From Macrostomum lignano (taxonomy: Eukaryota), in the NCBI GenBank assembly GCA_002269645.1, contig NIVC01000657.1, positions 124,001 through 188,000 of the forward strand: a stretch of 64,000 bases of DNA, read 5' to 3'. This document shows positions 1 through 64,000 of the stretch, piece after piece. The translations under genes and the position numbers were made by a program. Position 1 is the stretch's first letter. Each line of letters begins with the position of its first letter. The notes beneath the pieces were generated by a model. The model was not told the origin of the DNA. It was given only the letters and a program-made list of their open reading frames with translations, and did no database searches.

Positions 1-559
1 AACTTGTAAAATTTTTCAATTCAACTAACTACGGCTAAAGTTATAGTATGATGCTTGTGGACATATGTATATACACGAAAACTACGAGTATTTCAAGTCC
101 TCACCGACCTCACAATTTGAAAAGTTTTTTCTCAAAAACGTGTTTGATTTTAAATGCCAAGTGTGATGCTTTCTACTAACAACAGCTAATAAGTAGTGCA
201 GTTAGGATGCCAATTTTATTTGAATGTAAGAAGAACAATATGGAAGAGCTAGCTTTGCAATTTAAACAACTTTAAATCCTCTTTAAAATCGATTCAAACA
301 AAGGAAATAATAACAGTCAAGAAGACGATCTTACCCAGCAGACAATCGGGTACAGAATTGTTTATATTGGGTGAAGTTAAAATTCGTATTTACAGAGCAA
401 AAATGATTTCGCAGAAAAAAATATTTTACGAGCCGTTGTATGCCACGACAGCGTTTACACTGGTTTTAAATGTACATGTATAGGTGCCTTGGGCTAACCG
501 GCTAACTGTTAAATTGGTACTTTGATTATGCTTGACAGCTGTGTGCTTACCTTGGCCGT

Positions 560-1010
560 CAGATTTAGCTACCTGTCAGATTGGCTAGCTTTCCTGCCTG
601 ATTAGCTACCTTCTCAAATTAGCTACCTGTCAGATTAGCTACCTGTCAGACTAGCTACCTGTCAGATTGGCTACCTGTCAGATTGGCTACCTGTCAGATT
701 GGCTACCTGTCAAATTAGCTACCTGTCAAATTAGCTACCTGTCAGATTAGCTACCTGTCAGACTAGCTACCTGTCAGACTAGCTACCTGTCAGATTGGCT
801 ACCTGTCAGATTGGCTACCTGTCAGATTGGCTACCTGTCAGATTGGCTACCTGTCAGATTAGCTACTTGTCAGATTGGCTACCTGTCAGATTGGCTACCT
901 GTCAAATTAGCTACCTGTCAGATTGGCTACCTGTCAGATTGGCTACCTGTCAGATTGGCTACCTGTCAGATTGGCTACCTGTCAGAGTAGCTATCTGTCA
1001 GACTAGCTAT
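560..1010. repeat. 16-bp minisatellite (ACCTGTCAGATTGGCT)n
   Basis: Direct tandem periodicity; it explains ORF 795..1076. Confidence 0.95.
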
Positions 1011-1119
1011 ATGTACCTGCTGCCATGGATTAGGCGCCATGTCATTAGCAACAGGGGCCTAAGGGCCGCTATATGAGCTACATTGCCCGTGTACACACCG
1101 TACACTCAGCCTGCGCAAG

Positions 1120-2883
1120 TCAAGCTGACCCAGCCGGCAGCAGCTGCTCAGTCTGCAGCTTTAACTGACTCAGCGCGTCGTAGGCCGCTAACCGGTTCGT
1201 CGTTGGCGTCGCCAACTTGCCCGGCCCGGTTTGGGGACCCATCGCCAGCTGCAGCTCTTCATAATCGTGCTCGCACAGAATTCGCGACTCGACAATATAG
1301 TACCGGTCGCCGACGCAGAAACGCTGATCGCAGTGCTGGCAGGAGAAGCACTCCAAATGATAGACGCTGTTGTCTCTAGTTCGCATGACCATCTCGAAGG
1401 CCGGTATGTGCTTGTGACAGGCGGCGCAGAGGCCTGTGCAGCCGAATAAACGGAGATAGTCTCGACGGCACAGCAGCAGATTGGCTCGGGCAAATAGCGA
1501 GGTGCCAACTTCGGCTAGGCGACAGTCGCAGCAGTGACAGCGAAGGCAGTCCTCGTGCCACAGCTGGTTCATGGCCTGTTGGAGTCCGGATGGCGGGTAG
1601 TAGAAGCGTAGCGATTCGCTGATTGGCTGTCTCAGAAATGGAGTGGGGCTAGGAGCCAGGGGTCGATTGACACCCACCCCATGTTTTATAACCACCGAGA
1701 CAAGCGAAACATCTATCTCTTTCTATCTACCCCTTATCAGTTGCTGATTGGCTGGCTTAGAAATGGGTCGGAGCTTAGTGGCTAGGGGTCGATCGAACCC
1801 CACCCCATGTTTTATAACCCCCGAGACAAGAGAAACATCTATCTCTTTCTATCTACCCCTTATCAGTTGCTGATTGGCTGGCTTAGAAATGGATTGGGGC
1901 TAGGAGCCAGGGGCCGATCGGCACCATCCCCATGTTTAATAACCACCGAGACAAGCGAAACATCTATCTCTTTCTATCTACCCCTTATCAGTTGCTGATT
2001 GGCTGGCTCAGAAATGGGTTGGGGCTAGGGGCTAGGGGTCGATCGAAACCCACCCCATGTTTTATGACTTCCCGTGAAAAGCGAAACATCTATCTATTTA
2101 TATCTACCCCTCATCACTTGCTGATTGGTTGGCTCAGAAATGGGCGGACTATTGGCCAGGGGTCGATCGACACCCACCCCGGCCCATGCTTATGACTCCC
2201 CGAGAAAAGCGAAACATCTATCTATTTCTATCTACCCCTTATCACTTGCTGATTGGTTGGCTCAGAAATGGGCGGACTATTGGCCAGGGGTCGATCGACA
2301 CCCACCCCGGCCCATGCTTATGACTCCCCGAGAAAAGCGAAACATCTATCTATTTCTATCTACCCCTTATCACTTGCTGATTGATTGGCTGACTCAGAAA
2401 TAAGTTCTGAGACTGACCGATACCCCATTCGAATGTTTTTATGACCCTCATAGTAAAGCGAGGTGTTTGCTTTCTTTTTACCCCTTAGCCGCATTGATTA
2501 GCTGGCTTAAAATTTTTGTGCTCTAGGGTCTATTGACAACTACCCAAATATTTTTCTGACTTAATCCTTGCAGACTCCAATACTAGATTGATGGTCGATT
2601 TTAGCTTGCAGTTTAGTGCTGTCGTTACTGAAATATACTGTATGTATTTATATAATAAAATCGACTTGTAACTTGTAACAAAGTAAAATTAAGTTACTAA
2701 TTAGCTCGTTAAAACCTACCGACGTCCCTTGAGGTGACTCCAGTCCTTCAGTGGGGATTGCTACCCAGTCAGATACCTCTCACTGGGCGCTTCTATACCA
2801 AGTAATTGCGCACTCACCTTGAGAAAGAAAGCATCCTCAATGTGCATGCCGCATCTAGCGCATGCCTGCTCGTCCAACTGCAT
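1120..2883 (-). CDS. LMO: LIM-domain-only protein (LMO1/3, Beadex-like), 2 exons (2883-2818, 1575-1120), ~173 aa
   Basis: Exon 1 [22 protein letters not shown] ends at AAG|GTGAGT and joins in phase 0 via CAG|GCC to [24 protein letters not shown]...[11 protein letters not shown]...IPAFEMVMR...YHLECF. This gives two LIM domains with LMO signature residues. Confidence 0.93.
1612..2500. repeat. ~126-128-bp tandem repeat (~7 copies) in the LMO intron
   Basis: TTGCTGATTGG recurs at 1741, 1867, 1992, 2118, 2246 and 2374. Confidence 0.9.
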
Positions 2884-3469
2884 CGCGAAGCGATTTTATA
2901 ATAGTAATTAAATAATAATAATAATAATAATAATACCGGTAGGTTTAGACAAAGGTGAAAAGAAATTTGATCGAAATCAGCTCAGACCAGCTCGCAGCTC
3001 AAGTCCCCATATTCCATATCTCTATATATATCCATTATTCAGACTGTCAACTCATTTGATTGGAAATCGAGACACAGAATGCAGCTTCATTGGCTGAGAC
3101 GGGAGAGAAAGTGAGAAGAGAGAGCTATATGTGGGATTATTGCTCAGCCTCCAGCGAAGCGTGATGAGTAGAAGGGGGCATCAACAGATGGCAGTCACAG
3201 ACACGTGTCGCCAACTTCTGCCTAGCTATATAATATACTCCGCATCGATTTATGTAACTCACCACTCCACTCTCTCACTGTGCACCTAGCGGCTGTCTGT
3301 TCGCTCGATATGAATTCAAATTAATCGTACATGTACATAGCCGAGCTTGATTCAGAGGAGAAACTGGTTGAATTCTGGTTTAATAGACACAAAAGATACA
3401 CTGGTTTCCATTGTGTGATTGTACAATGTAAAATTGAAAATTAAATGCCTTCTTGTCAGTGAAATGTGT

Positions 3470-4705
3470 AGTTTCTGAAGTGTCAATGGTTTGTGAAGTG
3501 TCTGGTTTGTGAATTGTCTCTATAGTTTCTGAAGTGTCTATGGTTTGTGAAGTGTCTGTGGCTTGTGAAGTGTCTGTGGTTTGTGAATTTTCTATGGTTT
3601 GTGAAGTGTCTATGGTTTGTGAAGTGTCTATGGTTTGTGAAGTGTCTATGGTTTGTGAAGTGTCTATGGTTTGTGAATTATCTATGGTTTGTGAAGTGCC
3701 TATGGTTTGTGAAGTGTCTATGGTTTGTGAGGTGTCTATGGTTTGTGAGGTGTCTATGGTTTGTGAATTTTCTATGGTTTGTGAAGTGCCTATGGTTTGT
3801 GAAGTGTCTATGGTTTGTGAGGTGTCTATGGTTTGTGAGGTGTCTATGGTTTGTGAGGTGTCTATGGTTTGTGAATTTTCTATGGTTTGTGAAGTGTCTA
3901 TGGTTTGTAAAGTGTCTATGGTTTGTGAAGTGTCTATGCTTTGTGAATTGTCTATGGTTTGTGAAGTGTCTATGGTTTGTGAAGTGTCAATGGTTTGTGA
4001 AGTGTCTGGTTTGTGAAGTGTCTATGGTTTGTGAAGTGTCTGGTTTGTGAAGTGTCTATGGTTTGTGAAGTGTCTAGTTTGTGAAGTGTCTATGGTTTGT
4101 GAAGTGTCTATGGTTTGTGAATTGTCTATGGTTTGTGAATTGTCTATGGTTTGTGAATTGTCTAGTTTGTGAAGTGTCTATGGTTTGTGAAGTGTCTATG
4201 GCTTGTGAAGTGTCTGTGGTTTGTGAATTGTCTATGGCTTGTGAGGTGCCTATGGTTTGTGAAGTGTCTATGGTTTGTGAAGTGTCTATGGTTTGTGAAG
4301 TGTCTATGGTTTGTGAATTGTCTAGTTTGTGAAGTGTCTATGGTTTGTGAAGTGTCTACGGTTTGTGAAGTGTCTGTGGTTTGTGAATTGTCTATGGCTT
4401 GTGAGGTGCCTATGGTTTGTGAAGTGTCTATGGTTTGTGAAGTGTCTATGGTTTGTGAAGTGTCTGGTTTGTGAAGTGTCTATGGTTTGTGAAGTGTCTA
4501 TGGTTTGTGAAGTGTCTATGGTTTGTGAAGTGTCTATGGTTTGTGAAGTGTCTAGTTTGTGAAGTGTCTATGGTTTGTGAAGTGTCTATGGTTTGTGAAG
4601 TGTCTATGGTTTGTGAAGTGTCTATGGTTTGTGAAGTGTCTGGTTTGTGAAGTGTCTATGGCTTGTGAAGTGTCTATGGTTTGTCAAGTCTAGTTTGCGA
4701 AGTTT
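3470..4705. repeat. 18-bp minisatellite (TGTGAAGTGTCTATGGTT)n
   Basis: Direct periodicity; source of the MVCEVS and VKCLWF ORFs. Confidence 0.95.
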
Positions 4706-5469
4706 GTGAACATCAGTTTTCAATCTTAACGAAGGAATCACAAAAGATTTCAAGCAGTTTCTCTAAAAATGTATGGAATAAAACAGCGCAATAATAATCA
4801 AACGCAGATTATATGCAAAGAAATTCTACAATTTCATTCCCGCTGAAAGCAGCGATAAAAAGCCGACCGGGTATTGCATTCTTGCAAATAAAATTTTTTT
4901 ACGAGGGAAATTAATTTCTAAGAATGACTTACTGCCATTCGTTCAGCTGGGGATATTAATTGAAAGCGTGCCAGGCACCGGGCTGCGGGAGAAACGGAGA
5001 AGTTCCTGGTGCAGTCGGCGACGACTCGCGCCGATCCGGGGAAGATGAAAAGCGTTGATATCGTGGGATTAGGGATTAGGGATTTAGCCAGTATTTTATA
5101 GGGCCGGGCTGCTTGAGCATTCTGCATTACGCATCGCTGCGCGGCCAAAGATCTTGGGGATCAGATTGGGATTGCCGAGCGGCTATGGAGGCCAGGGACT
5201 GCGTTAGTTAGAAACTTGGATTGCGGTTATTGTACAACAAAACTTTGCTGACATTCTGATACTGGCAAATCGTTTTCTAAGAAAGCGAAGATCGAGTCTA
5301 GGAAATCATAGATTCTCATAGTAGACGAAAGTTTTTTTTCTGAAATGAATCAGTCATGACAGACTCCTATGCGATGTAACTTTGGGATGCTCTTTTACGT
5401 AGGGATTGGCAGCGATTTTCAGAGATAATTGTGGGAGACTTTTACGGAGAAATTAGAGGAGATTCTCAG

Positions 5470-6340
5470 GGGAATTGGATGAGATTCTCAGGGAATTGGA
5501 GATGCTTAGGGGGAACCGAGGGGATGCTTGGAGGGAATTGGAGATGCTTGGGGGAATTGGGGGGATGCTTGGGGGAATTGGAAGAGATGCTTAGGGGAAT
5601 TGGAGAAGATGCTTGGAGGGAATTGGAGGAGATGCTTAGGGAAGATGTTTGGGGGAATTGGAAGAGATGCTTAGGGAAGATGCTTGGAGGGAATTGGAAG
5701 AGATGCTTAGGGAAGATGCTTGGAGGGAATTGGAAGAGATGCTTAGGGAAGATGCTTGGAGGGAATTGGAAGAGATGCTTAGGGAAGATGCTTGGAGGGA
5801 ATTGGAAGAGATGCTTAGGGAAGATGCTTGGGGGAATTGGAGGAGATGCTTAGGGGAATTGGAGGAGATGCTTAGGGAAGATGCTTGGAGGGAATTGGAA
5901 GAGATGCTTAGGGAAGATGCTTGGAGGGAATTGGAAGAGATGCTTAGGGGAATTGGAGGAGATGCTTAGGGAAGATGCTTGGAGGGAATTGGAGGAGATG
6001 CTTAGGGAAGATGCTTGGAGGGAATTGGAAGAGATGCTTAGGGAAGATGCTTGGAGGGAATTGGAAGAGATGCTTAGGGGAATTGGAGGAGATGCTTAGG
6101 GAAGATGCTTGGAGGGAATTGGAGGAGATGCTTAGGGAAGATGCTTGGAGGGAATTGGAAGAGATGCTTAGGGAAGATGCTTGGGGAATTGGAGGAGATG
6201 CTTGGGGGAATTGGAGGAGATGCTTAGGGGAATTGGAGATGCTTGGAGGGAATTGGAGAAGATGATTAGGGGAATTGGAGAAGATGCTTGAGGGAATTGG
6301 AAGAGATGCTTAGGGAAATTAGAAGAGATGCTTGGGAGGA
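5470..6340. repeat. Purine-rich ~18/36-bp minisatellite
   Basis: GAAGAGATGCTTAGGGAAGATGCTTGGAGGGAATTG units. Confidence 0.92.
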
Positions 6341-6886
6341 GTTATGAATCCTAAAAAAGCGATGAAAGAAGTCCATTGCTCAGAAAAACTAGAAATAAAA
6401 TTCTAGAGAATTTAATGAAATATCTCTCACTGCAGCAACTGTGTTCGATCTGTCTGCAATCGAAAGGGAAAATAACCCGCCGGTGAAAAGTCGGTATTGA
6501 TTTCCCTCCCTGAAGGAATCAGCATATAGTAGTGTAGCTTTATAGATGGCAGAAATGAAAGATCCCTATAGCTAGCTATATAGGCCTGAGGAATAGGCTC
6601 GGCGGGCATCGAAGCATGTAATGGAAAAATTAACCTCCTCTTCCCCCTCCCCCCTTAAGCCAGAAGGGGACGCAGAGTCGACCGTTTTTTAACTGCTCTC
6701 AAGATATTTATCTCAAAATATTCCCAGAACGGTGTGGCATGGCCACGTGCGTACGCTCGGGACTTGAATGGTCTTCTGCTTCTGCTACTAAATTATAATG
6801 AATGAATGCTCTAAGGAGCTTTAGGCCTATGCGAATTTTATATAATAGTGAGACAGCACTGAGTTTATCGTCAATTCCCTGAAGGA

Positions 6887-7400
6887 AGATTCTCCGGCTG
6901 GTTTATATAGCTGGGGCGATTCTCCGGCTGGTTTATATAGCTGGGGCGATTCTCCAGCTGGTTTATATAGCTGGGGCGATTCTCCAGCTGGTTTATATAG
7001 CTGGGGCGATTCTCCAGCTGGTTTATATAGCTGGGGCGATTCCCCAGCTGGTTCATATAGCTGGGGCGATTCTCCAGCTGGTTTATATAGCTGGGGCGAT
7101 TCTCCAGCTGGTTTATATAGCTGGGGCGATTCTCCAGCTGGTTCATATAGCTGGGGCGATTCTCCAGCTGGTTTATATAGCTGGGGCGATTCTCCAGCTG
7201 GTTTATATAGCTGGGGCGATTCTCCAGCTGGTTTATATAGCTGGGGCGATTCTCCAGCTGGTTTATATAGCTGGGGCGATTCTCCAGCTGGTTTATATAG
7301 CTGGGGCGATTCTCCAGCTGGTTTATATAGCTGGGGCGATTCTCCAGCTGGTTTATATAGCTGGGGCGATTCTCCAGCTGGTTTATATAGCTGGGGCGAT
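6887..7400. repeat. 30-bp minisatellite
   Basis: GATTCTCCAGCTGGTTTATATAGCTGGGGC units, near-identical. Confidence 0.95.
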
Positions 7401-7971
7401 TGTCAAAGACGATTCCCCTAACTCGCCAGAATTGCCACTTCAGTAAACTAAAAGCTAAGTAAGACTCATGCCCCATCGAATCTCTCTGCACGAGCCACAA
7501 AGAACGGCAGGAGGCTAAAAAATGACAGACACAAAAATTTCAACAAGCAAACAAGAGCAAACAGATTTATCCCATAGTGAGGACAGAAACTGACAGCCAA
7601 GCAAGCACGCAACAGACGCCGGATATTCGAAATCATTCATCTAGCCAATAAAACCCGACCCGGCAATGCTCATTCTTTTGGCAAGAAAGACTTCGAGCAG
7701 CGAATGAAACAGCTGCCGCTTCTTCAAGAAAGAAGGCAGCTTCCAATCCGAAAACCGGATACCGCTGGCTGCCGCGGTTCCTCCCGTCGTGCCGCACGCT
7801 ATCGGATTTCTAGGAAATGCTAGGAAATGCAACCGCCTTAGGTTTCAGCTGGGACACGCTGGGGATGATGAGGCTAAAAAGCAGTTCATATTTCGGGCCG
7901 CAAGGGGAAACGAATCTTTAAGGAGGCGGCTGCTGCTATGCCGTCTTTTGTTCGAAGAGGCCAAATAGAAA

Positions 7972-8897
7972 CTGGGGATCTGGGAGGCTGGCCCAGCAAC
8001 TGAGGATCTGGGAGGCTGGCTCAGCAACTGAGGATCTGAGAGGCTGGCTCAGCAGCTGAGGATCTGGGAGGCTGGCCCAGCAACTGAGGATCTGGGAGGC
8101 TGGCTCAGCAACTGAGGATCTGAGAGGCTGGCCCAGCAACTGAGGATCTGGGAGGCTGGCCCAGCAACTGAGGATCTGGGAGGCTGGCTCAGCAACTGAG
8201 GATCTGAGAGGCTGGCTCAGCAACTGAGGATCTGGGAGGCTGGCCCAGCAACTGAGGATCTGAGAGGCTGGCTCAGCATCTGGGGATCTGGGAGGCTGGT
8301 CCAGCAACTGAGGATCTGAGAGGCTGGCTCAGCATCTGGGGATCTGGGAGGCTGGCCCAGCAACTGAGAATCTGAGAGGCTGGCTCAGCAACTGAGGATC
8401 TGGGAGGCTGGCCCAGCAACTGAGAATCTGAGAGGCTGGCTCAGCAACTGAGGATCTGGGAGGCTGGCTCAGCAACTGAGAATCTGAGAGGCTGGCTCAG
8501 CAACTGAGGATCTGGGAGGCTGGCCCAGCAACTGAGGATCTGAGAGGCTGGCTCAGCATCTGGGGATCTGGGAGGCTGGTCCAGCAACTGAGGATCTGAG
8601 AGGCTGGCTCAGCATCTGGGGATCTGGGAGGCTGGCCCAGCAACTGAGAATCTGAGAGGCTGGCCCAGCAACTGAGGATCTGGGAGGCTGGCTCAGCAAC
8701 TGAGGATCTGGGAGGCTGGCCCAGCAACTGAGAATCTGAGAGGCTGGCTCAGCAACTGAGGATCTGGGAGGCTGGCTCAGCAACTGAGAATCTGAGAGGC
8801 TGGCTCAGCAACTGAGGATCTGGGATCGAGGCTGGCTCAGCAACTGACACTCTGGGAGGCTGGCCCAGCAACTGAGGATCTGGGAGGATCGCCCAGC
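7972..8897. repeat. 28-bp minisatellite, copy 1 of a dispersed family
   Basis: CTGGGAGGCTGGCCCAGCAACTGAGGAT units; the same unit occurs at 55.0-55.6 kb. Confidence 0.95.
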
Positions 8898-9505
8898 AAT
8901 CTGGTACATTTAGTTGTAGGCTTTGGCAAAATATTTCGTAAGCTTTGGCACATAAATTGAGAATTGAAGTGACGTAACAATTTCAATTCTTTCTACAAAG
9001 GTTTAGAGGAGAAAACGCGCTCGGTACTACTTACAGTTGCTTTAACAGTGGTAAAGTAAAAAAAAATCATTAAAAAAGGCAAAAAGTTTTTCTCTCATAT
9101 TTTGTCAAGCGCTTTGGAAAATTGCGCCAAATTTTTTAAATAAAAGACTGGAACAAAACGAAATAGAAGATGGCACAGGCGTATTTATTAATAGAAAATT
9201 GTGACAACACTGACCGGGTAAACGGGAAGGCCAGCTCAGGCAAACGCATCGGTATGCAGAACAATTGTTTCTTGTTTAACAAAGAAATGAAAAATGCAAA
9301 AGAGAAACAGAAATTTGGCCGTCTGAATTGTTGCAAGAGATTTGGGTAACAGAGGCGATAATAAAAACTATAAAAACACAATCATTGAATTGTTTTTGCT
9401 GCGCTTTTCAGAAAAATTGGGACACAATGCTTCGAATGGAAGCAAAAAATAAATGAAAAAAGATAGGAGCTATATTGACCAAATCTAAATCAAAGCTAAA
9501 CCTAA

Positions 9506-9780
9506 ACTGATAGCTATTTGCAGTTAAGCATGCTTTCGATACATATCGGCTCATTGATCTAAACCGATAGCTATTTGCAGTTAAGCATGCTTTCGATACA
9601 TATCGGCTCATTGATCTAAACCGATAGCTATTTGCAGTTAAGCATGTTTTCGATACATATCGGCTCATTGATCTAAACCGATAGCTATTTGCAGTTATGC
9701 ATGTTTTCGATACATATCGGTTCATTGATCTAAACCGATAGCTATTTAAAGTTATGACTGTTTTCGATACATATCAGCTC
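9506..9780. repeat. 57-bp tandem repeat (~5 copies)
   Basis: GATAGCTATTTGCAGTTAAGCATGCTTTCGATACATATCGGCTCATTGATCTAAACC units. Confidence 0.9.
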
Positions 9781-10190
9781 AAATAGAACTAAGGGTGAAA
9801 GTATTTTGACACAGCGGTATTACGAGCTCGTAATTTCGACCTAGATCATATAGTTAGCTAGAAAGTTTTTTTCGCTACATATCGGTCTTTATGGAAATAG
9901 CTATAGAGGGCAAAATGTACTTTGCAAAGAACAAAATACGTATAAGAAAACGGAACACGACAATTTTTGAAGGAAGAAAACTAAAAAAAACAAAAGAAAG
10001 CAAAAAACAAAAAACTGACAACAAAGAAAAAACTGAAATTCAATTTACAGAACACACTACTCACTTGACAGTGAAAATAACAAAATGCCGACAATGTTTA
10101 ATGACACTTTTAGAAGACAAAAAGAATAATAAACTGCCGAGCAGAAGAAAAAAGTTTCATGTTTTAAAAATCATGCCACAGTCAGCTGGT

Positions 10191-13100
10191 TTAAAGCACA
10201 ACTTCGTCAACGCTGCGAACTTCGCCCTTCTCAATCTGGCCGATCGCCTCGGCCACCTGCGGATACTCGGCCGCCAGCTGGTCCAACAGGTTAACCAATT
10301 TCCGACGGAATCGAACCATACGAAACAGGGTGCCAGCGTCCGGTTTCGGCAGGCCGGCAAATCGACTTTGCCGCGGTCGACGCCCGCGATCGACATTGTC
10401 GACTTCGTCGTCATCGTCTTCGATGTTCATCAGCATTCGGCGATCTTCGTCTGCGTCAGCATCATTGTCCTCCTGCATCATTGTCAGATAGTCCAGCTGT
10501 TTACGCATCTTTGGTGTCTGTTGTTGCCGCTGCTGAGTCTGGCGGGCCGTTTTACGAGGCCTAACCTCGGCGAACAGATCGGCCTCCTCCTCGTCCTCTT
10601 CGGCACAGAAAGTGACGCTATTTTTGTGCTGCGGTTTCCTCTTTCGACTCTTCTGACCGGCAACCTTAGACATGACTGGATCGGTTAGATTGTGGGTCGG
10701 TTTTAGCACGGCATTAAAGGACGGATTAGCCGGCCGATTAAGATGATAGAGCTTGTAGCCGAACTGCTCTTTGGCAGTGAGCAGACGCTTCGCCTCCGAG
10801 CGACGCCGGTCGGCGAATGTTGTTGAGAAAAACTTGCGCGGCGAAGTGGACGATTGAGCGTCGTTGAAACGCCACACAGGCGATGCGGATTTATCTGCAT
10901 CTAACGCCGACTCTTGCGGTGGCTGCTGCTGCTGCTGCTCTTCTTTATCCTCTTGCGATTCCGGCTGCCGAGTCGTTTTTGTAATCTTCGATTTCTTAGA
11001 AAGCATAGTCGGAGCGGGACGTCGACATTTCTCATTGTGCTCGTCGCCAGCAACGCCTAAACCAAGGCCGGCATTAAACTGGTCGATAGCCTGCGACATC
11101 GACATGGCCGACAGGGAGACATTGGCTCGCTGAGCAGCGGCGCGTCGGGCCGGCCGATTGTTGTTATCCTCAGTTTCGGGCTTCTTTTCCAGCTGCTTCT
11201 TCGATTTATTGTTGGAAACTGGCGGAACCAAAGCCTCTTTAGCCTCGTCAGACGGCTGCTGCAGCTCTATAACAAGTTCAGGAGCCGATGCTTTATCTTC
11301 AACGACAGCCTCCGGTACTTCTTTATCGTCATGAACTTCTTCATCAAACAGACAACGGCCGCGCTCGCGAACCAGACGATCGAGTTCAGCAAACTCGTCC
11401 GGAGCAGCCGCTGTAGCGGCGACATCGGCCGTAAAGAAAGTTGGCGATTGCGGCGGACTACTCAAGCGGCCCTGTCGGGAGCTGCACCGTTGACTCTTGC
11501 TAGCGCCAGGCTGCGGTGTTGGAGGCCGCTGCCTGTCTGAATCCGGCTCGGAAACTGCGCCATCATTCAACTGTTCCGAGTTGCTTTCGTCGCCTTCTTC
11601 CGATGACGCATTGCTAGTTTCGGCGTCCAAATCTACTTTGTGCTTTCGACGTAGCGATCCTAAAAAACCAGGCTCCTCCGGGGCTCTGCGCTTTCTAGCG
11701 CAGGACTTCGTCTCGGCATTAGCGGCTTTTGCATCATTTTTTATTTCCGGTTTGCTTCGAAGTTGCCGGCCTTTGCGACCAGGTATTGGCTTTGAGCTGG
11801 TCTCTTTTTGCTCAGCTTCCAATTCATCATCGTCAACCCGGTTACGCCTAGAATTTCTGACGACACGTTGCTTCTTAGCATATTTGCTTTCTTGTTCAGC
11901 TTCTAACTCGGCTTTATTGTTCTTGCGATCAGCTTTTAATTTGTTTTCTTTTTCTTTGCGCTCAGTCTCCTGCCTTTCTTGCTCAGCTTCCAACTCAGCC
12001 TTCTGTCGTCTAAGTTTAGCTTCCTTCTTCTCCCGCTTAGCTTCCAACTCGACTTCCTTTTGTCTGCGCTTAGCTTCCAACTCGACTTCCTTTTGTCTGC
12101 GCTTAGCTTCCAACTCGTCTTCTTTCTGTTTACGCTCAGCCTCCCGCCTTTCTTGCTCGGCTTCCAACTCCTTTTCCTTCCTCCTTTCAGCTTCCTGCCT
12201 TTCTCGCTCGGCTTCTAACTCTTCTTTCTGTTTACGCTCAGCCTCCCGCCTTTCTTGCTCGGCTTCCAACTCCTTTTCCTTCCTCCTTTCAGCTTCCTGC
12301 CTTTCTCGCTCGGCTTCTAACTCTTCTTTCTGTTTACGCTCAGCCTCCTGCCTTTCTCGCTCAGCTTCCAACTCGGCTTCCTTATGCCTGCGTTCAGCTT
12401 CCTTCCTTTCTCGTTCAGCTTCCAATTCAGCTTCCTTCCTTTCTCGTTCAGCTTCCAACTCGGCTTCCTTTTGCCTGCGTTCAGCTTCCTTCCTTTCTCG
12501 CTCAGCTTCCAACTCGGCTTCTTTTTGTTTCCGCTTAGCCTCCAGCTTAGCTTCCTTTTTCTTGCGCTCAACCTCTTTCTCGGCTTTTCGTTTCTCTCGA
12601 TCGTTTGCTTTTTGTTGTCTAGCTTCAAATTCAACAGCTTCCTTCTTTCGCTTTTCTTCAAGCTCAGCCTCCTGTCTAATACGTTCGGCGTCTTTTTCAG
12701 CCTTAACTCTCTCCTGCTCAGCTTCCCGCCTTCGAGTCTCGGCCTCTTGCTGCTGCTGCTGCTCTTCTTGTTGTTGCAAACGCAGACGCGACAGCTTCGA
12801 GCCGCCATCAGCAGCCGTAGCCGCCAACGGAGCGCCCGGTTCAAACTGAGGCGAACCGAAATCCAAATCGTCGAAATCGTTGTCAGAGAAAACATTGCCA
12901 AAAGCCGGACTTAAACTGAACGATTTTGATAGTCGAATACCAGGTTCGGAGTCTCGCAGCTGATTCTGATGCTGCTGCTCAGCAGGCAAACTGACAGCTA
13001 TTTCGGCATCGTTAAGATCGACTGGAACCGGTAAATTTAACTGGGCCCTACGCGGCTGCTGCACATCAGCAGGCGACTGGCCACTACGCGAAGATACAGC

Positions 13101-13811
13101 GGAGGAGGCGCCAGTGGATGACGGCGTGCTGCGCCTGCGGAGCCGTTCAGTTTTTAGCGCGATTCGAATCGCTTCGGTGGACACGGATCTCTTTCTAGTT
13201 GCATCGTCAGACTCGGCAAGACTTTCAATATCAGCATCGTCTAGTTCGTTAGCTTCGCCTTTATCATTATCGTCAAAGAGTATTGAATTGTGCTCTTCAA
13301 TTACCTCTTCTTCTTCTTCTTCTCCGGCCATGGTTTCAATAAACTCTTCAGGATCTGGCTCCTCCGGTTGATCAGCATTATCATTGCCATCCCCAAGGCT
13401 TGGCGGATCAATATAATCAACCGGCGGTTTAGCCTGAACAATGCGAATGAAATCGTTAGATACTGAACACTTGCCAATTGGAGCTGGTACGCGTTCGATA
13501 ATAGCCTGCTGCGAGTGGAAGATGTACTGCGAACTATCGGCAGAATCATCGCCCTCTGGCAGAGGCAGGGAGCGCAATTCGTTAAGTAACCGTCTGGTTA
13601 ATTCGCCAATAGACAGCAGGATGTGATTGTCTCTATAGGCCGACACGATATCGGCAAATATGTCCAGCTGAGGCCGGCAATTCTTCTCTAGGCGATTGAG
13701 AAATGCAGCATTGCGCATAGTAGATTGTAATACTTTCTCCGATCGGTCTACTCCAAAGAGAAAGTCTAGGCATTCGCGCATTATGCGCATCGCGTCTTTT
13801 CTAGTTGCCAT
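10191..13811 (-). CDS. Uncharacterised 1206-aa acidic/low-complexity protein with a K/E/R-rich coiled-coil repeat block
   Basis: 3.6-kb uninterrupted ATG-started ORF, mostly non-repetitive. It has an upstream CAG acceptor and a U-rich downstream region. No family recognised. Confidence 0.85.
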   Translation of the reverse strand: MATRKDAMRIMRECLDFLFGVDRSEKVLQSTMRNAAFLNRLEKNCRPQLDIFADIVSAYRDNHILLSIGELTRRLLNELRSLPLPEGDDSADSSQYIFHSQQAIIERVPAPIGKCSVSNDFIRIVQAKPPVDYIDPPSLGDGNDNADQPEEPDPEEFIETMAGEEEEEEVIEEHNSILFDDNDKGEANELDDADIESLAESDDATRKRSVSTEAIRIALKTERLRRRSTPSSTGASSAVSSRSGQSPADVQQPRRAQLNLPVPVDLNDAEIAVSLPAEQQHQNQLRDSEPGIRLSKSFSLSPAFGNVFSDNDFDDLDFGSPQFEPGAPLAATAADGGSKLSRLRLQQQEEQQQQQEAETRRREAEQERVKAEKDAERIRQEAELEEKRKKEAVEFEARQQKANDREKRKAEKEVERKKKEAKLEAKRKQKEAELEAERERKEAERRQKEAELEAERERKEAELEAERERKEAERRHKEAELEAERERQEAERKQKEELEAERERQEAERRKEKELEAEQERREAERKQKEELEAERERQEAERRKEKELEAEQERREAERKQKEDELEAKRRQKEVELEAKRRQKEVELEAKREKKEAKLRRQKAELEAEQERQETERKEKENKLKADRKNNKAELEAEQESKYAKKQRVVRNSRRNRVDDDELEAEQKETSSKPIPGRKGRQLRSKPEIKNDAKAANAETKSCARKRRAPEEPGFLGSLRRKHKVDLDAETSNASSEEGDESNSEQLNDGAVSEPDSDRQRPPTPQPGASKSQRCSSRQGRLSSPPQSPTFFTADVAATAAAPDEFAELDRLVRERGRCLFDEEVHDDKEVPEAVVEDKASAPELVIELQQPSDEAKEALVPPVSNNKSKKQLEKKPETEDNNNRPARRAAAQRANVSLSAMSMSQAIDQFNAGLGLGVAGDEHNEKCRRPAPTMLSKKSKITKTTRQPESQEDKEEQQQQQPPQESALDADKSASPVWRFNDAQSSTSPRKFFSTTFADRRRSEAKRLLTAKEQFGYKLYHLNRPANPSFNAVLKPTHNLTDPVMSKVAGQKSRKRKPQHKNSVTFCAEEDEEEADLFAEVRPRKTARQTQQRQQQTPKMRKQLDYLTMMQEDNDADADEDRRMLMNIEDDDDEVDNVDRGRRPRQSRFAGLPKPDAGTLFRMVRFRRKLVNLLDQLAAEYPQVAEAIGQIEKGEVRSVDEVVL

Positions 13812-14204
13812 GTCCGGTTTGGTTTGCTAGGCTGCGGGTGAATTCGAAAATGAGCATGTATTTATACTATTAACACAGTAAATATAGCATACTAGTGTAA
13901 ATTAGTTGAAATGCAATTAAAGCAGTGTATGACGATGGACAGTATAACACTGATTAAAAATCAAGTTAGACATTGGGCAGTCGAATTGGACATCAGTGTC
14001 TAAACTCATGCATTTTGTGGCCTTCTACTTCCTTATCAAGTGTCTGTGTGTGTGCGGCATATCACAGAAAGGGCCATGGACAACCGGATTCGCCAGTACC
14101 CAAGGACTACCAGTGAAAAAAGAGAGCTGATCATCTTGGCTTGTCCTTTGAAGTTTCTTTTGCCTGTTAGCGAAATAAATGTTTCATCAACAGCAAGAAA
14201 ATTG

Positions 14205-14952
14205 TCAGAATGGACTGTCATATGTCTAACTTGATTTTCAATCAGTGTAATTTTGTCTATGGCCCTGCCTAACTTGATTTCCAATCAGTGTAATCTTGTC
14301 TATGGCCATGCCTAACTTGATTTCTAACCAGTGTAATCTTGTCTATGGCCATGCCTAACTTGATTTCTAACCAGTGTAATCTTGTCTATGGCCATGCCTA
14401 ACTTGATTTCTAACCAGTGTAATCTTGTCTATGGCCATGCCTAACTTGATTTCTAACCAGTGTAATCGTGTCTATGGCCATGTCTAACTTGATTTCCAAT
14501 CAGTGTAATTTTGTCTATGGCCATGCCTAACTTGATTTCCAATCAGTGTAATTTTGTTTATGGCCATGTCTAACTTGATTTCCAATCAGTGTAATATTGT
14601 CTATGGCCATGCCTAACTTGATTTACAATCAGTGTAATTTTGTTATGGCCATGCCTAACTTACAATCAGTGTAATTTTGTCTATGGCCATGTCTAACTTG
14701 ATTTCCAATCAGTGTAATTTTGTCTATGGCCATGCCTACTTAATTTTCAATCAGTGTAATATTGTCTATGGCCATAGTCTAATTTGATTTCTAATCTGTG
14801 TAATCTTGTCTATGGCCATGCCTAACTTGATTTACAATCAGTGTAATTTTGTCTATGGCCATGCCTACTTAATTTTCAATCAGTGTAATCTTGTCTATGG
14901 CCATAGTCTAACTTGATTACTAACCAGTGTAATTTTGTCCATGGCCATGCCT
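14205..14952. repeat. 43-bp minisatellite
   Basis: GTCTATGGCCATGCCTAACTTGATTTCTAACCAGTGTAATCTT units. Confidence 0.93.
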
Positions 14953-15559
14953 AGCATCCATCAGATTTCACGAGCAGTGCAACAACATACTTCTAAAAGT
15001 TACCCGTCATGGGTGCAAGTCTTATGACAAGCCCAAAGGTAGAACTTTTGTACATGTGACCCAAACTAATGTTACTTAACATTCTACAATAATAAATAAT
15101 AATAATAATAGAAAAGTTTAAAAACAACTCGGAGCAAGAAGGGCGAAATTGTATTGTGTATTTATAGGTTGAAAAAATAAAACGCATACAGTAACTTACA
15201 ATAATCATAAATAGAACAAGTACAACTAAAAGTTTTTTTCTACGTATATAAAAAACGATAAAAGAAGAAAATGCGTAAAGCAAGTGAAAAAAGAATTTAC
15301 TACTGGGTACGAAAAAAACTAAGGCTACGAAAGAGAAACTAGAAACGCAATACCAGTATCAATACGGGTAAGAATGGAGGTGTTCGAATAAATTGAAGAT
15401 TTCAAGTAGCTACTAACAAATTTATCTATAACGAGATTATCTCAATCAAACAGCGAACCAGGCTTTTTAAAGCGCAAATACATAAAAAGTACTCTTAGCA
15501 ATAGTGATACATAAAAACTACAGTACACAGATTACTTATTAAATGGTGGTTTGACGCTA

Positions 15560-16800
15560 ATGATCAGGGAGGCTGGTTGGCAGTCATAGGTGAGGGTCAG
15601 GGAGGCTGGTTGGCAGTCATAGATGAGGATCAGGGAGGCTGGTTGGCAGCCATAGATGAGGATCAGGGAGGCTGGTTGGCAGTCATAGGTGAGGGTCAGG
15701 GAGGCTGTTTGGTAGTCATAGGTGAGGGTCAGGAAGGCTGTTTGGTAGTCATAGGTGAGGGTCAGGGAGGCTGGTTGGCAGTCATAGATGAGGATCAGGG
15801 AGGCTGGTTGGCAGTCATAGATGAGGATCAGGGAGGTTGGTTGGCAGTCATAGATGAGGATCAGGGAGGCTGGTTGGCAGTCATAGGTGAGGGTCAGGGA
15901 GGCTGGTTGGCAGTCATAGTTGAGGATCAGGGAGGCTGGTTGGCAGTCATAGATGAGGATCAGGGAGGTTGGTTGGCAGTCATAGATGAGGATCAGGGAG
16001 GCTGGTTGGCAGTCATAGATGAGGATCAGGGAGGCTGGTTGGCAGTCATAGATGAGGATCAGGGAGGTTGGTTGGCAGTCATAGATGAGGATCAGGGAGG
16101 CTGGTTGGCAGCCATAGATGAGGATCAGGGAGGCTGGTTGGCAGTCATAGATGAGGATCAGGGAGGCTGGTTGGCAGCCATAGTTGAGGATCAGGGAGGC
16201 TGGTTGGCAGCCATAGATGAGGATCAGGGAGGCTGGTTGGCAGTCATAGATGAGGATCAGGGAGGCTGGTTGGCAGTCATAGATGAGGATCAGGGAGGCT
16301 GGTTGGCAGTCATAGATGAGGATCAGGGAGGCTGGTTGGCAGTCATAGGTGAGGGTCAGGGAGGCTGGTTGGCAGTCATAGTTGAGGATCAGGGAGGCTG
16401 GTTGGCAGTCATAGATGAGGATCAGGGAGGTTGGTTGGCAGTCATAGATGAGGATCAGGGAGGCTGGTTGGCAGCCATAGATGAGGATCAGGGAGGCTGG
16501 TTGGCAGTCATAGATGAGGATCAGGGAGGCTAGTTGGCAGTCATAGATGAGGATCAGGGAGGTTGGTTGGCAGTCATAGATGAGGATCAGGGAGGCTGGT
16601 TGGCAGCCATAGATGAGGATCAGGGAGGCTGGTTGGCAGCCATAGATGAGGATCAGGGAGGCTGGTTGGCAGCCATAGTTGAGGATCAGGGAGGCTGGTT
16701 GGCAGCCATAGATGAGGATCAGGGAGGCTGGTTGGCAGTCATAGATGAGGATCAGGGAGGCTGGTTGGCAGTCATAGATGAGGATCAGGGAGGGTGGCTA
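15560..16800. repeat. 33-bp minisatellite
   Basis: GATGAGGATCAGGGAGGCTGGTTGGCAGTCATA units; source of the DEDQGGWLAVI ORFs. Confidence 0.95.
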
Positions 16801-16859
16801 GTAGTCATAGTTTTTCAGCGGAGGCAGAAGATGAAATGATCGGATTCCAGATGCCAATC

Positions 16860-17573
16860 TCACTCAAAGGTAATCGTGGAGTAATTAGTAAAGCAAGCAA
16901 ACTCGTTGCTAAGCCGATTAGCGTGACCTGGCTTGAATTGCCTCCTGCTTGCGTTCAAATATTTGGCAGCCAGATCCTCTTGCACCGCACCAGTGCACAG
17001 GATTAATCTGCCGCTATTACTGCAAATCAACCGCTGTATAGAGAAAGCAGTGGAACGAAGACATTCTTCGGATAGAAACGGCGGATCGGCAATCACTAAG
17101 CTACACTTGCCCAACAGATTAGCTGGCAATTTTTCCGGCTCTCGAAAATCGTAACGATGAAAATTAAATCTAGACTGATAGCTGTCATCCCAGCTAGCAA
17201 ATCTAGTATCAAACTCGAGCAGGTGCAAATTATCAACCGACTGTTGCTTATTTAGTCGCAATTTTCGCACGTGCAAATACAACGTCGGGCAGGAGACGAA
17301 AGCAACAATTACTTCGCTAGGAGAATTGGGATTTTGTTCCCGACAGCAAGCTTCTACTTCGGTTGCAAGAGTTTCGCAAGTGGCTTCATTGTACCAAAAC
17401 TGGGATAGATTCCAATCTTCGGCAGGTTGAACGCTAGCAGACTTCTCTTGCTGGTGCTGGTCAGTGTAAAACTCTTCAAGTGCGGCCAGTGCGTGAGCCG
17501 ATAACTGCGGCACATCGTCATCGCTGTCCTCAACAGTCTCATTAGCCAGCATCTCCAATGCTTTGCTAGACAT
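16860..17573 (-). CDS. EEF1AKMT1: EEF1A lysine methyltransferase 1 (N6AMT2), intronless, 237 aa
   Basis: Motifs PQLSAHALAAL, EDWNLSQFWY, FVSCPTLY, LLEFDTRF, IADPPFLSEEC, LILCTGAVQE and C-terminal NEFACFTNY. Confidence 0.93.
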   Translation of the reverse strand: MSSKALEMLANETVEDSDDDVPQLSAHALAALEEFYTDQHQQEKSASVQPAEDWNLSQFWYNEATCETLATEVEACCREQNPNSPSEVIVAFVSCPTLYLHVRKLRLNKQQSVDNLHLLEFDTRFASWDDSYQSRFNFHRYDFREPEKLPANLLGKCSLVIADPPFLSEECLRSTAFSIQRLICSNSGRLILCTGAVQEDLAAKYLNASRRQFKPGHANRLSNEFACFTNYSTITFE

Positions 17574-17734
17574 TATTGATTATTTTCAAATTTTATATGT
17601 CCTCTAAATATATTCTTCTACAGTCTTTTGTGCTACAACTTAACAGACGAGTCGTCAGGAATAAATAATAATAATAAAACCATATTAACATTGAATCGAG
17701 GACTAGACGATTGTCAACATAAAAACCACTTGAC

Positions 17735-18492
17735 AAATGGAGGACTGGGCGATCACCAGATGGAGGACTGGGCGATCACCAGATGGAGGACTGGGCTATC
17801 ATCAGATTGAGGACTGGGCGATCACCAAATGGAGGACTGGGCGATCACCAGATTGAGGACTGGGCGATCACCAGATTGAGGACTGGGCGATCACCAAATG
17901 GAGGACTGGGCGATCACCAAATGGAGGACTGGGCGATCACCAAATGGAGGACTGGGCGATCACCAAATGGAGGACTGGGCGATCACCAGATTGAGGACTG
18001 GGCGATCACCAAATGGAGGACTGGGCGATCACCAGATTGAGGACTGGGCGATCACCAGATTGAGGACTGGGCGATCACCAGATTGAGGACTGGGCGATCA
18101 CCAGATTGAGGACTGGGCGATCACCAAATGGAGGACTGGGCGATCACCAGATTGAGGACTGGGCGATCACCAGATTGAGGACTGGGCGATCACCAAATGG
18201 AGGACTGGGCGATCACCAGATTGAGGACTGGGCGATCACCAGATTGAGGACTGGGCGATCACCAGATGGAGGACTGGGCGATTACCAAATGGAGGACTGG
18301 GCGATCACCAAATGGAGGACTGGGCGATCACCAAATGGAGGACTGGGCGATTACCAAATGGAGGACTGGGCGATCACCAAATGGAGGACTGGGCGATCAC
18401 CAAATGGAGGACTGGGCGATTACCAAATGGAGGACTGGGCGATCACCAAATGGAGGACTGGGCGATCACCAAATGGAGGACTGGGCGATCAC
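17735..18492. repeat. 23-bp minisatellite
   Basis: AATGGAGGACTGGGCGATCACCA units. Confidence 0.95.
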
Positions 18493-18883
18493 TAGATAAT
18501 TGTCTTTTTATGTTACTAATGTTAATTAGCAATGTGAAGATCATGTGATTATTATCTGGAGCATTAGGTTATTACCAATTTTAAGAACCATAATAACCAA
18601 CCACTAAAGTTTACTATCACATACTAAATATCTAAGAGTCTAATACTAAAGCTATTAACTGTTCTGTTGATACATTTTTTATTCAATATGTTTTAAGAAA
18701 TAAAATAAGTCGTTAAATTAAATAAATTTTTACAACACTACACATTGGATCGAACATACTCGTATATTTACAAGCTAAAAAAAGTATAAAATGCACAATA
18801 GTTCCAGTAAATTTTTCAAGTTTATGAAAGAGATACTCTGCACTCAATAGGAAAAAAGGCAATTACAACTTGGTCAAAGCCAG

Positions 18884-19342
18884 CTATAACGCCTGTCTGG
18901 CAGATTCCACAGTCAGTCCAGCTGAAGCGGCCACCCTCAATAGTTTATCTTTTGACTTGGCGCCCGACTGCAAATCAACATCCGACCGACGGCAGCCAAG
19001 TATCTTGGCCAGGTGTTCAACAACAGCCGCATTGGCCTGTCCATCAACTGGAGGAGCGGCAACGCTTAATCCGATGCTATCACTGTCAAGTTCAGTCAGC
19101 TGACTGATTTTAGCCCCGGGTCGAACGTGAACAGAGACTAATAGATCGCCAGATTTTGGGCACAGACGAAATGCTGTTGTCTGCTGCTTTTGCGGCTTCT
19201 GCTCATTTTTTTGCTTCTTTGAAGTTGTAGATTTCTGCTTGGAACTGCTAGTACTGGGCATGGGAGATTTTGGTGCTGCAGTGCCGAAGCGTAATGAGCC
19301 AAGCCTTTTTACATTTACAGGTGAGCTAAACAGTCGTTTCAT
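18884..19342 (-). CDS. C15orf40: UPF0235 (DUF167/YggU-like) protein, C15orf40 homologue
   Basis: VHVRPGAK...IGLSVAAPPVDGQANAAVVEHLAKILG...VDLQSGAKSKDK. An AATAAA lies about 200 bp downstream. Confidence 0.87.
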   Translation of the reverse strand: MKRLFSSPVNVKRLGSLRFGTAAPKSPMPSTSSSKQKSTTSKKQKNEQKPQKQQTTAFRLCPKSGDLLVSVHVRPGAKISQLTELDSDSIGLSVAAPPVDGQANAAVVEHLAKILGCRRSDVDLQSGAKSKDKLLRVAASAGLTVESARQAL

Positions 19343-19639
19343 GAATATGATTTCTGTTGTTGAAATTGCATCGCTTGATAAATAGTAGCCTACTATAAGT
19401 AATATGTTTGATTATAAAACTATTTGGCTACAAATGGATGAAGTTTGAAATTACGTTAGTTTGAAGGGTAACTTAGTGTGGGGGTTTAAAGCGTGATTTT
19501 GAAGATTTGAGCTTCCATGGGTCTCAGGTCTAATCTAGAGGACATTAAAGGGGTGACTTCAACGTGGATTTTTAGTGTGATTTTGAAAATTCAAAAGCGT
19601 TATTTTGAATATTAAAGCTGCTATTTTAAAGACTTAAAG

Positions 19640-20722
19640 TGTGACTTTAAGCAATTGAAGTGTGATTTTTTAAGGATTTGTAGTGTGATTTTGGGGAATT
19701 AAAGTGTGATTTTGAGGAATTAAAGTGTGATTTTGAGGATTTGTAGTGTGATTTTGGGGAATTAAAGTGTGATTTTGAGGATTTGTAGTGTGATTTTGAG
19801 GAATTAAAGTGTGATTTTGGGGAATTAAAGTGTGATTTTGAGGATTTGTAGTGTGATTTTGAGGAATTAAAGTGTGATTTTGAGGATTTGTAGTGTGATT
19901 TTGAGGAATTAAAGTGTGATTTTGGGGAATTAAAGTGTGATTTTGAGGAATTAAAGTGTGATTTTGAGGATTTGTAGTGTGATTTTGAGGAATTAAAGTG
20001 TGATTTTGAGGATTTGTAGTGTGATTTTGAGGAATTAAAGTGTGATTTTGAGGATTTGTAGTGTGATTTTGGGGAATTAAAGTGTGATTTTGAGGATTTG
20101 TAGTGTGATTTTGGGGAATTAAAGTGTGATTTTGAGGATTTGTAGTGTGATTTTGAGGAATTAAAGTGTGATTTTGAGGATTTTTGGTGTGATTTTGAGG
20201 AATTAAAGTGTGATTTTGAGGATTTGTAGTGTGATTTTGGGGAATTAAAGTGTGATTTTGAGGATTTGTAGTGTGATTTTGAGGAATTAAAGTGTGATTT
20301 TGAGGATTTTTGGTGTGATTTTGAGGAATTAAAGTGTGATTTTGAGGATTTGTAGTGTGATTTTGGGGAATTAAAGTGTGATTTTGAGGATTTGTAGTGT
20401 GATTTTGAGGAATTAAAGTGTGATTTTGAGGATTTTTGGTGTGATTTTGAGGAATTAAAGTGTGATTTTGAGGATTTGTAGTGTGATTTTGGGGAATTAA
20501 AGTGTGATTTTGAGGATTTGTAGTGTGATTTTGAGGAATTAAAGTGTGATTTTGAGGATTTGTAGTGTGATTTTGAGGAATTAAAGTGTGATTTTGAGGA
20601 TTTGTAGTGTGATTTTGAGGAATTAAAGTGTGATTTTGAGGATTTGTAGTGTGATTTTGAGGAATTAAAGTGTGATTTTGAGGAATTAAAGTGTGATTTT
20701 GAGGATTTTTGGTGTGATTTTG
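19640..20722. repeat. 21-bp minisatellite with alternating variants
   Basis: GTGTGATTTTGAGGAATTAAA and GTGTGATTTTGAGGATTTGTA units; source of the 369-aa SKSHFNS ORF. Confidence 0.95.
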
Positions 20723-21658
20723 CGAAGAAACGGAATGAAAATGAGAGGCTAAACAACCCTAATTAAAAAATGAAAAACCAGGCATAAAAACCGATCAAAT
20801 AAAGAATCAGAATCAGACAGAAGAATACACAACAAAATACCAAATAAAGTTGACGCCCCACATTGAGCGTTGAAAAATTTATTGAATAGACGCCAATACA
20901 CCGCAGTTAACCCATTTTACATTTACGCCGTAAATTCCAAGTAAGAGTGTTATTTTATATAACATTTGAATATTTTATATAGTTATTTTATATACAAAAA
21001 TAACCGACATATAGAGTAGTATATAGTGCTCATATATGGTACAATTAAATAACCAGAATTCAAACATCTAAAGGCTTGCACCAACAGCGGCAATGAACTA
21101 AAATCTGTAGTTGTGATGGGCAAATTTCACTCGCTTGTCATGATTACATTCAGTTCCTAATAATATATACGCTCGTACTACTAAAGCATTCACTAGTAGC
21201 ATAATATGAATTTGCTAAACTGATCTTGTCAAGATAAAAAAGAATCTGTTAATTGTAACGAGACATTTTTTGTATTATGAAAAAATTAATTATTACAGAT
21301 TATGCCGTTAACAGGTTTTCTGCAACATAAGTTAGAGGGAAAGAAGTTAGCAAAACACATAAATTAATCTTGGCAAACACCATTCAGACAGATGGAAGAC
21401 AAGGTTAAGTGTGGCCAAACTTTTATTTAACATTGCTTAACATCATATAACTTGTGACACCAACCAAAAAGAACTATTGTGAATTATCGAAATTTAAACT
21501 AATAAGCTTTACTTACTACTGACCAATAAAACAACGGTTGTTACACAAAAAGCGACAAGGACAGAGAGGCAAACACAGTGAGGTGTTATTAAGGCACAAT
21601 TATTTTTATTGGACTTGATAAATACCGAGGAAAATAAAATAATATAATTTGGAACCTA

Positions 21659-21803
21659 TAGACTTCTAAAGCAAAAATTCTACTTGGTCAGTTAACTTTA
21701 AATATAATGGAAAAAATTCGGCCCCGTGCACGATTCGAACCCGGTACCTTTCACGCAACAGACGGCAACGCTAAGCAACGGCCTAATTTTGCTTACAAGT
21801 CTA
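21659..21803 (-). mobile_element. tRNA-derived (tRNA-Val-like) SINE head or pseudo-tRNA bracketed by ~20-bp inverted repeats
   Basis: The minus strand reads GTGAAAGGTACCGGGTTCGAATCGTGCACGG (B-box GGTTCGAATC). Flanks TAGACTTCTAAAGCAAAAATT and AATTTTGCTTACAAGTCTA are imperfect inverted repeats. No complete cloverleaf. Confidence 0.55.
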
Positions 21804-22239
21804 AAAATAGAATCTATATAATGAGTCACAGCCGGCTTCTATAAGCGTACGTTAGCTAACACAGCGGCAAGAACAGTCGAATCAATAAATAGATTTCCAA
21901 GAAACATATATAATGTTGGGGCAGCTCAAGATATATCTGGAGAGCCCGGCGGCAGGGAAAAATAAATTGTACAACAAAAACAAGCATTCAATTTAAATAC
22001 TCGTAAAGCACAAGATACTTAAAATACATTACAGAAGAGACAGAAGTCTGGTTTAGAATATACCCGAAGCCAAAAGTTTTGAGCTGTTAAATAATAAATG
22101 AACAAGTAAATTATACAGCAAAAACCATTTACTACTACTGAGAGGCGTAGAGAGAGAATCTTGCATTTGATAGACTAAAATTATTAATAAGACAGTAGTA
22201 ATCAAATATAACTTATATCACTTCGGAACATTAGCGCTG

Positions 22240-23325
22240 CAAAATCTCACTGATTTAGTAGAGATTGGCGCCACAAAATCTCACTGATTTAGTAGAGATT
22301 GGCGCCACAAAATCTCACTGATTTAGTAGAGATTGGCGCCACAAAATCTCACTGATTTAGTAGAGATTGGCGCCACAAAATCTCACTGATTTAGTAGAGA
22401 TTGGCGCCACAAAATCTCACTGATTTAGTAGAGATTGGCGCCACAAAATCTCACTGATTTAGTAGAGATTGGCGCCACAAAATCTCACTGATCTAATAGA
22501 GATTGGCGCCACAAAATCTCACTGATCTAATAGAGATTGGCGCCACAAAATCTCACTGATCTAATAGAAATTGACACTATAAAATCTCACTGATCTAATA
22601 GAGATTGGCGCCACAAAATCTCACTGATCTAATAGAAATTGACACTATAAAATCTCACTGATCTAATAGATTGACACTATAAAATCTCACTGATCTAATA
22701 GAGATTGGCGCCACAAAATCTCACTGATCTAATAGAGATTGGCGCCACAAAATCTCACTGATCTAATAGAGATTGGCGCCACAAAATCTCACTGATCTAA
22801 TAGAAATTGACACTATAAAATCTCACTGATCTAATAGATTGACACTATAAAATCTCACTGATCTAATAGAGATTGGCGCCACAAAATCTCACTGATCTAA
22901 TAGAAATTGACACTATAAAATCTCACTGATCTAATAGATTGACACTATAAAATCTCACTGATCTAATAGAGATTGGCGCCACAAAATCTCACTGATCTAA
23001 TAGAGATTGGCGCCACAAAATCTCACTGATCTAATAGAGATTGGCGCCACAAAATCTCACTGATCTAATAGAGATTGGCACTATAAAATCTCACTGATCT
23101 AATAGAGATTGGCGCCACAAAATCTCACTGATCTAATAGAAATTGACACTATAAAATCTCACTGATCTAATAGAGATTGGCGCCACAAAATCTCACTGAT
23201 CTAATAGAGATTGGCGCCACAAAATCTCACTGATCTAATAGAAATTGACACTATAAAATCTCACTGATCTAATAGAGATTGGCGCTACAAAATCTCACTG
23301 ATCTAATAGAGATTGGCGCCACAAA
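22240..23325. repeat. 34-bp minisatellite
   Basis: AAAATCTCACTGATTTAGTAGAGATTGGCGCCAC units. Confidence 0.95.
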
Positions 23326-23395
23326 AAATCTAACTCAATATAGTTTAGTCGCAAGCATCTAAAAAAAGTGCACATCTTACAATCTAGTCAGTTCG

Positions 23396-26300
23396 CTAGC
23401 CGAAAAAGTGTGGCTCAAAAATCTTAGCCAAAGTGACAAACAGTGACGTGATAGATGCCAAGCAGCCGAAGCCGCAGATAGTGGCATCTTTAATCAGCAC
23501 TAAGCGCTGCTGGGTGCTGGCCGGCCGATGCCAAACAAGCCGCAGATGAGCGGCGCAGGGCAGCACAAAAGCCAAGAAGATTGACCCGACAGCGCCAATA
23601 AACGAGCTGACGTAAGCGTACAGTTTGCGCAATAGTATAGCCATGGCTAACTGGCACATTACAATGCCAAATCTGAGACAGTTTCTCATCCAAGTTGGGG
23701 CGCCATCGGGAGTTGAAGTGGACAGCAGAGCGTGAGCATCATTGGCGGCATTGTTATTGGGTGAGTCGGAATCCAGCTGAACAGAAGCAGACGCGATCAG
23801 GGCTTCTTGCTCTTCGGGAGAGACAGAGTCTGTAGAGTTGGGTTATTTGTGCGTTTGTTTGGCTTATTTTCCATACAAAAAATTGTCTTCACTGTGCTAC
23901 TTATCACAGGGTTTAAAAGTAGTGCAGTTAGGATTTTTTAAAATTACCGTTAATTTCCGTGTATTCTACTTGTTTATTAATATCATAACAAGTAGTGCAG
24001 TGAAGTCAGGAGTTTTTCAAATTTGTGAATGGCTCATTTTATGCTAAGGAAAATTGAAAAGAAACTCGACAAAGCTACTAATATCTGTCCCGATATGAGT
24101 AGTGCTTGTTAGATTTTGTCGGAATTTTCCCAGAAACAAGTGTTAACACACAAGTGTGACAGGAAAAAATTGCTTTAGATTTTGGTGTTTGACAATTTGT
24201 TTCTATTAATAAGCATGGTAGACAGAATGGAATTTACCTCTATAACCTGCCCCAGTGGGTAAAAATTCCATTGCTTACTGGAGATTATTAAGAATTCGTT
24301 TGAATTGGCTCTATACACCTCTGCATAGCTGCACACACAGACACGTACATTTGCACGACTCGAAAAATTTATTAAATAGATTGGAAAATATTTCAAGGCT
24401 ACTACACGCCCACATATTGCCTAGGCCTGGGCCAGGTTGGAAAAATTAATTCTGTGCTACCTAATATTGCTGCTTCTATAGTGCAGATACAATCTGATGA
24501 CACAGATATGTACTTAATAACGATGAACACTGCACAACATGTTAAATACATCCTTAAGTGACAACGCTAATAACTTTTTGTAAACAGTTGTTATATTGTA
24601 AACTCAACTTAATAAAAAAATCTAGAAAAGATTAATCGAATTCAAATTATATAAACTCCGCGCTTGACTTATTTAAAAAAGCTTCAATTTTGTTTAGCTA
24701 ATTTTTAGCAATCTGCTTATTTGTATTGATCGCTTGCAACAATCAATACCAATATTGAGCAGGAAATTTACGATTCAAAGCGAAGGGTGTTAGCTTTTAT
24801 TACGTGCCTTTGCCCAACTACTGACCTGTTCTAGACGTGTCTGTCTAGGTCTACCTGTCTGTCCAGATCATCTACCTGTCTGTCTAGATCATCTACCTGT
24901 CTGTCCAGATCATCTACCTGTCTGTCTAGATCATCTACCTGTCTGTCCAGATTATCTACCTGTATGTCTAGATCATCTAGCTGTCTGTCCAGATCATCTA
25001 CCTGTCTGTCCAGATCATCTAGCTGTCTGTCTAGATCATCTACCTGTCTGTCCAGATCATCTAGCTGTCTGTCCAGATCATCTAGCTGTCTGTCTAGGTC
25101 TGTGTCCTAGTGCCTGTCTCAATAATCCTGTCTGTGTGTCCTAGTGCCTGTCTCAATAATCCTGTCTGTGTGTCCTAGTGCCTGTCTCAATAATCCCGTC
25201 TGTGTGTCCTAGTGCCTGTCTCAATAATCCCGTCTGTGTGTCCTAGTGCCTGTCTCAATAATCCCGTCTGTGTGTCCTAGTGCCTGTCTCAATAATCCTG
25301 TCCGTGTGTCCTAGTGCCTGTCTCAATAATCCTGTCTGTGTGTCCTAGTGCCTGTCTCAATAATCCCGTCTGTGTGTCCTAGTGCCTGTCTCAATAATCC
25401 TGTCCGTGTGTCCTAGTGCCTGTCTCAATAATCCCGTCTGTGTGTCCTAGTGCCTGTCTCAATAATCCTGTCCGTGTGTCCTAGTGCCTGTCTCAATAAT
25501 CCTGTCCGTGTGTCCTAGTGCCTGTCTCAATAATCCTGTCTGTGTGTCCTAGTGCCTGTCTCAATAATCCTGTCTGTGTGTCCTAGTGCCTGTCTCAATA
25601 ATCCCGTCTGTGTCCTAGTGTCACTCTGATTTTAAAGTGCACATGAAACAGGCTATGCCAGTCAGAAGCTGTTAAAACATCGCAGACATCAAGAAGATCA
25701 GCTGCAGATTTTAGTTTAGAGGTTAAAAAAGCATTTAATTAGCTAAACTTTACACACAATCACACAAAGAAAAAATAATTGAGAATTGAAGCAAAACTCT
25801 GTTCTCTTAGAAGGCCGATAGATCCGCTGATAATAACGATGTACTCCAGTTGTGTAGGTAAATAGTATTAGAGAGTTTCAATTAAAAAAGGATTAAAAAC
25901 AGCCTACATTATTAATTATGCATTTGTTATAAAAAGGAAGCATTGACAACCCTTAAAAATTTCTAAAAAGCAACGCTTGGTTCTGCATTCGCATCACCTA
26001 TTATTAGAAAACTGCGTACTGGAAGGAAGTTAATTTTTAAAATTATTAGCTACACAAGACTGCATTAATAGAAAAAAGATAAAAAATAGAAGGTATATGC
26101 ACACATATACCGGGCTCATCATAATTAACTGAGGAACCATTGACGCTTGCCGATGTTCGATCTGGTGGGTGTGATATAATTATGCAGCGGCAGAGAATTA
26201 ATATTCATAAATATATTCTGACGATAAAAAGGCTATATGAAAAACTACCAAATTAACAGAAATACACCAAAATTTGGACTATTGGTAAAATCCATGACTA

Positions 26301-29300
26301 ATAAAAATAATAGGCATTAACAAGAAGCCTTCGGCGACATTGTCCCGCAACCAGCGTTGAAGCAATTCAGCACATTCCTTCCTTGCTAATTTTTCTCCCA
26401 TTTTTTGGTCATTTACTTCTACCATTGGTAGAAATAAACTGTTAGGTTGAATTACATCATCGCCCATTAAGACAGTCTTCTCAACACAAGTCTCCACCTG
26501 TAGCAACTCACGGCTTGAGCATCCTCTCCACCTGTAGCAACTCACTTCTCCCACGGCTTGAGCATCCTCTCCACCTGTAGCAACTCACTTCTTCCACTGC
26601 TTGAGCATCCCTCTGATTGAATTAACATGACATCAAAAGTCCACCGTATTTATAATTTGAAAAAGCATCAACCATTTACCAAAAACAGTCAATAGTTGAA
26701 CACAGAAATAAACTCACATCTAGCCAAGAAGAGTTTCTCAGTCATCTGAATAACCGGATAAATCTGCAGTGGGAAAGTGAAGATCACTCCCAGGATGAGT
26801 GTAGCATCCAGTATGACAACGAACAGAGATTGGGTAGGCAGATTTTGCACCACAATCTGTCTGGTGTCCTGGCCATAACGCAGGTAACCAATAGTGCCAA
26901 CACCGCCAAGTATAGCTGTCACAACCACTAGGGAGCCGCGTAGGAACGAGCGAAAATTATGTCGGTTGTCTTCCATGCTGGATTCAATTGGGATTACCTG
27001 TTGGGATGTTGAAATTTGACATCTTTTAAGTTGGAATCATGGTGCAATTTGACAGGCCAATTGAGCGCCACAACTGAGACTTCAGTGTGATTTTAGCACC
27101 ACAACTGAGACTTTAGTGCCAATTAAGCGCCACAACTGATATTTTAGCGCCAATAAGTGCCACAAAAAATGAGATTTTAGCGCCAATTAAGCGCCAGAAC
27201 TGATATTTTAGCGCCAATAAGTGCCACAAAAAATGAGATTTTAGCGCCAATTTAGCGCCACAACTGAGACTTCAGTGTGATTTTAGCACCACAACTGAGA
27301 CTTTAGCACCAATTAAGCGCCAGAACTGATATTTTAGCGCCAATAAGTGCCACAAAAATGAGACTTCAGCGCCAATTTAGCGCCACAACTGAGACTTCAG
27401 TGTGATTTTAGCACCACAACTGAGACTTTAGCACCAATTAAGCGCCAGAACTGATATTTTAGCGCCAATAAGTGCCACAAAAAAAGAGATTTTAGCGCCA
27501 ATTTAGCGCCACAACTGAGACTTTAACGCCAATTTAGCGCCACAACTGAGACTTCAGTGCCAATTTAGCGCCACAACTGAGACTTTAACGCCAATTTAGC
27601 GCCACAACTGAGACTTCAGTGCCAATTTAGCGCCATAACTGAGACTTCAGCGCCAATTAGCACCACAACAACGGAGAATTTAGCGCAAATTCAGCGCCAC
27701 AACTGAGACATTAGCGCTAATTTAGTGTCACAACGGATTTATGTTGTGATTCTTTAATATTTTCTGTTAAACCAAATGGTTTTCTATAGGTCACAGTACT
27801 CGTATTATGCAGTAAATATTTAATCACACAGCCACTGACTCCGTTAATAAACCTTAAGTAAAGGTCTCCAAGAACTAATTCTCCAGGGCCGTTCTGGCTC
27901 GTGAAACAGATAAAATAAAATTCGACCCCTGCTGAGAAAAGTAGGTTTCAAACTCTCTTACTTACACAAACTTTATAGATAAGATTTAAAGCAGATCTGA
28001 CCTCTTTCGAATCTTTCCTCAACAAGCATTTGGTTCACAGACATGGCAAGCATTCACAGTTATAGTAGAACGCTGCACGCTAACACTATATATTCTACAA
28101 CATTACTTTCTGGACTTTCGACTTTACAAACCTCTGTATGTCAAAATGAGAAAAATACTTGAATTTCAACCTACAAGAATGGAAAATATTTTTTGCCAGG
28201 GAGCAGTGTCCTTCCATCACAATCACAATGCACTTCCTTTTTGCCGATGCATGCATGCTAAAAGTGCACATTGTTGATACTGGGGTTTCGATTTAAAGTA
28301 CTAAAGCACTAAAGCACTAAAGTATTTAAGTACTAAAGTACTAGTTCACTATAGTACAACTGAAGTACTTAAGTACTAAAGTACTAATTCACTATAGTAC
28401 AACTGAAGTACTTAAGTACTAAAGTACTAATTCACTAAAGTACTAATGCACTAAAGTACTAATGCACTAAAGTACTAATGCACTAAAGTACTAATGCACT
28501 AAAGTACTAATGCACTAAAGTACTAATGCACTAAAGTACTAATGCACTAAAGTACTAATGCACTAAATGCACTAAAGTATTAATGCACTAAAGTACTAAT
28601 GCACTAAAGTACTAATGGACTTAAGTACTAATGCACTAAAGTACTAATGCACTAAAGTACAAGCTATAAAAGAGGATAGAGCTGTTGCTTACCGTTCCAA
28701 TCCCTTCGTAGGACACGGCCACCATCCCAATATACACTGGCAGAGTGGCACCTGTAGCCTGTTGAACAGTGTCGCTAACAGAGAACTGATGCAGCATAAC
28801 GGCTAGGACAGCTACAACTCCGGCACAGATGCTGATATTAGCTACAACACTAACGCTGCCCATACTGCGAATATTGCGAATCAAAGCGAAGCCAAGAAAC
28901 AGAGGCAACGGCGCGCAAACTAGAAGCCATAGAGGCGGCACAGACCAAGTTGGAGTCTCCGTAAATCCGTCCAAATCGCTGTTTTGCTGCTCCGCCTGAG
29001 TGTGATAATCGTAAGCCTGCGGGATTTGTTGGGAGATTGGGAATATCATTTTTGGGGGGTTAGAGTGCAACAGTAACTTATGCCTTATGCCTGAAGGGTT
29101 TTCGTACGAATCACAGGCATGAGGGCCAAGCCTAAGGCACAGAGAGAGTACATGCCTGACGATAAGAAAGTCAAGGAGGGCCGCTGTACACATTCGGTAT
29201 GTCAGGAGTCAGCAGAATGGGCAGAATTGCTTCATCGCCGCTTGTGGGACGGGACATACATGCCCAACACCCGACCGACCCAGCTGATTCGGCCGGGTGG

Positions 29301-31537
29301 CGAGAGGTCTGGCCAAGGTAAGTCGCAAAAATGCTGACCCGAAAAAGACTAGTACTAATTAGATGACGAGGCATTTAGCCTTAGTAATACAGTTAAAGTT
29401 ACTCCAGCCGGTTACCCAAAATTACGTTAATTTTGCTTCAGTTTCTTTTATAGGTAAATCGCATTTTTGGTCAAAAAGAAAGTCGCACGGCTGGGTGAAC
29501 TTTCGAAGTTGGGCATGTATGTTATGTGACGAGGTCAGACGTAGCCCTCGCCTTTGCCCTTCTAGGAATAAATGTGATTCTGATTAAAATACCCAGCTGC
29601 ATTATACAACAAGGACGCCAAAAGACTCTCACCTGAAACGCGACCGTATCGGTGTCATTTCTACCCAAAGACAGCACCTGATGCAGAGTATTGCCAATAA
29701 ATATAAAATAATTAATGCAGAAGCCGAATTGAGTAATAAACAGAGACGCATTGACTAGCCACAGGCCGGGCCGACCGTACGTGAACTTGGCAATGTCCCC
29801 TAGCGTGACAATCCGATGCAGAGCGTCCGTCTGTCTGCGCTGATGACTAGCATCGTCTGCTGCTCCGTCTGAACCATTATTACTCGAATTATGATTATTG
29901 TTGTTATTACTATTACTATTATTGGTGTTAGTAGCAGACGGAGAGGCCCCTGGTCCCAATGCATCAGGACAAAAGCCGTCGTTATAGTAATACGGACTAG
30001 AATTATTATTATTACTGTTACTATTTTGGCCAATAGTGCCATTGCCATCCAGAGAAGACTCGGATCCGGAATCTTCATCATTAACTAACGATTCAACCAT
30101 CAGCTGTTTGCAGGTAACTATCAGGTAGCAGCAGTGATCAGTTAGTACGGCTATGATCATTAGTAGAGCGAAGCCGAGCTGGCAGAGTTAATAAAGAAGT
30201 TGACAGGTTTGTTTGTGTTGCTACTGACTGACAGAACTTTTATAAAGTTTATTGTGTCCTATGAGCCATTGTTACCCCTTGCTACCTACCCTGGTTCCTC
30301 TATGATGGGCCATTGTTACCCTCACCTGGTTCCTCTATGATGGGCCATTGTTACCCTCACCTGGTTCCTCTATGATGGGCCATTGTTACCCTCACCTGGT
30401 TCCTCTATGATGGGCCATTGTTACCCTCACCTGGTTCCTCTATGATGGGCCATTGTTACCCTCACCTGGTTCCTCTATGATGGGCCATTGTTACCCTCAC
30501 CTGGTTCCTCTATGATGGGCCATTGTAACCCTCACCTGGTTCCTCTATGAAGGGCCATTGTTACCTCACCTGGTTCCTCTATGAAAGGCCATTGTTACCC
30601 TCACCTGGTTCCTCTATGATGGGCCATTGTTACCCTCACCTGGTTCCTCTATGATGGGCCATTGTTACCCTCACCTGGTTCCTCTATGATGGGCCATTGT
30701 TACCCTCACCTGGTTCCTCTATGATGGGCCATTGTTACCCTCACCTGGTTCCTCTATGATGGGCCATTGTAACCCTCACCTGGTTCCTCTATGAAGGGCC
30801 ATTGTTACCTCACCTGGTTCCTCTATGAAAGGCCATTGTTACCTCACCTGGTTCCACTATGAAGGGCCATTGTTACCATCACCAGATTCCTCTATGATGG
30901 GCCATTGTTACCCTCACCTGGTTCCTCTATGATGGGCCATTGTAACCCTCACCTGGTTCCTCTATGAAGGGCCATTGTAACCCTCACCTGGTTCCTCTAT
31001 GAAGGGCCATTGTTACCTCACCTGGTTCCTCTATGAAAGGCCATTGTTACCTCACCTGGTTCCACTATGAAGGGCCATTGTTACCATCACCAGATTCCTC
31101 TATGATGGGCCATTGTTACCCTCACCTGGTTCCTCTATGATGGGCCATTGTAACCCTCACCTGGTTCCTCTATGAAGGGCCATTGTAACCCTCACCTGGT
31201 TCCTCTATGAAGGGCCATTGTTACCTCACCTGGTTCCTCTATGAAAGGCCATTGTTACCTCACCTGGTTCCTCTACGATGGGCAATTGTTACCCCACCTA
31301 GTTCCTCTATGAAGGGCCATTGTTACCACCTGGGTCCTTTTATTCTATGAGCCATGGTTACTACATTTCAGTCCTTTTATTAACCATTAATACTAATAAC
31401 AATAACAAAAAAGTCTTAATAATACTTACAGCAAGACCAGACTGACTAAAGGCAAATGGCATCGACAAATAGTTGGAGCCAATAAATGCCTTGAATAAGT
31501 TGGCAAAGTCTGATACATGCTGCAGCGCTGAAACCAT
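23396..31537 (-). CDS. SLC36/AAAP-family amino acid transporter, 5 exons (31537-31430, 30178-29633, 29016-28693, 26997-26718, 23829-23396), ~563 aa
   Basis: TM1 FANLFKAFIGSNYLSMPFAF, TM2 LTDHCCYLIVTC, FITQFGFCINYFIF, YEGIGT|VIPIESSM, FTFPLQIYPV and SFIGAVGSIFLAFVLP. All four introns are GT-AG with matching phases (0,0,0,1). An extra upstream exon is possible. Confidence 0.88.
24838..25620. repeat. Compound minisatellite: 21-bp units then 34-bp units (transporter intron 4)
   Basis: ATCTACCTGTCTGTCTAGATC followed by GTGTCCTAGTGCCTGTCTCAATAATCCTGTCTGT. Confidence 0.93.
27060..27725. repeat. Degenerate ~21-23-bp minisatellite with higher-order repeats (intron 3)
   Basis: TTAGCGCCACAACTGAGACT-type units. 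Confidence 0.85.
28295..28660. repeat. 16-bp minisatellite (AAAGTACTAATGCACT)n (intron 3)
   Basis: Direct periodicity. Confidence 0.92.
29255..29521. mobile_element. 267-bp MITE (copy A) of the CATACATG-TIR family carrying a 28S rRNA-like segment
   Basis: Perfect 14-bp TIRs CATACATGCCCAAC (29255-29268) and GTTGGGCATGTATG (29508-29521). Its ends are homologous to the element at 34202-36395. No clean TSD. Confidence 0.85.
30262..31330. repeat. 35-bp minisatellite (transporter intron 1)
   Basis: CATTGTTACCCTCACCTGGTTCCTCTATGATGGGC units. Confidence 0.95.
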
Positions 31538-31713
31538 TGTATCACTGTTTTAGGCATGAAATTCCAACTGGCAGTTTTGTAGTCAAGCATGCAAGAGAAT
31601 GAAATATATACAAATTATAAAAACTAAGACAAAATAACATTTATCAATTAAGTTAGATAGTTTTTACAATTATTTATTGTTTATTGTTTCAATCTATTAT
31701 ACTCGTAGTAAAA

Positions 31714-32499
31714 GGGCCATTCCATATAATTATGGTTGTAACATGACAGACTATTCTTACTTATAAAATGAAATCTAATAATAGAATATACTAAACCAAT
31801 ATTTTGAATGAAAGATTATTTTGTCAAGAATACGTTTATAAAGTTTCATATAGATATCATCATTAGTATAGATGCTATTAAACCTTGAATGGCACTTATG
31901 GTCGTAACAACAGGATTTTTGACACAGAAACTAAAAGGTAAAAGTCTTATAATATTTTTCATTTTTGATATTTTGCAATAATTTTTTTAAAATTTGACTA
32001 AGAACATCTTTAGAAGTCATACTCTTTTATTAGAATATATAAACTCAAAAAGGCAACAAAGATACAAAAGAAAAGGCAGCCTTATGGTTGTAACATTATG
32101 GTCGTAACATATTTTTTTCTGTCAATTCAGTAACTTTGAAGTAGTAATATATTAAAAATATAATAGATTATATGGTTGCTAATGTTTTTTTCTGATGATG
32201 CAAGTACTATAATTTTATATATAGTTTGTTTTAACTTTCTAAAGCTTTCTATTTGTTTTTAAAAGGTACATAAACTTAATGATGTCTTTTGCTTAGAAAA
32301 TGTCCAATTTTTTACAAAAATAACTTTTTGCCAATTGATAACATACTAATACAACATTTTATCATTTATTTATTCTTAGATTGTATACATTACATACAAA
32401 AAAGATTTTGTAAAAAAAATTGGCTGATAAGGCAATGACAAACAAAAATATTGACTTTTTTCTATTTTCCAAATATGTCTATCTTATATGGAATGGGCC
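31714..32499. mobile_element. AT-rich 786-bp MITE, possibly PIF/Harbinger-like
   Basis: 16-bp TIRs GGGCCATTCCATATAA and TTATATGGAATGGGCC (1 mismatch), AAA on both flanks, and internal TTATGGTYGTAACA repeats. Confidence 0.6.
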
Positions 32500-32964
32500 A
32501 AAAGCATCTTTTAATCTAGACAAATGAGTTAAAAATTTTTAACAAAATTTAAATTTATATCTTGGAATTATGCTAAAAAATGTATACTGCATGTTTTAAG
32601 GATATTTTCTGTATAAACAATATTACAAATAAAACTAAACTACAATAAACAAAATAATTATAAATTGAATATTTTTAAATAGCTCCTATCACTAAAATGA
32701 ACACTTGTAGAATCTTTTATTTTTTAGTAAAGCCAAAACAAAGTGTGGTATATTTATCATAAAAACAACTTGTCACTATAACAATATATATACTAGGCCC
32801 TATATTTGTGTGGCATGTCTTCTAGAGACCCCGTGACTTGGCCTTGTCAGCCTTGTAGACTATAGAATGTATTCAAGAATATTCTGTGATTATAGCAAAG
32901 ACCATCTTCTTTACTATATAGGGTGCTAGGCCCTAATCAATTCAATGAAAAATAAATTTGATTT

Positions 32965-33330
32965 GAAAGATTTATAATAGACAAAGGGCCTATCAACTTA
33001 AGCTTATAGAGTGGAGCCTAAATAATATGTATACAAATGATTATGTCATTCTTGTGATAATTACAATAACACTAAAAAGCAGCTTTTGGCAAAAAAGCAA
33101 CAAATATTGGACTCAAGACAACAAGAAAGGGGATAATTAGCAATTATTATATCAACTTAAGCTTATAAAGTAAAGTCCCTAATTATCCTTTTGTTTGTTC
33201 TCCTCTATCCCAAGTCCAATTTTTGTTGCTTTTTTGTCAAAGCCTGCTTCTTAGTGTCATTGTGAGCTGAATGATGTATCACTCCACTTTATGAGCCTAA
33301 GTTGATGGGTCCTTTATTGACAATCTAGTC
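32965..33330. mobile_element. Fold-back element with ~150-175-bp degenerate inverted arms and a ~40-bp spacer
   Basis: CCTATCAACTTAAGCTTATAGAGTGGAG...AAAAAAGCAACAAATATTGGACT...GGATAATTAG pairs with the reverse complement of 33178-33330. Confidence 0.7.
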
Positions 33331-34789
33331 AATTTTGTAACAATGAAAGAAGAAAAATGAAGGAAGAAAGGAAAGAAAGCTTGAAATTTATGCTTAAAAA
33401 TTAACCCCTAGTATAGTGTAAGGGGGTTTTGGTGTTTTAGTTTTGGTTTACAATCATTTAGATGTAAGCAATACATGTAAATGATAATGAACCAAAGCTA
33501 GCCATATATTAAAATAGTGATTGATTTCAGATAGAGCTTGTAAAACACTAAAACCCCGTTACACACATAGGCCCTACACTAGCTTCAGTTCAGGATCATT
33601 TATATATATATATATAAACTGAAGTGGATATATAGGATTGTCTTCTTGGATTCATTTTTGGAAATTGAATTCATGCACTAATGCCTTTACACACACGCTA
33701 GCTTTGGTTCATGATCATTTACATGTAGGCCCTATTGCTTCTGTTTAAATGATTGGAAACCAAAGTGGATATATAGGATCCTTGTCATCGCCATGCCATG
33801 AAAGAAACCATGCCATTTGTTGGCTATTCTGTTCAGTTTTTTCTAATGTAACAAATAAGCTCAGTTTAACCATTTTTGTTTATTTCAAGCAAGCTATGAT
33901 CATTTATATGAAAAATTACATGGGCATTGTGACCCAAAATGTGGGTGGAAAAATGATGGTAAACTGAAGGAATGCCATCCTAGCCTAGTGTTCTAAAAAT
34001 TAAGGCTAGGCAGTAGGCCTAGGCCTAATTAGTACTTTCTTTTAGTTTATACATTTATTTAATACTTTTTTATTTTATAGGTCTATATAATTGGAATCCT
34101 GACAAGCTATTATGACTATATTACCAAAGTAGGCTAGGGGCCTATATCTATATAAATATAACCCATTAAATATTAGGGCCTAGAAACTAGACTTTGCTAC
34201 TCATACATGCGCAACTTCTGAAATTACGCTGGCCGTGCGACTTAGTTTTCGATAAAAAATGCGACTTACCTATGAAAGAGCCAAGCAAAAACTTTAGGTA
34301 AACGGCAGGAGTAACTATGACCATAATTTAAAGCTAATTGCCTCGCCAGCTAATTAGTGCTGCGTGCAGATTTCGCGTTTTTATAACAGCTAATCAGTAT
34401 GTCATCTAGTGGCGGCATGAAGCAATTAGTAAATTGTCAGTACAGTGTAGTGAGCATACTACAAAAGTCATGATTCATGAATGTCCAGAAGTAAGTGAAG
34501 TGAATACAGTGTGACCTATAGCTCAAGAACGATTTGCTAGACGATTTGGCATGGAAGATGAGAGCCCTGATTCAGATGGCTCATCAGATGCAGAATACGA
34601 ATCCAGTAGAGATACAAGCTGTGAAAACCCACAGATTTTTAAACCACTGAATTCTAATTCCCGGAACTATTTTTGCATAGATTCTAAATTTGAAGTCATG
34701 CTCAAACAAAAACTTGTTAACAGTTAGGAAAAAGGCAAAGATGGGAGCAATGCATGTTAAACTAAGATTTGAGGCCTTTGCAAATTCTC

Positions 34790-35533
34790 TCCATTCCTCA
34801 ATCTTCTCATCCTCTTTTTCTTCTCTCTCTCATCCCTTATCCCTTCTCTCTTTCCTCTCCTCTCCTATCTCTTCTGTCTCCTCTCTACATTCTTATCTCT
34901 CCTCTCGTCTCTCTCCATTCCACTCTACTCTCTCATCTTATCTTCCCTCTCGTCTCTCTCCACTCTACTCTCTCATCTTATCTCTCCTCTCTTTTCTACT
35001 CTCTCATCTCTCCTCTCTTCACTCTCCTCTCATCTCCTCTTTATCCTCTCTTCTCTCATCTACTCTCTCCTCTTTCCTCTTTCCTCTCTTCTGATCTCAT
35101 CCATCATCTTTTCTTTCCTCTTTCCTCTCATCTCCTCTTCTCTCTCATCTCTTTTTCCTCCCTCAGCTTTTCTCTCCTTTTCTATCTTTTCTCCCATCGC
35201 ATCGCTCGCCTCTCCTCTGTTTGCTTATCTCTAATCTTCTATTCCCTCTACTTTGAAGTAAGAAAATATGCACATATTTTTGCTGAAGATAAGAGGAGAG
35301 AAGAGGGCATTGAGGAGAAAGGGTAGAGAGAAAGGGGAGAGAGAGAGAGGAGAGTAAAAATGAGAGAGAGAGAGAGGGAAAAGGGGGAGAGAGAGAAGAG
35401 GGGAGGCAAGGTAGAGAAGAAGAGAGAGATGAGAGTTGAAGAGACACCAACCTTGCTGGTTAGGAAGTTTCAAAGAACCCGAGGGTGAGGGCCAGATAGA
35501 GGGGCTTCGCGAGCCGGAGTTTGCCAACCCCTG
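34790..35533 (-). mobile_element. One-ended hAT MITE with an expanded CT/GA tract, nested inside element B
   Basis: The minus strand starts CAGGGGTTGGCAAACT and contains CCCTCGGGTTCTTTGAAACTTC, shared with the copies at 40.2 and 42.8 kb. The second TIR was not found. Confidence 0.7.
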
Positions 35534-35689
35534 CTCCAGAGTTTAAGAAATCAATGGGAAACTGTTGACGCGGGCTTCTGATTTCAAAGATCTTGTCTGT
35601 GGTTGAAGGCTTCTATTCTGTTTTTGCTCTCCTGCCACACTTGCACCTACTACCCCCTGATTGCCTCTGATTGTGACTTACTTCCCTCT

Positions 35690-36200
35690 TATTGCGACTT
35701 AGTTGCTTCTTTTTGCGACTTACCTAATCCTTTTTGCGACTTACCTAACCCTTTTGCGACTTACCTAATCCTTTTGCGACTTACCTAACCCTTTTGCGAC
35801 TTACCTAATCCTTTTGCGACTTAGCTGATCCTTTTGCGACTTACCTGATTCTTTTTGCGACTTACCTAATCCTTTTTGCGACTTACCTAATCCTTTTGCG
35901 ACTTAGCTGATCCTTTTGCGACTTACCTGATTCTTTTTGCGACTTACCTGATCCTTTTTGCGACTTACCTGATCCTTTTTGCGACTTACCTAACCCTTTT
36001 GCGACTTACCTAATCCTTTTGCGACTTACCTAACCCTTTTGCGACTTACCTGATCCTTTTTGCGACTTAGTTTGCTTCTTTTGCGACTTACCTGATTCCT
36101 GTTGCGACTTACCTGATCCTTTTTGCGACTTAGTTTGCTTCTTTTGCGACTTACCTGATCCTTTTTGCGATCAACTTACCTGATTATTTTTACAACTTAG
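35690..36200. repeat. 20-22-bp subterminal array (GCGACTTACCTRAYCCTTTT)n
   Basis: About 24 units; the core GCGACTTACC is also the conserved subterminal motif of copies A, B and C. Confidence 0.92.
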
Positions 36201-36412
36201 TTTGCTTCTTTTGCGAATTGTTTTTCTTTTGCTTCACCATTTTCCCTGAACTGCTCTTTCTTTCGCTTTCCTCTTGCCTTTCTTGGTTCTTGTGTTTTTC
36301 TGTTTTTGGTTGACTCAATTTTGCGACTTACCCCTGGTCAGCCACGATTTACGGTGGCCGGATCGGCCAGGTCGGCCAGCAGTTGCGCATGTATGTTGCT
36401 ACTTATATAATA

Positions 36413-36780
36413 TAAATATGTACAATTGCTGGCTGACATGGCCAATCTAGCCACTAGGCCTATAAATTATGATAGGCCTAGACCAGGGGTAAGTCGCAAA
36501 AATGCCCATCCAAAAGAATACAGACATACCTAGTACTAATTAGATAGGGCATTTAGCCTTGATAAGATAGGGCTTAGCTTAGTCATAGTTAAGCGGCTAA
36601 GCGGCAGGCTTAGGCCTACTCTTTGACTTCTTGTTTAGGACTAGTTAGGAGTTTTGCTTTAGGTTAGAATTTTTGCTTTAGGGACCTAAGGTTTCTTTCA
36701 TAGGTAAGTCACATTTTTGGTCAATCAAAACATAAGTTGCATGGCCATTGTAAATCAGGGAGGGGGGTTGCACATAGATG
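36413..36780. mobile_element. Decayed MITE (copy C) of the CATACATG-TIR family
   Basis: Retains GGTAAGTCGCAAAAATG, the 28S-like segment and TAGGTAAGTCACATTTTTGG in the same order as copy A; TIRs are degenerate. Confidence 0.75.
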
Positions 36781-38343
36781 GTATAATAACACTTCTCTAT
36801 GGCCTAACATTTCTCTAATTAACTTCAAATTTCAAACTTGTGCAGCCAAATACATTGCTAGAAAACACTTTAAATTAAATACCACTAGGCCTAATATCTT
36901 CTAACCTTGTAAAAAACCTTTACAGCTAAAAATAAAAATTGAACTAGACCTAGTGTGCTAAAATCAGAAAATTCAAAAGGTGTTAAGAATAAGACTTGAT
37001 GTACTGTCTTTAATACTGTAAGCACACTTTAAATGTTCGATAGTTAAATTGAAATAAATAGGACCAAGGCCAAGCCCAAGGGCAAAGATTCAAGGCTACA
37101 GCGTACACGGTCATCATGGTCGCTAATAAGCGCGTTCAAACGTGTCAAACAATTGTTTTAAATGAATTACATTGCCATTACACAAAGTCACAAAGACATC
37201 TATAGCCAAGGACTGATTCTATGAGTTGCATTCTTGAAATCAAAGTGGTAAACCGTGAAAATTAAAAAATCACAAGTTCATAAGCTAAGCCAAGTTCATA
37301 TAATAAAAATAAGTACATTTTTTGAATGCGTGCTGCTCAATTTTTTTGTTTAGTATTTTTTATTAAAAGTAAAACATGTTTCCATTTTTTATTTATTTGT
37401 TTGCTAGTACCTTGATTTTTGTTAAATACTTAAATAGGTTTTGTTAAAGTGTGCTTAAATTATAAATATTTAAATTGTGTTTTCCACTCCAACTGGTGGA
37501 ACGGACTTCATGTGCAAAGTTCACCGTGAGCTGTTTGGTCAGTAGTAATTTAGGAAATAAATCACGAATGTTGTGAACTAGGAGGAACATGATCTAGTCA
37601 ACTAATTAGTTGTCCAACTACTTGTTTATCTGAAGGAAGGCATGGAGCCGAATATGTATTGCCTGTTTAGTTGATATACATGTATGTACATGCAAGTATA
37701 TTACTTTGTAACTCTGCAACTTTTTTGTCTTTATATAGACTATTCTGGCAGCTGTACATTTTGATACAAGTAAATGATATGGATACATACGAATGTCAGT
37801 GAATTGTTGATTAAAGTTTTAGTTTTTTGATTGATGAAATATTTACCCAGTGGATATTTTTGAGTGCTCAGCTGTTCTGATAAACCTGACATGTAAGAAC
37901 TTCAAAGCACAGACCAAAAGAAAACATACATGTACGAGTAGCTACATATAGTAACTTTACGCTCAAACCGAATGATGTAGAAATAGTGCTTTTAGAACCT
38001 GGATAATACAGTACGAGTACATGTAAATTAAGATTTTTAATCTTATTTAAGATAGGCCCTTGAACGAGCGTACACTGTAAGTCGTATTGAAGTATGCATT
38101 ACATTTTTTGATTTCGCAACCTGCCAATCAAGTGACACAATACTGGCAAGTAAGGAAGTTAACGTTAGTAAAAATGCTGATAATGTAAATGCCTAACTAG
38201 TGTATTTAGCTTCATCATTGAAACTTATAAATAACGTTATACATAGCTACCACACAGACGCATTACATGAACCTGATGTTTAACAACATTAAAATAAATA
38301 AAAAGCAACAAACAAACCGCTAAGTTAAAATTAATAGCAACCA

Positions 38344-41300
38344 TCACTGCCCAGAGGTAAGAGTTACCAGTAGATCTTCAGCATCATCTGGCAGAGGCGG
38401 CAACAGAGGCTGCTGTTGCTGCTGCTGGGTTGGTATTAAATTCGAAGCCAATTCTTCATCATCAACATCTTCGTCGTCTTCCTCATCCAAATCGTCATCG
38501 TCGCCCTCTTCATCTAGTTCGGCATCGTCAATGGCGGTTTCGTTGGCTGTGGCTGCAGCGGCAGAATCAGCAGCGGTGATGCCAGTCGAAGACGCGGAGG
38601 CGGCGCTGTCAGCGGAGGCGGCCAGGACCGCACGCGGCAGCAAGCGCCTCACGTGCTCTCTGAAAAGCGTCGCGTTTAATATCTTGCATCAATCCGCTAT
38701 AGCTATACTCAGTGCAAAATAGATGAGATTATGCTCAGATTATGCGGATCAGCTTGTGTGAATGTCAACTTAAGCTAAGGACCCGAGTGACTGCACAATC
38801 GATAACTTTCTGGACCCAGTTGACTAGAAACGACGAGACCCGGTCCCTTTCCTTAGTAAGGCCTTAGTATCTAGTCGTTGCCTTGAAGGAGCTTCCATTC
38901 CATGAGTCCCAAGTTAAACATTGAATCCCTTCTTGAGTACTTTCCTTGGGTTCCTAAAGTATTTTGAACTTCATTCCAACGCTTAAATTGACATCCGCTT
39001 TTACAGACTCGAAATTTTGCAAGTGACCTGTAAGACGTCTTTGATGACGTGCAATTCTGAGCGTCAGCAAGGGTATCAACTCGAGACTGGATTTGGCTTA
39101 CTTTTCGGGATAATTGAATTGTTTCTAGTAATCTTCCTTTTCTGGATTCTTACATGGAACTCTGCAGGGTGGATTTTGACCCTAACATCAAACCGAATGT
39201 CTGGATTCTGACCCGGATACCAAACTTAATGTCTGGATTCTGACCCGGACACCAAGCTTAATGTCTAAATTCTGACCCTGACATTAAACCAAATGTCTGG
39301 ATTCTGACCCTGACACCAAACTTAATGTCTGGATTCTGACCCTGACATCAAACCGAATGTCTGGATTCTGACCCGGATACCAAACTTAATGTCTGGATTC
39401 TGACCCGGAAATCAAACCGAATGTCTGGATTCTGACCCGGACACCAAGCTTAATGTCTGGATTCTGACCCGGACACCAAGCTTAATGTCTGGATTCTGAC
39501 CCGGACACCAAACTTAATGTCTGGATTCTGACCCGGACATCAAACCGAATGTCTGGATTCTGACCCTGACATCAAACCGAATGTCTGGATTCTGACCCTG
39601 ACATCAAACCGAATGTCTGGATTCTGACCCTGACATCAAACCGAATGTCTGGATTCTGACCCTGACATCAAACCGAATGTCTGGATTCTGACCCTGACAT
39701 CAAACCGAATGTCTGGATTCTGACCCTGACATCAAACCGAATGTCTGGATTCTGACCTTGACATTTTATCTGCAAGGTACACGTAAAGACGCATAAAGAC
39801 AATCCAACGAAGAATAATATATAAATAAATATGCTACACAACGTTATTCAAAGACTGATAAGTTTACATCGTATTAACATCGTATTACCTGGTCAGCTGT
39901 CGAAATTCTGCCATATTTGACTCCGAGTACCAACCGAAGGTGTCGTGACAAACCGGTTGAATTGGTGCAGCTGCGACGCGTTCGGCAATGGACGGCACGT
40001 GAATGTGGCAGAGCTGCAGGCACAGCTGGCCAACCCGGGGCAGCCGGTCCGGCTCCAGTGAGAACTCCGAACCGGCCGACACCGAGCGGCCGTGACGACG
40101 AATTTGACGTACGCGGACGTCCAGGCACTGGTAGATCGCAGCACCTTCAGACGGGTGATGAGTTGAGACTTCAAGTTGAATTGAAACTGGTCAAAAGTTG
40201 ACAGTAGAAATCTGTTCAGATCCTTCACTTACAGCAGGGATCGGCAAACTTTTTCCCTTCAGGGCCGCATAGAGAACCCAGCGCATGACTGCAGGCCAGA
40301 GGGGGGAGAGGAGAAGGAACAGAAGAAGAGAACTAGGAGAAATGAGAGGTGAGGTAATATAGGAAGAGAGTTGAGAGGAGAGGAGAGAGGAGAGGGGAGG
40401 AGAAAGAGAAGAGAAGGAGAAGAGAGAGGAGTAAAAAGGAGAGGAAAGGAGAAGAGAAAGGTGAGAGAAGAAACAAACTTTGAGCGGGAGGGATTGTGAA
40501 GTTTTAAAGAACCCGAGGGCCGGATGTGGCCCGCGGGCCCGAGTTTGCCGACCCATGACTTACAGGGGGGGGGCATCACAAACCCGAAAAATCACAACTC
40601 CGAAATTGATAGCAACACACATCATAAACCCGAAAAATCATAACTCCGAAATTGATAGCAACACACATCATAAACCCGAAAAATCATAACTCCGAAATTG
40701 ATAGCAACACACATCATAAACCCGAAAAATCATAACTCCGAAATTGATAGCAACACACATCATAAACCCGAAAAATCACAACTCCGAAATTGATAGCAAC
40801 ACACATCATAAACCCGAAAAATCACAACTCCGAAATTGATAGCAACACACATCATAAACCCGAAAAATCACAACTCCGAAATTGATAGCAACACACATCA
40901 TAAACCCGAAAAATCATAACTCCGAAATTGATAGCAACACACATCATAAACCCGAAAAATCACAACTCCGAAATTGATAGCAACACACATCATAAACCCG
41001 AAAAATCACAACTCCGAAATTGATAGCAACACACATCATAAACCCGAAAAATCACAACTCCGAAATTGATAGCAACGCACATGACCAAACTAGTGTTGAA
41101 CATTGCTAGAACTTTCGGAGTTATGATATTTCGGGTTAGTGATATTTTGGGTTTATGATGGAAAGTGCTTTCGGAGGTGTGATTTTTCGGGTTTATGATG
41201 GCGACCACTTACAGGGTCCTTACTAGCTTTCCTAAATGCTTCAGGGGGTCCTCAATTAATCCTTTCAGATCGTTTCCCATCTTACTGTTAGAAGCTACTT

Positions 41301-43542
41301 CTCAAATCTTTTCAATGGTCCCCGCTACCATCAGGTCCTATAATGGACGCTGTTTAGTCACCAGATCCCACCCCAAGAAAACAATGAGAAGCCCACCTGA
41401 CTCAACAATGGGATTATACCCAAAGCGCAGCCACAGATGATGCCAAGGCCCTCTGTACATGTGATAGGCCTTAGCCTTGATCAGCAGTTTAGCCTGGCTC
41501 CTATTAGCAATATCGCGTAGGCAATGAGACACGTAGGCAATCGATATAATGGGAGTTTCAGCTAAAAGCTGGTCTAAACGTTCCAGCACGCGCTGCGATC
41601 GAAGGTCTCTCAGCCTGGTCACTTGGGCTTCAATCTCAGGCGTGGGGCCGGTGGGTGCGCCAGACTTGCGCAGATCCGCCAGAGTGGTCGACACTGTCAG
41701 ACCGCAGCGACTCTTTCTAGTGAACATGCGCGGTCCAGCGACGTCAGGATCGGCAACGGAGGCGGCGGCGGCGGCCGCTTGAGGTCCAGAATCCTCGGGA
41801 TCGAAGCGCATCGGCTCCCAGAGTCGATAGTCGCTTTGCGCGTCCGGCCGCGATAACGGCATAGTGACGAGGTGCAGCGGTACATCATCGCGACAGAACC
41901 AGTCTTCTACCTGGCGGTTTTTGGGGATGAGGGATTAAATTATTTTTGAGCTGATCGGCTCCACTGCGGAAATCCAAATGTGCCATTTTGAAACACGATT
42001 GTGCCATTTTTTAATCCAAATGTGCCATTTTTCCATCAGGGTGTGCCCTTTTTAAATCCACATGTACCATTTTGAAACACGATGTGCCATTTTTAAATCT
42101 AAATGTGCCATTTTGAAACACGATGTACCATTTTTAAATCTAAATGTGCCATTTTGAAACACGATGTGCCATTTTTAAATCTAAATGTGCCATTTTGAAA
42201 CACGATGTACCATTTTTAAATCTAAATGTGCCATTTTGAAACACGATGTGCCATTTTTAAATCTAAATGTGCCATTTTGAAACACGATTGCGCCATTTTT
42301 AAATATAAATGTGCCATTTTGAAACACGATTGCGCCATTTTTAAATCCAAATTTGCCATTTATTCATTAGGGTGTGCCACTTTTAAATCCAAATGTGCCA
42401 TTTTGAAGCACGTTTGTGCCACTTTTAAATCCAAATGTGCCATTTTGAAATCCAAATGTGCCATTTTGAAGCACGTTTGTGCCACTTTTAAATCCAAATG
42501 TGTCATTTTTAAAACGAAAGTGAAAACAACAATAAATCTTGTCACATGAGCACACAGCGCACCTGATCAAACGGTCTCGAAGGTACCAAATCGTCGTACA
42601 GGTCGCGATACTGTTCGAGATTTGGCCCGGACCGAATAAATGTCAGATATTGCAAATCTGCCAGACCATTGAATTCGTAGGTGCAGCCGCTTTGACCAAG
42701 GCATTCGATTTGAAAGCGTTCATCGCCTGTGACTTTGTGCCGCTGTCTGCAGTGAACGGTTTATGCACTCTTTATCAAGGAGGGCTTACAAACCAATGCC
42801 CGCAAAGCCTCTCTATATCCGGCCCTCGGGTTCTTTAAAACTTCACAATCTCTCCCGCTCAAAGCTTGTGTCTCTTCTTAGCTTTCTTCTCTCACCTTTC
42901 TCTTCTTCTCTTCTCTCTTCTCCTCTCCTCCACTCCTCTTCTCTCCTCTCCCTCTTCTCTTCTCTTTTCTTCGCTCCTCTTCACTCGTCTTCTCTTTACT
43001 CCTCTCACTTCTCCTATTTCATCTCCCCTTTCCTCTCCTTTCGTCAACTCTCTTCCTTTATTCCCTCACCTCTCATTTTTCCTAGTTCTCTTCTCTGTCC
43101 CCTCCCCTATTTTTAGCACAATTTAATAAATCTGTTGCTAAAATATTAAAAAAGCAGAAAAATGCAAAATTTTTTGAAAAAAACGAGATAAAGCATGGCA
43201 TGCGCACTATTTAAAAAAGCACTCGAGCTACCCATTGAAAAAAAATTTATAACCGCACCTGACTACTCGCAGTACAAAAGCAGCTCGGCTAGTTACGGGA
43301 TCTGCGACAGCCACTCTAGGCAGAGCATCCTCTGGATTGAATTGCATCTGCAGTCTCAGCTGGTGCTGCTGCTGCTGCTGAAGCCGCTGTTGCTGTTGCT
43401 GCTGCAATTGAGCAGCAAAAGACTCTGCGAGTTTGTCCAGCCCGCCAAGCATCCGGATCGCTCGATCTTCATTGCGAACTATGCCGGGAAATTCCACGGC
43501 TAATAGTTGCCGATTGGATAGGGGCACCTCCTGCTGCTGCGA
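38344..43542 (-). CDS. GTF3C5: TFIIIC subunit 5 (tau95/Tfc1 homologue), 5 exons (43542-43259, 42746-42563, 41910-41397, 40144-39889, 38659-38344); initiator ATG not present in these exons
   Basis: LLAVEFPGIV...MLGG, YEFNGLADLQYL, YRGPWHHLWLRFGYNP, AIYQCLDVRVR, QLCLQLCHI...GW and an acidic C-tail. All introns are GT-AG with consistent phases (2,0,1,2). 517 codons plus Met. Confidence 0.9.
39185..39762. repeat. 32-bp minisatellite (GTF3C5 intron 4)
   Basis: TCTGGATTCTGACCCTGACATCAAACCGAATG units. Confidence 0.93.
40235..40557. mobile_element. 323-bp hAT MITE with a GA-rich core
   Basis: TIRs CAGGGATCGGCAAACT and AGTTTGCCGACCCATG, 8-bp TSD ACTTACAG, and a CGGCCCGCGGGCC-type subterminal motif typical of hAT MITEs. 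Confidence 0.9.
40566..41206. mobile_element. ~640-bp TIR element (Merlin- or Mutator-like) containing a 46-bp tandem array derived from its own end
   Basis: Ends GG..CATCACAAACCCGAAAAATCAC and GTGATTTTTCGGGTTTATGATGGCGACC. TSD ACTTACAG(GG), 8-10 bp. About 11 units of AAACCCGAAAAATCATAACTCCGAAATTGATAGCAACACACATCAT. Confidence 0.8.
41975..42512. repeat. ~20/21-bp dimeric (41-bp) minisatellite (GTF3C5 intron 2)
   Basis: TGTGCCATTTTGAAACACGA and TGTGCCATTTTTAAATCTAAA units. Confidence 0.9.
42780..43115 (+). mobile_element. Degenerate copy of the CT-rich hAT MITE (GTF3C5 intron 1)
   Basis: About 50 nt (ATCCGGCCCTCGGGTTCTTTAAAACTTCACAATCTCTCCCGCTCAAAG) is the near-exact reverse complement of 40476-40525. 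Confidence 0.75.
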
Positions 43543-43759
43543 CTGCAATTACGCAATATATAAATAAAACTGCTTTGCAAAGTTTACTTTCGATACATAT
43601 CGGATCAATCCAAAATTCACGCTCACATAGGGTGTACAGCGGCACTTTGACTTTCCAGTCGTCAGGCATGTACACTTTCAGTGCATTGGGGTTGTTTCTC
43701 GTGGATGTGCATCGCGCTATAACCCTCTTCGGCCAATTTTCGTGTACTAAAAACCCCAA

Positions 43760-43845
43760 ATGAATGCGGCCGCGCACGGAATCGAACCAGGGGCCACGGG
43801 GCGAGAGTAAAAAATTGCGTCTACTGCTGAGCTGAGCTGAGCTAC
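43760..43845 (-). promoter_or_regulatory. tRNA-like Pol III type-2 element: A-box-like segment and perfect B-box
   Basis: GGTTCGATTCC at 43788-43778; A-box/D-arm-like TAGCTCAG...GCTCAGCAGTAGA upstream; a T6 run between the boxes. Related to the 21.7-kb element. Confidence 0.65.
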
Positions 43846-44659
43846 AAACAAAACAAAAAAACGAATACGAAAAATAGCAAAATAAATTAGAAGTTTTACC
43901 CTCTATGCAGGTAAGCCTACCCTTACAACTAGTAGAAGATTCTTAAGAAACACCTATTATAGCCCATCGCAAAAACAAAAAATAACAAAACTTCATTATA
44001 ACATAATTGTGCTCGACCAAAAAAGAGAGAAAATTAGTTTGAACAAAACTCGAGTAAGAAATATTTGAATAATAAGTTTATTTTTATAATAAATTCGTCC
44101 AAGTGCTTAGGGAGTCAAGAACACACGAGTATAAAAGAGTTTTGAGTAACATTATTACAATTTATTTTTTTAAAGTTATTAAAGTTAGACAAATCACAGA
44201 TCAAAAATGGTACACAGCGTAAACTTTAAGTAAAATTGTGGACGGAAAGGAAATCTAAATTTTAAGGTAATTATGTAATGTAATTAGAAGCTCCGCTTCG
44301 CTGTTTTCATTACTCATAATCTTTAGTTGGTATCTGTATAGTTTAAATAACAAATTATTAGACAAAGCTATTAAATAATAACAGAACTCTTTAGATGCTA
44401 GTAAAGATTTACTAGTCAATTATTAACAATTCAGAGTTGTTTGAAAACATTACTGCAATCGTTTCCTTTAGACTTAATTCACTATCTTTTCAATTTCTAA
44501 AGAAGTATAACAAGTTCCTACTTTCAGCTTAGTAGCAGGGAAGCATACGTAAGCTAGTTTATAAAAATAAGGCTGTTAAAACGACTGCGGAGCTTGCAGA
44601 CTTGATGTAAACAATTTGTTAAGGTGCATTAGCCCAGCCTGGTACACTGGGGAAGGCAA

Positions 44660-45072
44660 TAAAAATTGGGTGGCGGGGCGGGGGTAGAGATTTTGTCTTG
44701 AACGGCGCAGTAGGTGGTTCAGTTGGGGGAGGGTTGTAAGAAAAAAACTGGGGGTGGCAGGGCGGGGGTAGAGATTTTGTCTTGAACGGCGCAGTAGGGG
44801 GTTCAGTTGGGGGAGGGTGGTAAGAAAAAAAACTGGGGGTGGCAGGGCGGGGGTAGAGATTTTGTCTTGAACGGCGCAGTAGGGGTTCAGTTGGGGGAGG
44901 GTGGTAAGAAAAAAAACTGGGGGTGGCAGGGCGGGGGTAGAGATTTTGTCTTGAACGGCGCAGTAGGGGGTTCAGTTGGGGGAGGGTGGTAAGAAAAAAA
45001 ACTGGGGGTGGCGGGGCGGGGGTAGAGATTTTGTCTTGAACGGCGCAGTAGGGGGTTCAGTTGGGGGAGGGG
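44660..45072. repeat. ~85-bp G-tract-rich tandem repeat (~5 copies)
   Basis: Each unit has about six runs of 3-5 G; GGCGGGGGTAG recurs at 44761, 44846, 44930 and 45015. Confidence 0.92.
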
Positions 45073-45422
45073 GAGGTAACAGGTCCAGGCTAATAAACGA
45101 GTCCTGTTATAAAATACAATAAAATGTTCATGCTTATTTAACTTTTTACTTCACTGAATTTAAGAGGAACAGCCCGATCGCGCGCCTTTCCCGCTACGTC
45201 CTTCCCGATGCTGCCCTGCAGCTAAAGAACTGAAAGTAGCTTGCTTGCACGCAAATGCGCTGATTGCGCCTAATCTAGTTATTATACATGCACTATTATT
45301 GTCTGGGATCCCCTTCAATGCATGTACAATATACGCATATGATAGTTAAGTTGCAAAAGAAACCAGAGTAGCAAAAAAAGACAACAGTGGTTATATGTGT
45401 AGATAAAAGACACACGAGTCTG

Positions 45423-47815
45423 TTAATCCTGGTTGATCTTCTTAAACTCGGCCACCTGAGCCAGCACGTGAGCTAGTATAGCCTTGGCGTCTCGTTTATC
45501 TGCTGGCAGTTTGTTAGTAACGCCCAGAATCTCTCCGCACTGCCTAACATAGTATTCCAAGTCTTCGTCTGTGCACTTGTTAGTAATCTGAGCTAGGCGA
45601 ACTTTCTCCGTGCTAAACTGTTCGTCTAGATCGAACAGTTCCAGTGCCGGGGCTGGCAACTCGCGAAAGCTGGGCGGAAACACGGCCGGTTGTAGAGGCG
45701 GTAGCGGTGTCTCAAATTGCGGCTGAATCAGCGACAATTGCTCGTGCTTGACGCGCAGCTTGTCGTAGGCAGCGATAGCCTTGGGCACCAGGCTGGTGTC
45801 CATCACGTATAGAGACGAGTCGTACAGGCTCAACACATCTTTTGGTACATCGTCGCTCTCTTGTAGGCAGGCCTTGAGCTCTTCGGACAGGGCTTCAATG
45901 TCCGGCGCGTGCTGATAGTCGGCCACTTCCGGCTCTTCAGCATCGATGGCGTTCAGTTGCAAACTGTCCGAGGACAGGTACTGAAGTAGCACTTCCAGCA
46001 GCTGGGACAGGGGCGGGTTGGATGGAAGTTTAGTGTTCGAGTTTAGGTATTGGAGTTTAGTGTCCGAGTTTAGGTATTGGAGTTTAGTGTCCGAGTTTAG
46101 GTATTGGAGTTTAGTGTCCGAGTTTAGGTATTGGAGTTTAGTGTCCGAGTTTAGGTATTGGAGTTTAGTGTCCGAGTTTAGGTATTGGAGTTTAGTGTCC
46201 GAGTTTGGGTATTGGAGTTTAGTGTCCGAGTTTAGATATTGGAGTTTAGTGTCCGAGTTTGGGTATTGGAGTTTAGTGTCCGAGTTTGGGTATTGGATTT
46301 TTGTGTCCGAGTTTAGGTATTGGATTTTAGGGTCCGAGTTTGGTATTGGACTTTAGTTTCCGAGTTTAGGGGTTTGATTTTAGGTATCTGATGTTAGCTA
46401 ATAAAGTTAGAGTATGTCCGAATTTTTGTGTACGAGTACCAGTTTAGTGTCCGAGTCTAGGTGCTGGATTTTTGTGTCCGAATTTGAACTGAGTTTTCAA
46501 GGTGTCCAACACCAAGGGTGTTTAAGTTTGGATGTCCAATGGATGTCAAATTTTAATATAGGAATTTATGCGTTAAAGATGTGTGTCTTAGACGGAGTCT
46601 ACAAGATGTAGTGTGTCCAAGGTTTAGATCGAGTATCCGAGATTGATACTAGTGCCCGAGATTAATATTAGTTTCCAAGATCAATTATTAGTGTCCGAGA
46701 TTAATATTAGTGTCTGAGATCAATATTAGTTTCTGAGATTATTATTAGTGTCTGAGATTAATATTAGTTTCTGAGATTATTATTAGTGTCCGATTTTAAT
46801 AATAGTGTCCGAGATCAATATTAGTGTCCGAGATTGATATTAGTGTCCAAGATAAATATTTCTGTCCGAAAACAATATTAGTGACCGAGATCAATATTAG
46901 TGTCCGAGATCAATATTAGTGTCCGAGATCAATATTAGTGTCCGAGATCAATACTAGAGTCCGATCACAAACTGTTAATTCACTTACCTTGAAATTGTCC
47001 TCCTTGTCGATATACTCGTCCGAGAAGGCGGCGGCAGCGCCGAACACGGCCACTTTGCCGCCCCCGCCGCTGCCAGCAGCGCGGCTACTAGACGCGGGAG
47101 CAGCAGAAGCAGCAGCGGCAGCAGCATTGGCAAAGGCGCAGACAGGCCTATTAAGCGGAAACGCTACGCTCCCAGTGCTGAGAACAGCCACGGCCGGCTT
47201 AGCGACATTAAGCGTGGCGCCGTACGGATAGACAAAGTGCAGCGAAGATTTGTGCACCGACGATGAGTCACCGTTGCCGCCGATACCGGCAATCATCGGC
47301 GGGAGAGCTTTGCCAGCGGCCTCGCTAATCGCCCTATTCAGCACACCGTTGGGCACGTAGCATTCCTTGGGGTGAAAGTACTTATAGTAGGCTGTGCGAA
47401 CAACGCAATCGCTATTTACTGAGATGCCCAACTCTTCTAGAAAGAAATTCACGTTAGTATCGAATCGCGACTCGCCGCCTTCGCCCATGAGCACCAGGAT
47501 GCTGCCGCCCTTGGCCAAGTAGGCCTTCATCGCGTCGAACTCGGACACAGAGAACTTCTCATTAGGCAAAGCGACTAGAAATATTCTAGCCTCGGACAGT
47601 CGCGACTCGGTCACTTCGTCTTTTAGGCTGACAATTTTCCAGCTGGATTTCAATTTCCTAGTCAAAGTTTTGAAACCATAGTTGGGACCGAAAGCATCGT
47701 GTTTGGAGGCGTTAATTAGCAGGACATTGCTGCCGGCGATTCCAGCTGAAGCGTCTGGATGGTCGCGGCCTCCGTTCATCACCGCCGATGGCTCCGTGGG
47801 CGCCGGGGCTGGCAT
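45423..47815 (-). CDS. IFT52: Intraflagellar transport protein 52, 2 exons (47815-46988, 46001-45423), ~468 aa
   Basis: GEGGESRFDTNVNFFLEE, VVRTAYYKYFHPKE, FVYPYGATLNVAKPA, LIQPQFETPLPPLQPAVFPPSFRELP, LELFDLDEQFS and VAEFKK. Phase-0 GT-AG intron. Confidence 0.96.
46025..46962. repeat. Compound 27-bp and 19-bp minisatellite filling the IFT52 intron
   Basis: AGGTATTGGAGTTTAGTGTCCGAGTTT and GAGATCAATATTAGTGTCC units with a decayed middle. Confidence 0.9.
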
Positions 47816-47880
47816 GGCTGCGGCCAAATTGCAGTAACAGTGAATTGAGATTGACTTGTCTTGGACACCTTGGGTTTATA

Positions 47881-48680
47881 GGGGAGTGAAACTGCCTTCA
47901 GACTGGTCATTCGGGGAGTGAAACTGCCTTCAGACTGGTCATTCGGGGAGTGAAACTGCCTTCAGACTGGTCATTCGGGGAGTGAAACTGCCTTCAGACT
48001 GGTCATTCGGGGAGTGAAACTGCCTTCAGACTGGTCATTCGGGGAGTGAAACTACCTTCAGACTGGTCATTCGGGGAGTGAAACTGCCTTCAGATTGGTC
48101 ATTCGGGGAGTGAAACTGCCTTCAGACTGGTCATTCGGGGAGTAAAACTGCCTTCAGACTGGTCATTCGGGGAGTGAAACTGCCTTCAGACTGGTCATTC
48201 GGGGAGTGAAACTACCTTCAGACTGGTCATTCGGGAGTGAAACTGCCTTCAGACTGGTCATTCGGGAGTGAAACTACCTTCAGACTGGTCATTCGGGGAG
48301 TGAAACTACCTTCAGACTGGTCATTCGGGGAGTGAAACTGCCTTCAGACTGGTCATTCGGGGAGTGAAACTACCATCAGACTGGTCATTCGGGGAGTGAA
48401 ACTGCCTTCAGACTGGTCATTCGGGGAGTGAAAATACCCTCTTCAGGTGTCTTTCAGAGTGGCCCTAGCTTCAGGTGTCCTTCAGAGAGTGGAGCCCTAC
48501 CTTCAGAGAGTGGAGCCCTACCTTCAGAGAGTGAAGCCCTACCTTCAGAGAGTGGAGCCCTACATTCAGAGAGTGGAGCCCTACCTTCAGAGAGTGGAGC
48601 CCTACATTCAGAGAGTGGAGCCCTACATTCAGAGAGTGGAGCCCTACATTCAGATGTACTTTAGAGAGTGGGGCCTTACC
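47881..48680. repeat. Compound 32-bp then 21-bp minisatellite upstream of IFT52
   Basis: GGGGAGTGAAACTGCCTTCAGACTGGTCATTC followed by TTCAGAGAGTGGAGCCCTACC. Confidence 0.93.
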
Positions 48681-49040
48681 TTCAGGTATCCTTCAGAGAA
48701 TGACCCTAAACCCAGGCTTCCTATAACGCATAAAATCAACAAAATACAAGCAAATCCAAACATAAAATAAAAGCTCAGTGCATGCTGAGAAAGTTTATAC
48801 TTTTTTATGATCGGTTTAGATGAAAATTAAAATGCGAACAGTCAATATTTATAATTGACGGCATAATCTAGCACTCAAAATGATCATATCATAAATGATC
48901 CGTTTAGCAAAATGAGTCAAAGCAAATTTATTATCTTGATGGAGCACTGAAAAATGATAATACCCCAGAAAATGAACGAGAAGCATTTTTCGATGAAATC
49001 GAAATTCTCCGATAGATATTTGGTAGCGATCTAAAATATC

Positions 49041-49560
49041 AAAGGGGGTCAGTTGACCTCCTTATGTCCTCACTCCACCCGCATTCTCTACATGATATTA
49101 GATTTAGGCCATCAAAGGGGGTCAGTTGACCTCCTTATGTCCTCACTCCACCCGCATTCTCTACATGATATTAGATTTAGGCCATCAAAGGGGGTCAGTT
49201 GACCTCCTTATGTCCTCACTCCACCCGCATTCTCTACATGATATTAGATTTAGGCCATCAAAGGGGGTCAGTTGACCTCCTTATGTCCTCACTCCACCCG
49301 CATTCTCTACATGATATTAGATTTAGGCCATCAAAGGGGGTCAGTTGACCTCCTTATGTCCTCACTCCACCCGCATTCTCTACATGATATTAGATTTAGG
49401 CCATCAAAGGGGGTCAGTTGACCTCCTTATGTCCTCACTCCACCCGCATTCTCTACAGATTTAGGCCATCAAAGGGGTCAGTTGACCTCCTTATGTCCTC
49501 ACTCCACCCGCATTCTCTACATGATATTAGATTTAGGCCATCAAAGGGGGTCAGTTGACC
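49041..49560. repeat. 73-bp tandem repeat (~7 copies)
   Basis: AAAGGGGGTCAGTTGACC recurs every 73 bp. Confidence 0.93.
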
Positions 49561-49657
49561 ACCCAAGAATCCCCCATACAAAAAATCTTCACTAAAATGC
49601 GCAAAGAAGCGCAAAAGAACAGCAAAAATGAATATCTATATTGTTAACCGCTAAGCT

Positions 49658-50930
49658 TTATCGAGGCGGCCGTTTGTCGAACAGGTTAATGAATGACAGG
49701 TATTTAGTTCGGTGCTCCGCCTTAGCCGGCACAATGTGACCAGCCGGGTGACCGAAGAACGACAATTGGCCAAACGTTGGCAGCAGGGCTTCCGTCATCT
49801 CCCTGGGTATCACCTGATTAAATATAAGGGGCAACACAAAACAAAATTGTAACAATTATACTATCTGTTGAACTGATTGAGCATTTTATAGCATTTTAGC
49901 ACTATCAACCTCTTCTACTGGTAAGCTTGTACAGTGTATGTTCCTTGTCTCTTCCCTCCCGCTTCCCATTCTCTTCCCTCCCGCTTCCCTGTCTCTTCCC
50001 TTCGGCTTCCCTGCCTCTTCCCTCCCGCTTCCCTGTCTCTTCCCTCCCGCTTCCCTGTCTCTTTCCTCCCGCTTCCCAGTCTCTTCCCTCCCGCTTCCCT
50101 GTCTTTTCCCTCCCGCTTCCCTGTCTCTTCCTCGTGCTTCCCAGTTTTATTCTATTAATAGAATATTCTATTTTTCTGGCGGTTCGCAACCAACTCACCT
50201 TGTCAACCTCCCCGCTAACGACCATACAGGGCGTATCGACTCTTTTATCGTAATACTTATTGTGCCCGCTGCAGGGACTTTTGAATGGCGCGAACAGGAT
50301 AGCAAATTTCGGCAGAAGCGCCGGCTCCTCGTTCTCTAAGTGTCGCAGTACAATATAGGCCATAGCGGCGCCCTGGCTGAAGCCCATCAGGCCGTCGTAG
50401 GCGTGCTTCCTCAACTGGGCCACAACCAGCTTCAAAGACTCTTCCAATCCGTGCTCCCAGTCACTTTGCTCTGAGGCATTGAATCCGCCAGTAGGTTTGG
50501 AGAACCACCAGGCCCGCTCGGTGCCAGCGGAGCCGCCAGTCAGGCACAACAGGCCGCTATTGTTGCTGACGCCGCTCAAATCGACATCGGCAGCCGACGG
50601 CGAATCAACCAAATGCGGCGCGTCGATAAAATCGTAGCGAATAGTTCGAAAAGTATTCGTAGTCTTCTTAACTAGTTTGCGGAATGCGCCAGTCTTTTGG
50701 CGAAACGAACTGCCAGTCTGACGATAGCCGTGCAGGCACAGTATTCTCATGCTGTCGTCCTCCTCTTCTTCCTCTTTCTCTAATTCCGCTTGTTTGGTGT
50801 CTTTTGCTGCAACTTCTGCAACAAGCGTGTCGCCACCTGCTGCTGCTGGCACCGCTGCTACAGAATCCAATGCGGAGTTGATTGGGTCGGACTGGAAAAG
50901 GCAATGTTGGCGTGGCAATTGCGGTAACAT
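49658..50930 (-). CDS. OVCA2: Serine hydrolase OVCA2/FSH1 family, 2 exons (50930 or 50750 to 50199; 49813-49658)
   Basis: MRILCLHGYRQ, FIDAPH, RAWWF, nucleophile GFSQGA, GEVDK|VIP (Asp) and GHIVP (His). The start codon is ambiguous (MLPQ or MRIL). The 551-aa ORF is inflated by repeats. Confidence 0.9.
49945..50132. repeat. ~22-bp CT-rich repeat in the OVCA2 intron
   Basis: CTTCCCTCCCGCTTCCCTGTCT units. Confidence 0.85.
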
Positions 50931-50999
50931 GAGCAGGGCGGATAAGCAGTGGATAATCACTGGCTTAGCTGAAGGGAAGTTGCGAAGAGACGAGAGAAA

Positions 51000-51450
51000 A
51001 TGAACAGGTGAGAGAGGGAGAGGGACAGATGAGAGAGGGAGAGACAGGTGAAAGGGAGAGGGACAGGTGAGAGGGAGGAGGGAAAGGTGAGATAGGGAGG
51101 AGAGACAGGTGAGAGGGAGAGGGACAGGTGAGAGGGAGGAGGGACAGGTGAGATAGGGAGGAGAGACAGGTGAGAGGGAGAGGGACAGGTGAGAGGGAGG
51201 AGGGACAGGTGAGATAGGGAGGAGAGACAGTTGAGAGGGAGAGGGACAGGTGAGATAGGGAGGAGAGACAGGTGAGAGGGAGAGGGACAGGTGAGATAGG
51301 GAGGAGAGACAGTTGAGAGGGAGAGGGACAGGTGAGAGGGAGAGGGACAGGTGAGATAGGGAGGAGGGACAGGTGAGATAGGGAGGAGGGACAGGTGAGA
51401 TAGGGAGGAGAGACAGGTGAGAGGGAGAGGGACAAGTGAGATAGGGAGGA
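51000..51450. repeat. GA-rich ~22-bp minisatellite upstream of OVCA2
   Basis: GAGAGGGACAGGTGAGATAGGGAG-type units. Confidence 0.9.
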
Positions 51451-51854
51451 AGACAGAACGAATAGGAAATATGATAGTGACATATAAGTAGGATAAGAAG
51501 AAAGCAGAAATCCTGATAAAAAATCAATTTTTTTGAAAGCCAAGTCAGCGAATGAAACACAGATAATGATCTGAAAAATGAGTTTTTGCGAATGTTGAAA
51601 AAATAACAAAAATTGGCTTATTCAGTTTAGCTAGTGCAAAAAAACCAGAACGTCATTACCTAATCTTTATAAACACATTGTTGGAAAATAATGACCTAAG
51701 CTTAATTTTAAGCAGTCGTCTAAAGCCCTTAGCTTACAAAAATGGACCAAAAATGGGTGGAAAACTGTGTAACAGTTCTTAATTAAACCTGTTTTGCCTA
51801 ACCTACTGCTTGATTTTAAATTAACCGATAGCACACTCTGCTCACTGAATGCAT

Positions 51855-52592
<738 letters not shown>

Positions 52593-54030
52593 ATATATGT
52601 GTAGATGTAAGCAATAAATAAAAATAGCTCCGGGAAAATCCATTTATCCAAACATTATCCTGGAACCACTACGAGAAACTAATTGACAAGTCAATCGCAA
52701 CTTTACTATAGATCAATTATAGTGTTTAATAATCTAGGCATTAGGATAATGGCTTTCATATTGACACGAGCAGTCAATCACTCTGGGAAGGAGAAACGCG
52801 GCAAATGCGCAAGATAAATGCGAGGAGCGGAATTGGGAAGAATATCCTTTAGATTGACGAAGGAAGAAGTCATTGGGAGTATGGATATTTATGTCAACAC
52901 CAGAAATGTAATAAGTTCTAAAAGCGTTCAAGTCGCTCACTACCCACCACATACTATAGCTATAGTTTAAAGCGATCTTAAGTCCTAATAATCAACTAAC
53001 GATATGTAGCGAAAAAATCTTTAAAGACTTGGAATCAAATTTAAAATTGACATAGCAAAAACTGTCCTAACGAAAAGTAAATTATTAATTTTCATAATTT
53101 TCAGTACAGTTATACTACGTTGCGTTAATCCTTACCAACCTAAAGTCAAATTTGTTCTAGATTTGTTCAAACTACATATGCATAGATGCACGAAACGAGA
53201 AATTTCTATGCAAAGTTGGCAAAGCAATCTGAAGAAAATTTTTAGAACATATCAGACTGCACCTGCCGGAAACTACCAATAGTTTTTAAAAAAAGATTAA
53301 AATGAGGTATCATATAGACTATGAGCTTTCGCTCTAAGCATTTGAGAAACCTCCCAATGAACTAGTCTGTATTTAAGCAGTTCCCCCTTCCCATGAGCCT
53401 TGGTATCTCAGCACTTCCCCATCCCACAGCTGCGATGCAAATGACTTGACCGCAATTTATAAACACAAGCCTATATTTAGACTGAGTGCAATATAATTTG
53501 ATCATTCAACTGGGCCATGCTTGTTAATTGAGCCCAGGCGCTTATCTACACATTAAAATTTAACACGTGGCTTGGTAAAAAATGAATGATAGAAAAAATC
53601 GTTTCACGAGTTTATGCGAGTGCACAACAGTGTCCCAACGTGCCTAAAGTGATTCAAACACTCCTTAATTTATTCACCTCTCATTAGCTACTCCGATGTA
53701 CATATGCAATTGCACGTTCAAGTGATGCCTTAATTAATAGTAGAGCCAGCTACAAAGTGAAGTTGATTGACAAAAAGGCACGGTGCAAAGACTCATGTGC
53801 CTCTCTATATTGCTCAAATACTACCAACCAATGAGAATACTTCTGAGCGAGTTGCCAATAGAAACGCCTCGATTCCACCAACATATACTTACTATGAGAC
53901 AGTTATTATCGCATAAAACCAAACCAGGAAGCATCGCTCTGCACTTAGCTGCATAGTGAAATTAAGGTTTTTTTTAATACACGCCTTGTACAAACTGGAT
54001 TCAATTACGATAGACAACGTTACTTATCAG

Positions 54031-56228
54031 TTTCCAGATAGACCTACCGAATTACTAGAACAATGCACTTCGCAGCATGGTAATAATGAATCTGCTGAAC
54101 AACGCAACCTGCTATGCACCACGGCTACTCTGCTTGGCGCCTTGTACGCTTATCCGTTTCCAGCGGTGTTAGCTATCGGCGTCATTGGCAACATACTGAC
54201 TATAGTTGTACTCGGCTTCAAAAGCATCCAAGTGAGTAGGCACAGCGTCTACCTATGCGGTGTAGCATTTGCTGACACGCTTCACCTGCTATTCGTCGGA
54301 TTAGGATGGCTATTCTTAGCCAAAGGCTTGCCGTGGGCAACGGGGGGCAGCAGCTACGTTTATTTGATGAACTTCGGAGTTTGGCCGTGTCGTATGTACA
54401 GATTCTTGGCCGGTCTGGCCAGCATACACGCCTATAATTCGTTTTTACTCGTGGCAGCCGATCGATGCCTAGCTGTGTACTTTCCATTCAAATTTATTAA
54501 CGTTAGCAGCAATACGGCAATTAGACTGAGTCTGGCTACTCTGCTTGTCAGTCTGCTTAGCGCTCTACCGTTTGTTGTTATGATGGGATATGTCACCGTG
54601 CCGGAGCAGAAACTCGTCTTCTGCTGGCTCACCGTCAATAGCGGCGCTTTTCAACTATACGACGCTCTCTATGTCAAAGGTTAGTTAATTGAAAACCCTT
54701 TTCCTGTTTCTTACCTATACTCAGCAACATTGAAAATTCGCCACTCCATGCGCCAGTGAGCAATTTCTCTTGGACTATTCTGAAATAAAATATCTGAGAA
54801 AACTGATCGGGGTAGCTTTAATCTGTCCAACCCTCGCACACCGCTGCCCCCAATTCATTCCTCAACTCAAGTCTGCCGCGAAGTATAGTAGCTGAGTTGA
54901 GTCACTCGCAAAGAGTGAGAGATTTCATCTGCACTCACAAGTGGCGACCACAGATGGAATCTTCTGTGATGGCGACTTTTCGATGTTGCTGGGTGTATTA
55001 AAAGTGGCTCTGATGGTAGCCCAGCAACTGACACTCTGGGAGGCTGGCCCAGCTATTGACACTCTGGGAGGCTAGCCCAGCAACTGAGGATCTGGGAGTC
55101 TGGCCCAGCAACTGACACTCTGGAAGGCTGGTCCAGCAACTGACACTCCGGGCTGGCCCAGCAACTGGGGATCTGAGAGGCTGGCCCAGCAACTGAGGAT
55201 CTGGGAGGCTGGCCCAGCAACTGAGGATCTGGGAGGCTGGCCCAGCAACTGACACTCTGGAAGGCTGGCCCAGCAACTGAGGATCTGAGAGGCTGGCCCA
55301 GCAACTGACACTCTGGAAGGCTGGCCCAGCAACTGAGGATCTGGGAGGCTAGCCCAGCAACTGAGGATCTGGGAGGCTGGCCCAGCAACTGACACTCTGG
55401 AAGGCTGGTCCAGCAACTGACACTCCGGGAGGCTGGCCCAGCAACTGGGGATCTGAGAGGCTGGCCCAGCAACTGAGGATCTGGGAGGCTGGCCCAGCAA
55501 CTGAGGATCTGGGAGGCTGGCCCAGCAACTGACACTCTGGAAGGCTGGTCCAGCTACTGACACTCCGGGAGGCTGGCCCAGCAACTGAGGATCTGGAGAT
55601 GTTGGAAGATAAGCCTGAGGATTAACAGGAGAAGCATCTCTAGGATTAGGGGAAGCAATTAAAAAATAAGAGATTTGGGCAGAAGAGAACAAAAGTAGAG
55701 TTAATCAGGAAATGAGTTTTGTAAATAATCAGCGATATTTAGTGCTGAAGAAAAAGCAAAGTTAATTAATAAGTTTTTCCGCAACAAATTGTTTCCAATC
55801 AAAAACATATTCCAGGCATCGCCCAGATGCTGCTGATATTCCTCATCAACCTGGCTCTGCTAATCAAAATGGCGCAGGTAACCCGCCAGCACAATCGCCT
55901 AGTAAATGGCGGAGCTAATCAGAGCAACATAATGCCGAAACAACTGGAGACGGAAGAAATGAAAGCCACAATAATGATAGTACTGCTATCTGTGTTAGTT
56001 TTAATCTGTGCAGTACCAGCTGCCAGCCTGGGCCTAATCAACTACATCACTGTGTACATCAGCCACAATGCAAGCAATGGCCAGCTGCAGTTAATGTGGA
56101 ACTGGCTAGATATCAGCTTATTCCTTGTGTTTCTAGAGCAAAGCACCAAGTGGATTGTCTATCTGGCGCAGAGCAGGACATTCCGACGAAAGATGATGAT
56201 TTACCTGCGGTACAGGAGGCGCAGTTAA
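54031..56228 (+). CDS. Class A (rhodopsin-like) peptide-receptor-type GPCR, exons ~54031-54679 and 55816-56228; 5' end uncertain
   Basis: TM1 IGVIGNILTIVVL, TM2 YLCGVAFADT, WPCRMY, ADRCLAVYFP. A phase-1 intron (AAG|GTTAGT...CCAG|GC) joins TM5, followed by TM6 KATIMIVLLSVLVLICAVP and TM7. No in-frame ATG before TM1. Confidence 0.85.
55015..55597. repeat. 28-bp minisatellite, copy 2 (GPCR intron)
   Basis: Same unit and orientation as 7972-8897. Confidence 0.93.
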
Positions 56229-59200
56229 GGCCTAAGCTGGATCCTCAGCAGTCTGCCTGCATCACATAACGGCTGCTTCTGTTTTAATTGTTATAAAAAT
56301 ATTCAACTTTTATCTCAAACTTTGTAGAGTAAGCTTAAATATCCCTGGCAAAGTACGAGTCATTTTAGCATTGAAAAAACTATACTCGTTCAAATGTGCA
56401 AAAAAGCCTACTATGAGTAATAAAATCGAAAAGAATAAAAGTAGAAATGCAATAATAAAATAGCACCTATCAACTAAGCTGCAAAAATGAAACTCGCTTT
56501 CTTTTGAATGTATTACTTTTCATTATAAAAACAAAAAAAACAATTCTAGTTTTTATATTTCTAGGTTAATTTAAGCTGTTATCAAATAAGCAATCAATTA
56601 AAAAAGTCACCAAAATCAATTAAAAGTTTGCTATCAAGCATTTACATGTTTATAACTAATACATTATCATAATATTTCAAAGCCAATTAGTCTAGACGAA
56701 TTGGGATATATTCTGGGAAATTATTCATAAAAAATAATTTATAGATAAAAATTTAATAGTGAGTAAATACATAAAAATTTATGCACAACTTTCTATCTAA
56801 TTATTGCTGAGATATCAAGGATTACTAGGGAAAATTGCTAAGATACCAAGGTGGAGAGGTCAAAAACTATACATTGTTTAATTAGAAAATTACTCCATTC
56901 TTTGAATGATTTTAATTAAATAATATGATTTATTTAACTGAAAAAGGAATGCTTTTAAAGAAATATGCTTACATTTTAAAGGATTCTCAAATAATCTTTA
57001 TCCATTGCTTTTGTGTATCCCATAGGGCTAGTCTCTCTATGGCTAGTCTTTACCCTAAAACCAATGGTCATCAAGTGGCAGCCTTAATCCAAATCTAGCC
57101 ATAACTCTTCACTCTCCCCTTACCAATACCAACCTAAACTAAGGTCCTTATGATACAAATTGCATCTCCCTTAGTTATGGTAAGAACTGTGGGGATGATA
57201 AGAATTAGACTGATTTGGGGCTAAAATCTAAGAAAAGTTTATTATTGGCTTTGAGGTAGACATTTAAACATCTTTTATTAAATGTAAAAGTACACTACAA
57301 GCAAAATTTGATACCAGGAACATGACTACACAGAATTATAAAAACATTTTTAAGCAGTAGAAATATACTTTTATTCAATTTGAATCTGATGATTTCTCCC
57401 AATAGGGGATATTAAATATGTTTAAGCATATAAGCATACTAATTGATTTAATCATCCACATTGAACACTATTCATTTCTATATCCCACATGTCTAAATTT
57501 AATGTCATATGAAAAACCAAGGTACTAGCTAGTATCAATAAAAAATTGAAACTTAGATACTTATATAATAGGCCTCATTTTTAGTAGACTAACTTTCTTA
57601 GAAATTAAAAAAATTCAAAACTCTATTATTTGTTATACTATACTACTTGCTTACTTAGATTACTAATTAGATAGAGGCATTTTTGTAACTTTAAATTGTC
57701 ATAGTTATTCTCACCATTAACCTTACCTTTACTTTTTGCTTACATTCGGAAACATTTAGATATTTGGATTATTTGATTCAGCATTTTTAGTACATTTAGA
57801 TTTGGTTTTGGAAACTCACAAAAATCCACATTTGGTACATCACTAGCCAAAACTTAGCAGATTAAGTTAACTCAAAATGATAGGGCCTAAATACTTTAAA
57901 TGAAATCTCAAGATATATGTCAAATAAATGTCCAACATACTATGCATTCTTACAATTTGGTCTTGATATGAATCCATAATCCATTGTTCTTCTGATGACA
58001 TTGATGTTTTATGTGTGCAAAGATTAGTCTAAGGTTTAATTTTAGGGTTGACAAAATATAAATAATACTTAATAGTATGCTATTTAATATTAATACTTAC
58101 TCAGCTAGTTGTATAAAAGATGCAACCTATTGGTGGAATTGGTAAAGAAAGATAATTTATTATAACAATGATAGAGTGCCTAATAATCAAAATAAAAAAT
58201 CTATCATAACAAATGCATTTAGCCTAAGGCTAGGCCTAAGCTAAGCCAAGGGGTAGGTTTTGAGGGAGAGGCTAGGTATAGCCAATGGCAATGCAATATC
58301 TCTTGTTAGGAGGGGGGGCAGTAGTTAGGTAGTCATCCCCTTCTTATAAAATGAATGTACAACACAAAATTTCCTATAGAAATGCATTTTTAATCATTGG
58401 TGCAAGTTGTATAACAGGGGAAGACTATTTGCCCTCCCTTCCTAGGGTCTTTTTGAGGGCCATGGGGATGGTGGGGTAGTCACCCCCTTGAGGCAGTGAC
58501 CTGTGGTCACCCAGGGCCAGGGGCAGCTGCCCTTCTTTTTGCCTTCCTTTTTTATGCTACCACTAGGGGTCACCATGGTAAGCCACCTTTTTCCAAAATA
58601 GCTTGATAGAACATATTGTTCCCCCAAAAACAAACCTAAGTTTGTGCCTTTAAGAGCCTTGATTTTTTGCCTTCTATATATTTTTATACTTTTAAGCTTG
58701 ATTTTTTGTTCCTTATATGCATTTCTTAACATTTCTTAGCTTAAAAATTAGTGCCCCTCATACTCATATTGGTTCCTAAAACTTTGATCCCCCAAAATGA
58801 AAGTCTAGATCTGTTATGGGCTAAGGCTAAGCTTAACTAAGGATTAAAGAACTATTAACTAGAATATTTAAAAGTTAAAAAAGTATTAGGTGGCTTTTAG
58901 GCCCTAATTGAAATAAAATTAAAAAGCTCAATATTTGTCATTGGTGCATATATAGATAGGATTTTTAGATAGATCAAGGATAAATAACTTCATTTCCCCT
59001 GCCTTAGGGGATGGTTACTAAGTATACCTAACAGCACTAATAGCCCAAAATGGTCAAATGAAAAATGAAATTGCAGACTTAAGGTCAAGGACTTATTAAA
59101 AATGTACTTTTGAAAAATATTATATATTTCTAGGCCTTTGTCATATCGTCTATTCTTCTCTTGGTACACAAAACTCAGAGATTTTTGCCGAAAATGATAG

Positions 59201-59824
59201 GCCCTAGGGACATACAGAGTGACACTGAAACTAACTATTAGCTAATATTAATAAGGTCTTGAGTCTTATTTATATAATTACAATTCAAAAAAGTATTTTG
59301 ATATACTAAAAAGTACACTTTGTATAGCCAGGATTTCTTACTTCGAATTTACTTATTTTTAGAAAAAAGTACATTACAGCACCTGCGCAGAGACTCTTTA
59401 GACAACCCTATGATCTCTCCCTATACCTTAGAAAAGAAAACTTTAAGATTACACTCTCTTTCCTAGAAAAAAATGCTGGAATGTACGGTTTGTGTTGATT
59501 GACAACAAGCAGTAAAACAACAAAAAAGTTTTTTTTAACAGTTTAAACGCTCATTTTACAAAAAAATGTTTATTAAAGAGTTAATTGAAAAATATTAAAC
59601 TCTTCGCTGAGCCAAAATTATCTAACGCAAACACCTTACACCGGATAGAGGCTAAATTTTATCCATTAATTTATGTCCTACTAGCTATAGCTATGAGGAG
59701 TGTTTATAATATTTTCGGAAATATGCACTTCTAGTCATCAAAAAAGCTGGTTTTTCACGCGCATATTCTTTAACTGTTTTAAATCTTCTTAGCATGATTT
59801 CCAGCTGTCACATTAGCTGTCACA

Positions 59825-60472
59825 TTCTTCTTCTTCAGCGCTCCGAAACGCACGAGGGCCAGCGCCCCATGCTCCGTAGGAGCGAAAGAGCCAAGCCCGG
59901 CTCGGCGATGAGGTGCTCCACTTCAGTGCCGACAGGCGTATGCGGTGCGCGTCCCCCCCTCGGGCAGTTGAAAATCGCGTGTAGGCTCGAATCCGGTGCC
60001 CCGCAATCCTGGCAGAGCGGAAGTCCGTCAGGCCGAAACGATGTCGGACCTCGGCGCCCAGCATGGAAGAACAGGCTCGGAGTTGGCAGGCCGCTGTGTG
60101 CTTGGCCCGACTTCTGGGACTTTGTTCGCTCCCAGGCTCTGCGGCCCGCCATCTGACGCGCCCTGCTCTAACTGTGACTGTCATATGCGGGGTCGCGTAC
60201 TTTGTTGTTTGTTGTTGTTGTTGGTGTGAAAAGTCGGCTAGGCCGGTGGCATGACGCTGTCATCAAGGCGAATAGCGGCCTTGGCGGTACTGAGCGAAAT
60301 GGCAGCCGAGGTTTGCGGCAGGCGGGCTGCGGCATTTGCGGTTCCGTCCGCGGCTTCATTAGCGGGTATGCCACAGTGGGCAGGGACCCAGGCGAGGTCG
60401 ATGTCGTTGTAGTCGCAGGTGCCCAGGTTGATGAGGTTGTTGATGAAGCCAGCAAGATAGGCCGCTGTTCCT
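59825..60472 (-). mobile_element. 5'-truncated, frameshifted non-LTR retrotransposon (I-group/Ingi-like): RNase H end, CCHC motif, (GAA)n tail
   Basis: LAWVPAHCGIPANEAADGTAN (RNase H), QLRACSSMLG..RHRFG, CQDCGAPDSSLHAIFNCP, and a TTC repeat at 59825-59836. The pieces lie in three different frames. Confidence 0.85.
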
Positions 60473-61059
60473 TGCTGTATACATCCAAAGGGATTTATCC
60501 TTAAATAAACTAGCTCGTACATGTACTCGTAGCTTAATTTTGACAGCAATATCATCATCTCATCCCTGCGAGAGCCTTTTCATCTCAGCAACTCCCTAAT
60601 CAGCCTTGACATCTCAGCCATACCCCATGAGCCTTAATAGCCGGACAGCTCAGCGATTCTACCTGTGAGACACAGCATTTCAAAAATTTCTTCCAGCTTT
60701 TCAGTCAGAGCAAAATGTTTTACCTTGAAGTACACCCGATCAAAAATACTTTCTTTCTTAGAGTTTTTTATTTTTAATCCTATAAAAAATGAAGCAATTT
60801 CTTGGTAAAATTACGTGTACCAGCGCGTTATCAATGCGCATAGAATATTCTGCAAAACCAAACGAAAATCGGTTCCCGCAGTGTCATGTTAAACCAAAGT
60901 TCTCAAGCATAGATACAGATGATACAACAATATATTGTATATTTAAAGCAGTGAACTTTGACAGCTTGGTTTTTGAAGACTGCTTCTCGGAAAAGTTTGC
61001 TAAAATATACAGCAGTATACGTTCATGTAGGGTATTGAATACTGGCTGAAAAATCATTG

Positions 61060-61357
61060 GCTATATGCAGGGGTGGGGGAGGTGGGGGTGGCCGTGGCCT
61101 CCCTTGGGTACCTCTGTAGTAGCTGCGGCGGCCCGGTATTGGCGCCCTTCTGATGTTGGTGCCCTTGGTGTTAAGCCCCTGGTGTTAAGCCCCTGGTGTT
61201 AAGCCCCTGGTATTAGCTAAAGCCCCTGGCACTAAAGCCCGGGTCGGGGGCCCCTGCACGATGACGCCCTCCGAGGAATGGCACCTCAAGTTGACCCCCT
61301 CGCGCTGGCGCCTTCAGAAGACGTGCTCTATCTAATAAAAAGTCCTGGCGACACCTG
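61060..61357. mobile_element. Possible GC-rich MITE remnant
   Basis: GC-rich island with short internal repeats (GGTGTTAAGCCCCT) and CAGG..CCTG ends; no TSD. Confidence 0.3.
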
Positions 61358-61492
61358 TGAATACATAAACTTTATTTTAATGTCTACATTTTAAGTGACA
61401 AAACAAAGTGATGCACTACTACAAGTAATACCTATTTAGCGTTTGCTTAAAGGCGAATCGCAATTAAAGTTGCAGTTACTAATGGCACATTA

Positions 61493-63853
61493 TTAGCTGT
61501 TGAAAGTGTCTTTCAGACTGGCAGTTTGCATTGGAATGCAGTCTTGCAGATTTTGTTTGAAGTCGTCAAGACTGCGCACTTCAATGCCCTGCAAAGGATA
61601 TATATGTACACGAGTACAATTAGGGCAATGGTTGAAATATTGATAAGCACTTACTGCTAGTTTATCCTGTTAAAGCTTTACGCTATTTTTACTTAGATGA
61701 CGAGACACTCAGATTTTTTAATTTGCCTGAGAGCCTAAAGGTACTGTATACCTGTAATTATTCATAACTACACGCTGAAGGCAACATTTCCAGTTTAAAA
61801 AAAAACAGAAAAGCGCATTTACACTCGTACAATGCTGCTGGCTCACCTGATAGGTAGCATAATAATCGTCCTGAGCATTAAAGGTGAACTGCTGCCTATT
61901 GATTTTGTGAACACTCAGCACACGCCTGTCTTGCGAACCCTGTTTCAGCCATTTCTAAAATATATAGTTTACAGTGATTACATGTAATACAGATATGTAC
62001 TACAATGTAAGTGGGAAGTTTTTGATTGGAAAAATCAAATAATCAAATCATTCGATTGGTACGAGCACTAGCTGATGAATAGCTTTGACATAGATATTGT
62101 ACGTCGTACATTGGGGCAGTAGTGGAAGGGCTGGGTAAATGTACATTGGGGCAGAAAGGAAAGGAGTCGAAGGACTGAGCAACAATATGTGCATTGGGGT
62201 AAGGAGTGGAAAGTCTTGGAATTAAGCACATGTACATCGGGGCAGGAGTGGAAGGACTGGGCACATCTACATTTGGGTAGAAGTGGAAGGACTGGGACAT
62301 GTACAATAGCCACACAGTACGAGCTATAACGACGTTGGTATGTATATTGCTGGGAAAATTTGTGCCAATGCGTCAAAGTCTTGAAACTTTAAACGTTCAC
62401 TTCGGATTATCGAACGCTTACTAGTGGGTAAACAACTAGACAGCTCACCTTCCAATAATTGTAAAGATCCTTTTTGCTAATTCTATCCAGAATAGCTTTG
62501 ACATTGGTGTCCAAACTATTGGTATCCCAGCTGAAATCGTAGTCGCCGCAGGTGATGTGTCGCCAGTACAGCTCATGCTGCCTGTTTAAATTTGGCGCAG
62601 TAAACAGACGTGTCGCAAGCTGCTGCACTCGACTCTTCATACCCGCCAGCTGCTCCTTGGTTATGGAATCCACTGTTTTACCGACGCATGCGATTACCAA
62701 CTCGATTGTTGTTTCAATCTGCGTGCAGATGTTTAGCAACAGGTCAATATTCATGCAGTAAAACAGCTTGCTACATGTCATTCTGAATGTAAATCCGCAA
62801 GAAAATACAGTAGCAAAATATTCTGTCAGCCAAGGTCTCAAGAAACTGGGGCACAGCGTCAAAGGGCGTGTCTCTGAATCGTCCACCGGCAGTTAAAGAA
62901 ACGCCGACTGAGAATGCCGTGTCCTTGCTGTGAATGCATATATCTACTGCATCTAATACCTAGAATAATTGCATGCAGAAGGCAGGTTGTGAGCGCGCAG
63001 GCACAACGCTTTCGACGACATGGTTCCACGGCCAATGCTCCGAGGCAATTCCGAGCGCGCCAATACTGTACGCAGGCACCCATGCACTCATTATACACAC
63101 GCTCACACAGAGTGCACAGCTTGACCTTCTAATCGTCAGGCATGTACACTCTCTGCGCCTTGGGAGTTGGTCCTCATGGCTGTGGATAGCACGACGGCTC
63201 TTCTAATGAGAAGTTCAAACCAAGAGACTTACCGCAACGGGATGCGACTCGGAGACTAGCTCAATGACGATGCAATTGGCGTTGCAGCCAATCATCGTGT
63301 CCCACCTTAAATCGCGTTTTGTACAATCGGGCAGTTTTGTACAGAGTGTCAGAGCTTCTTTCAGTAGCCACAAGCAGCACTTATGCCAGAACCGACGGAA
63401 GAAGAAGTCGTCATATTTTGACGCTTGCTTTTTTAACCCTCCCGATATCGCAGTCGGCATCTGAAGCAGCAGGCCGCAAACCGACTTGGTCAATGCAGCG
63501 TCACCTTTCTTCAACCTCGTAGTCCGGCTGGTAAGTTCGATGCTTCTGTTAGTAGCAAAGTTCAACCGGATGAAATGGTGACTGCCCCTTGGTAGGAGTC
63601 GCTCAGAACAGCGCATAAAAAATGGATCCAATCGAAACGTGTCCGCTGGACGCCGCGAAAGTGGTGGAAGAACAGCTGTAATTGAGTCAACCAGTGAGAT
63701 GACTTGCTCAGCAGTGAGATTGCCCAGCGCCAGAATCTCAGCATACAGTTCTGGCCGGCTGGGCCAGTTCTCGCGTTCCAGCGGAGTGGCATGAGCGGGA
63801 TTGGAAAAGTGATGCGCTATGAAACTTGACGGATTGATTTCCACTTCTCGGTC
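61493..63853 (-). CDS. 3' part of a divergent peptidase M16A (insulin-degrading enzyme/nardilysin-like) gene; continues beyond the window
   Basis: Exons ~63853-63233, 63125-~62960, 62718-62449, 61954-61847 and 61588-61493. EILALGNLTAEQV resembles IDE EALLHGNITKQ; YWRHITCGDYDF resembles YWGEIISQQYNF; RRVLSVH resembles RHKVSVH; SLDDFKQNL resembles NMTEFKRGL. One junction is unresolved. Confidence 0.7.
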
Positions 63854-64000
63854 TGGCTTTTGTGTTATGAGAGGAAAACATTGTGTAATTATGGTTGAGC
63901 TACAAGTCAGTGCGACAGTTTACAATCAATGGTACCTCACTCACCCAGCGTTTGCGTATCCAAGGACTGATAGTCTCGCTGGATGTGTAAAAATCCAGCC

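Follow-up and report, generated by a model that had tools for sequence, protein, structure and literature searches.

A decaying piece of 28S rDNA inside a family of non-autonomous cut-and-paste transposons of the flatworm Macrostomum lignano

Three cut-and-paste transposon copies of Macrostomum lignano, and probably a fourth, contain an internal piece of about 105 nt derived from the 28S rRNA gene around the target site of R2, I-PpoI and Pokey. We favor, with a probability of roughly 0.75, neutral capture of rDNA by a non-autonomous and plausibly hAT-like element, after which the piece would have been inherited as a decaying passenger. The window in which the copies were found is a 64,000-nt stretch of M. 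lignano DV1 DNA (GCA_002269645.1, contig NIVC01000657.1:124001-188000), and all coordinates refer to it.

Results

Copies A (29255-29521), B (34202-36395) and C (36412-36780) have in common 14-bp terminal inverted repeats (TIRs) of the form CATACATGCSCAAC and the subterminal repeats AAGTCGCA. The TIRs are perfect in A and in B (0 mismatches), agree at 13/14 positions between these two copies, and are decayed in C. The window contains 29 occurrences of the subterminal repeat (1.5 expected), every one of them inside A, B or C. C also aligns with A over its whole length. A sequence-only reading of this DNA had proposed a family of TIR DNA transposons here, which the TIRs, the target-site duplications and the empty site of B bear out. 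We conclude that A, B and C, and probably the decayed segment D, form one non-autonomous cut-and-paste family with TIRs of 14-15 bp. The window and the paralogous contigs, together ~190 kb of M. lignano DNA, were searched and gave 3-4 family copies and no others, and no transposase was found in the window or in the examined paralogous loci.

Copy A is a 267-bp non-autonomous element (MITE) on the minus strand (nhmmer family model, E=3e-77), whose TIRs at 29255-29268 and 29508-29521 both read CATACATGCCCAAC. It is intronic, within a gene for an Aa_trans transporter, with Aa_trans exons on both sides. A clear 8-bp target-site duplication was looked for at A, and none was recognisable. The 28S-derived segment of A (29352-29460, minus strand) is the best preserved among the four copies and includes the exact 23-mer AAATGCCTCGTCATCTAATTAGT (29354-29376, minus strand), as the sequence-only reading had stated.

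Copy B (plus strand) is a 2194-bp non-coding member with perfect TIRs at 34202-34215 and 36382-36395. It is flanked on the left by the target-site duplication TTGCTACT (34194-34201, plus strand) and on the right by the identical 8-mer (36396-36403, plus strand), the latter directly adjoining the duplication of C. Outside low-complexity sequence, B has no ORF longer than 58 aa, and a search of 1.8 billion representative proteins gave no real relatives for the stretch with this ORF, taken as the 70-aa open frame 34515-34724. A tandem array inside B (35688-36170, plus strand) consists of 23.5 copies of a 21-bp unit with the subterminal motif TGCGACTT (TRF period 21, score 626). The paralogous contig NIVC01002162.1 (L093) is without B: a model of the joined flanks aligns end to end (169/187), and the empty site holds a single copy of the target TTGCTACT. 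B inserted recently, and its empty site survives on this paralogous contig. The family is mobile, as seen from the perfect TIRs and 8-bp duplication of B and from the unoccupied site.

Copy C is an old 369-bp member on the minus strand with decayed TIRs (nhmmer E=4e-73) and an 8-bp duplication (36404-36411 and 36781-36788) that matches at 7/8 positions. Its orthologue is present in L093, and in the paralogous contig L094 it is shortened by a deletion. The 28S-derived remnant of C (36533-36610, minus strand) was delimited by alignments with A. It has ~12 extra nt in the centre, which include a repeated CTAAG, and a disrupted left arm, and it retains the two stretches attributed to it earlier, TAACTATGACT and ATCTAATTAGT. 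Between C and its L093 orthologue the right arm is identical; the centre and the left arm differ heavily.

A fourth, decayed 28S-like segment, D, is located at 57657-57752 on the minus strand. It matches positions 101-169 of the family model (nhmmer, E=0.0017) and has AAGCAAAA and AATTTAAAG in common with B. D is probably an ancient family member whose ends have become unrecognisable. It was found on both paralogous contigs, at 90.5% identity, and both C and D are older than the split of these contigs. A SINE is present beside D in the paralogous contigs, outside the 28S piece.

Homology to 28S rRNA was assessed with the Rfam model RF02543 (LSU_rRNA_eukarya), which has a gathering score of 50 bits. 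The window-wide search at this gathering threshold gave no match. A (26.7 bits, E=4.4e-5, model positions 2206-2310) and B (34270-34364, plus strand; 21.6 bits, E=1.1e-3, model positions 2208-2313) score under the threshold and were seen by cmscan only when a short stretch was searched; C and D, each taken alone, gave no match with the covariance model. A significant LSU match, the lack of which would have refuted the sequence-only reading, was obtained for both A and B. Local alignment to the Rfam consensus gave scores of 70 for A, 66 for B, 47 for D and 26 for C, compared with a null maximum of 25.5 ± 1.9 per simulated 64-kb sequence and a largest value of 31, so that C alone is at background. 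The full-length alignment with A nevertheless indicates that the piece in C is homologous by descent. LSU homology ends at about model positions 2206 and 2313. We also considered a genuine LSU rRNA gene or an rDNA pseudogene and rejected both, the two scores being below 50 bits and the homology not continuing past ~2206-2313. A ~60-nt LSU match had been claimed for all three elements: the 28S origin is real, as RF02543 matches A and B, but C alone is at chance, and the piece is ~105 nt long rather than 60, because homology runs upstream to about LSU model position 2206. The claimed agreement of B (34297-34321) with GGTAAACGGCGGGAGTAACTATGAC is correct, with 24/25 positions equal.

In A, B and C the 28S-derived piece has identical position and orientation relative to the TIRs, and its core is also present in D. 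The copies have derived states relative to 28S in common, namely GCTAA for GCCAA and, in A, B and C, a 3-nt deletion at GG/TAG. The joint position, orientation and derived states therefore indicate a single capture.

The intact target core comprises CTCTCTTAA/GGTAGC (I-PpoI), GG/TAGC (R2 nick) and TTAA (Pokey), and its 15-nt core reads CTCTCTTAAGGTAGC. These 15 nt are the most diverged part of the piece in every copy. In A, 7/15 of them match 28S, compared with 45/49 positions in the arms (Fisher p=4e-4); in B the values are 8/15 and 44/49 (p=4e-3). No element copy has the I-PpoI 15-mer within 3 mismatches, A, B and C have lost the TAG of the R2 nick site, and TTAA is kept only in B and D. R2 insertions in the copies had been suggested as something to look for; no insertion at the core point was present in any of the four copies or in the C and D orthologues. 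The suggested mimicry of the target region is therefore right as to source, in that the piece of all members derives from 28S around the R2/I-PpoI/Pokey site, and wrong as to mimicry, the core being destroyed. Because of this destroyed core, the piece would appear to be without function as a target site.

Conservation was evaluated on four copies plus orthologues. D and its orthologous L095 copy, the one pair on which orthologue divergence was measured, show ~10% difference in the 28S part versus ~8% in the flanks. Between A and B, identity is 81% and 87% in the 28S arms and 82% in the 5' subterminal region. Neither comparison shows the 28S part to be better conserved than the rest of the MITE, a check that had also been proposed, and after insertion the piece appears to be without sign of constraint. 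In B, a young copy of an active lineage, the TIRs are perfect yet the 28S piece has drifted. The four copies have differing centres, and much of the damage therefore came after capture. D, the oldest copy, is alignable to the family in the 28S part alone.

The earlier assignment of the elements as hAT-like is plausible from their sequence, because they have an 8-bp duplication (perfect in B, 7/8 in C), short TIRs and subterminal repeats, with AAGTCGCA placed near both ends. P and Merlin elements likewise make 8-bp duplications. What does not agree with the assignment is the CATAC end, which is outside the hAT 5'-YARNG consensus, and the lack of a transposase among the loci searched. As to the nTnnnnAn preference, the targets TTGCTACT and ATATAATA each fit one of the two positions (T, position 2), and that on the given strand only.

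Discussion

In the neutral-capture model, the family founder would have taken up, once and long ago, ~105 nt of 28S rDNA (LSU model positions about 2206-2313, a stretch with the R2/I-PpoI/Pokey site in it), placed between the 5' and 3' subterminal regions. The likeliest route may have been filler or template-switch DNA during excision-gap repair, or other modular reshuffling; internally deleted Ds-type elements contain filler DNA. Copies would have been moved by a transposase encoded elsewhere, and since capture the piece would have been passed on as a passenger, decaying, with the likeness among copies reflecting common descent and not selection on the 28S part. Of the roles offered in the sequence-only reading this one fits best, as the D pair diverges alike inside and outside the piece and the piece of B has drifted. 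A recent review that lists rDNA modules in transposons considers that most do not benefit the element carrying them (PMC10946416). Some observations count against neutral capture: the better-kept arms in A and B could also stem from selection or rDNA gene conversion, D is alignable in the 28S part only, and A has no recognisable target-site duplication.

A link to rDNA by homology is unlikely, whether through recombination of copies with the rDNA array, conversion against it or homing to it, or through an ancestor resident in the 28S hot spot, with the scrambled centre as a scar of excision or insertion. In its favor, damage is significantly heavier in the centre than in the arms, the ~12 extra nt and repeated CTAAG of C fit a scar at the exact insertion hot spot of a copied rDNA unit, and Pokey provides an earlier example of a DNA transposon associated with this site in 28S. 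However, the copies seen are all in ordinary genic or intergenic DNA and none is in rDNA, a stretch of 105 nt that is 80-90% identical is ill suited as a recombination substrate, the target TTGCTACT of B is without 28S similarity, and the centres of the four copies are unlike each other, so that much damage postdates capture. Distinctly unlikely, too, is a real link to rDNA through arms kept by selection or repeated rDNA conversion (an R2-type protein or a nucleolar factor could, for example, dock there), the arms otherwise being the relic of a second 28S-hot-spot lineage of DNA transposons after Pokey, with a scarred centre. If the arms were indeed kept for such a link, DNA transposons tied to the 28S hot spot would be of two kinds; the evidence does not favor this.

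It is improbable that the piece persists as a small-RNA source, with transcribed copies yielding sense or antisense small RNAs that match 28S or drawing the piRNA/siRNA machinery. A is intronic and in sense with its host gene, and is therefore transcribed as pre-mRNA, and it has the exact 23-nt identity to 28S; but a perfect stretch of small-RNA length is found only in A, and no conservation signal was seen in the D pair or in A versus B. We regard as highly improbable a decoy or landing pad, kept because R2, I-PpoI-like or Pokey-like elements or endonucleases bind or cut it, which would divert rDNA-specific elements from rDNA or offer safe sites. Although identity to 28S is 90-92% for the two arms of A and B, the counterparts of the stretches on either side of the R2 site, and flatworms have R2 lineages (PMC5035012), the core for cleavage and recognition has been destroyed in every copy, no insertion is present there in the four copies or their orthologues, the orthologous D pair shows no constraint in the 28S part, and two R2 families from other flatworms (Schmidtea mediterranea and Clonorchis sinensis) are not target-specific (PMC5035012). 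Chance similarity, or independent rDNA pseudogene scraps near inverted repeats by accident, would agree with the LSU covariance model alone missing C and D but is refuted by the scores of A and B (70 and 66 versus a null maximum of 31), their matches to the LSU model, and the agreement of A, B and C in position, orientation and derived changes.

Both marks of a transposon with an rDNA-derived module, significant rRNA similarity and the same place in the members, are found in this family. The known cases form a short list (PMC10946416): SINEs and Cassandra carry 5S promoters, SINE28 carries 28S sequence and Pokey carries IGS repeats. The list contains no cut-and-paste MITE bearing part of the 28S gene body, so that our data add a case from a flatworm model species. 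Pokey/mPok, a piggyBac transposon and its MITEs in Daphnia, similarly has an internal rDNA-derived module and a link to the same 28S region (PMC10946416 Table 2; PMC3849761), but its module consists of IGS-derived repeats and not of 28S gene sequence. Pokey also inserts at a 28S TTAA, whereas the M. lignano copies, located in ordinary DNA, have an 8-bp duplication and no TTAA, and the superfamilies differ. SINE28, a mammalian SINE from 28S rRNA, likewise has 28S-derived sequence in the body of a mobile element (PMC4994717); it is retrotransposed, in contrast to the TIR cut-and-paste element described here, whose 28S piece is carried internally as a passenger and is neither head nor promoter. 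A ray-finned fish R2 lineage has a 28S-like copy from beside the R2 site, there in the 3' UTR (PMC5035012). That element is an autonomous non-LTR retrotransposon whose piece goes with an insertion-site shift and is plausibly functional, whereas the M. lignano element is a non-coding DNA transposon in which nothing points to a use of the piece. The 5S-promoter modules of SINE3 and of the Cassandra/Ajax TRIMs are also rDNA-derived and present in every member of a non-autonomous family (PMC10946416), but they keep a working, conserved Pol III promoter, while the M. lignano 28S piece decays and has no known promoter role.

The family resembles hAT-type MITEs (e.g., Mar of Drosophila) in its short TIRs, 8-bp duplication, subterminal repeats and non-coding nature, and resembles both these and internally deleted Ds-type elements in having an internal region of foreign origin. 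It departs from hAT-type MITEs in the CATAC end and in that no hAT transposase was found at the loci searched; no published hAT MITE with 28S sequence is reported in the literature searched. In M. lignano, scattered 28S-like matches of this kind can mislead the annotation of rDNA, FISH or probe design, screens for contamination and the mapping of small RNAs. As the empty-site pair shows, the family was still active once the paralogous contigs of this neopolyploid genome had diverged, and its insertions are therefore useful as markers to tell the subgenomes apart.

A transposon family with a 28S rDNA-derived piece

Copies A (29255-29521, minus strand, 267 bp), B (34202-36395, plus strand, 2194 bp) and C (36412-36780, minus strand, 369 bp), which carry terminal inverted repeats (TIRs), are best read, with a probability of roughly 0.75, as members of a hAT-like family of non-autonomous cut-and-paste transposons, founded by an element that had taken up a stretch of 28S rDNA (about 105 nt) in a single event. 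With stretches of 131 nt as queries, the Rfam eukaryotic LSU model was matched by A at 26.7 bits (E=4.4e-5, positions 2206-2310) and by B at 21.6 bits (E=1.1e-3, positions 2208-2313). These matches were visible only when the query was shortened to about 130 nt; no LSU match reached the gathering score over the whole window, and none was found in an 8-kb scan. In local alignments against the Rfam consensus, A, B and C scored 70, 66 and 26, respectively, and an unexpected fourth match at about 57700, the decayed segment D (57657-57752, minus strand; probably an ancient family member), scored 47. The maximum score in 40 first-order Markov simulations of the window, with base-to-base transition frequencies preserved, was 25.5 ± 1.9, the largest being 31. 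Hence, A, B and D lie far beyond chance. Neither C nor D was detected by cmscan with the LSU model, and C taken alone is at background level; since C is homologous to A along its full length, it owes its 28S remnant to descent. The sequence-only reading, whose quoted sequence details were all correct on recheck against the window sequence, had given all three elements an LSU piece of about 60 nt. The 28S origin stands, directly for A and B and only via homology to A for C; the length is revised to about 105 nt by the cmscan alignments, which run from about CUGAAUGUCAAACUGAAG through UAAUUAGUGACGCG.

Ordered along the 28S sense strand, the elements consist of the 5' TIR, a stretch of about 60-80 nt in which the TGCGACTT motif appears twice, the 28S-derived piece, a short spacer, a 3' subterminal region carrying TTTTTGCGACTTACC, and the 3' TIR. 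The motif AAGTCGCA has 29 occurrences in the window where 1.5 would be expected, all of them inside A, B and C. The 14-mer CATACATGCGCAAC is perfect at 34202 and, inverted, at 36395 in B, has one mismatch at 29255 and, inverted, at 29521 in A, and has three mismatches at 36780 in C. The two TIRs of A (29255-29268 and 29508-29521) have the sequence CATACATGCCCAAC, those of B (34202-34215 and 36382-36395) the sequence CATACATGCGCAAC; this same G/C difference at both ends points to two subfamilies, each with its own matched pair of TIRs. B is flanked by a perfect 8-bp target-site duplication, TTGCTACT, and C by TATTATAC/TATTATAT, where its orthologue is identical; no target-site duplication was visible for A.

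The added length of B is made up of non-coding sequence, a CT/GA-rich inverted repeat and a 21-bp tandem array. The array (35688-36170, 23.5 copies) is made up of units carrying the family's own 3' subterminal motif TTTTTGCGACTTACC, a putative transposase-binding motif expanded into a minisatellite within B. The long inverted repeat (34805-35420) gave spurious miRNA-model matches. Similar CT/GA-rich repeats lie in Tau95 introns (40373-40465 and 42898-43005), and the interior of B at 35400-35690 weakly matches those intron regions in paralogous contigs. Nothing recognisable is encoded by B: among 1.8 billion representatives, the 70-aa open frame around its 58-aa ORF (34515-34724) found only an unrelated, apparently bacterial repeat protein.

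Conservation of the piece and of its target site

After aligning all copies with the Rfam consensus, we scored the arms and the centre of the 28S piece separately. The arms, GGGTAAACGGCGGGAGTAACTATGAC and AAATGCCTCGTCATCTAATTAGT, matched 28S at 45/49 positions in A and 44/49 in B. The 15-nt centre TCTCTTAAGGTAGCC, which contains the I-PpoI site, the R2 nick site and the Pokey TTAA, was the worst-kept part: A matches at 7/15 positions and B at 8/15 (Fisher p=4e-4 and 4e-3, respectively, for centre versus arms). No copy or orthologue is interrupted at the target point. That the arms are far better kept than the centre, and that in D the 28S part is the only portion still alignable to the family, could stem from an old scar that the copied rDNA unit brought along, from a proneness of this AT-rich stretch to indels, from conversion by rDNA, or from selection acting on the arms. 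The better preservation of the arms is also what a link to rDNA, or a scar from it, would draw on as an explanation of the piece; we regard this reading as very unlikely, though slightly less so than the other functional ones.

The sequence-only reading had asked whether the 28S part is more conserved than the rest of the element, of which the four copies and their orthologues give no sign. In the orthologous D pair, about 7/70 positions (about 10%) of the 28S part are different, compared with about 8% of flanking positions. A comparison of A with B gives 81% and 87% identity in the arms, which is no improvement on the 82% of the 5' subterminal region; the 3' subterminal region is 67% identical and the TIRs agree at 13/14 positions. 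In the orthologous C pair, the right arm is identical, and the centre and left arm are heavily different. Judged by these alignments, the 28S piece is unprotected after insertion. B has flawless TIRs and motifs and was recently mobilised, with a 28S piece that has drifted by 10-20% and a scrambled centre; evidently, the active lineage needs no intact 28S site. Service of the piece as a source of small RNAs is very improbable.

The view that the elements mimic the 28S target of R2 and I-PpoI did not hold, while the transposon family and the true 28S-derived piece beneath it did. A, B and C have in common the derived states GCTAA for GCCAA and the loss of TAG from GG|TAGC, the centre of C has about 12 extra bases, and CTCTCTTAAGGTAGC was not found with up to three mismatches in any element copy. 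A decoy or landing pad is the least probable of the functional readings, given the degraded centre and the lack of any insertion within the 28S piece in copies and orthologues. Near-matches to the I-PpoI 15-mer in the window were rejected as sites, being chance matches multiplied by a tandem repeat unrelated to the elements; the 21-bp tandem repeat at 48479-48654 yields seven of them, with 2-3 mismatches.

Mobility and relative ages of the copies

Two paralogous copies of the window region, reached via proteins clustered with IFT52, the GPCR and the methyltransferase, are present in the assembly (NIVC01002162.1 and NIVC01000654.1); they represent homeologs left by a duplication or else haplotypes that the assembly did not collapse. 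On NIVC01002162.1, a single target copy (AATAGCAA) comes directly after C, and next to it stands the window sequence left of B. A joined-flank model (the flanks of B plus one target copy) aligned to this contig end to end at 169/187 positions, with an ungapped junction; B therefore inserted after the contigs diverged. C is present on NIVC01002162.1, carrying a 150-bp insert, and has lost half its length on NIVC01000654.1; D is found in both paralogous contigs at 90.5% identity. Presence and absence across these contigs mark B as a young copy and C and D as old ones, and hence the family was active over a long period.

At 36396-36411 the 8-bp duplication of B adjoins that of C, which places the young copy exactly 8 bp from the end of its old relative, possibly a sign that insertion takes place beside related ends. 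In one paralogous locus (L094, from 21526, equivalent to about 33430-36640 of the window), a deletion of about 1 kb takes half of C, together with the 28S remnant in that half, and the target site of B. Two further loci (L097 and L098) reach window-equivalent 26.9 and 27.2 kb, short of the site of A. In both paralogous contigs (L095, 12611-12976; L096, 12610-18922), D has as its direct neighbour a tRNA-derived SINE, which ends in a poly-A tail, shows a target-site duplication of about 13 bp and is absent from the window. The SINE in L096 carries a nested 5.9-kb TIR element (CCATGGTCAGGAAGG..., 8-bp duplication TGCCTATG) with several broken ORFs; it was rejected as the autonomous partner because of its different TIRs and the lack of Pfam matches.

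Relatives, class and origin of the family

No further family copies were found in about 190 kb of M. lignano sequence, mostly paralogous to the window. We discarded as chance 91 metagenome contigs sharing the family 17-mer GGTAAGTCGCAAAAATG, which have no TIR, family homology or LSU piece; among them are a plant transposon family (Pfam Transposase_32) and seemingly annelid-associated repeats. The 28S 23-mer and the family 17-mer were both absent from viral contigs. hAT membership is partly supported by sequence features: the family has an 8-bp target-site duplication, short TIRs and subterminal repeats, its ends do not follow the hAT YARNG terminal consensus, no transposase domain occurs in window ORFs, and no hAT transposase was found in these or in the fetched loci.

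Under the favoured reading of a single capture, which follows from the position, orientation and derived changes common to the copies, the founder would have acquired the rDNA as filler DNA, left by template switching while an excision gap was being repaired, or through other modular reshuffling, and all descendants would have inherited it as a passenger. rDNA modules occur in transposons, and most are judged to be without benefit for the element (PMC10946416). These family conclusions rest on four copies within the roughly 190 kb, and for this reason the functional readings keep their small weight.

Several known systems come close. Pokey/mPok comprises a DNA transposon and MITEs and targets the same 28S region, with IGS-derived repeats as its module; SINE28 is a SINE, spread by retrotransposition, whose body derives from 28S; in fish, one R2 lineage has a 28S-like 3' UTR (PMC5035012); and SINEs and Cassandra carry 5S-promoter modules. 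None of these is a TIR MITE with a piece of the 28S gene body, and literature searches returned neither a hAT-type MITE with a 28S fragment nor any account of this family in Macrostomum. The 28S-carrying TIR MITE thus adds to the known class of transposons with rDNA modules.

Genomic surroundings

The window is gene-dense, with genes for LIM, protein-lysine methyltransferase, DUF167, an Aa_trans transporter, TFIIIC Tau95, IFT52, FSH1 and a GPCR. An IFT52 exon in it shares 98% identity with a Macrostomum lignano protein, and the contig retrieved through that protein agrees at 100% with window positions 35423-57818, which places the window in M. lignano DV1 (GCA_002269645.1, NIVC01000657.1, 124001-188000). 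Copy A lies about 110 nt inside an intron of the Aa_trans gene (23399-30187, minus strand), in gene-sense orientation. The apparent C-terminal exon of this gene (23399-23842) had no match in the protein collection, and the annotated 563-aa Aa_trans product is present on the paralogous contigs. A protein search with the GPCR exon matched one protein. A single-exon ORF of 1206 aa at 10191-13811 (minus strand), without Pfam match, has a long E/R/K-rich repeat region (EAERERKEAE...). Minisatellites are very dense, making up one third of the window (TRF masks 21.2 of 64 kb), with arrays of 16-46-bp period in nearly every intron or intergenic stretch.

What the first reader, a model, noticed from the sequence alone, without database searches (positions are those of the whole stretch)
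43500..43560. GTF3C5 has no start codon of its own; a spliced-leader AUG would complete it in frame
The minus strand reads ..GCG TAA TTG CAG|TCG CAG CAG CAG GAG GTG CCC.. An in-frame stop precedes the acceptor, and no Met occurs before the conserved VEFPG motif. I found no ATG-bearing phase-0 exon in the proximal upstream sequence by eye. Flatworm SLs end in AUG, which can serve as the initiator (established in schistosomes). SL plus this exon gives MSQQQEVPL.., 518 aa, about the length of human GTF3C5 as I recall it. Translation of a core Pol III factor would then depend on trans-splicing.
Basis: partly seen in the sequence, partly recalled or inferred. Interest (0 to 1): 0.75.

Follow-up and report, generated by a model that had tools for sequence, protein, structure and literature searches.

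The report
Flatworm gene borrowing its start codon
The Macrostomum lignano gene for RNA polymerase III factor GTF3C5 has no start codon of its own and almost certainly takes its AUG from the trans-spliced leader RNA, a flatworm mechanism already documented in other genes and species.

Summary
The window is Macrostomum lignano. On the minus strand a five-exon GTF3C5 (tau95) gene has an open frame that starts exactly at an acceptor (TTGCAG|TCG, exon start 43542). An in-frame TAA lies 6 nt upstream. There is no ATG before the conserved LAVEFPG motif; the first in-frame ATG is codon 31, inside the Tau95_N domain.

- The published M. lignano spliced leader (SL) is 35 nt and ends in ATG.
- The published trans-acceptor motif [T/C]TNCAG matches this site.
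- All three genomic copies carry a 5'-partial GenBank CDS that starts within 3 nt of the acceptor.
- In all three copies the gene shares a transcriptional-unit name with the upstream same-strand gene IFT52, which suggests a polycistronic unit.
- The 1.9-kb upstream spacer holds fewer ATG-phase-0-GT candidate exons than shuffled sequence. The best-placed candidate lies in a dispersed repeat.

I could not reach SL-junction reads or translation data. A second AG 6 nt downstream (exon start 43536) is also in frame and may be the acceptor actually used.

The mechanism, the flatworm SL 3'-AUG acting as initiator, has been established since 2006. This is therefore a new member of a known kind. Interest is modest.

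The parts
43543..43548 (-). Trans-splice acceptor TTGCAG; the exon would begin at 43542
   Evidence: Sequence. It matches the published M. lignano SL acceptor motif [T/C]TNCAG exactly (PMC8629364). It is identical in all three genomic copies.
43537..43542 (-). TCGCAG, a second possible acceptor 6 nt downstream (exon start 43536), also phase 0, giving MQQEV...
   Evidence: Sequence. The GenBank partial CDS starts at 43539. That start fits this acceptor if the annotators' SL-trimmed reads kept the ATG, which would give a -3 offset, the same offset seen at IFT52. It matches the motif less well (TCGCAG).
43549..43551 (-). In-frame TAA immediately upstream of the acceptor; it closes the frame in the unspliced precursor
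43259..43542 (-). GTF3C5 coding exon 1 (284 nt), with no ATG before codon 31
   Evidence: Donor is CAG|GTGCGG.
43483..43503 (-). Codons for LAVEFPG, the conserved first strand of the Tau95_N triple-barrel domain
   Evidence: The Pfam Tau95_N match starts at residue 15. The motif is present in all 30 orthologues inspected, 2-33 residues after their Met (median 13); here it would be 14 residues after an SL Met.
43450..43452 (-). First in-frame genomic ATG (Met31, MLGGLDKL), used by the UniProt models
   Evidence: Starting here would remove Tau95_N profile positions 2-17.
42563..42746 (-). GTF3C5 exon 2
41397..41910 (-). GTF3C5 exon 3
39889..40144 (-). GTF3C5 exon 4
38344..38659 (-). GTF3C5 exon 5, ending in the TGA stop at 38346-38344
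   Evidence: The protein is identical to PAA79001.1 apart from that entry's missing first Ser.
43543..45422 (-). Outron / intergenic spacer (1,880 nt) between the IFT52 stop and the GTF3C5 acceptor
   Evidence: It contains an 85-nt x 4.8 tandem repeat at 44668-45071 and a dispersed repeat fragment at 43618-43726. It holds 6 ATG..phase-0..GT candidates, against 18 +/- 7 in shuffles.
45423..47818 (-). Upstream same-strand gene IFT52 (BOX15_Mlig001340g7), probably the preceding cistron of the same transcriptional unit
   Evidence: IFT52 and GTF3C5 carry consecutive gene numbers under one transcriptional-unit prefix in all three copies (g7/g8, g4/g5, Mlig014743 g2/g3).

Best explanation
This is the Macrostomum lignano orthologue of GTF3C5 (TFIIIC subunit 5, tau95), GenBank BOX15_Mlig001340g8. 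It lies downstream of IFT52 on the same strand and is probably transcribed with it as one precursor.

The mature mRNA is made by spliced-leader trans-splicing. The 35-nt SL, which ends ...UUGCAUG, is joined to the acceptor at 43542 (TTGCAG|TCG) and/or to the AG 6 nt further on at 43536. The upstream outron, including its in-frame TAA, is discarded.

The last three bases of the SL then become the first and only AUG ahead of the conserved N-terminus, about 32 nt from the cap and in phase 0. Translation from it gives a 518-aa protein, MSQQQEVPLSNRQLLAVEFPG... (or 516 aa, MQQEV..., from the second AG).

Shown here:
- the gene structure, the frame and the absence of a genomic ATG;
- the match to the published acceptor motif;
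- the need for an upstream start, since the conserved motif is translated;
- the annotation's 5' end at the acceptor, and the transcriptional-unit name shared with IFT52.

Taken from the literature: the SL sequence, and the fact that a flatworm SL AUG can initiate translation.

Inferred, not shown: that SL is joined at this site in vivo, and that ribosomes start at its AUG.
For: - **Organism and gene.** (PAA79001.1 is identical apart from its missing first Ser; Pfam Tau95_N and Tau95; human GTF3C5, 8clk_E, E = 2e-21).
- **No genomic start.**
- **The N-terminal segment must be translated.** LAVEFPGIVRNEDRAIRMLGG aligns to the family motif in all 30 orthologues inspected. With an SL Met the lead is 14 residues, against a median of 13.
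- **SL ends in ATG; acceptor motif [T/C]TNCAG.** PMC8629364 and PMC10468722, which calls the final ATG a likely 'translation start codon'.
- **Annotation pipeline.** It cuts transcriptional units at peaks of SL-containing reads (PMC5730564). The resulting 5'-partial CDS starts at 43539 in all three copies, so the annotated transcript 5' end is at 43539-43541.
- **Shared transcriptional unit.** IFT52 and GTF3C5 share a unit prefix with consecutive numbers in all three copies. The FSH1 gene next door carries a different prefix in two of the three copies, so the prefix discriminates.
- **Upstream ATG-exon test.**
- **Precedent.** In S. mansoni the SL AUG is in frame in 28% of trans-spliced transcripts and more than 40 cDNAs need it (PMC9851317). 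Use of the SL AUG is conserved between S. japonicum and E. granulosus (PMC3510090).
Against: - No SL-junction read, RACE product, ribosome footprint or peptide for this gene could be reached with these tools.
- The exact 518-aa MSQQQ... sequence is not in the 15-billion-protein collection.
- The GenBank CDS starts 3 nt after the 43542 junction, not at it. That offset is unexplained and points instead to the 43536 AG.
- GenBank's 'partial' flag alone proves nothing. FSH1 and IFT52 are also flagged partial although they have their own ATGs.
- The three copies are more than 95% identical throughout the spacer, so they give no test of selection.
- The raw intergenic distance (1,880 nt) exceeds the 1-kb repeat-adjusted operon threshold of PMC8629364. 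Only 513 nt of repeats could be identified here.
- The Echinococcus orthologue has its own genomic ATG, so dependence on the SL is not a conserved feature of this gene.
Confidence: 0.8

Rival explanations
1. A cis-spliced 5' exon in the 1.9-kb spacer supplies the ATG. The same acceptor would be shared between cis- and trans-splicing, and the SL form would be a minor or untranslated isoform.
For: - Flatworm acceptors are often shared between cis- and trans-splicing (PMC12582326).
- The annotators' pipeline cuts at SL sites and could hide an upstream exon.
- One candidate, ATG CCT GAC GAC TGG AAA GTC AAA|GTGCCG (43669-43646, 103-nt intron), has a donor resembling this gene's own weak donors GTGCGG and GTGCGC.
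Against: - Only 6 ATG-phase-0-GT candidates allow an intron of at least 40 nt, against 18 +/- 7 in dinucleotide shuffles. None has G|GTR.
- The best-placed candidate lies inside a dispersed repeat with two other ~76%-identical copies in the window.
- Six independent gene models found no such exon.
- IFT52 occupies the strand immediately upstream.
Confidence: 0.08
2. Translation starts at the first genomic in-frame ATG (Met31, MLGGLDKL), as in the UniProt models, giving an N-terminally shortened protein. The 90 nt between the acceptor and that ATG would be 5'UTR.
For: UniProt A0A1I8HKK0, A0A1I8JA11 and A0A1I8HEW3 are modelled this way. It needs no assumption about trans-splicing.
Against: - The 'UTR' would encode, in frame and without a stop, the most conserved N-terminal motif of the family. 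That is LAVEFPGIVRNEDRAIR, compared with human VCVEYPGVVRDVAKML and Echinococcus FVVQYPGIVKNDERAIE. Such conservation over this evolutionary distance implies the segment is translated.
- Starting at Met31 would remove Tau95_N profile positions 2-17.
- If the SL is attached, its AUG is the first AUG and is in frame, so scanning ribosomes meet it first.
Confidence: 0.06
3. Initiation is at a non-AUG codon within exon 1 (for example GTG at codon 6), or the locus is a non-functional copy.
For: GTG occurs at codons 6 and 16. M. lignano carries duplicated gene copies (PMC8629364).
Against: - All three copies keep an intact 5-exon, ~515-codon frame with canonical splice sites and both Pfam domains.
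- No other GTF3C5 cluster from M. lignano appeared in the searches.
- A near-cognate start is unnecessary if the SL AUG is present.
Confidence: 0.03

Closest known systems
[quoted passage not shown]
   Same: The SL ends in AUG. The acceptor is in phase 0 with the main ORF. There is no genomic AUG ahead of the conserved N-terminus. The SL AUG restores an N-terminus of orthologue-like length.
   Different: The species is different: a free-living macrostomorph, an early-branching rhabditophoran, not a neodermatan parasite. GTF3C5 is not named in what I could read of those lists. Here neither the SL junction nor the translation start has been shown experimentally.
GTF3C5 / TFIIIC63 / tau95 (yeast Tfc1, S. 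pombe Sfc1), subunit of the tauA module of TFIIIC
   Same: Tau95_N triple-barrel and Tau95 domains, the N-terminal (V/I)x(V/I)E(Y/F)PG motif, an acidic C-terminal tail, and a length of about 518 aa (the human protein is about 519 aa, from my own recollection). The best solved-structure hit is human GTF3C5.
   Different: About 30% identity to other metazoan orthologues. It has a poly-Gln insertion in the first domain, Ala-rich linkers and no genomic start codon. The orthologues retrieved start with Met; the one whose locus was read (Echinococcus) has a genomic ATG.
SL-resolved operons of M. lignano (Wudarski et al. 2017; Ustyantsev & Berezikov 2021) and of nematodes
   Same: Same-strand neighbours (IFT52 then GTF3C5) carry one transcriptional-unit name. 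The 5' end of the downstream gene sits at an SL-type acceptor.
   Different: The spacer is long (1,880 nt raw). It falls under the published 1-kb repeat-adjusted threshold only if more of it is repeat than I could show. M. lignano has a single SL, not a dedicated SL2 as in C. elegans.

Membership tests
GTF3C5 / tau95 (TFIIIC subunit 5) | N-terminal Tau95_N triple-barrel domain (PF17682) | tested here: met
   56.1 bits (cut-off 23.1), residues 15-129, profile positions 2-121 of 121.
GTF3C5 / tau95 (TFIIIC subunit 5) | Tau95 HTH/DNA-binding domain (PF09734) | tested here: met
   59.1 bits (cut-off 23.7), residues 231-338; aligns to human GTF3C5 chains 8clk_E and 9gi4_A and to S. pombe Sfc1 (4bji_A).
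GTF3C5 / tau95 (TFIIIC subunit 5) | Best matches in an unbiased search are GTF3C5 orthologues | tested here: met
   One search gave 488 hits. Those looked up are named General transcription factor 3C polypeptide 5 (Echinococcus, Schistocephalus, Pinctada, Amphibalanus).
SL-AUG-initiated flatworm mRNA | The organism's spliced leader ends in AUG immediately before its donor site | tested here: met
   From the literature, not from the window. SL = ...TTATTGCATG followed by GTAAG (PMC8629364). The same 3' end occurs in two congeners. No SL RNA gene lies in the window.
SL-AUG-initiated flatworm mRNA | SL is actually joined to this mRNA at the acceptor | tested here: inconclusive
   Only indirect evidence. 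The acceptor matches the motif [T/C]TNCAG. The 5'-partial GenBank CDS implies a transcript 5' end at 43539-43541 in three copies, from a pipeline that cuts at SL-read peaks. No reads were accessible.
SL-AUG-initiated flatworm mRNA | SL AUG in frame with the main ORF, with no intervening stop | tested here: met
   phase 0 at 43542 and also at 43536.
SL-AUG-initiated flatworm mRNA | No genomic AUG that could give an orthologue-like N-terminus | tested here: met
   The first in-frame ATG is codon 31, inside Tau95_N. The upstream exon search was negative.
SL-AUG-initiated flatworm mRNA | Translation demonstrably starts at the SL AUG | not testable with these tools
   Needs Ribo-seq, N-terminal proteomics or a reporter.
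SL-resolved operon (polycistronic unit) | Adjacent same-strand genes assembled as one transcriptional unit | tested here: met
   Gene names Mlig001340g7/g8, g4/g5 and Mlig014743g2/g3. The naming rule is in PMC5730564. The FSH1 neighbour has another prefix in 2 of 3 copies.
SL-resolved operon (polycistronic unit) | Repeat-adjusted intergenic distance under 1 kb (criterion of PMC8629364) | tested here: inconclusive
   1,880 nt from the IFT52 stop to the acceptor. I could identify 404 nt of tandem repeat and 109 nt of dispersed repeat. The IFT52 3'UTR length and the full repeat content are unknown.

The most novel reading that the evidence does not exclude
An essential, conserved Pol III initiation factor in M. 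lignano can only be translated as a full-length protein after SL trans-splicing. If so, use of the SL AUG as an obligatory initiator is not confined to parasitic Neodermata. It would already operate in Macrostomorpha, one of the earliest-branching rhabditophoran lineages, and on the downstream cistron of an IFT52-GTF3C5 transcription unit. That would make it an example of a housekeeping gene evolutionarily locked in to trans-splicing.
Probability: 0.6. Interest if true: 0.4.

Novelty: new member of a known kind. Interest (0 to 1): 0.3.

Why it matters
**For annotation.** The three GenBank entries are labelled 'partial' and the three UniProt entries start at an internal Met, which loses the first strand of the Tau95_N domain. 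The correct product is most likely 518 aa, starting with a Met that is not encoded at the locus. Gene finders that require a genomic ATG will mis-model this class of genes across Macrostomum.

**For biology.** It adds a concrete, testable case in a transgenesis-capable flatworm where trans-splicing is needed for protein synthesis and not only for mRNA maturation. It also extends the known SL-AUG mechanism to a free-living, early-branching flatworm. It does not reveal a new mechanism.

Tried and rejected
- **N-terminal homology searches.** Two searches aimed to catch SL-bearing transcript fragments or orthologues from other Macrostomum species: a 47-aa query and a 167-aa query that included the SL-encoded peptide. 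Both returned nothing, not even the known M. lignano protein. The word index is too sparse for short queries, so these are uninformative negatives.
- **Exact look-up of the 518-aa MSQQQ... protein.** It is not in the collection.
- **SL RNA gene in the window.** None within 3 mismatches. There were no Rfam hits in the window and no tRNAs.
- **Supplement searches for the gene IDs or GTF3C5.** Nothing in PMC5730564, PMC5173321, PMC8629364 or PMC10468722. Wasik et al. 2015 is not held.
- **Comparison of the three genomic copies.** I wanted to see whether the outron is less conserved than the exons, but the copies are more than 95% identical everywhere apart from repeat-number changes. No signal.
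- **Brute-force multi-intron reconstruction of IFT52.** It timed out. A single-intron search solved it.
- **SL-like 5' end of Logan transcript L004.** A literature search for its sequence gave only irrelevant hits.
- **Pseudogene reading.** Considered and rejected, because all copies keep the frame and both domains.
- **The 'partial' flag as proof of a missing ATG.** Rejected, because neighbouring genes with their own ATGs are flagged the same way.
Full report
**1. What is in the sequence**

On the minus strand the window reads ...gcg TAA TTG CAG|TCG CAG CAG CAG GAG GTG CCC CTA TCC AAT CGG CAA CTA TTA GCC GTG GAA TTT CCC GGC....
- The AG of the acceptor is at 43544-43543 and the exon starts at 43542.
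- The TAA at 43551-43549 is in frame.
- No ATG occurs in frame until 43452-43450, which is codon 31.

From open frames and GT..AG boundaries I built a five-exon model: 43542-43259, 42746-42563, 41910-41397, 40144-39889 and 38659-38344. It is 1554 nt, which is 517 codons plus TGA.

It is also in phase 0.

**2. What the gene is and where the window comes from**

- The protein has Pfam Tau95_N (residues 15-129, profile 2-121 of 121, 56.1 bits) and Tau95 (residues 231-338, 59.1 bits).
- Its best match among solved structures is human GTF3C5 in the TFIIIC complex (8clk_E, E = 2e-21). The alignment begins at NRQLLAVEFPGIVRN / ERRMVCVEYPGVVRD.
- An exhaustive profile-free search found 488 relatives. 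Those I looked up are named General transcription factor 3C polypeptide 5.
- The closest database entry is Macrostomum lignano PAA79001.1 (BOX15_Mlig001340g8, 'partial'). It is identical to the window protein except that it lacks the first Ser.
- The window corresponds to scaffold NIVC01000657.1 of assembly GCA_002269645.1.
- Two further copies exist: PAA79067.1 (Mlig014743g3) and PAA60348.1 (Mlig001340g5). This fits the partial genome duplication of the sequenced line (PMC8629364).

**3. The N-terminal segment must be translated**

All 30 orthologues I read begin with a short lead of 2-33 residues (median 13), followed by the motif (V/I)x(V/I)E(Y/F)P(G/A)-x-V-x-N-x-(D/E)-(K/R)-A-(I/L)-x-x-L-G-G. 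In the window this motif, LAVEFPGIVRNEDRAIRMLGG, lies between the acceptor and Met31, in frame and uninterrupted. A segment conserved from human to flatworm is not 5'UTR.

- Starting at Met31, as the three UniProt models do, would delete profile positions 2-17 of Tau95_N.
- Initiation must therefore lie upstream of about codon 13.
- The genomic frame is closed by TAA just before the acceptor.
- The initiator must come from another exon, either the spliced leader or a cis exon.

**4. Does the spliced leader fit?**

- The M. lignano SL is CGGTCTCTTACTGCGAAGACTCAATTTATTGCATG (35 nt). It is followed in the SL RNA gene by the donor GTAAG.
- About 30% of genes are SL trans-spliced.
- The motif enriched at trans-acceptors is [T/C]TNCAG, positioned at the junction (PMC8629364). 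The window's TTGCAG matches it exactly; TCGCAG matches less well.
- The SLs of M. cliftonense and M. hystrix also end ...TTATTGCATG. The authors of that study note that the final ATG is likely a translation start codon (PMC10468722).
- Joining the SL at 43542 gives AUG UCG CAG... = MSQQQEV, with 14 residues before the motif, right at the orthologue median. Joining at 43536 gives MQQEV.
- The SL has no in-frame stop. Its AUG would be the first AUG, 32 nt from the 5' end.

That a flatworm SL AUG can serve as initiator is established (Cheng et al. 2006). I could read this only through citing papers:
- 35 S. japonicum genes use it. Of 15 E. granulosus orthologues of these recovered from SL libraries, 10 would use it (PMC3510090).
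- All reported parasitic-flatworm SLs end in AUG (PMC12582326).

**5. Is the gene really trans-spliced here?**

I could not reach reads. The indirect evidence is as follows.

The GenBank annotation derives from a pipeline (TBONE) that maps SL-containing reads and cuts RNA-seq 'transcriptional units' at SL peaks and poly(A) sites. ORFs are then called with TransDecoder (PMC5730564).

In all three copies the CDS is 5'-partial and begins at the CAG at 43539. For an ORF to be called partial from that codon, the transcript model must start at 43539-43541. Any longer model would have added TCG, CAG or TTG, or met the TAA. A transcript end placed within 3 nt of an SL-type acceptor, identically in three copies, is what a trans-splice site produces.

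I also reconstructed the upstream same-strand gene, IFT52 (window 47818-45423, one intron), and looked up its entries.
- IFT52 and GTF3C5 are Mlig001340g7/g8 in the window copy, Mlig001340g4/g5 in the second copy, and Mlig014743g2/g3 in the third.
- The prefix is assigned per cluster of transcriptional units.
- The next gene upstream, FSH1, has a different prefix in two of the three copies (Mlig010154g1, Mlig029331g1), so the prefix is not given merely for adjacency.
- At least one assembled unit per cluster therefore spans IFT52 and GTF3C5. This is evidence for a polycistronic precursor in which GTF3C5 is a downstream cistron with no promoter-proximal exon of its own.

Caveats:
- The 'partial' flag by itself means only that the ORF is open to the model's 5' end. 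FSH1 and IFT52 are flagged too, although they contain ATGs.
- The raw spacer of 1,880 nt is longer than the 1-kb repeat-adjusted operon threshold of PMC8629364. I could attribute only 513 nt of it to repeats.

**6. The rival: an upstream cis exon with an ATG**

I enumerated every ATG in the 1,880-nt spacer that runs without a stop to a GT in phase 0.
- There are 8, or 6 if the intron must be at least 40 nt. Dinucleotide shuffles give 18 +/- 7. None has the G|GTR form.
- The best-placed candidate (43669-43646, MPDDWKVK|GTGCCG) has a donor not unlike this gene's own atypical donors.
- However, it lies within a ~100-nt dispersed repeat (43618-43726) that has two other copies in the window at about 76% identity.
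- No gene model in either annotation uses it.

I give this rival 0.08. It would not abolish the SL form, since flatworm acceptors are often shared between cis- and trans-splicing.

**7. Unresolved detail: which AG?**

The GenBank start at 43539 is 3 nt after the 43542 junction. At IFT52 the partial CDS starts GCC ATG, which requires a transcript start 1-3 nt before the exon that follows CGCAG|.

A uniform -3 offset would fit both IFT52 and a GTF3C5 junction at 43536, but not one at 43542. Such an offset would arise if the ATG was left on the trimmed SL reads and they were mapped end-to-end onto the genomic CAG. The IFT52 model in the third copy does not fit that rule.

By motif and position, as the first AG after the AT-rich tract, 43542 is the better site. 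By the annotation offset, 43536 is. Both may be used. Both are in frame, so the conclusion does not depend on the choice.

**8. Orthologues**

- Echinococcus multilocularis GTF3C5 has a genomic ATG (L006:2501), with an AG 6 nt upstream that would also be in frame with an SL AUG.
- A Logan transcript contig from an unidentified organism (its protein resembles the cestode orthologues, so probably a flatworm) starts ...AAATTTATGCATG|TAA.... This looks like an SL end followed at once by a stop. The gene's own ATG lies 27 nt downstream.
- Lack of a genomic start is therefore not an ancestral property of the gene. It looks specific to the Macrostomum lineage.
- I could not obtain the first exon from another Macrostomum species. 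A related-species fragment (L005) covers only the C-terminal exons.

**9. Comparison with what is known, and verdict**

The gene is a clear member of the GTF3C5/tau95 family. The start-codon arrangement matches the known class of flatworm mRNAs initiated at the SL 3'-AUG. Three of that class's five defining features were met here, one was inconclusive (the junction itself) and one was untestable (translation).

What is new is modest: this particular gene, and a well-documented case in a free-living, early-branching flatworm, set within an IFT52-GTF3C5 transcription unit. The practical consequence is that all six public protein models of this gene have a wrong or incomplete N-terminus.

Scores: confidence in the SL-AUG explanation is 0.8, novelty is 'new member of a known kind', and interest is 0.3.

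Noticed in passing
window 47818-47800 (minus strand); L001:1700-1760: IFT52's own ATG lies 2 nt after a CGCAG| acceptor, and its GenBank CDS is 5'-partial starting GCC ATG. If SL is joined there, the SL AUG is out of frame. It would open a 13-codon upstream ORF (ATG CCA TGC ... CGG TGA) that overlaps the real start 5 nt downstream. Within one transcription unit, the SL AUG would then hinder translation of one gene and be needed by the next.
   Followed up: partly
window 43539 vs 43542/43536; L001-L003 position 6001: GenBank's partial CDS for GTF3C5 starts 3 nt downstream of the TTGCAG| junction in all three copies. The offset is not explained. It may mean that the AG at 43538-43537 is the acceptor actually used.
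   Followed up: partly
window 44668-45071: G-rich 85-nt tandem repeat, 4.8 copies, 97% matches, in the IFT52-GTF3C5 spacer. Its copy number accounts for most of the length difference between the three genomic copies.
   Followed up: partly
window 43618-43726 (also 63098-63190 and 29095-29191); 43778-43788: A ~100-nt dispersed repeat fragment sits just upstream of the acceptor. About 60 nt further upstream is a tRNA T-arm-like GGTTCGATTCC, possibly a SINE remnant. ARAGORN and Rfam call nothing here.
   Followed up: partly
window 41970-42522, 40574-41082, 39170-39764: Three of the four GTF3C5 introns consist largely of tandem arrays: 41-nt x 12, 46-nt x 11 (98% matches) and 32-nt x 18.6.
   Followed up: no
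window 43258, 42562, 41396, 39888 (donor sites, minus strand): All four cis donors of this gene (GTGCGG, GTGCGC, GTGGGC, GTAATA) depart from the published M. lignano consensus GT[G/A]AG. Each is preceded by exonic AG.
   Followed up: no
UniProt A0A1I8HKK0, A0A1I8HEW3, A0A1I8JA11 (P0004-P0006): The older gene models start at internal Met31. Two of them also end prematurely (...EFRQLTRFM), missing exon 5. They are mis-annotations of the same gene.
   Followed up: yes
window 43380-43405 (exon 1) compared with L002 and L003: Poly-Gln and poly-Ala tract lengths differ between the three copies, for example QLQQQQQQRLQ against QLQQPQRLQ, and AAAAAAS against AAAAS and AAAAAAAS.
   Followed up: no
L004:1-50 (Logan SRR21676486) and L006:2480-2503 (Echinococcus multilocularis): The L004 orthologue transcript (organism not identified; its protein resembles the cestode orthologues) begins with an SL-like ...TTTATGCATG followed directly by TAA, with the gene's own ATG 27 nt later. 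The Echinococcus gene has TGTAG| 6 nt before its ATG, in frame. Trans-splicing of GTF3C5 may be widespread in flatworms even where the SL AUG is not needed.
   Followed up: partly
window ~28000-50900, minus strand: Four same-strand genes lie in a row: FSH1/OVCA2-like hydrolase, IFT52, GTF3C5 and an Aa_trans amino-acid transporter. The order is conserved in the duplicated copies.
   Followed up: partly
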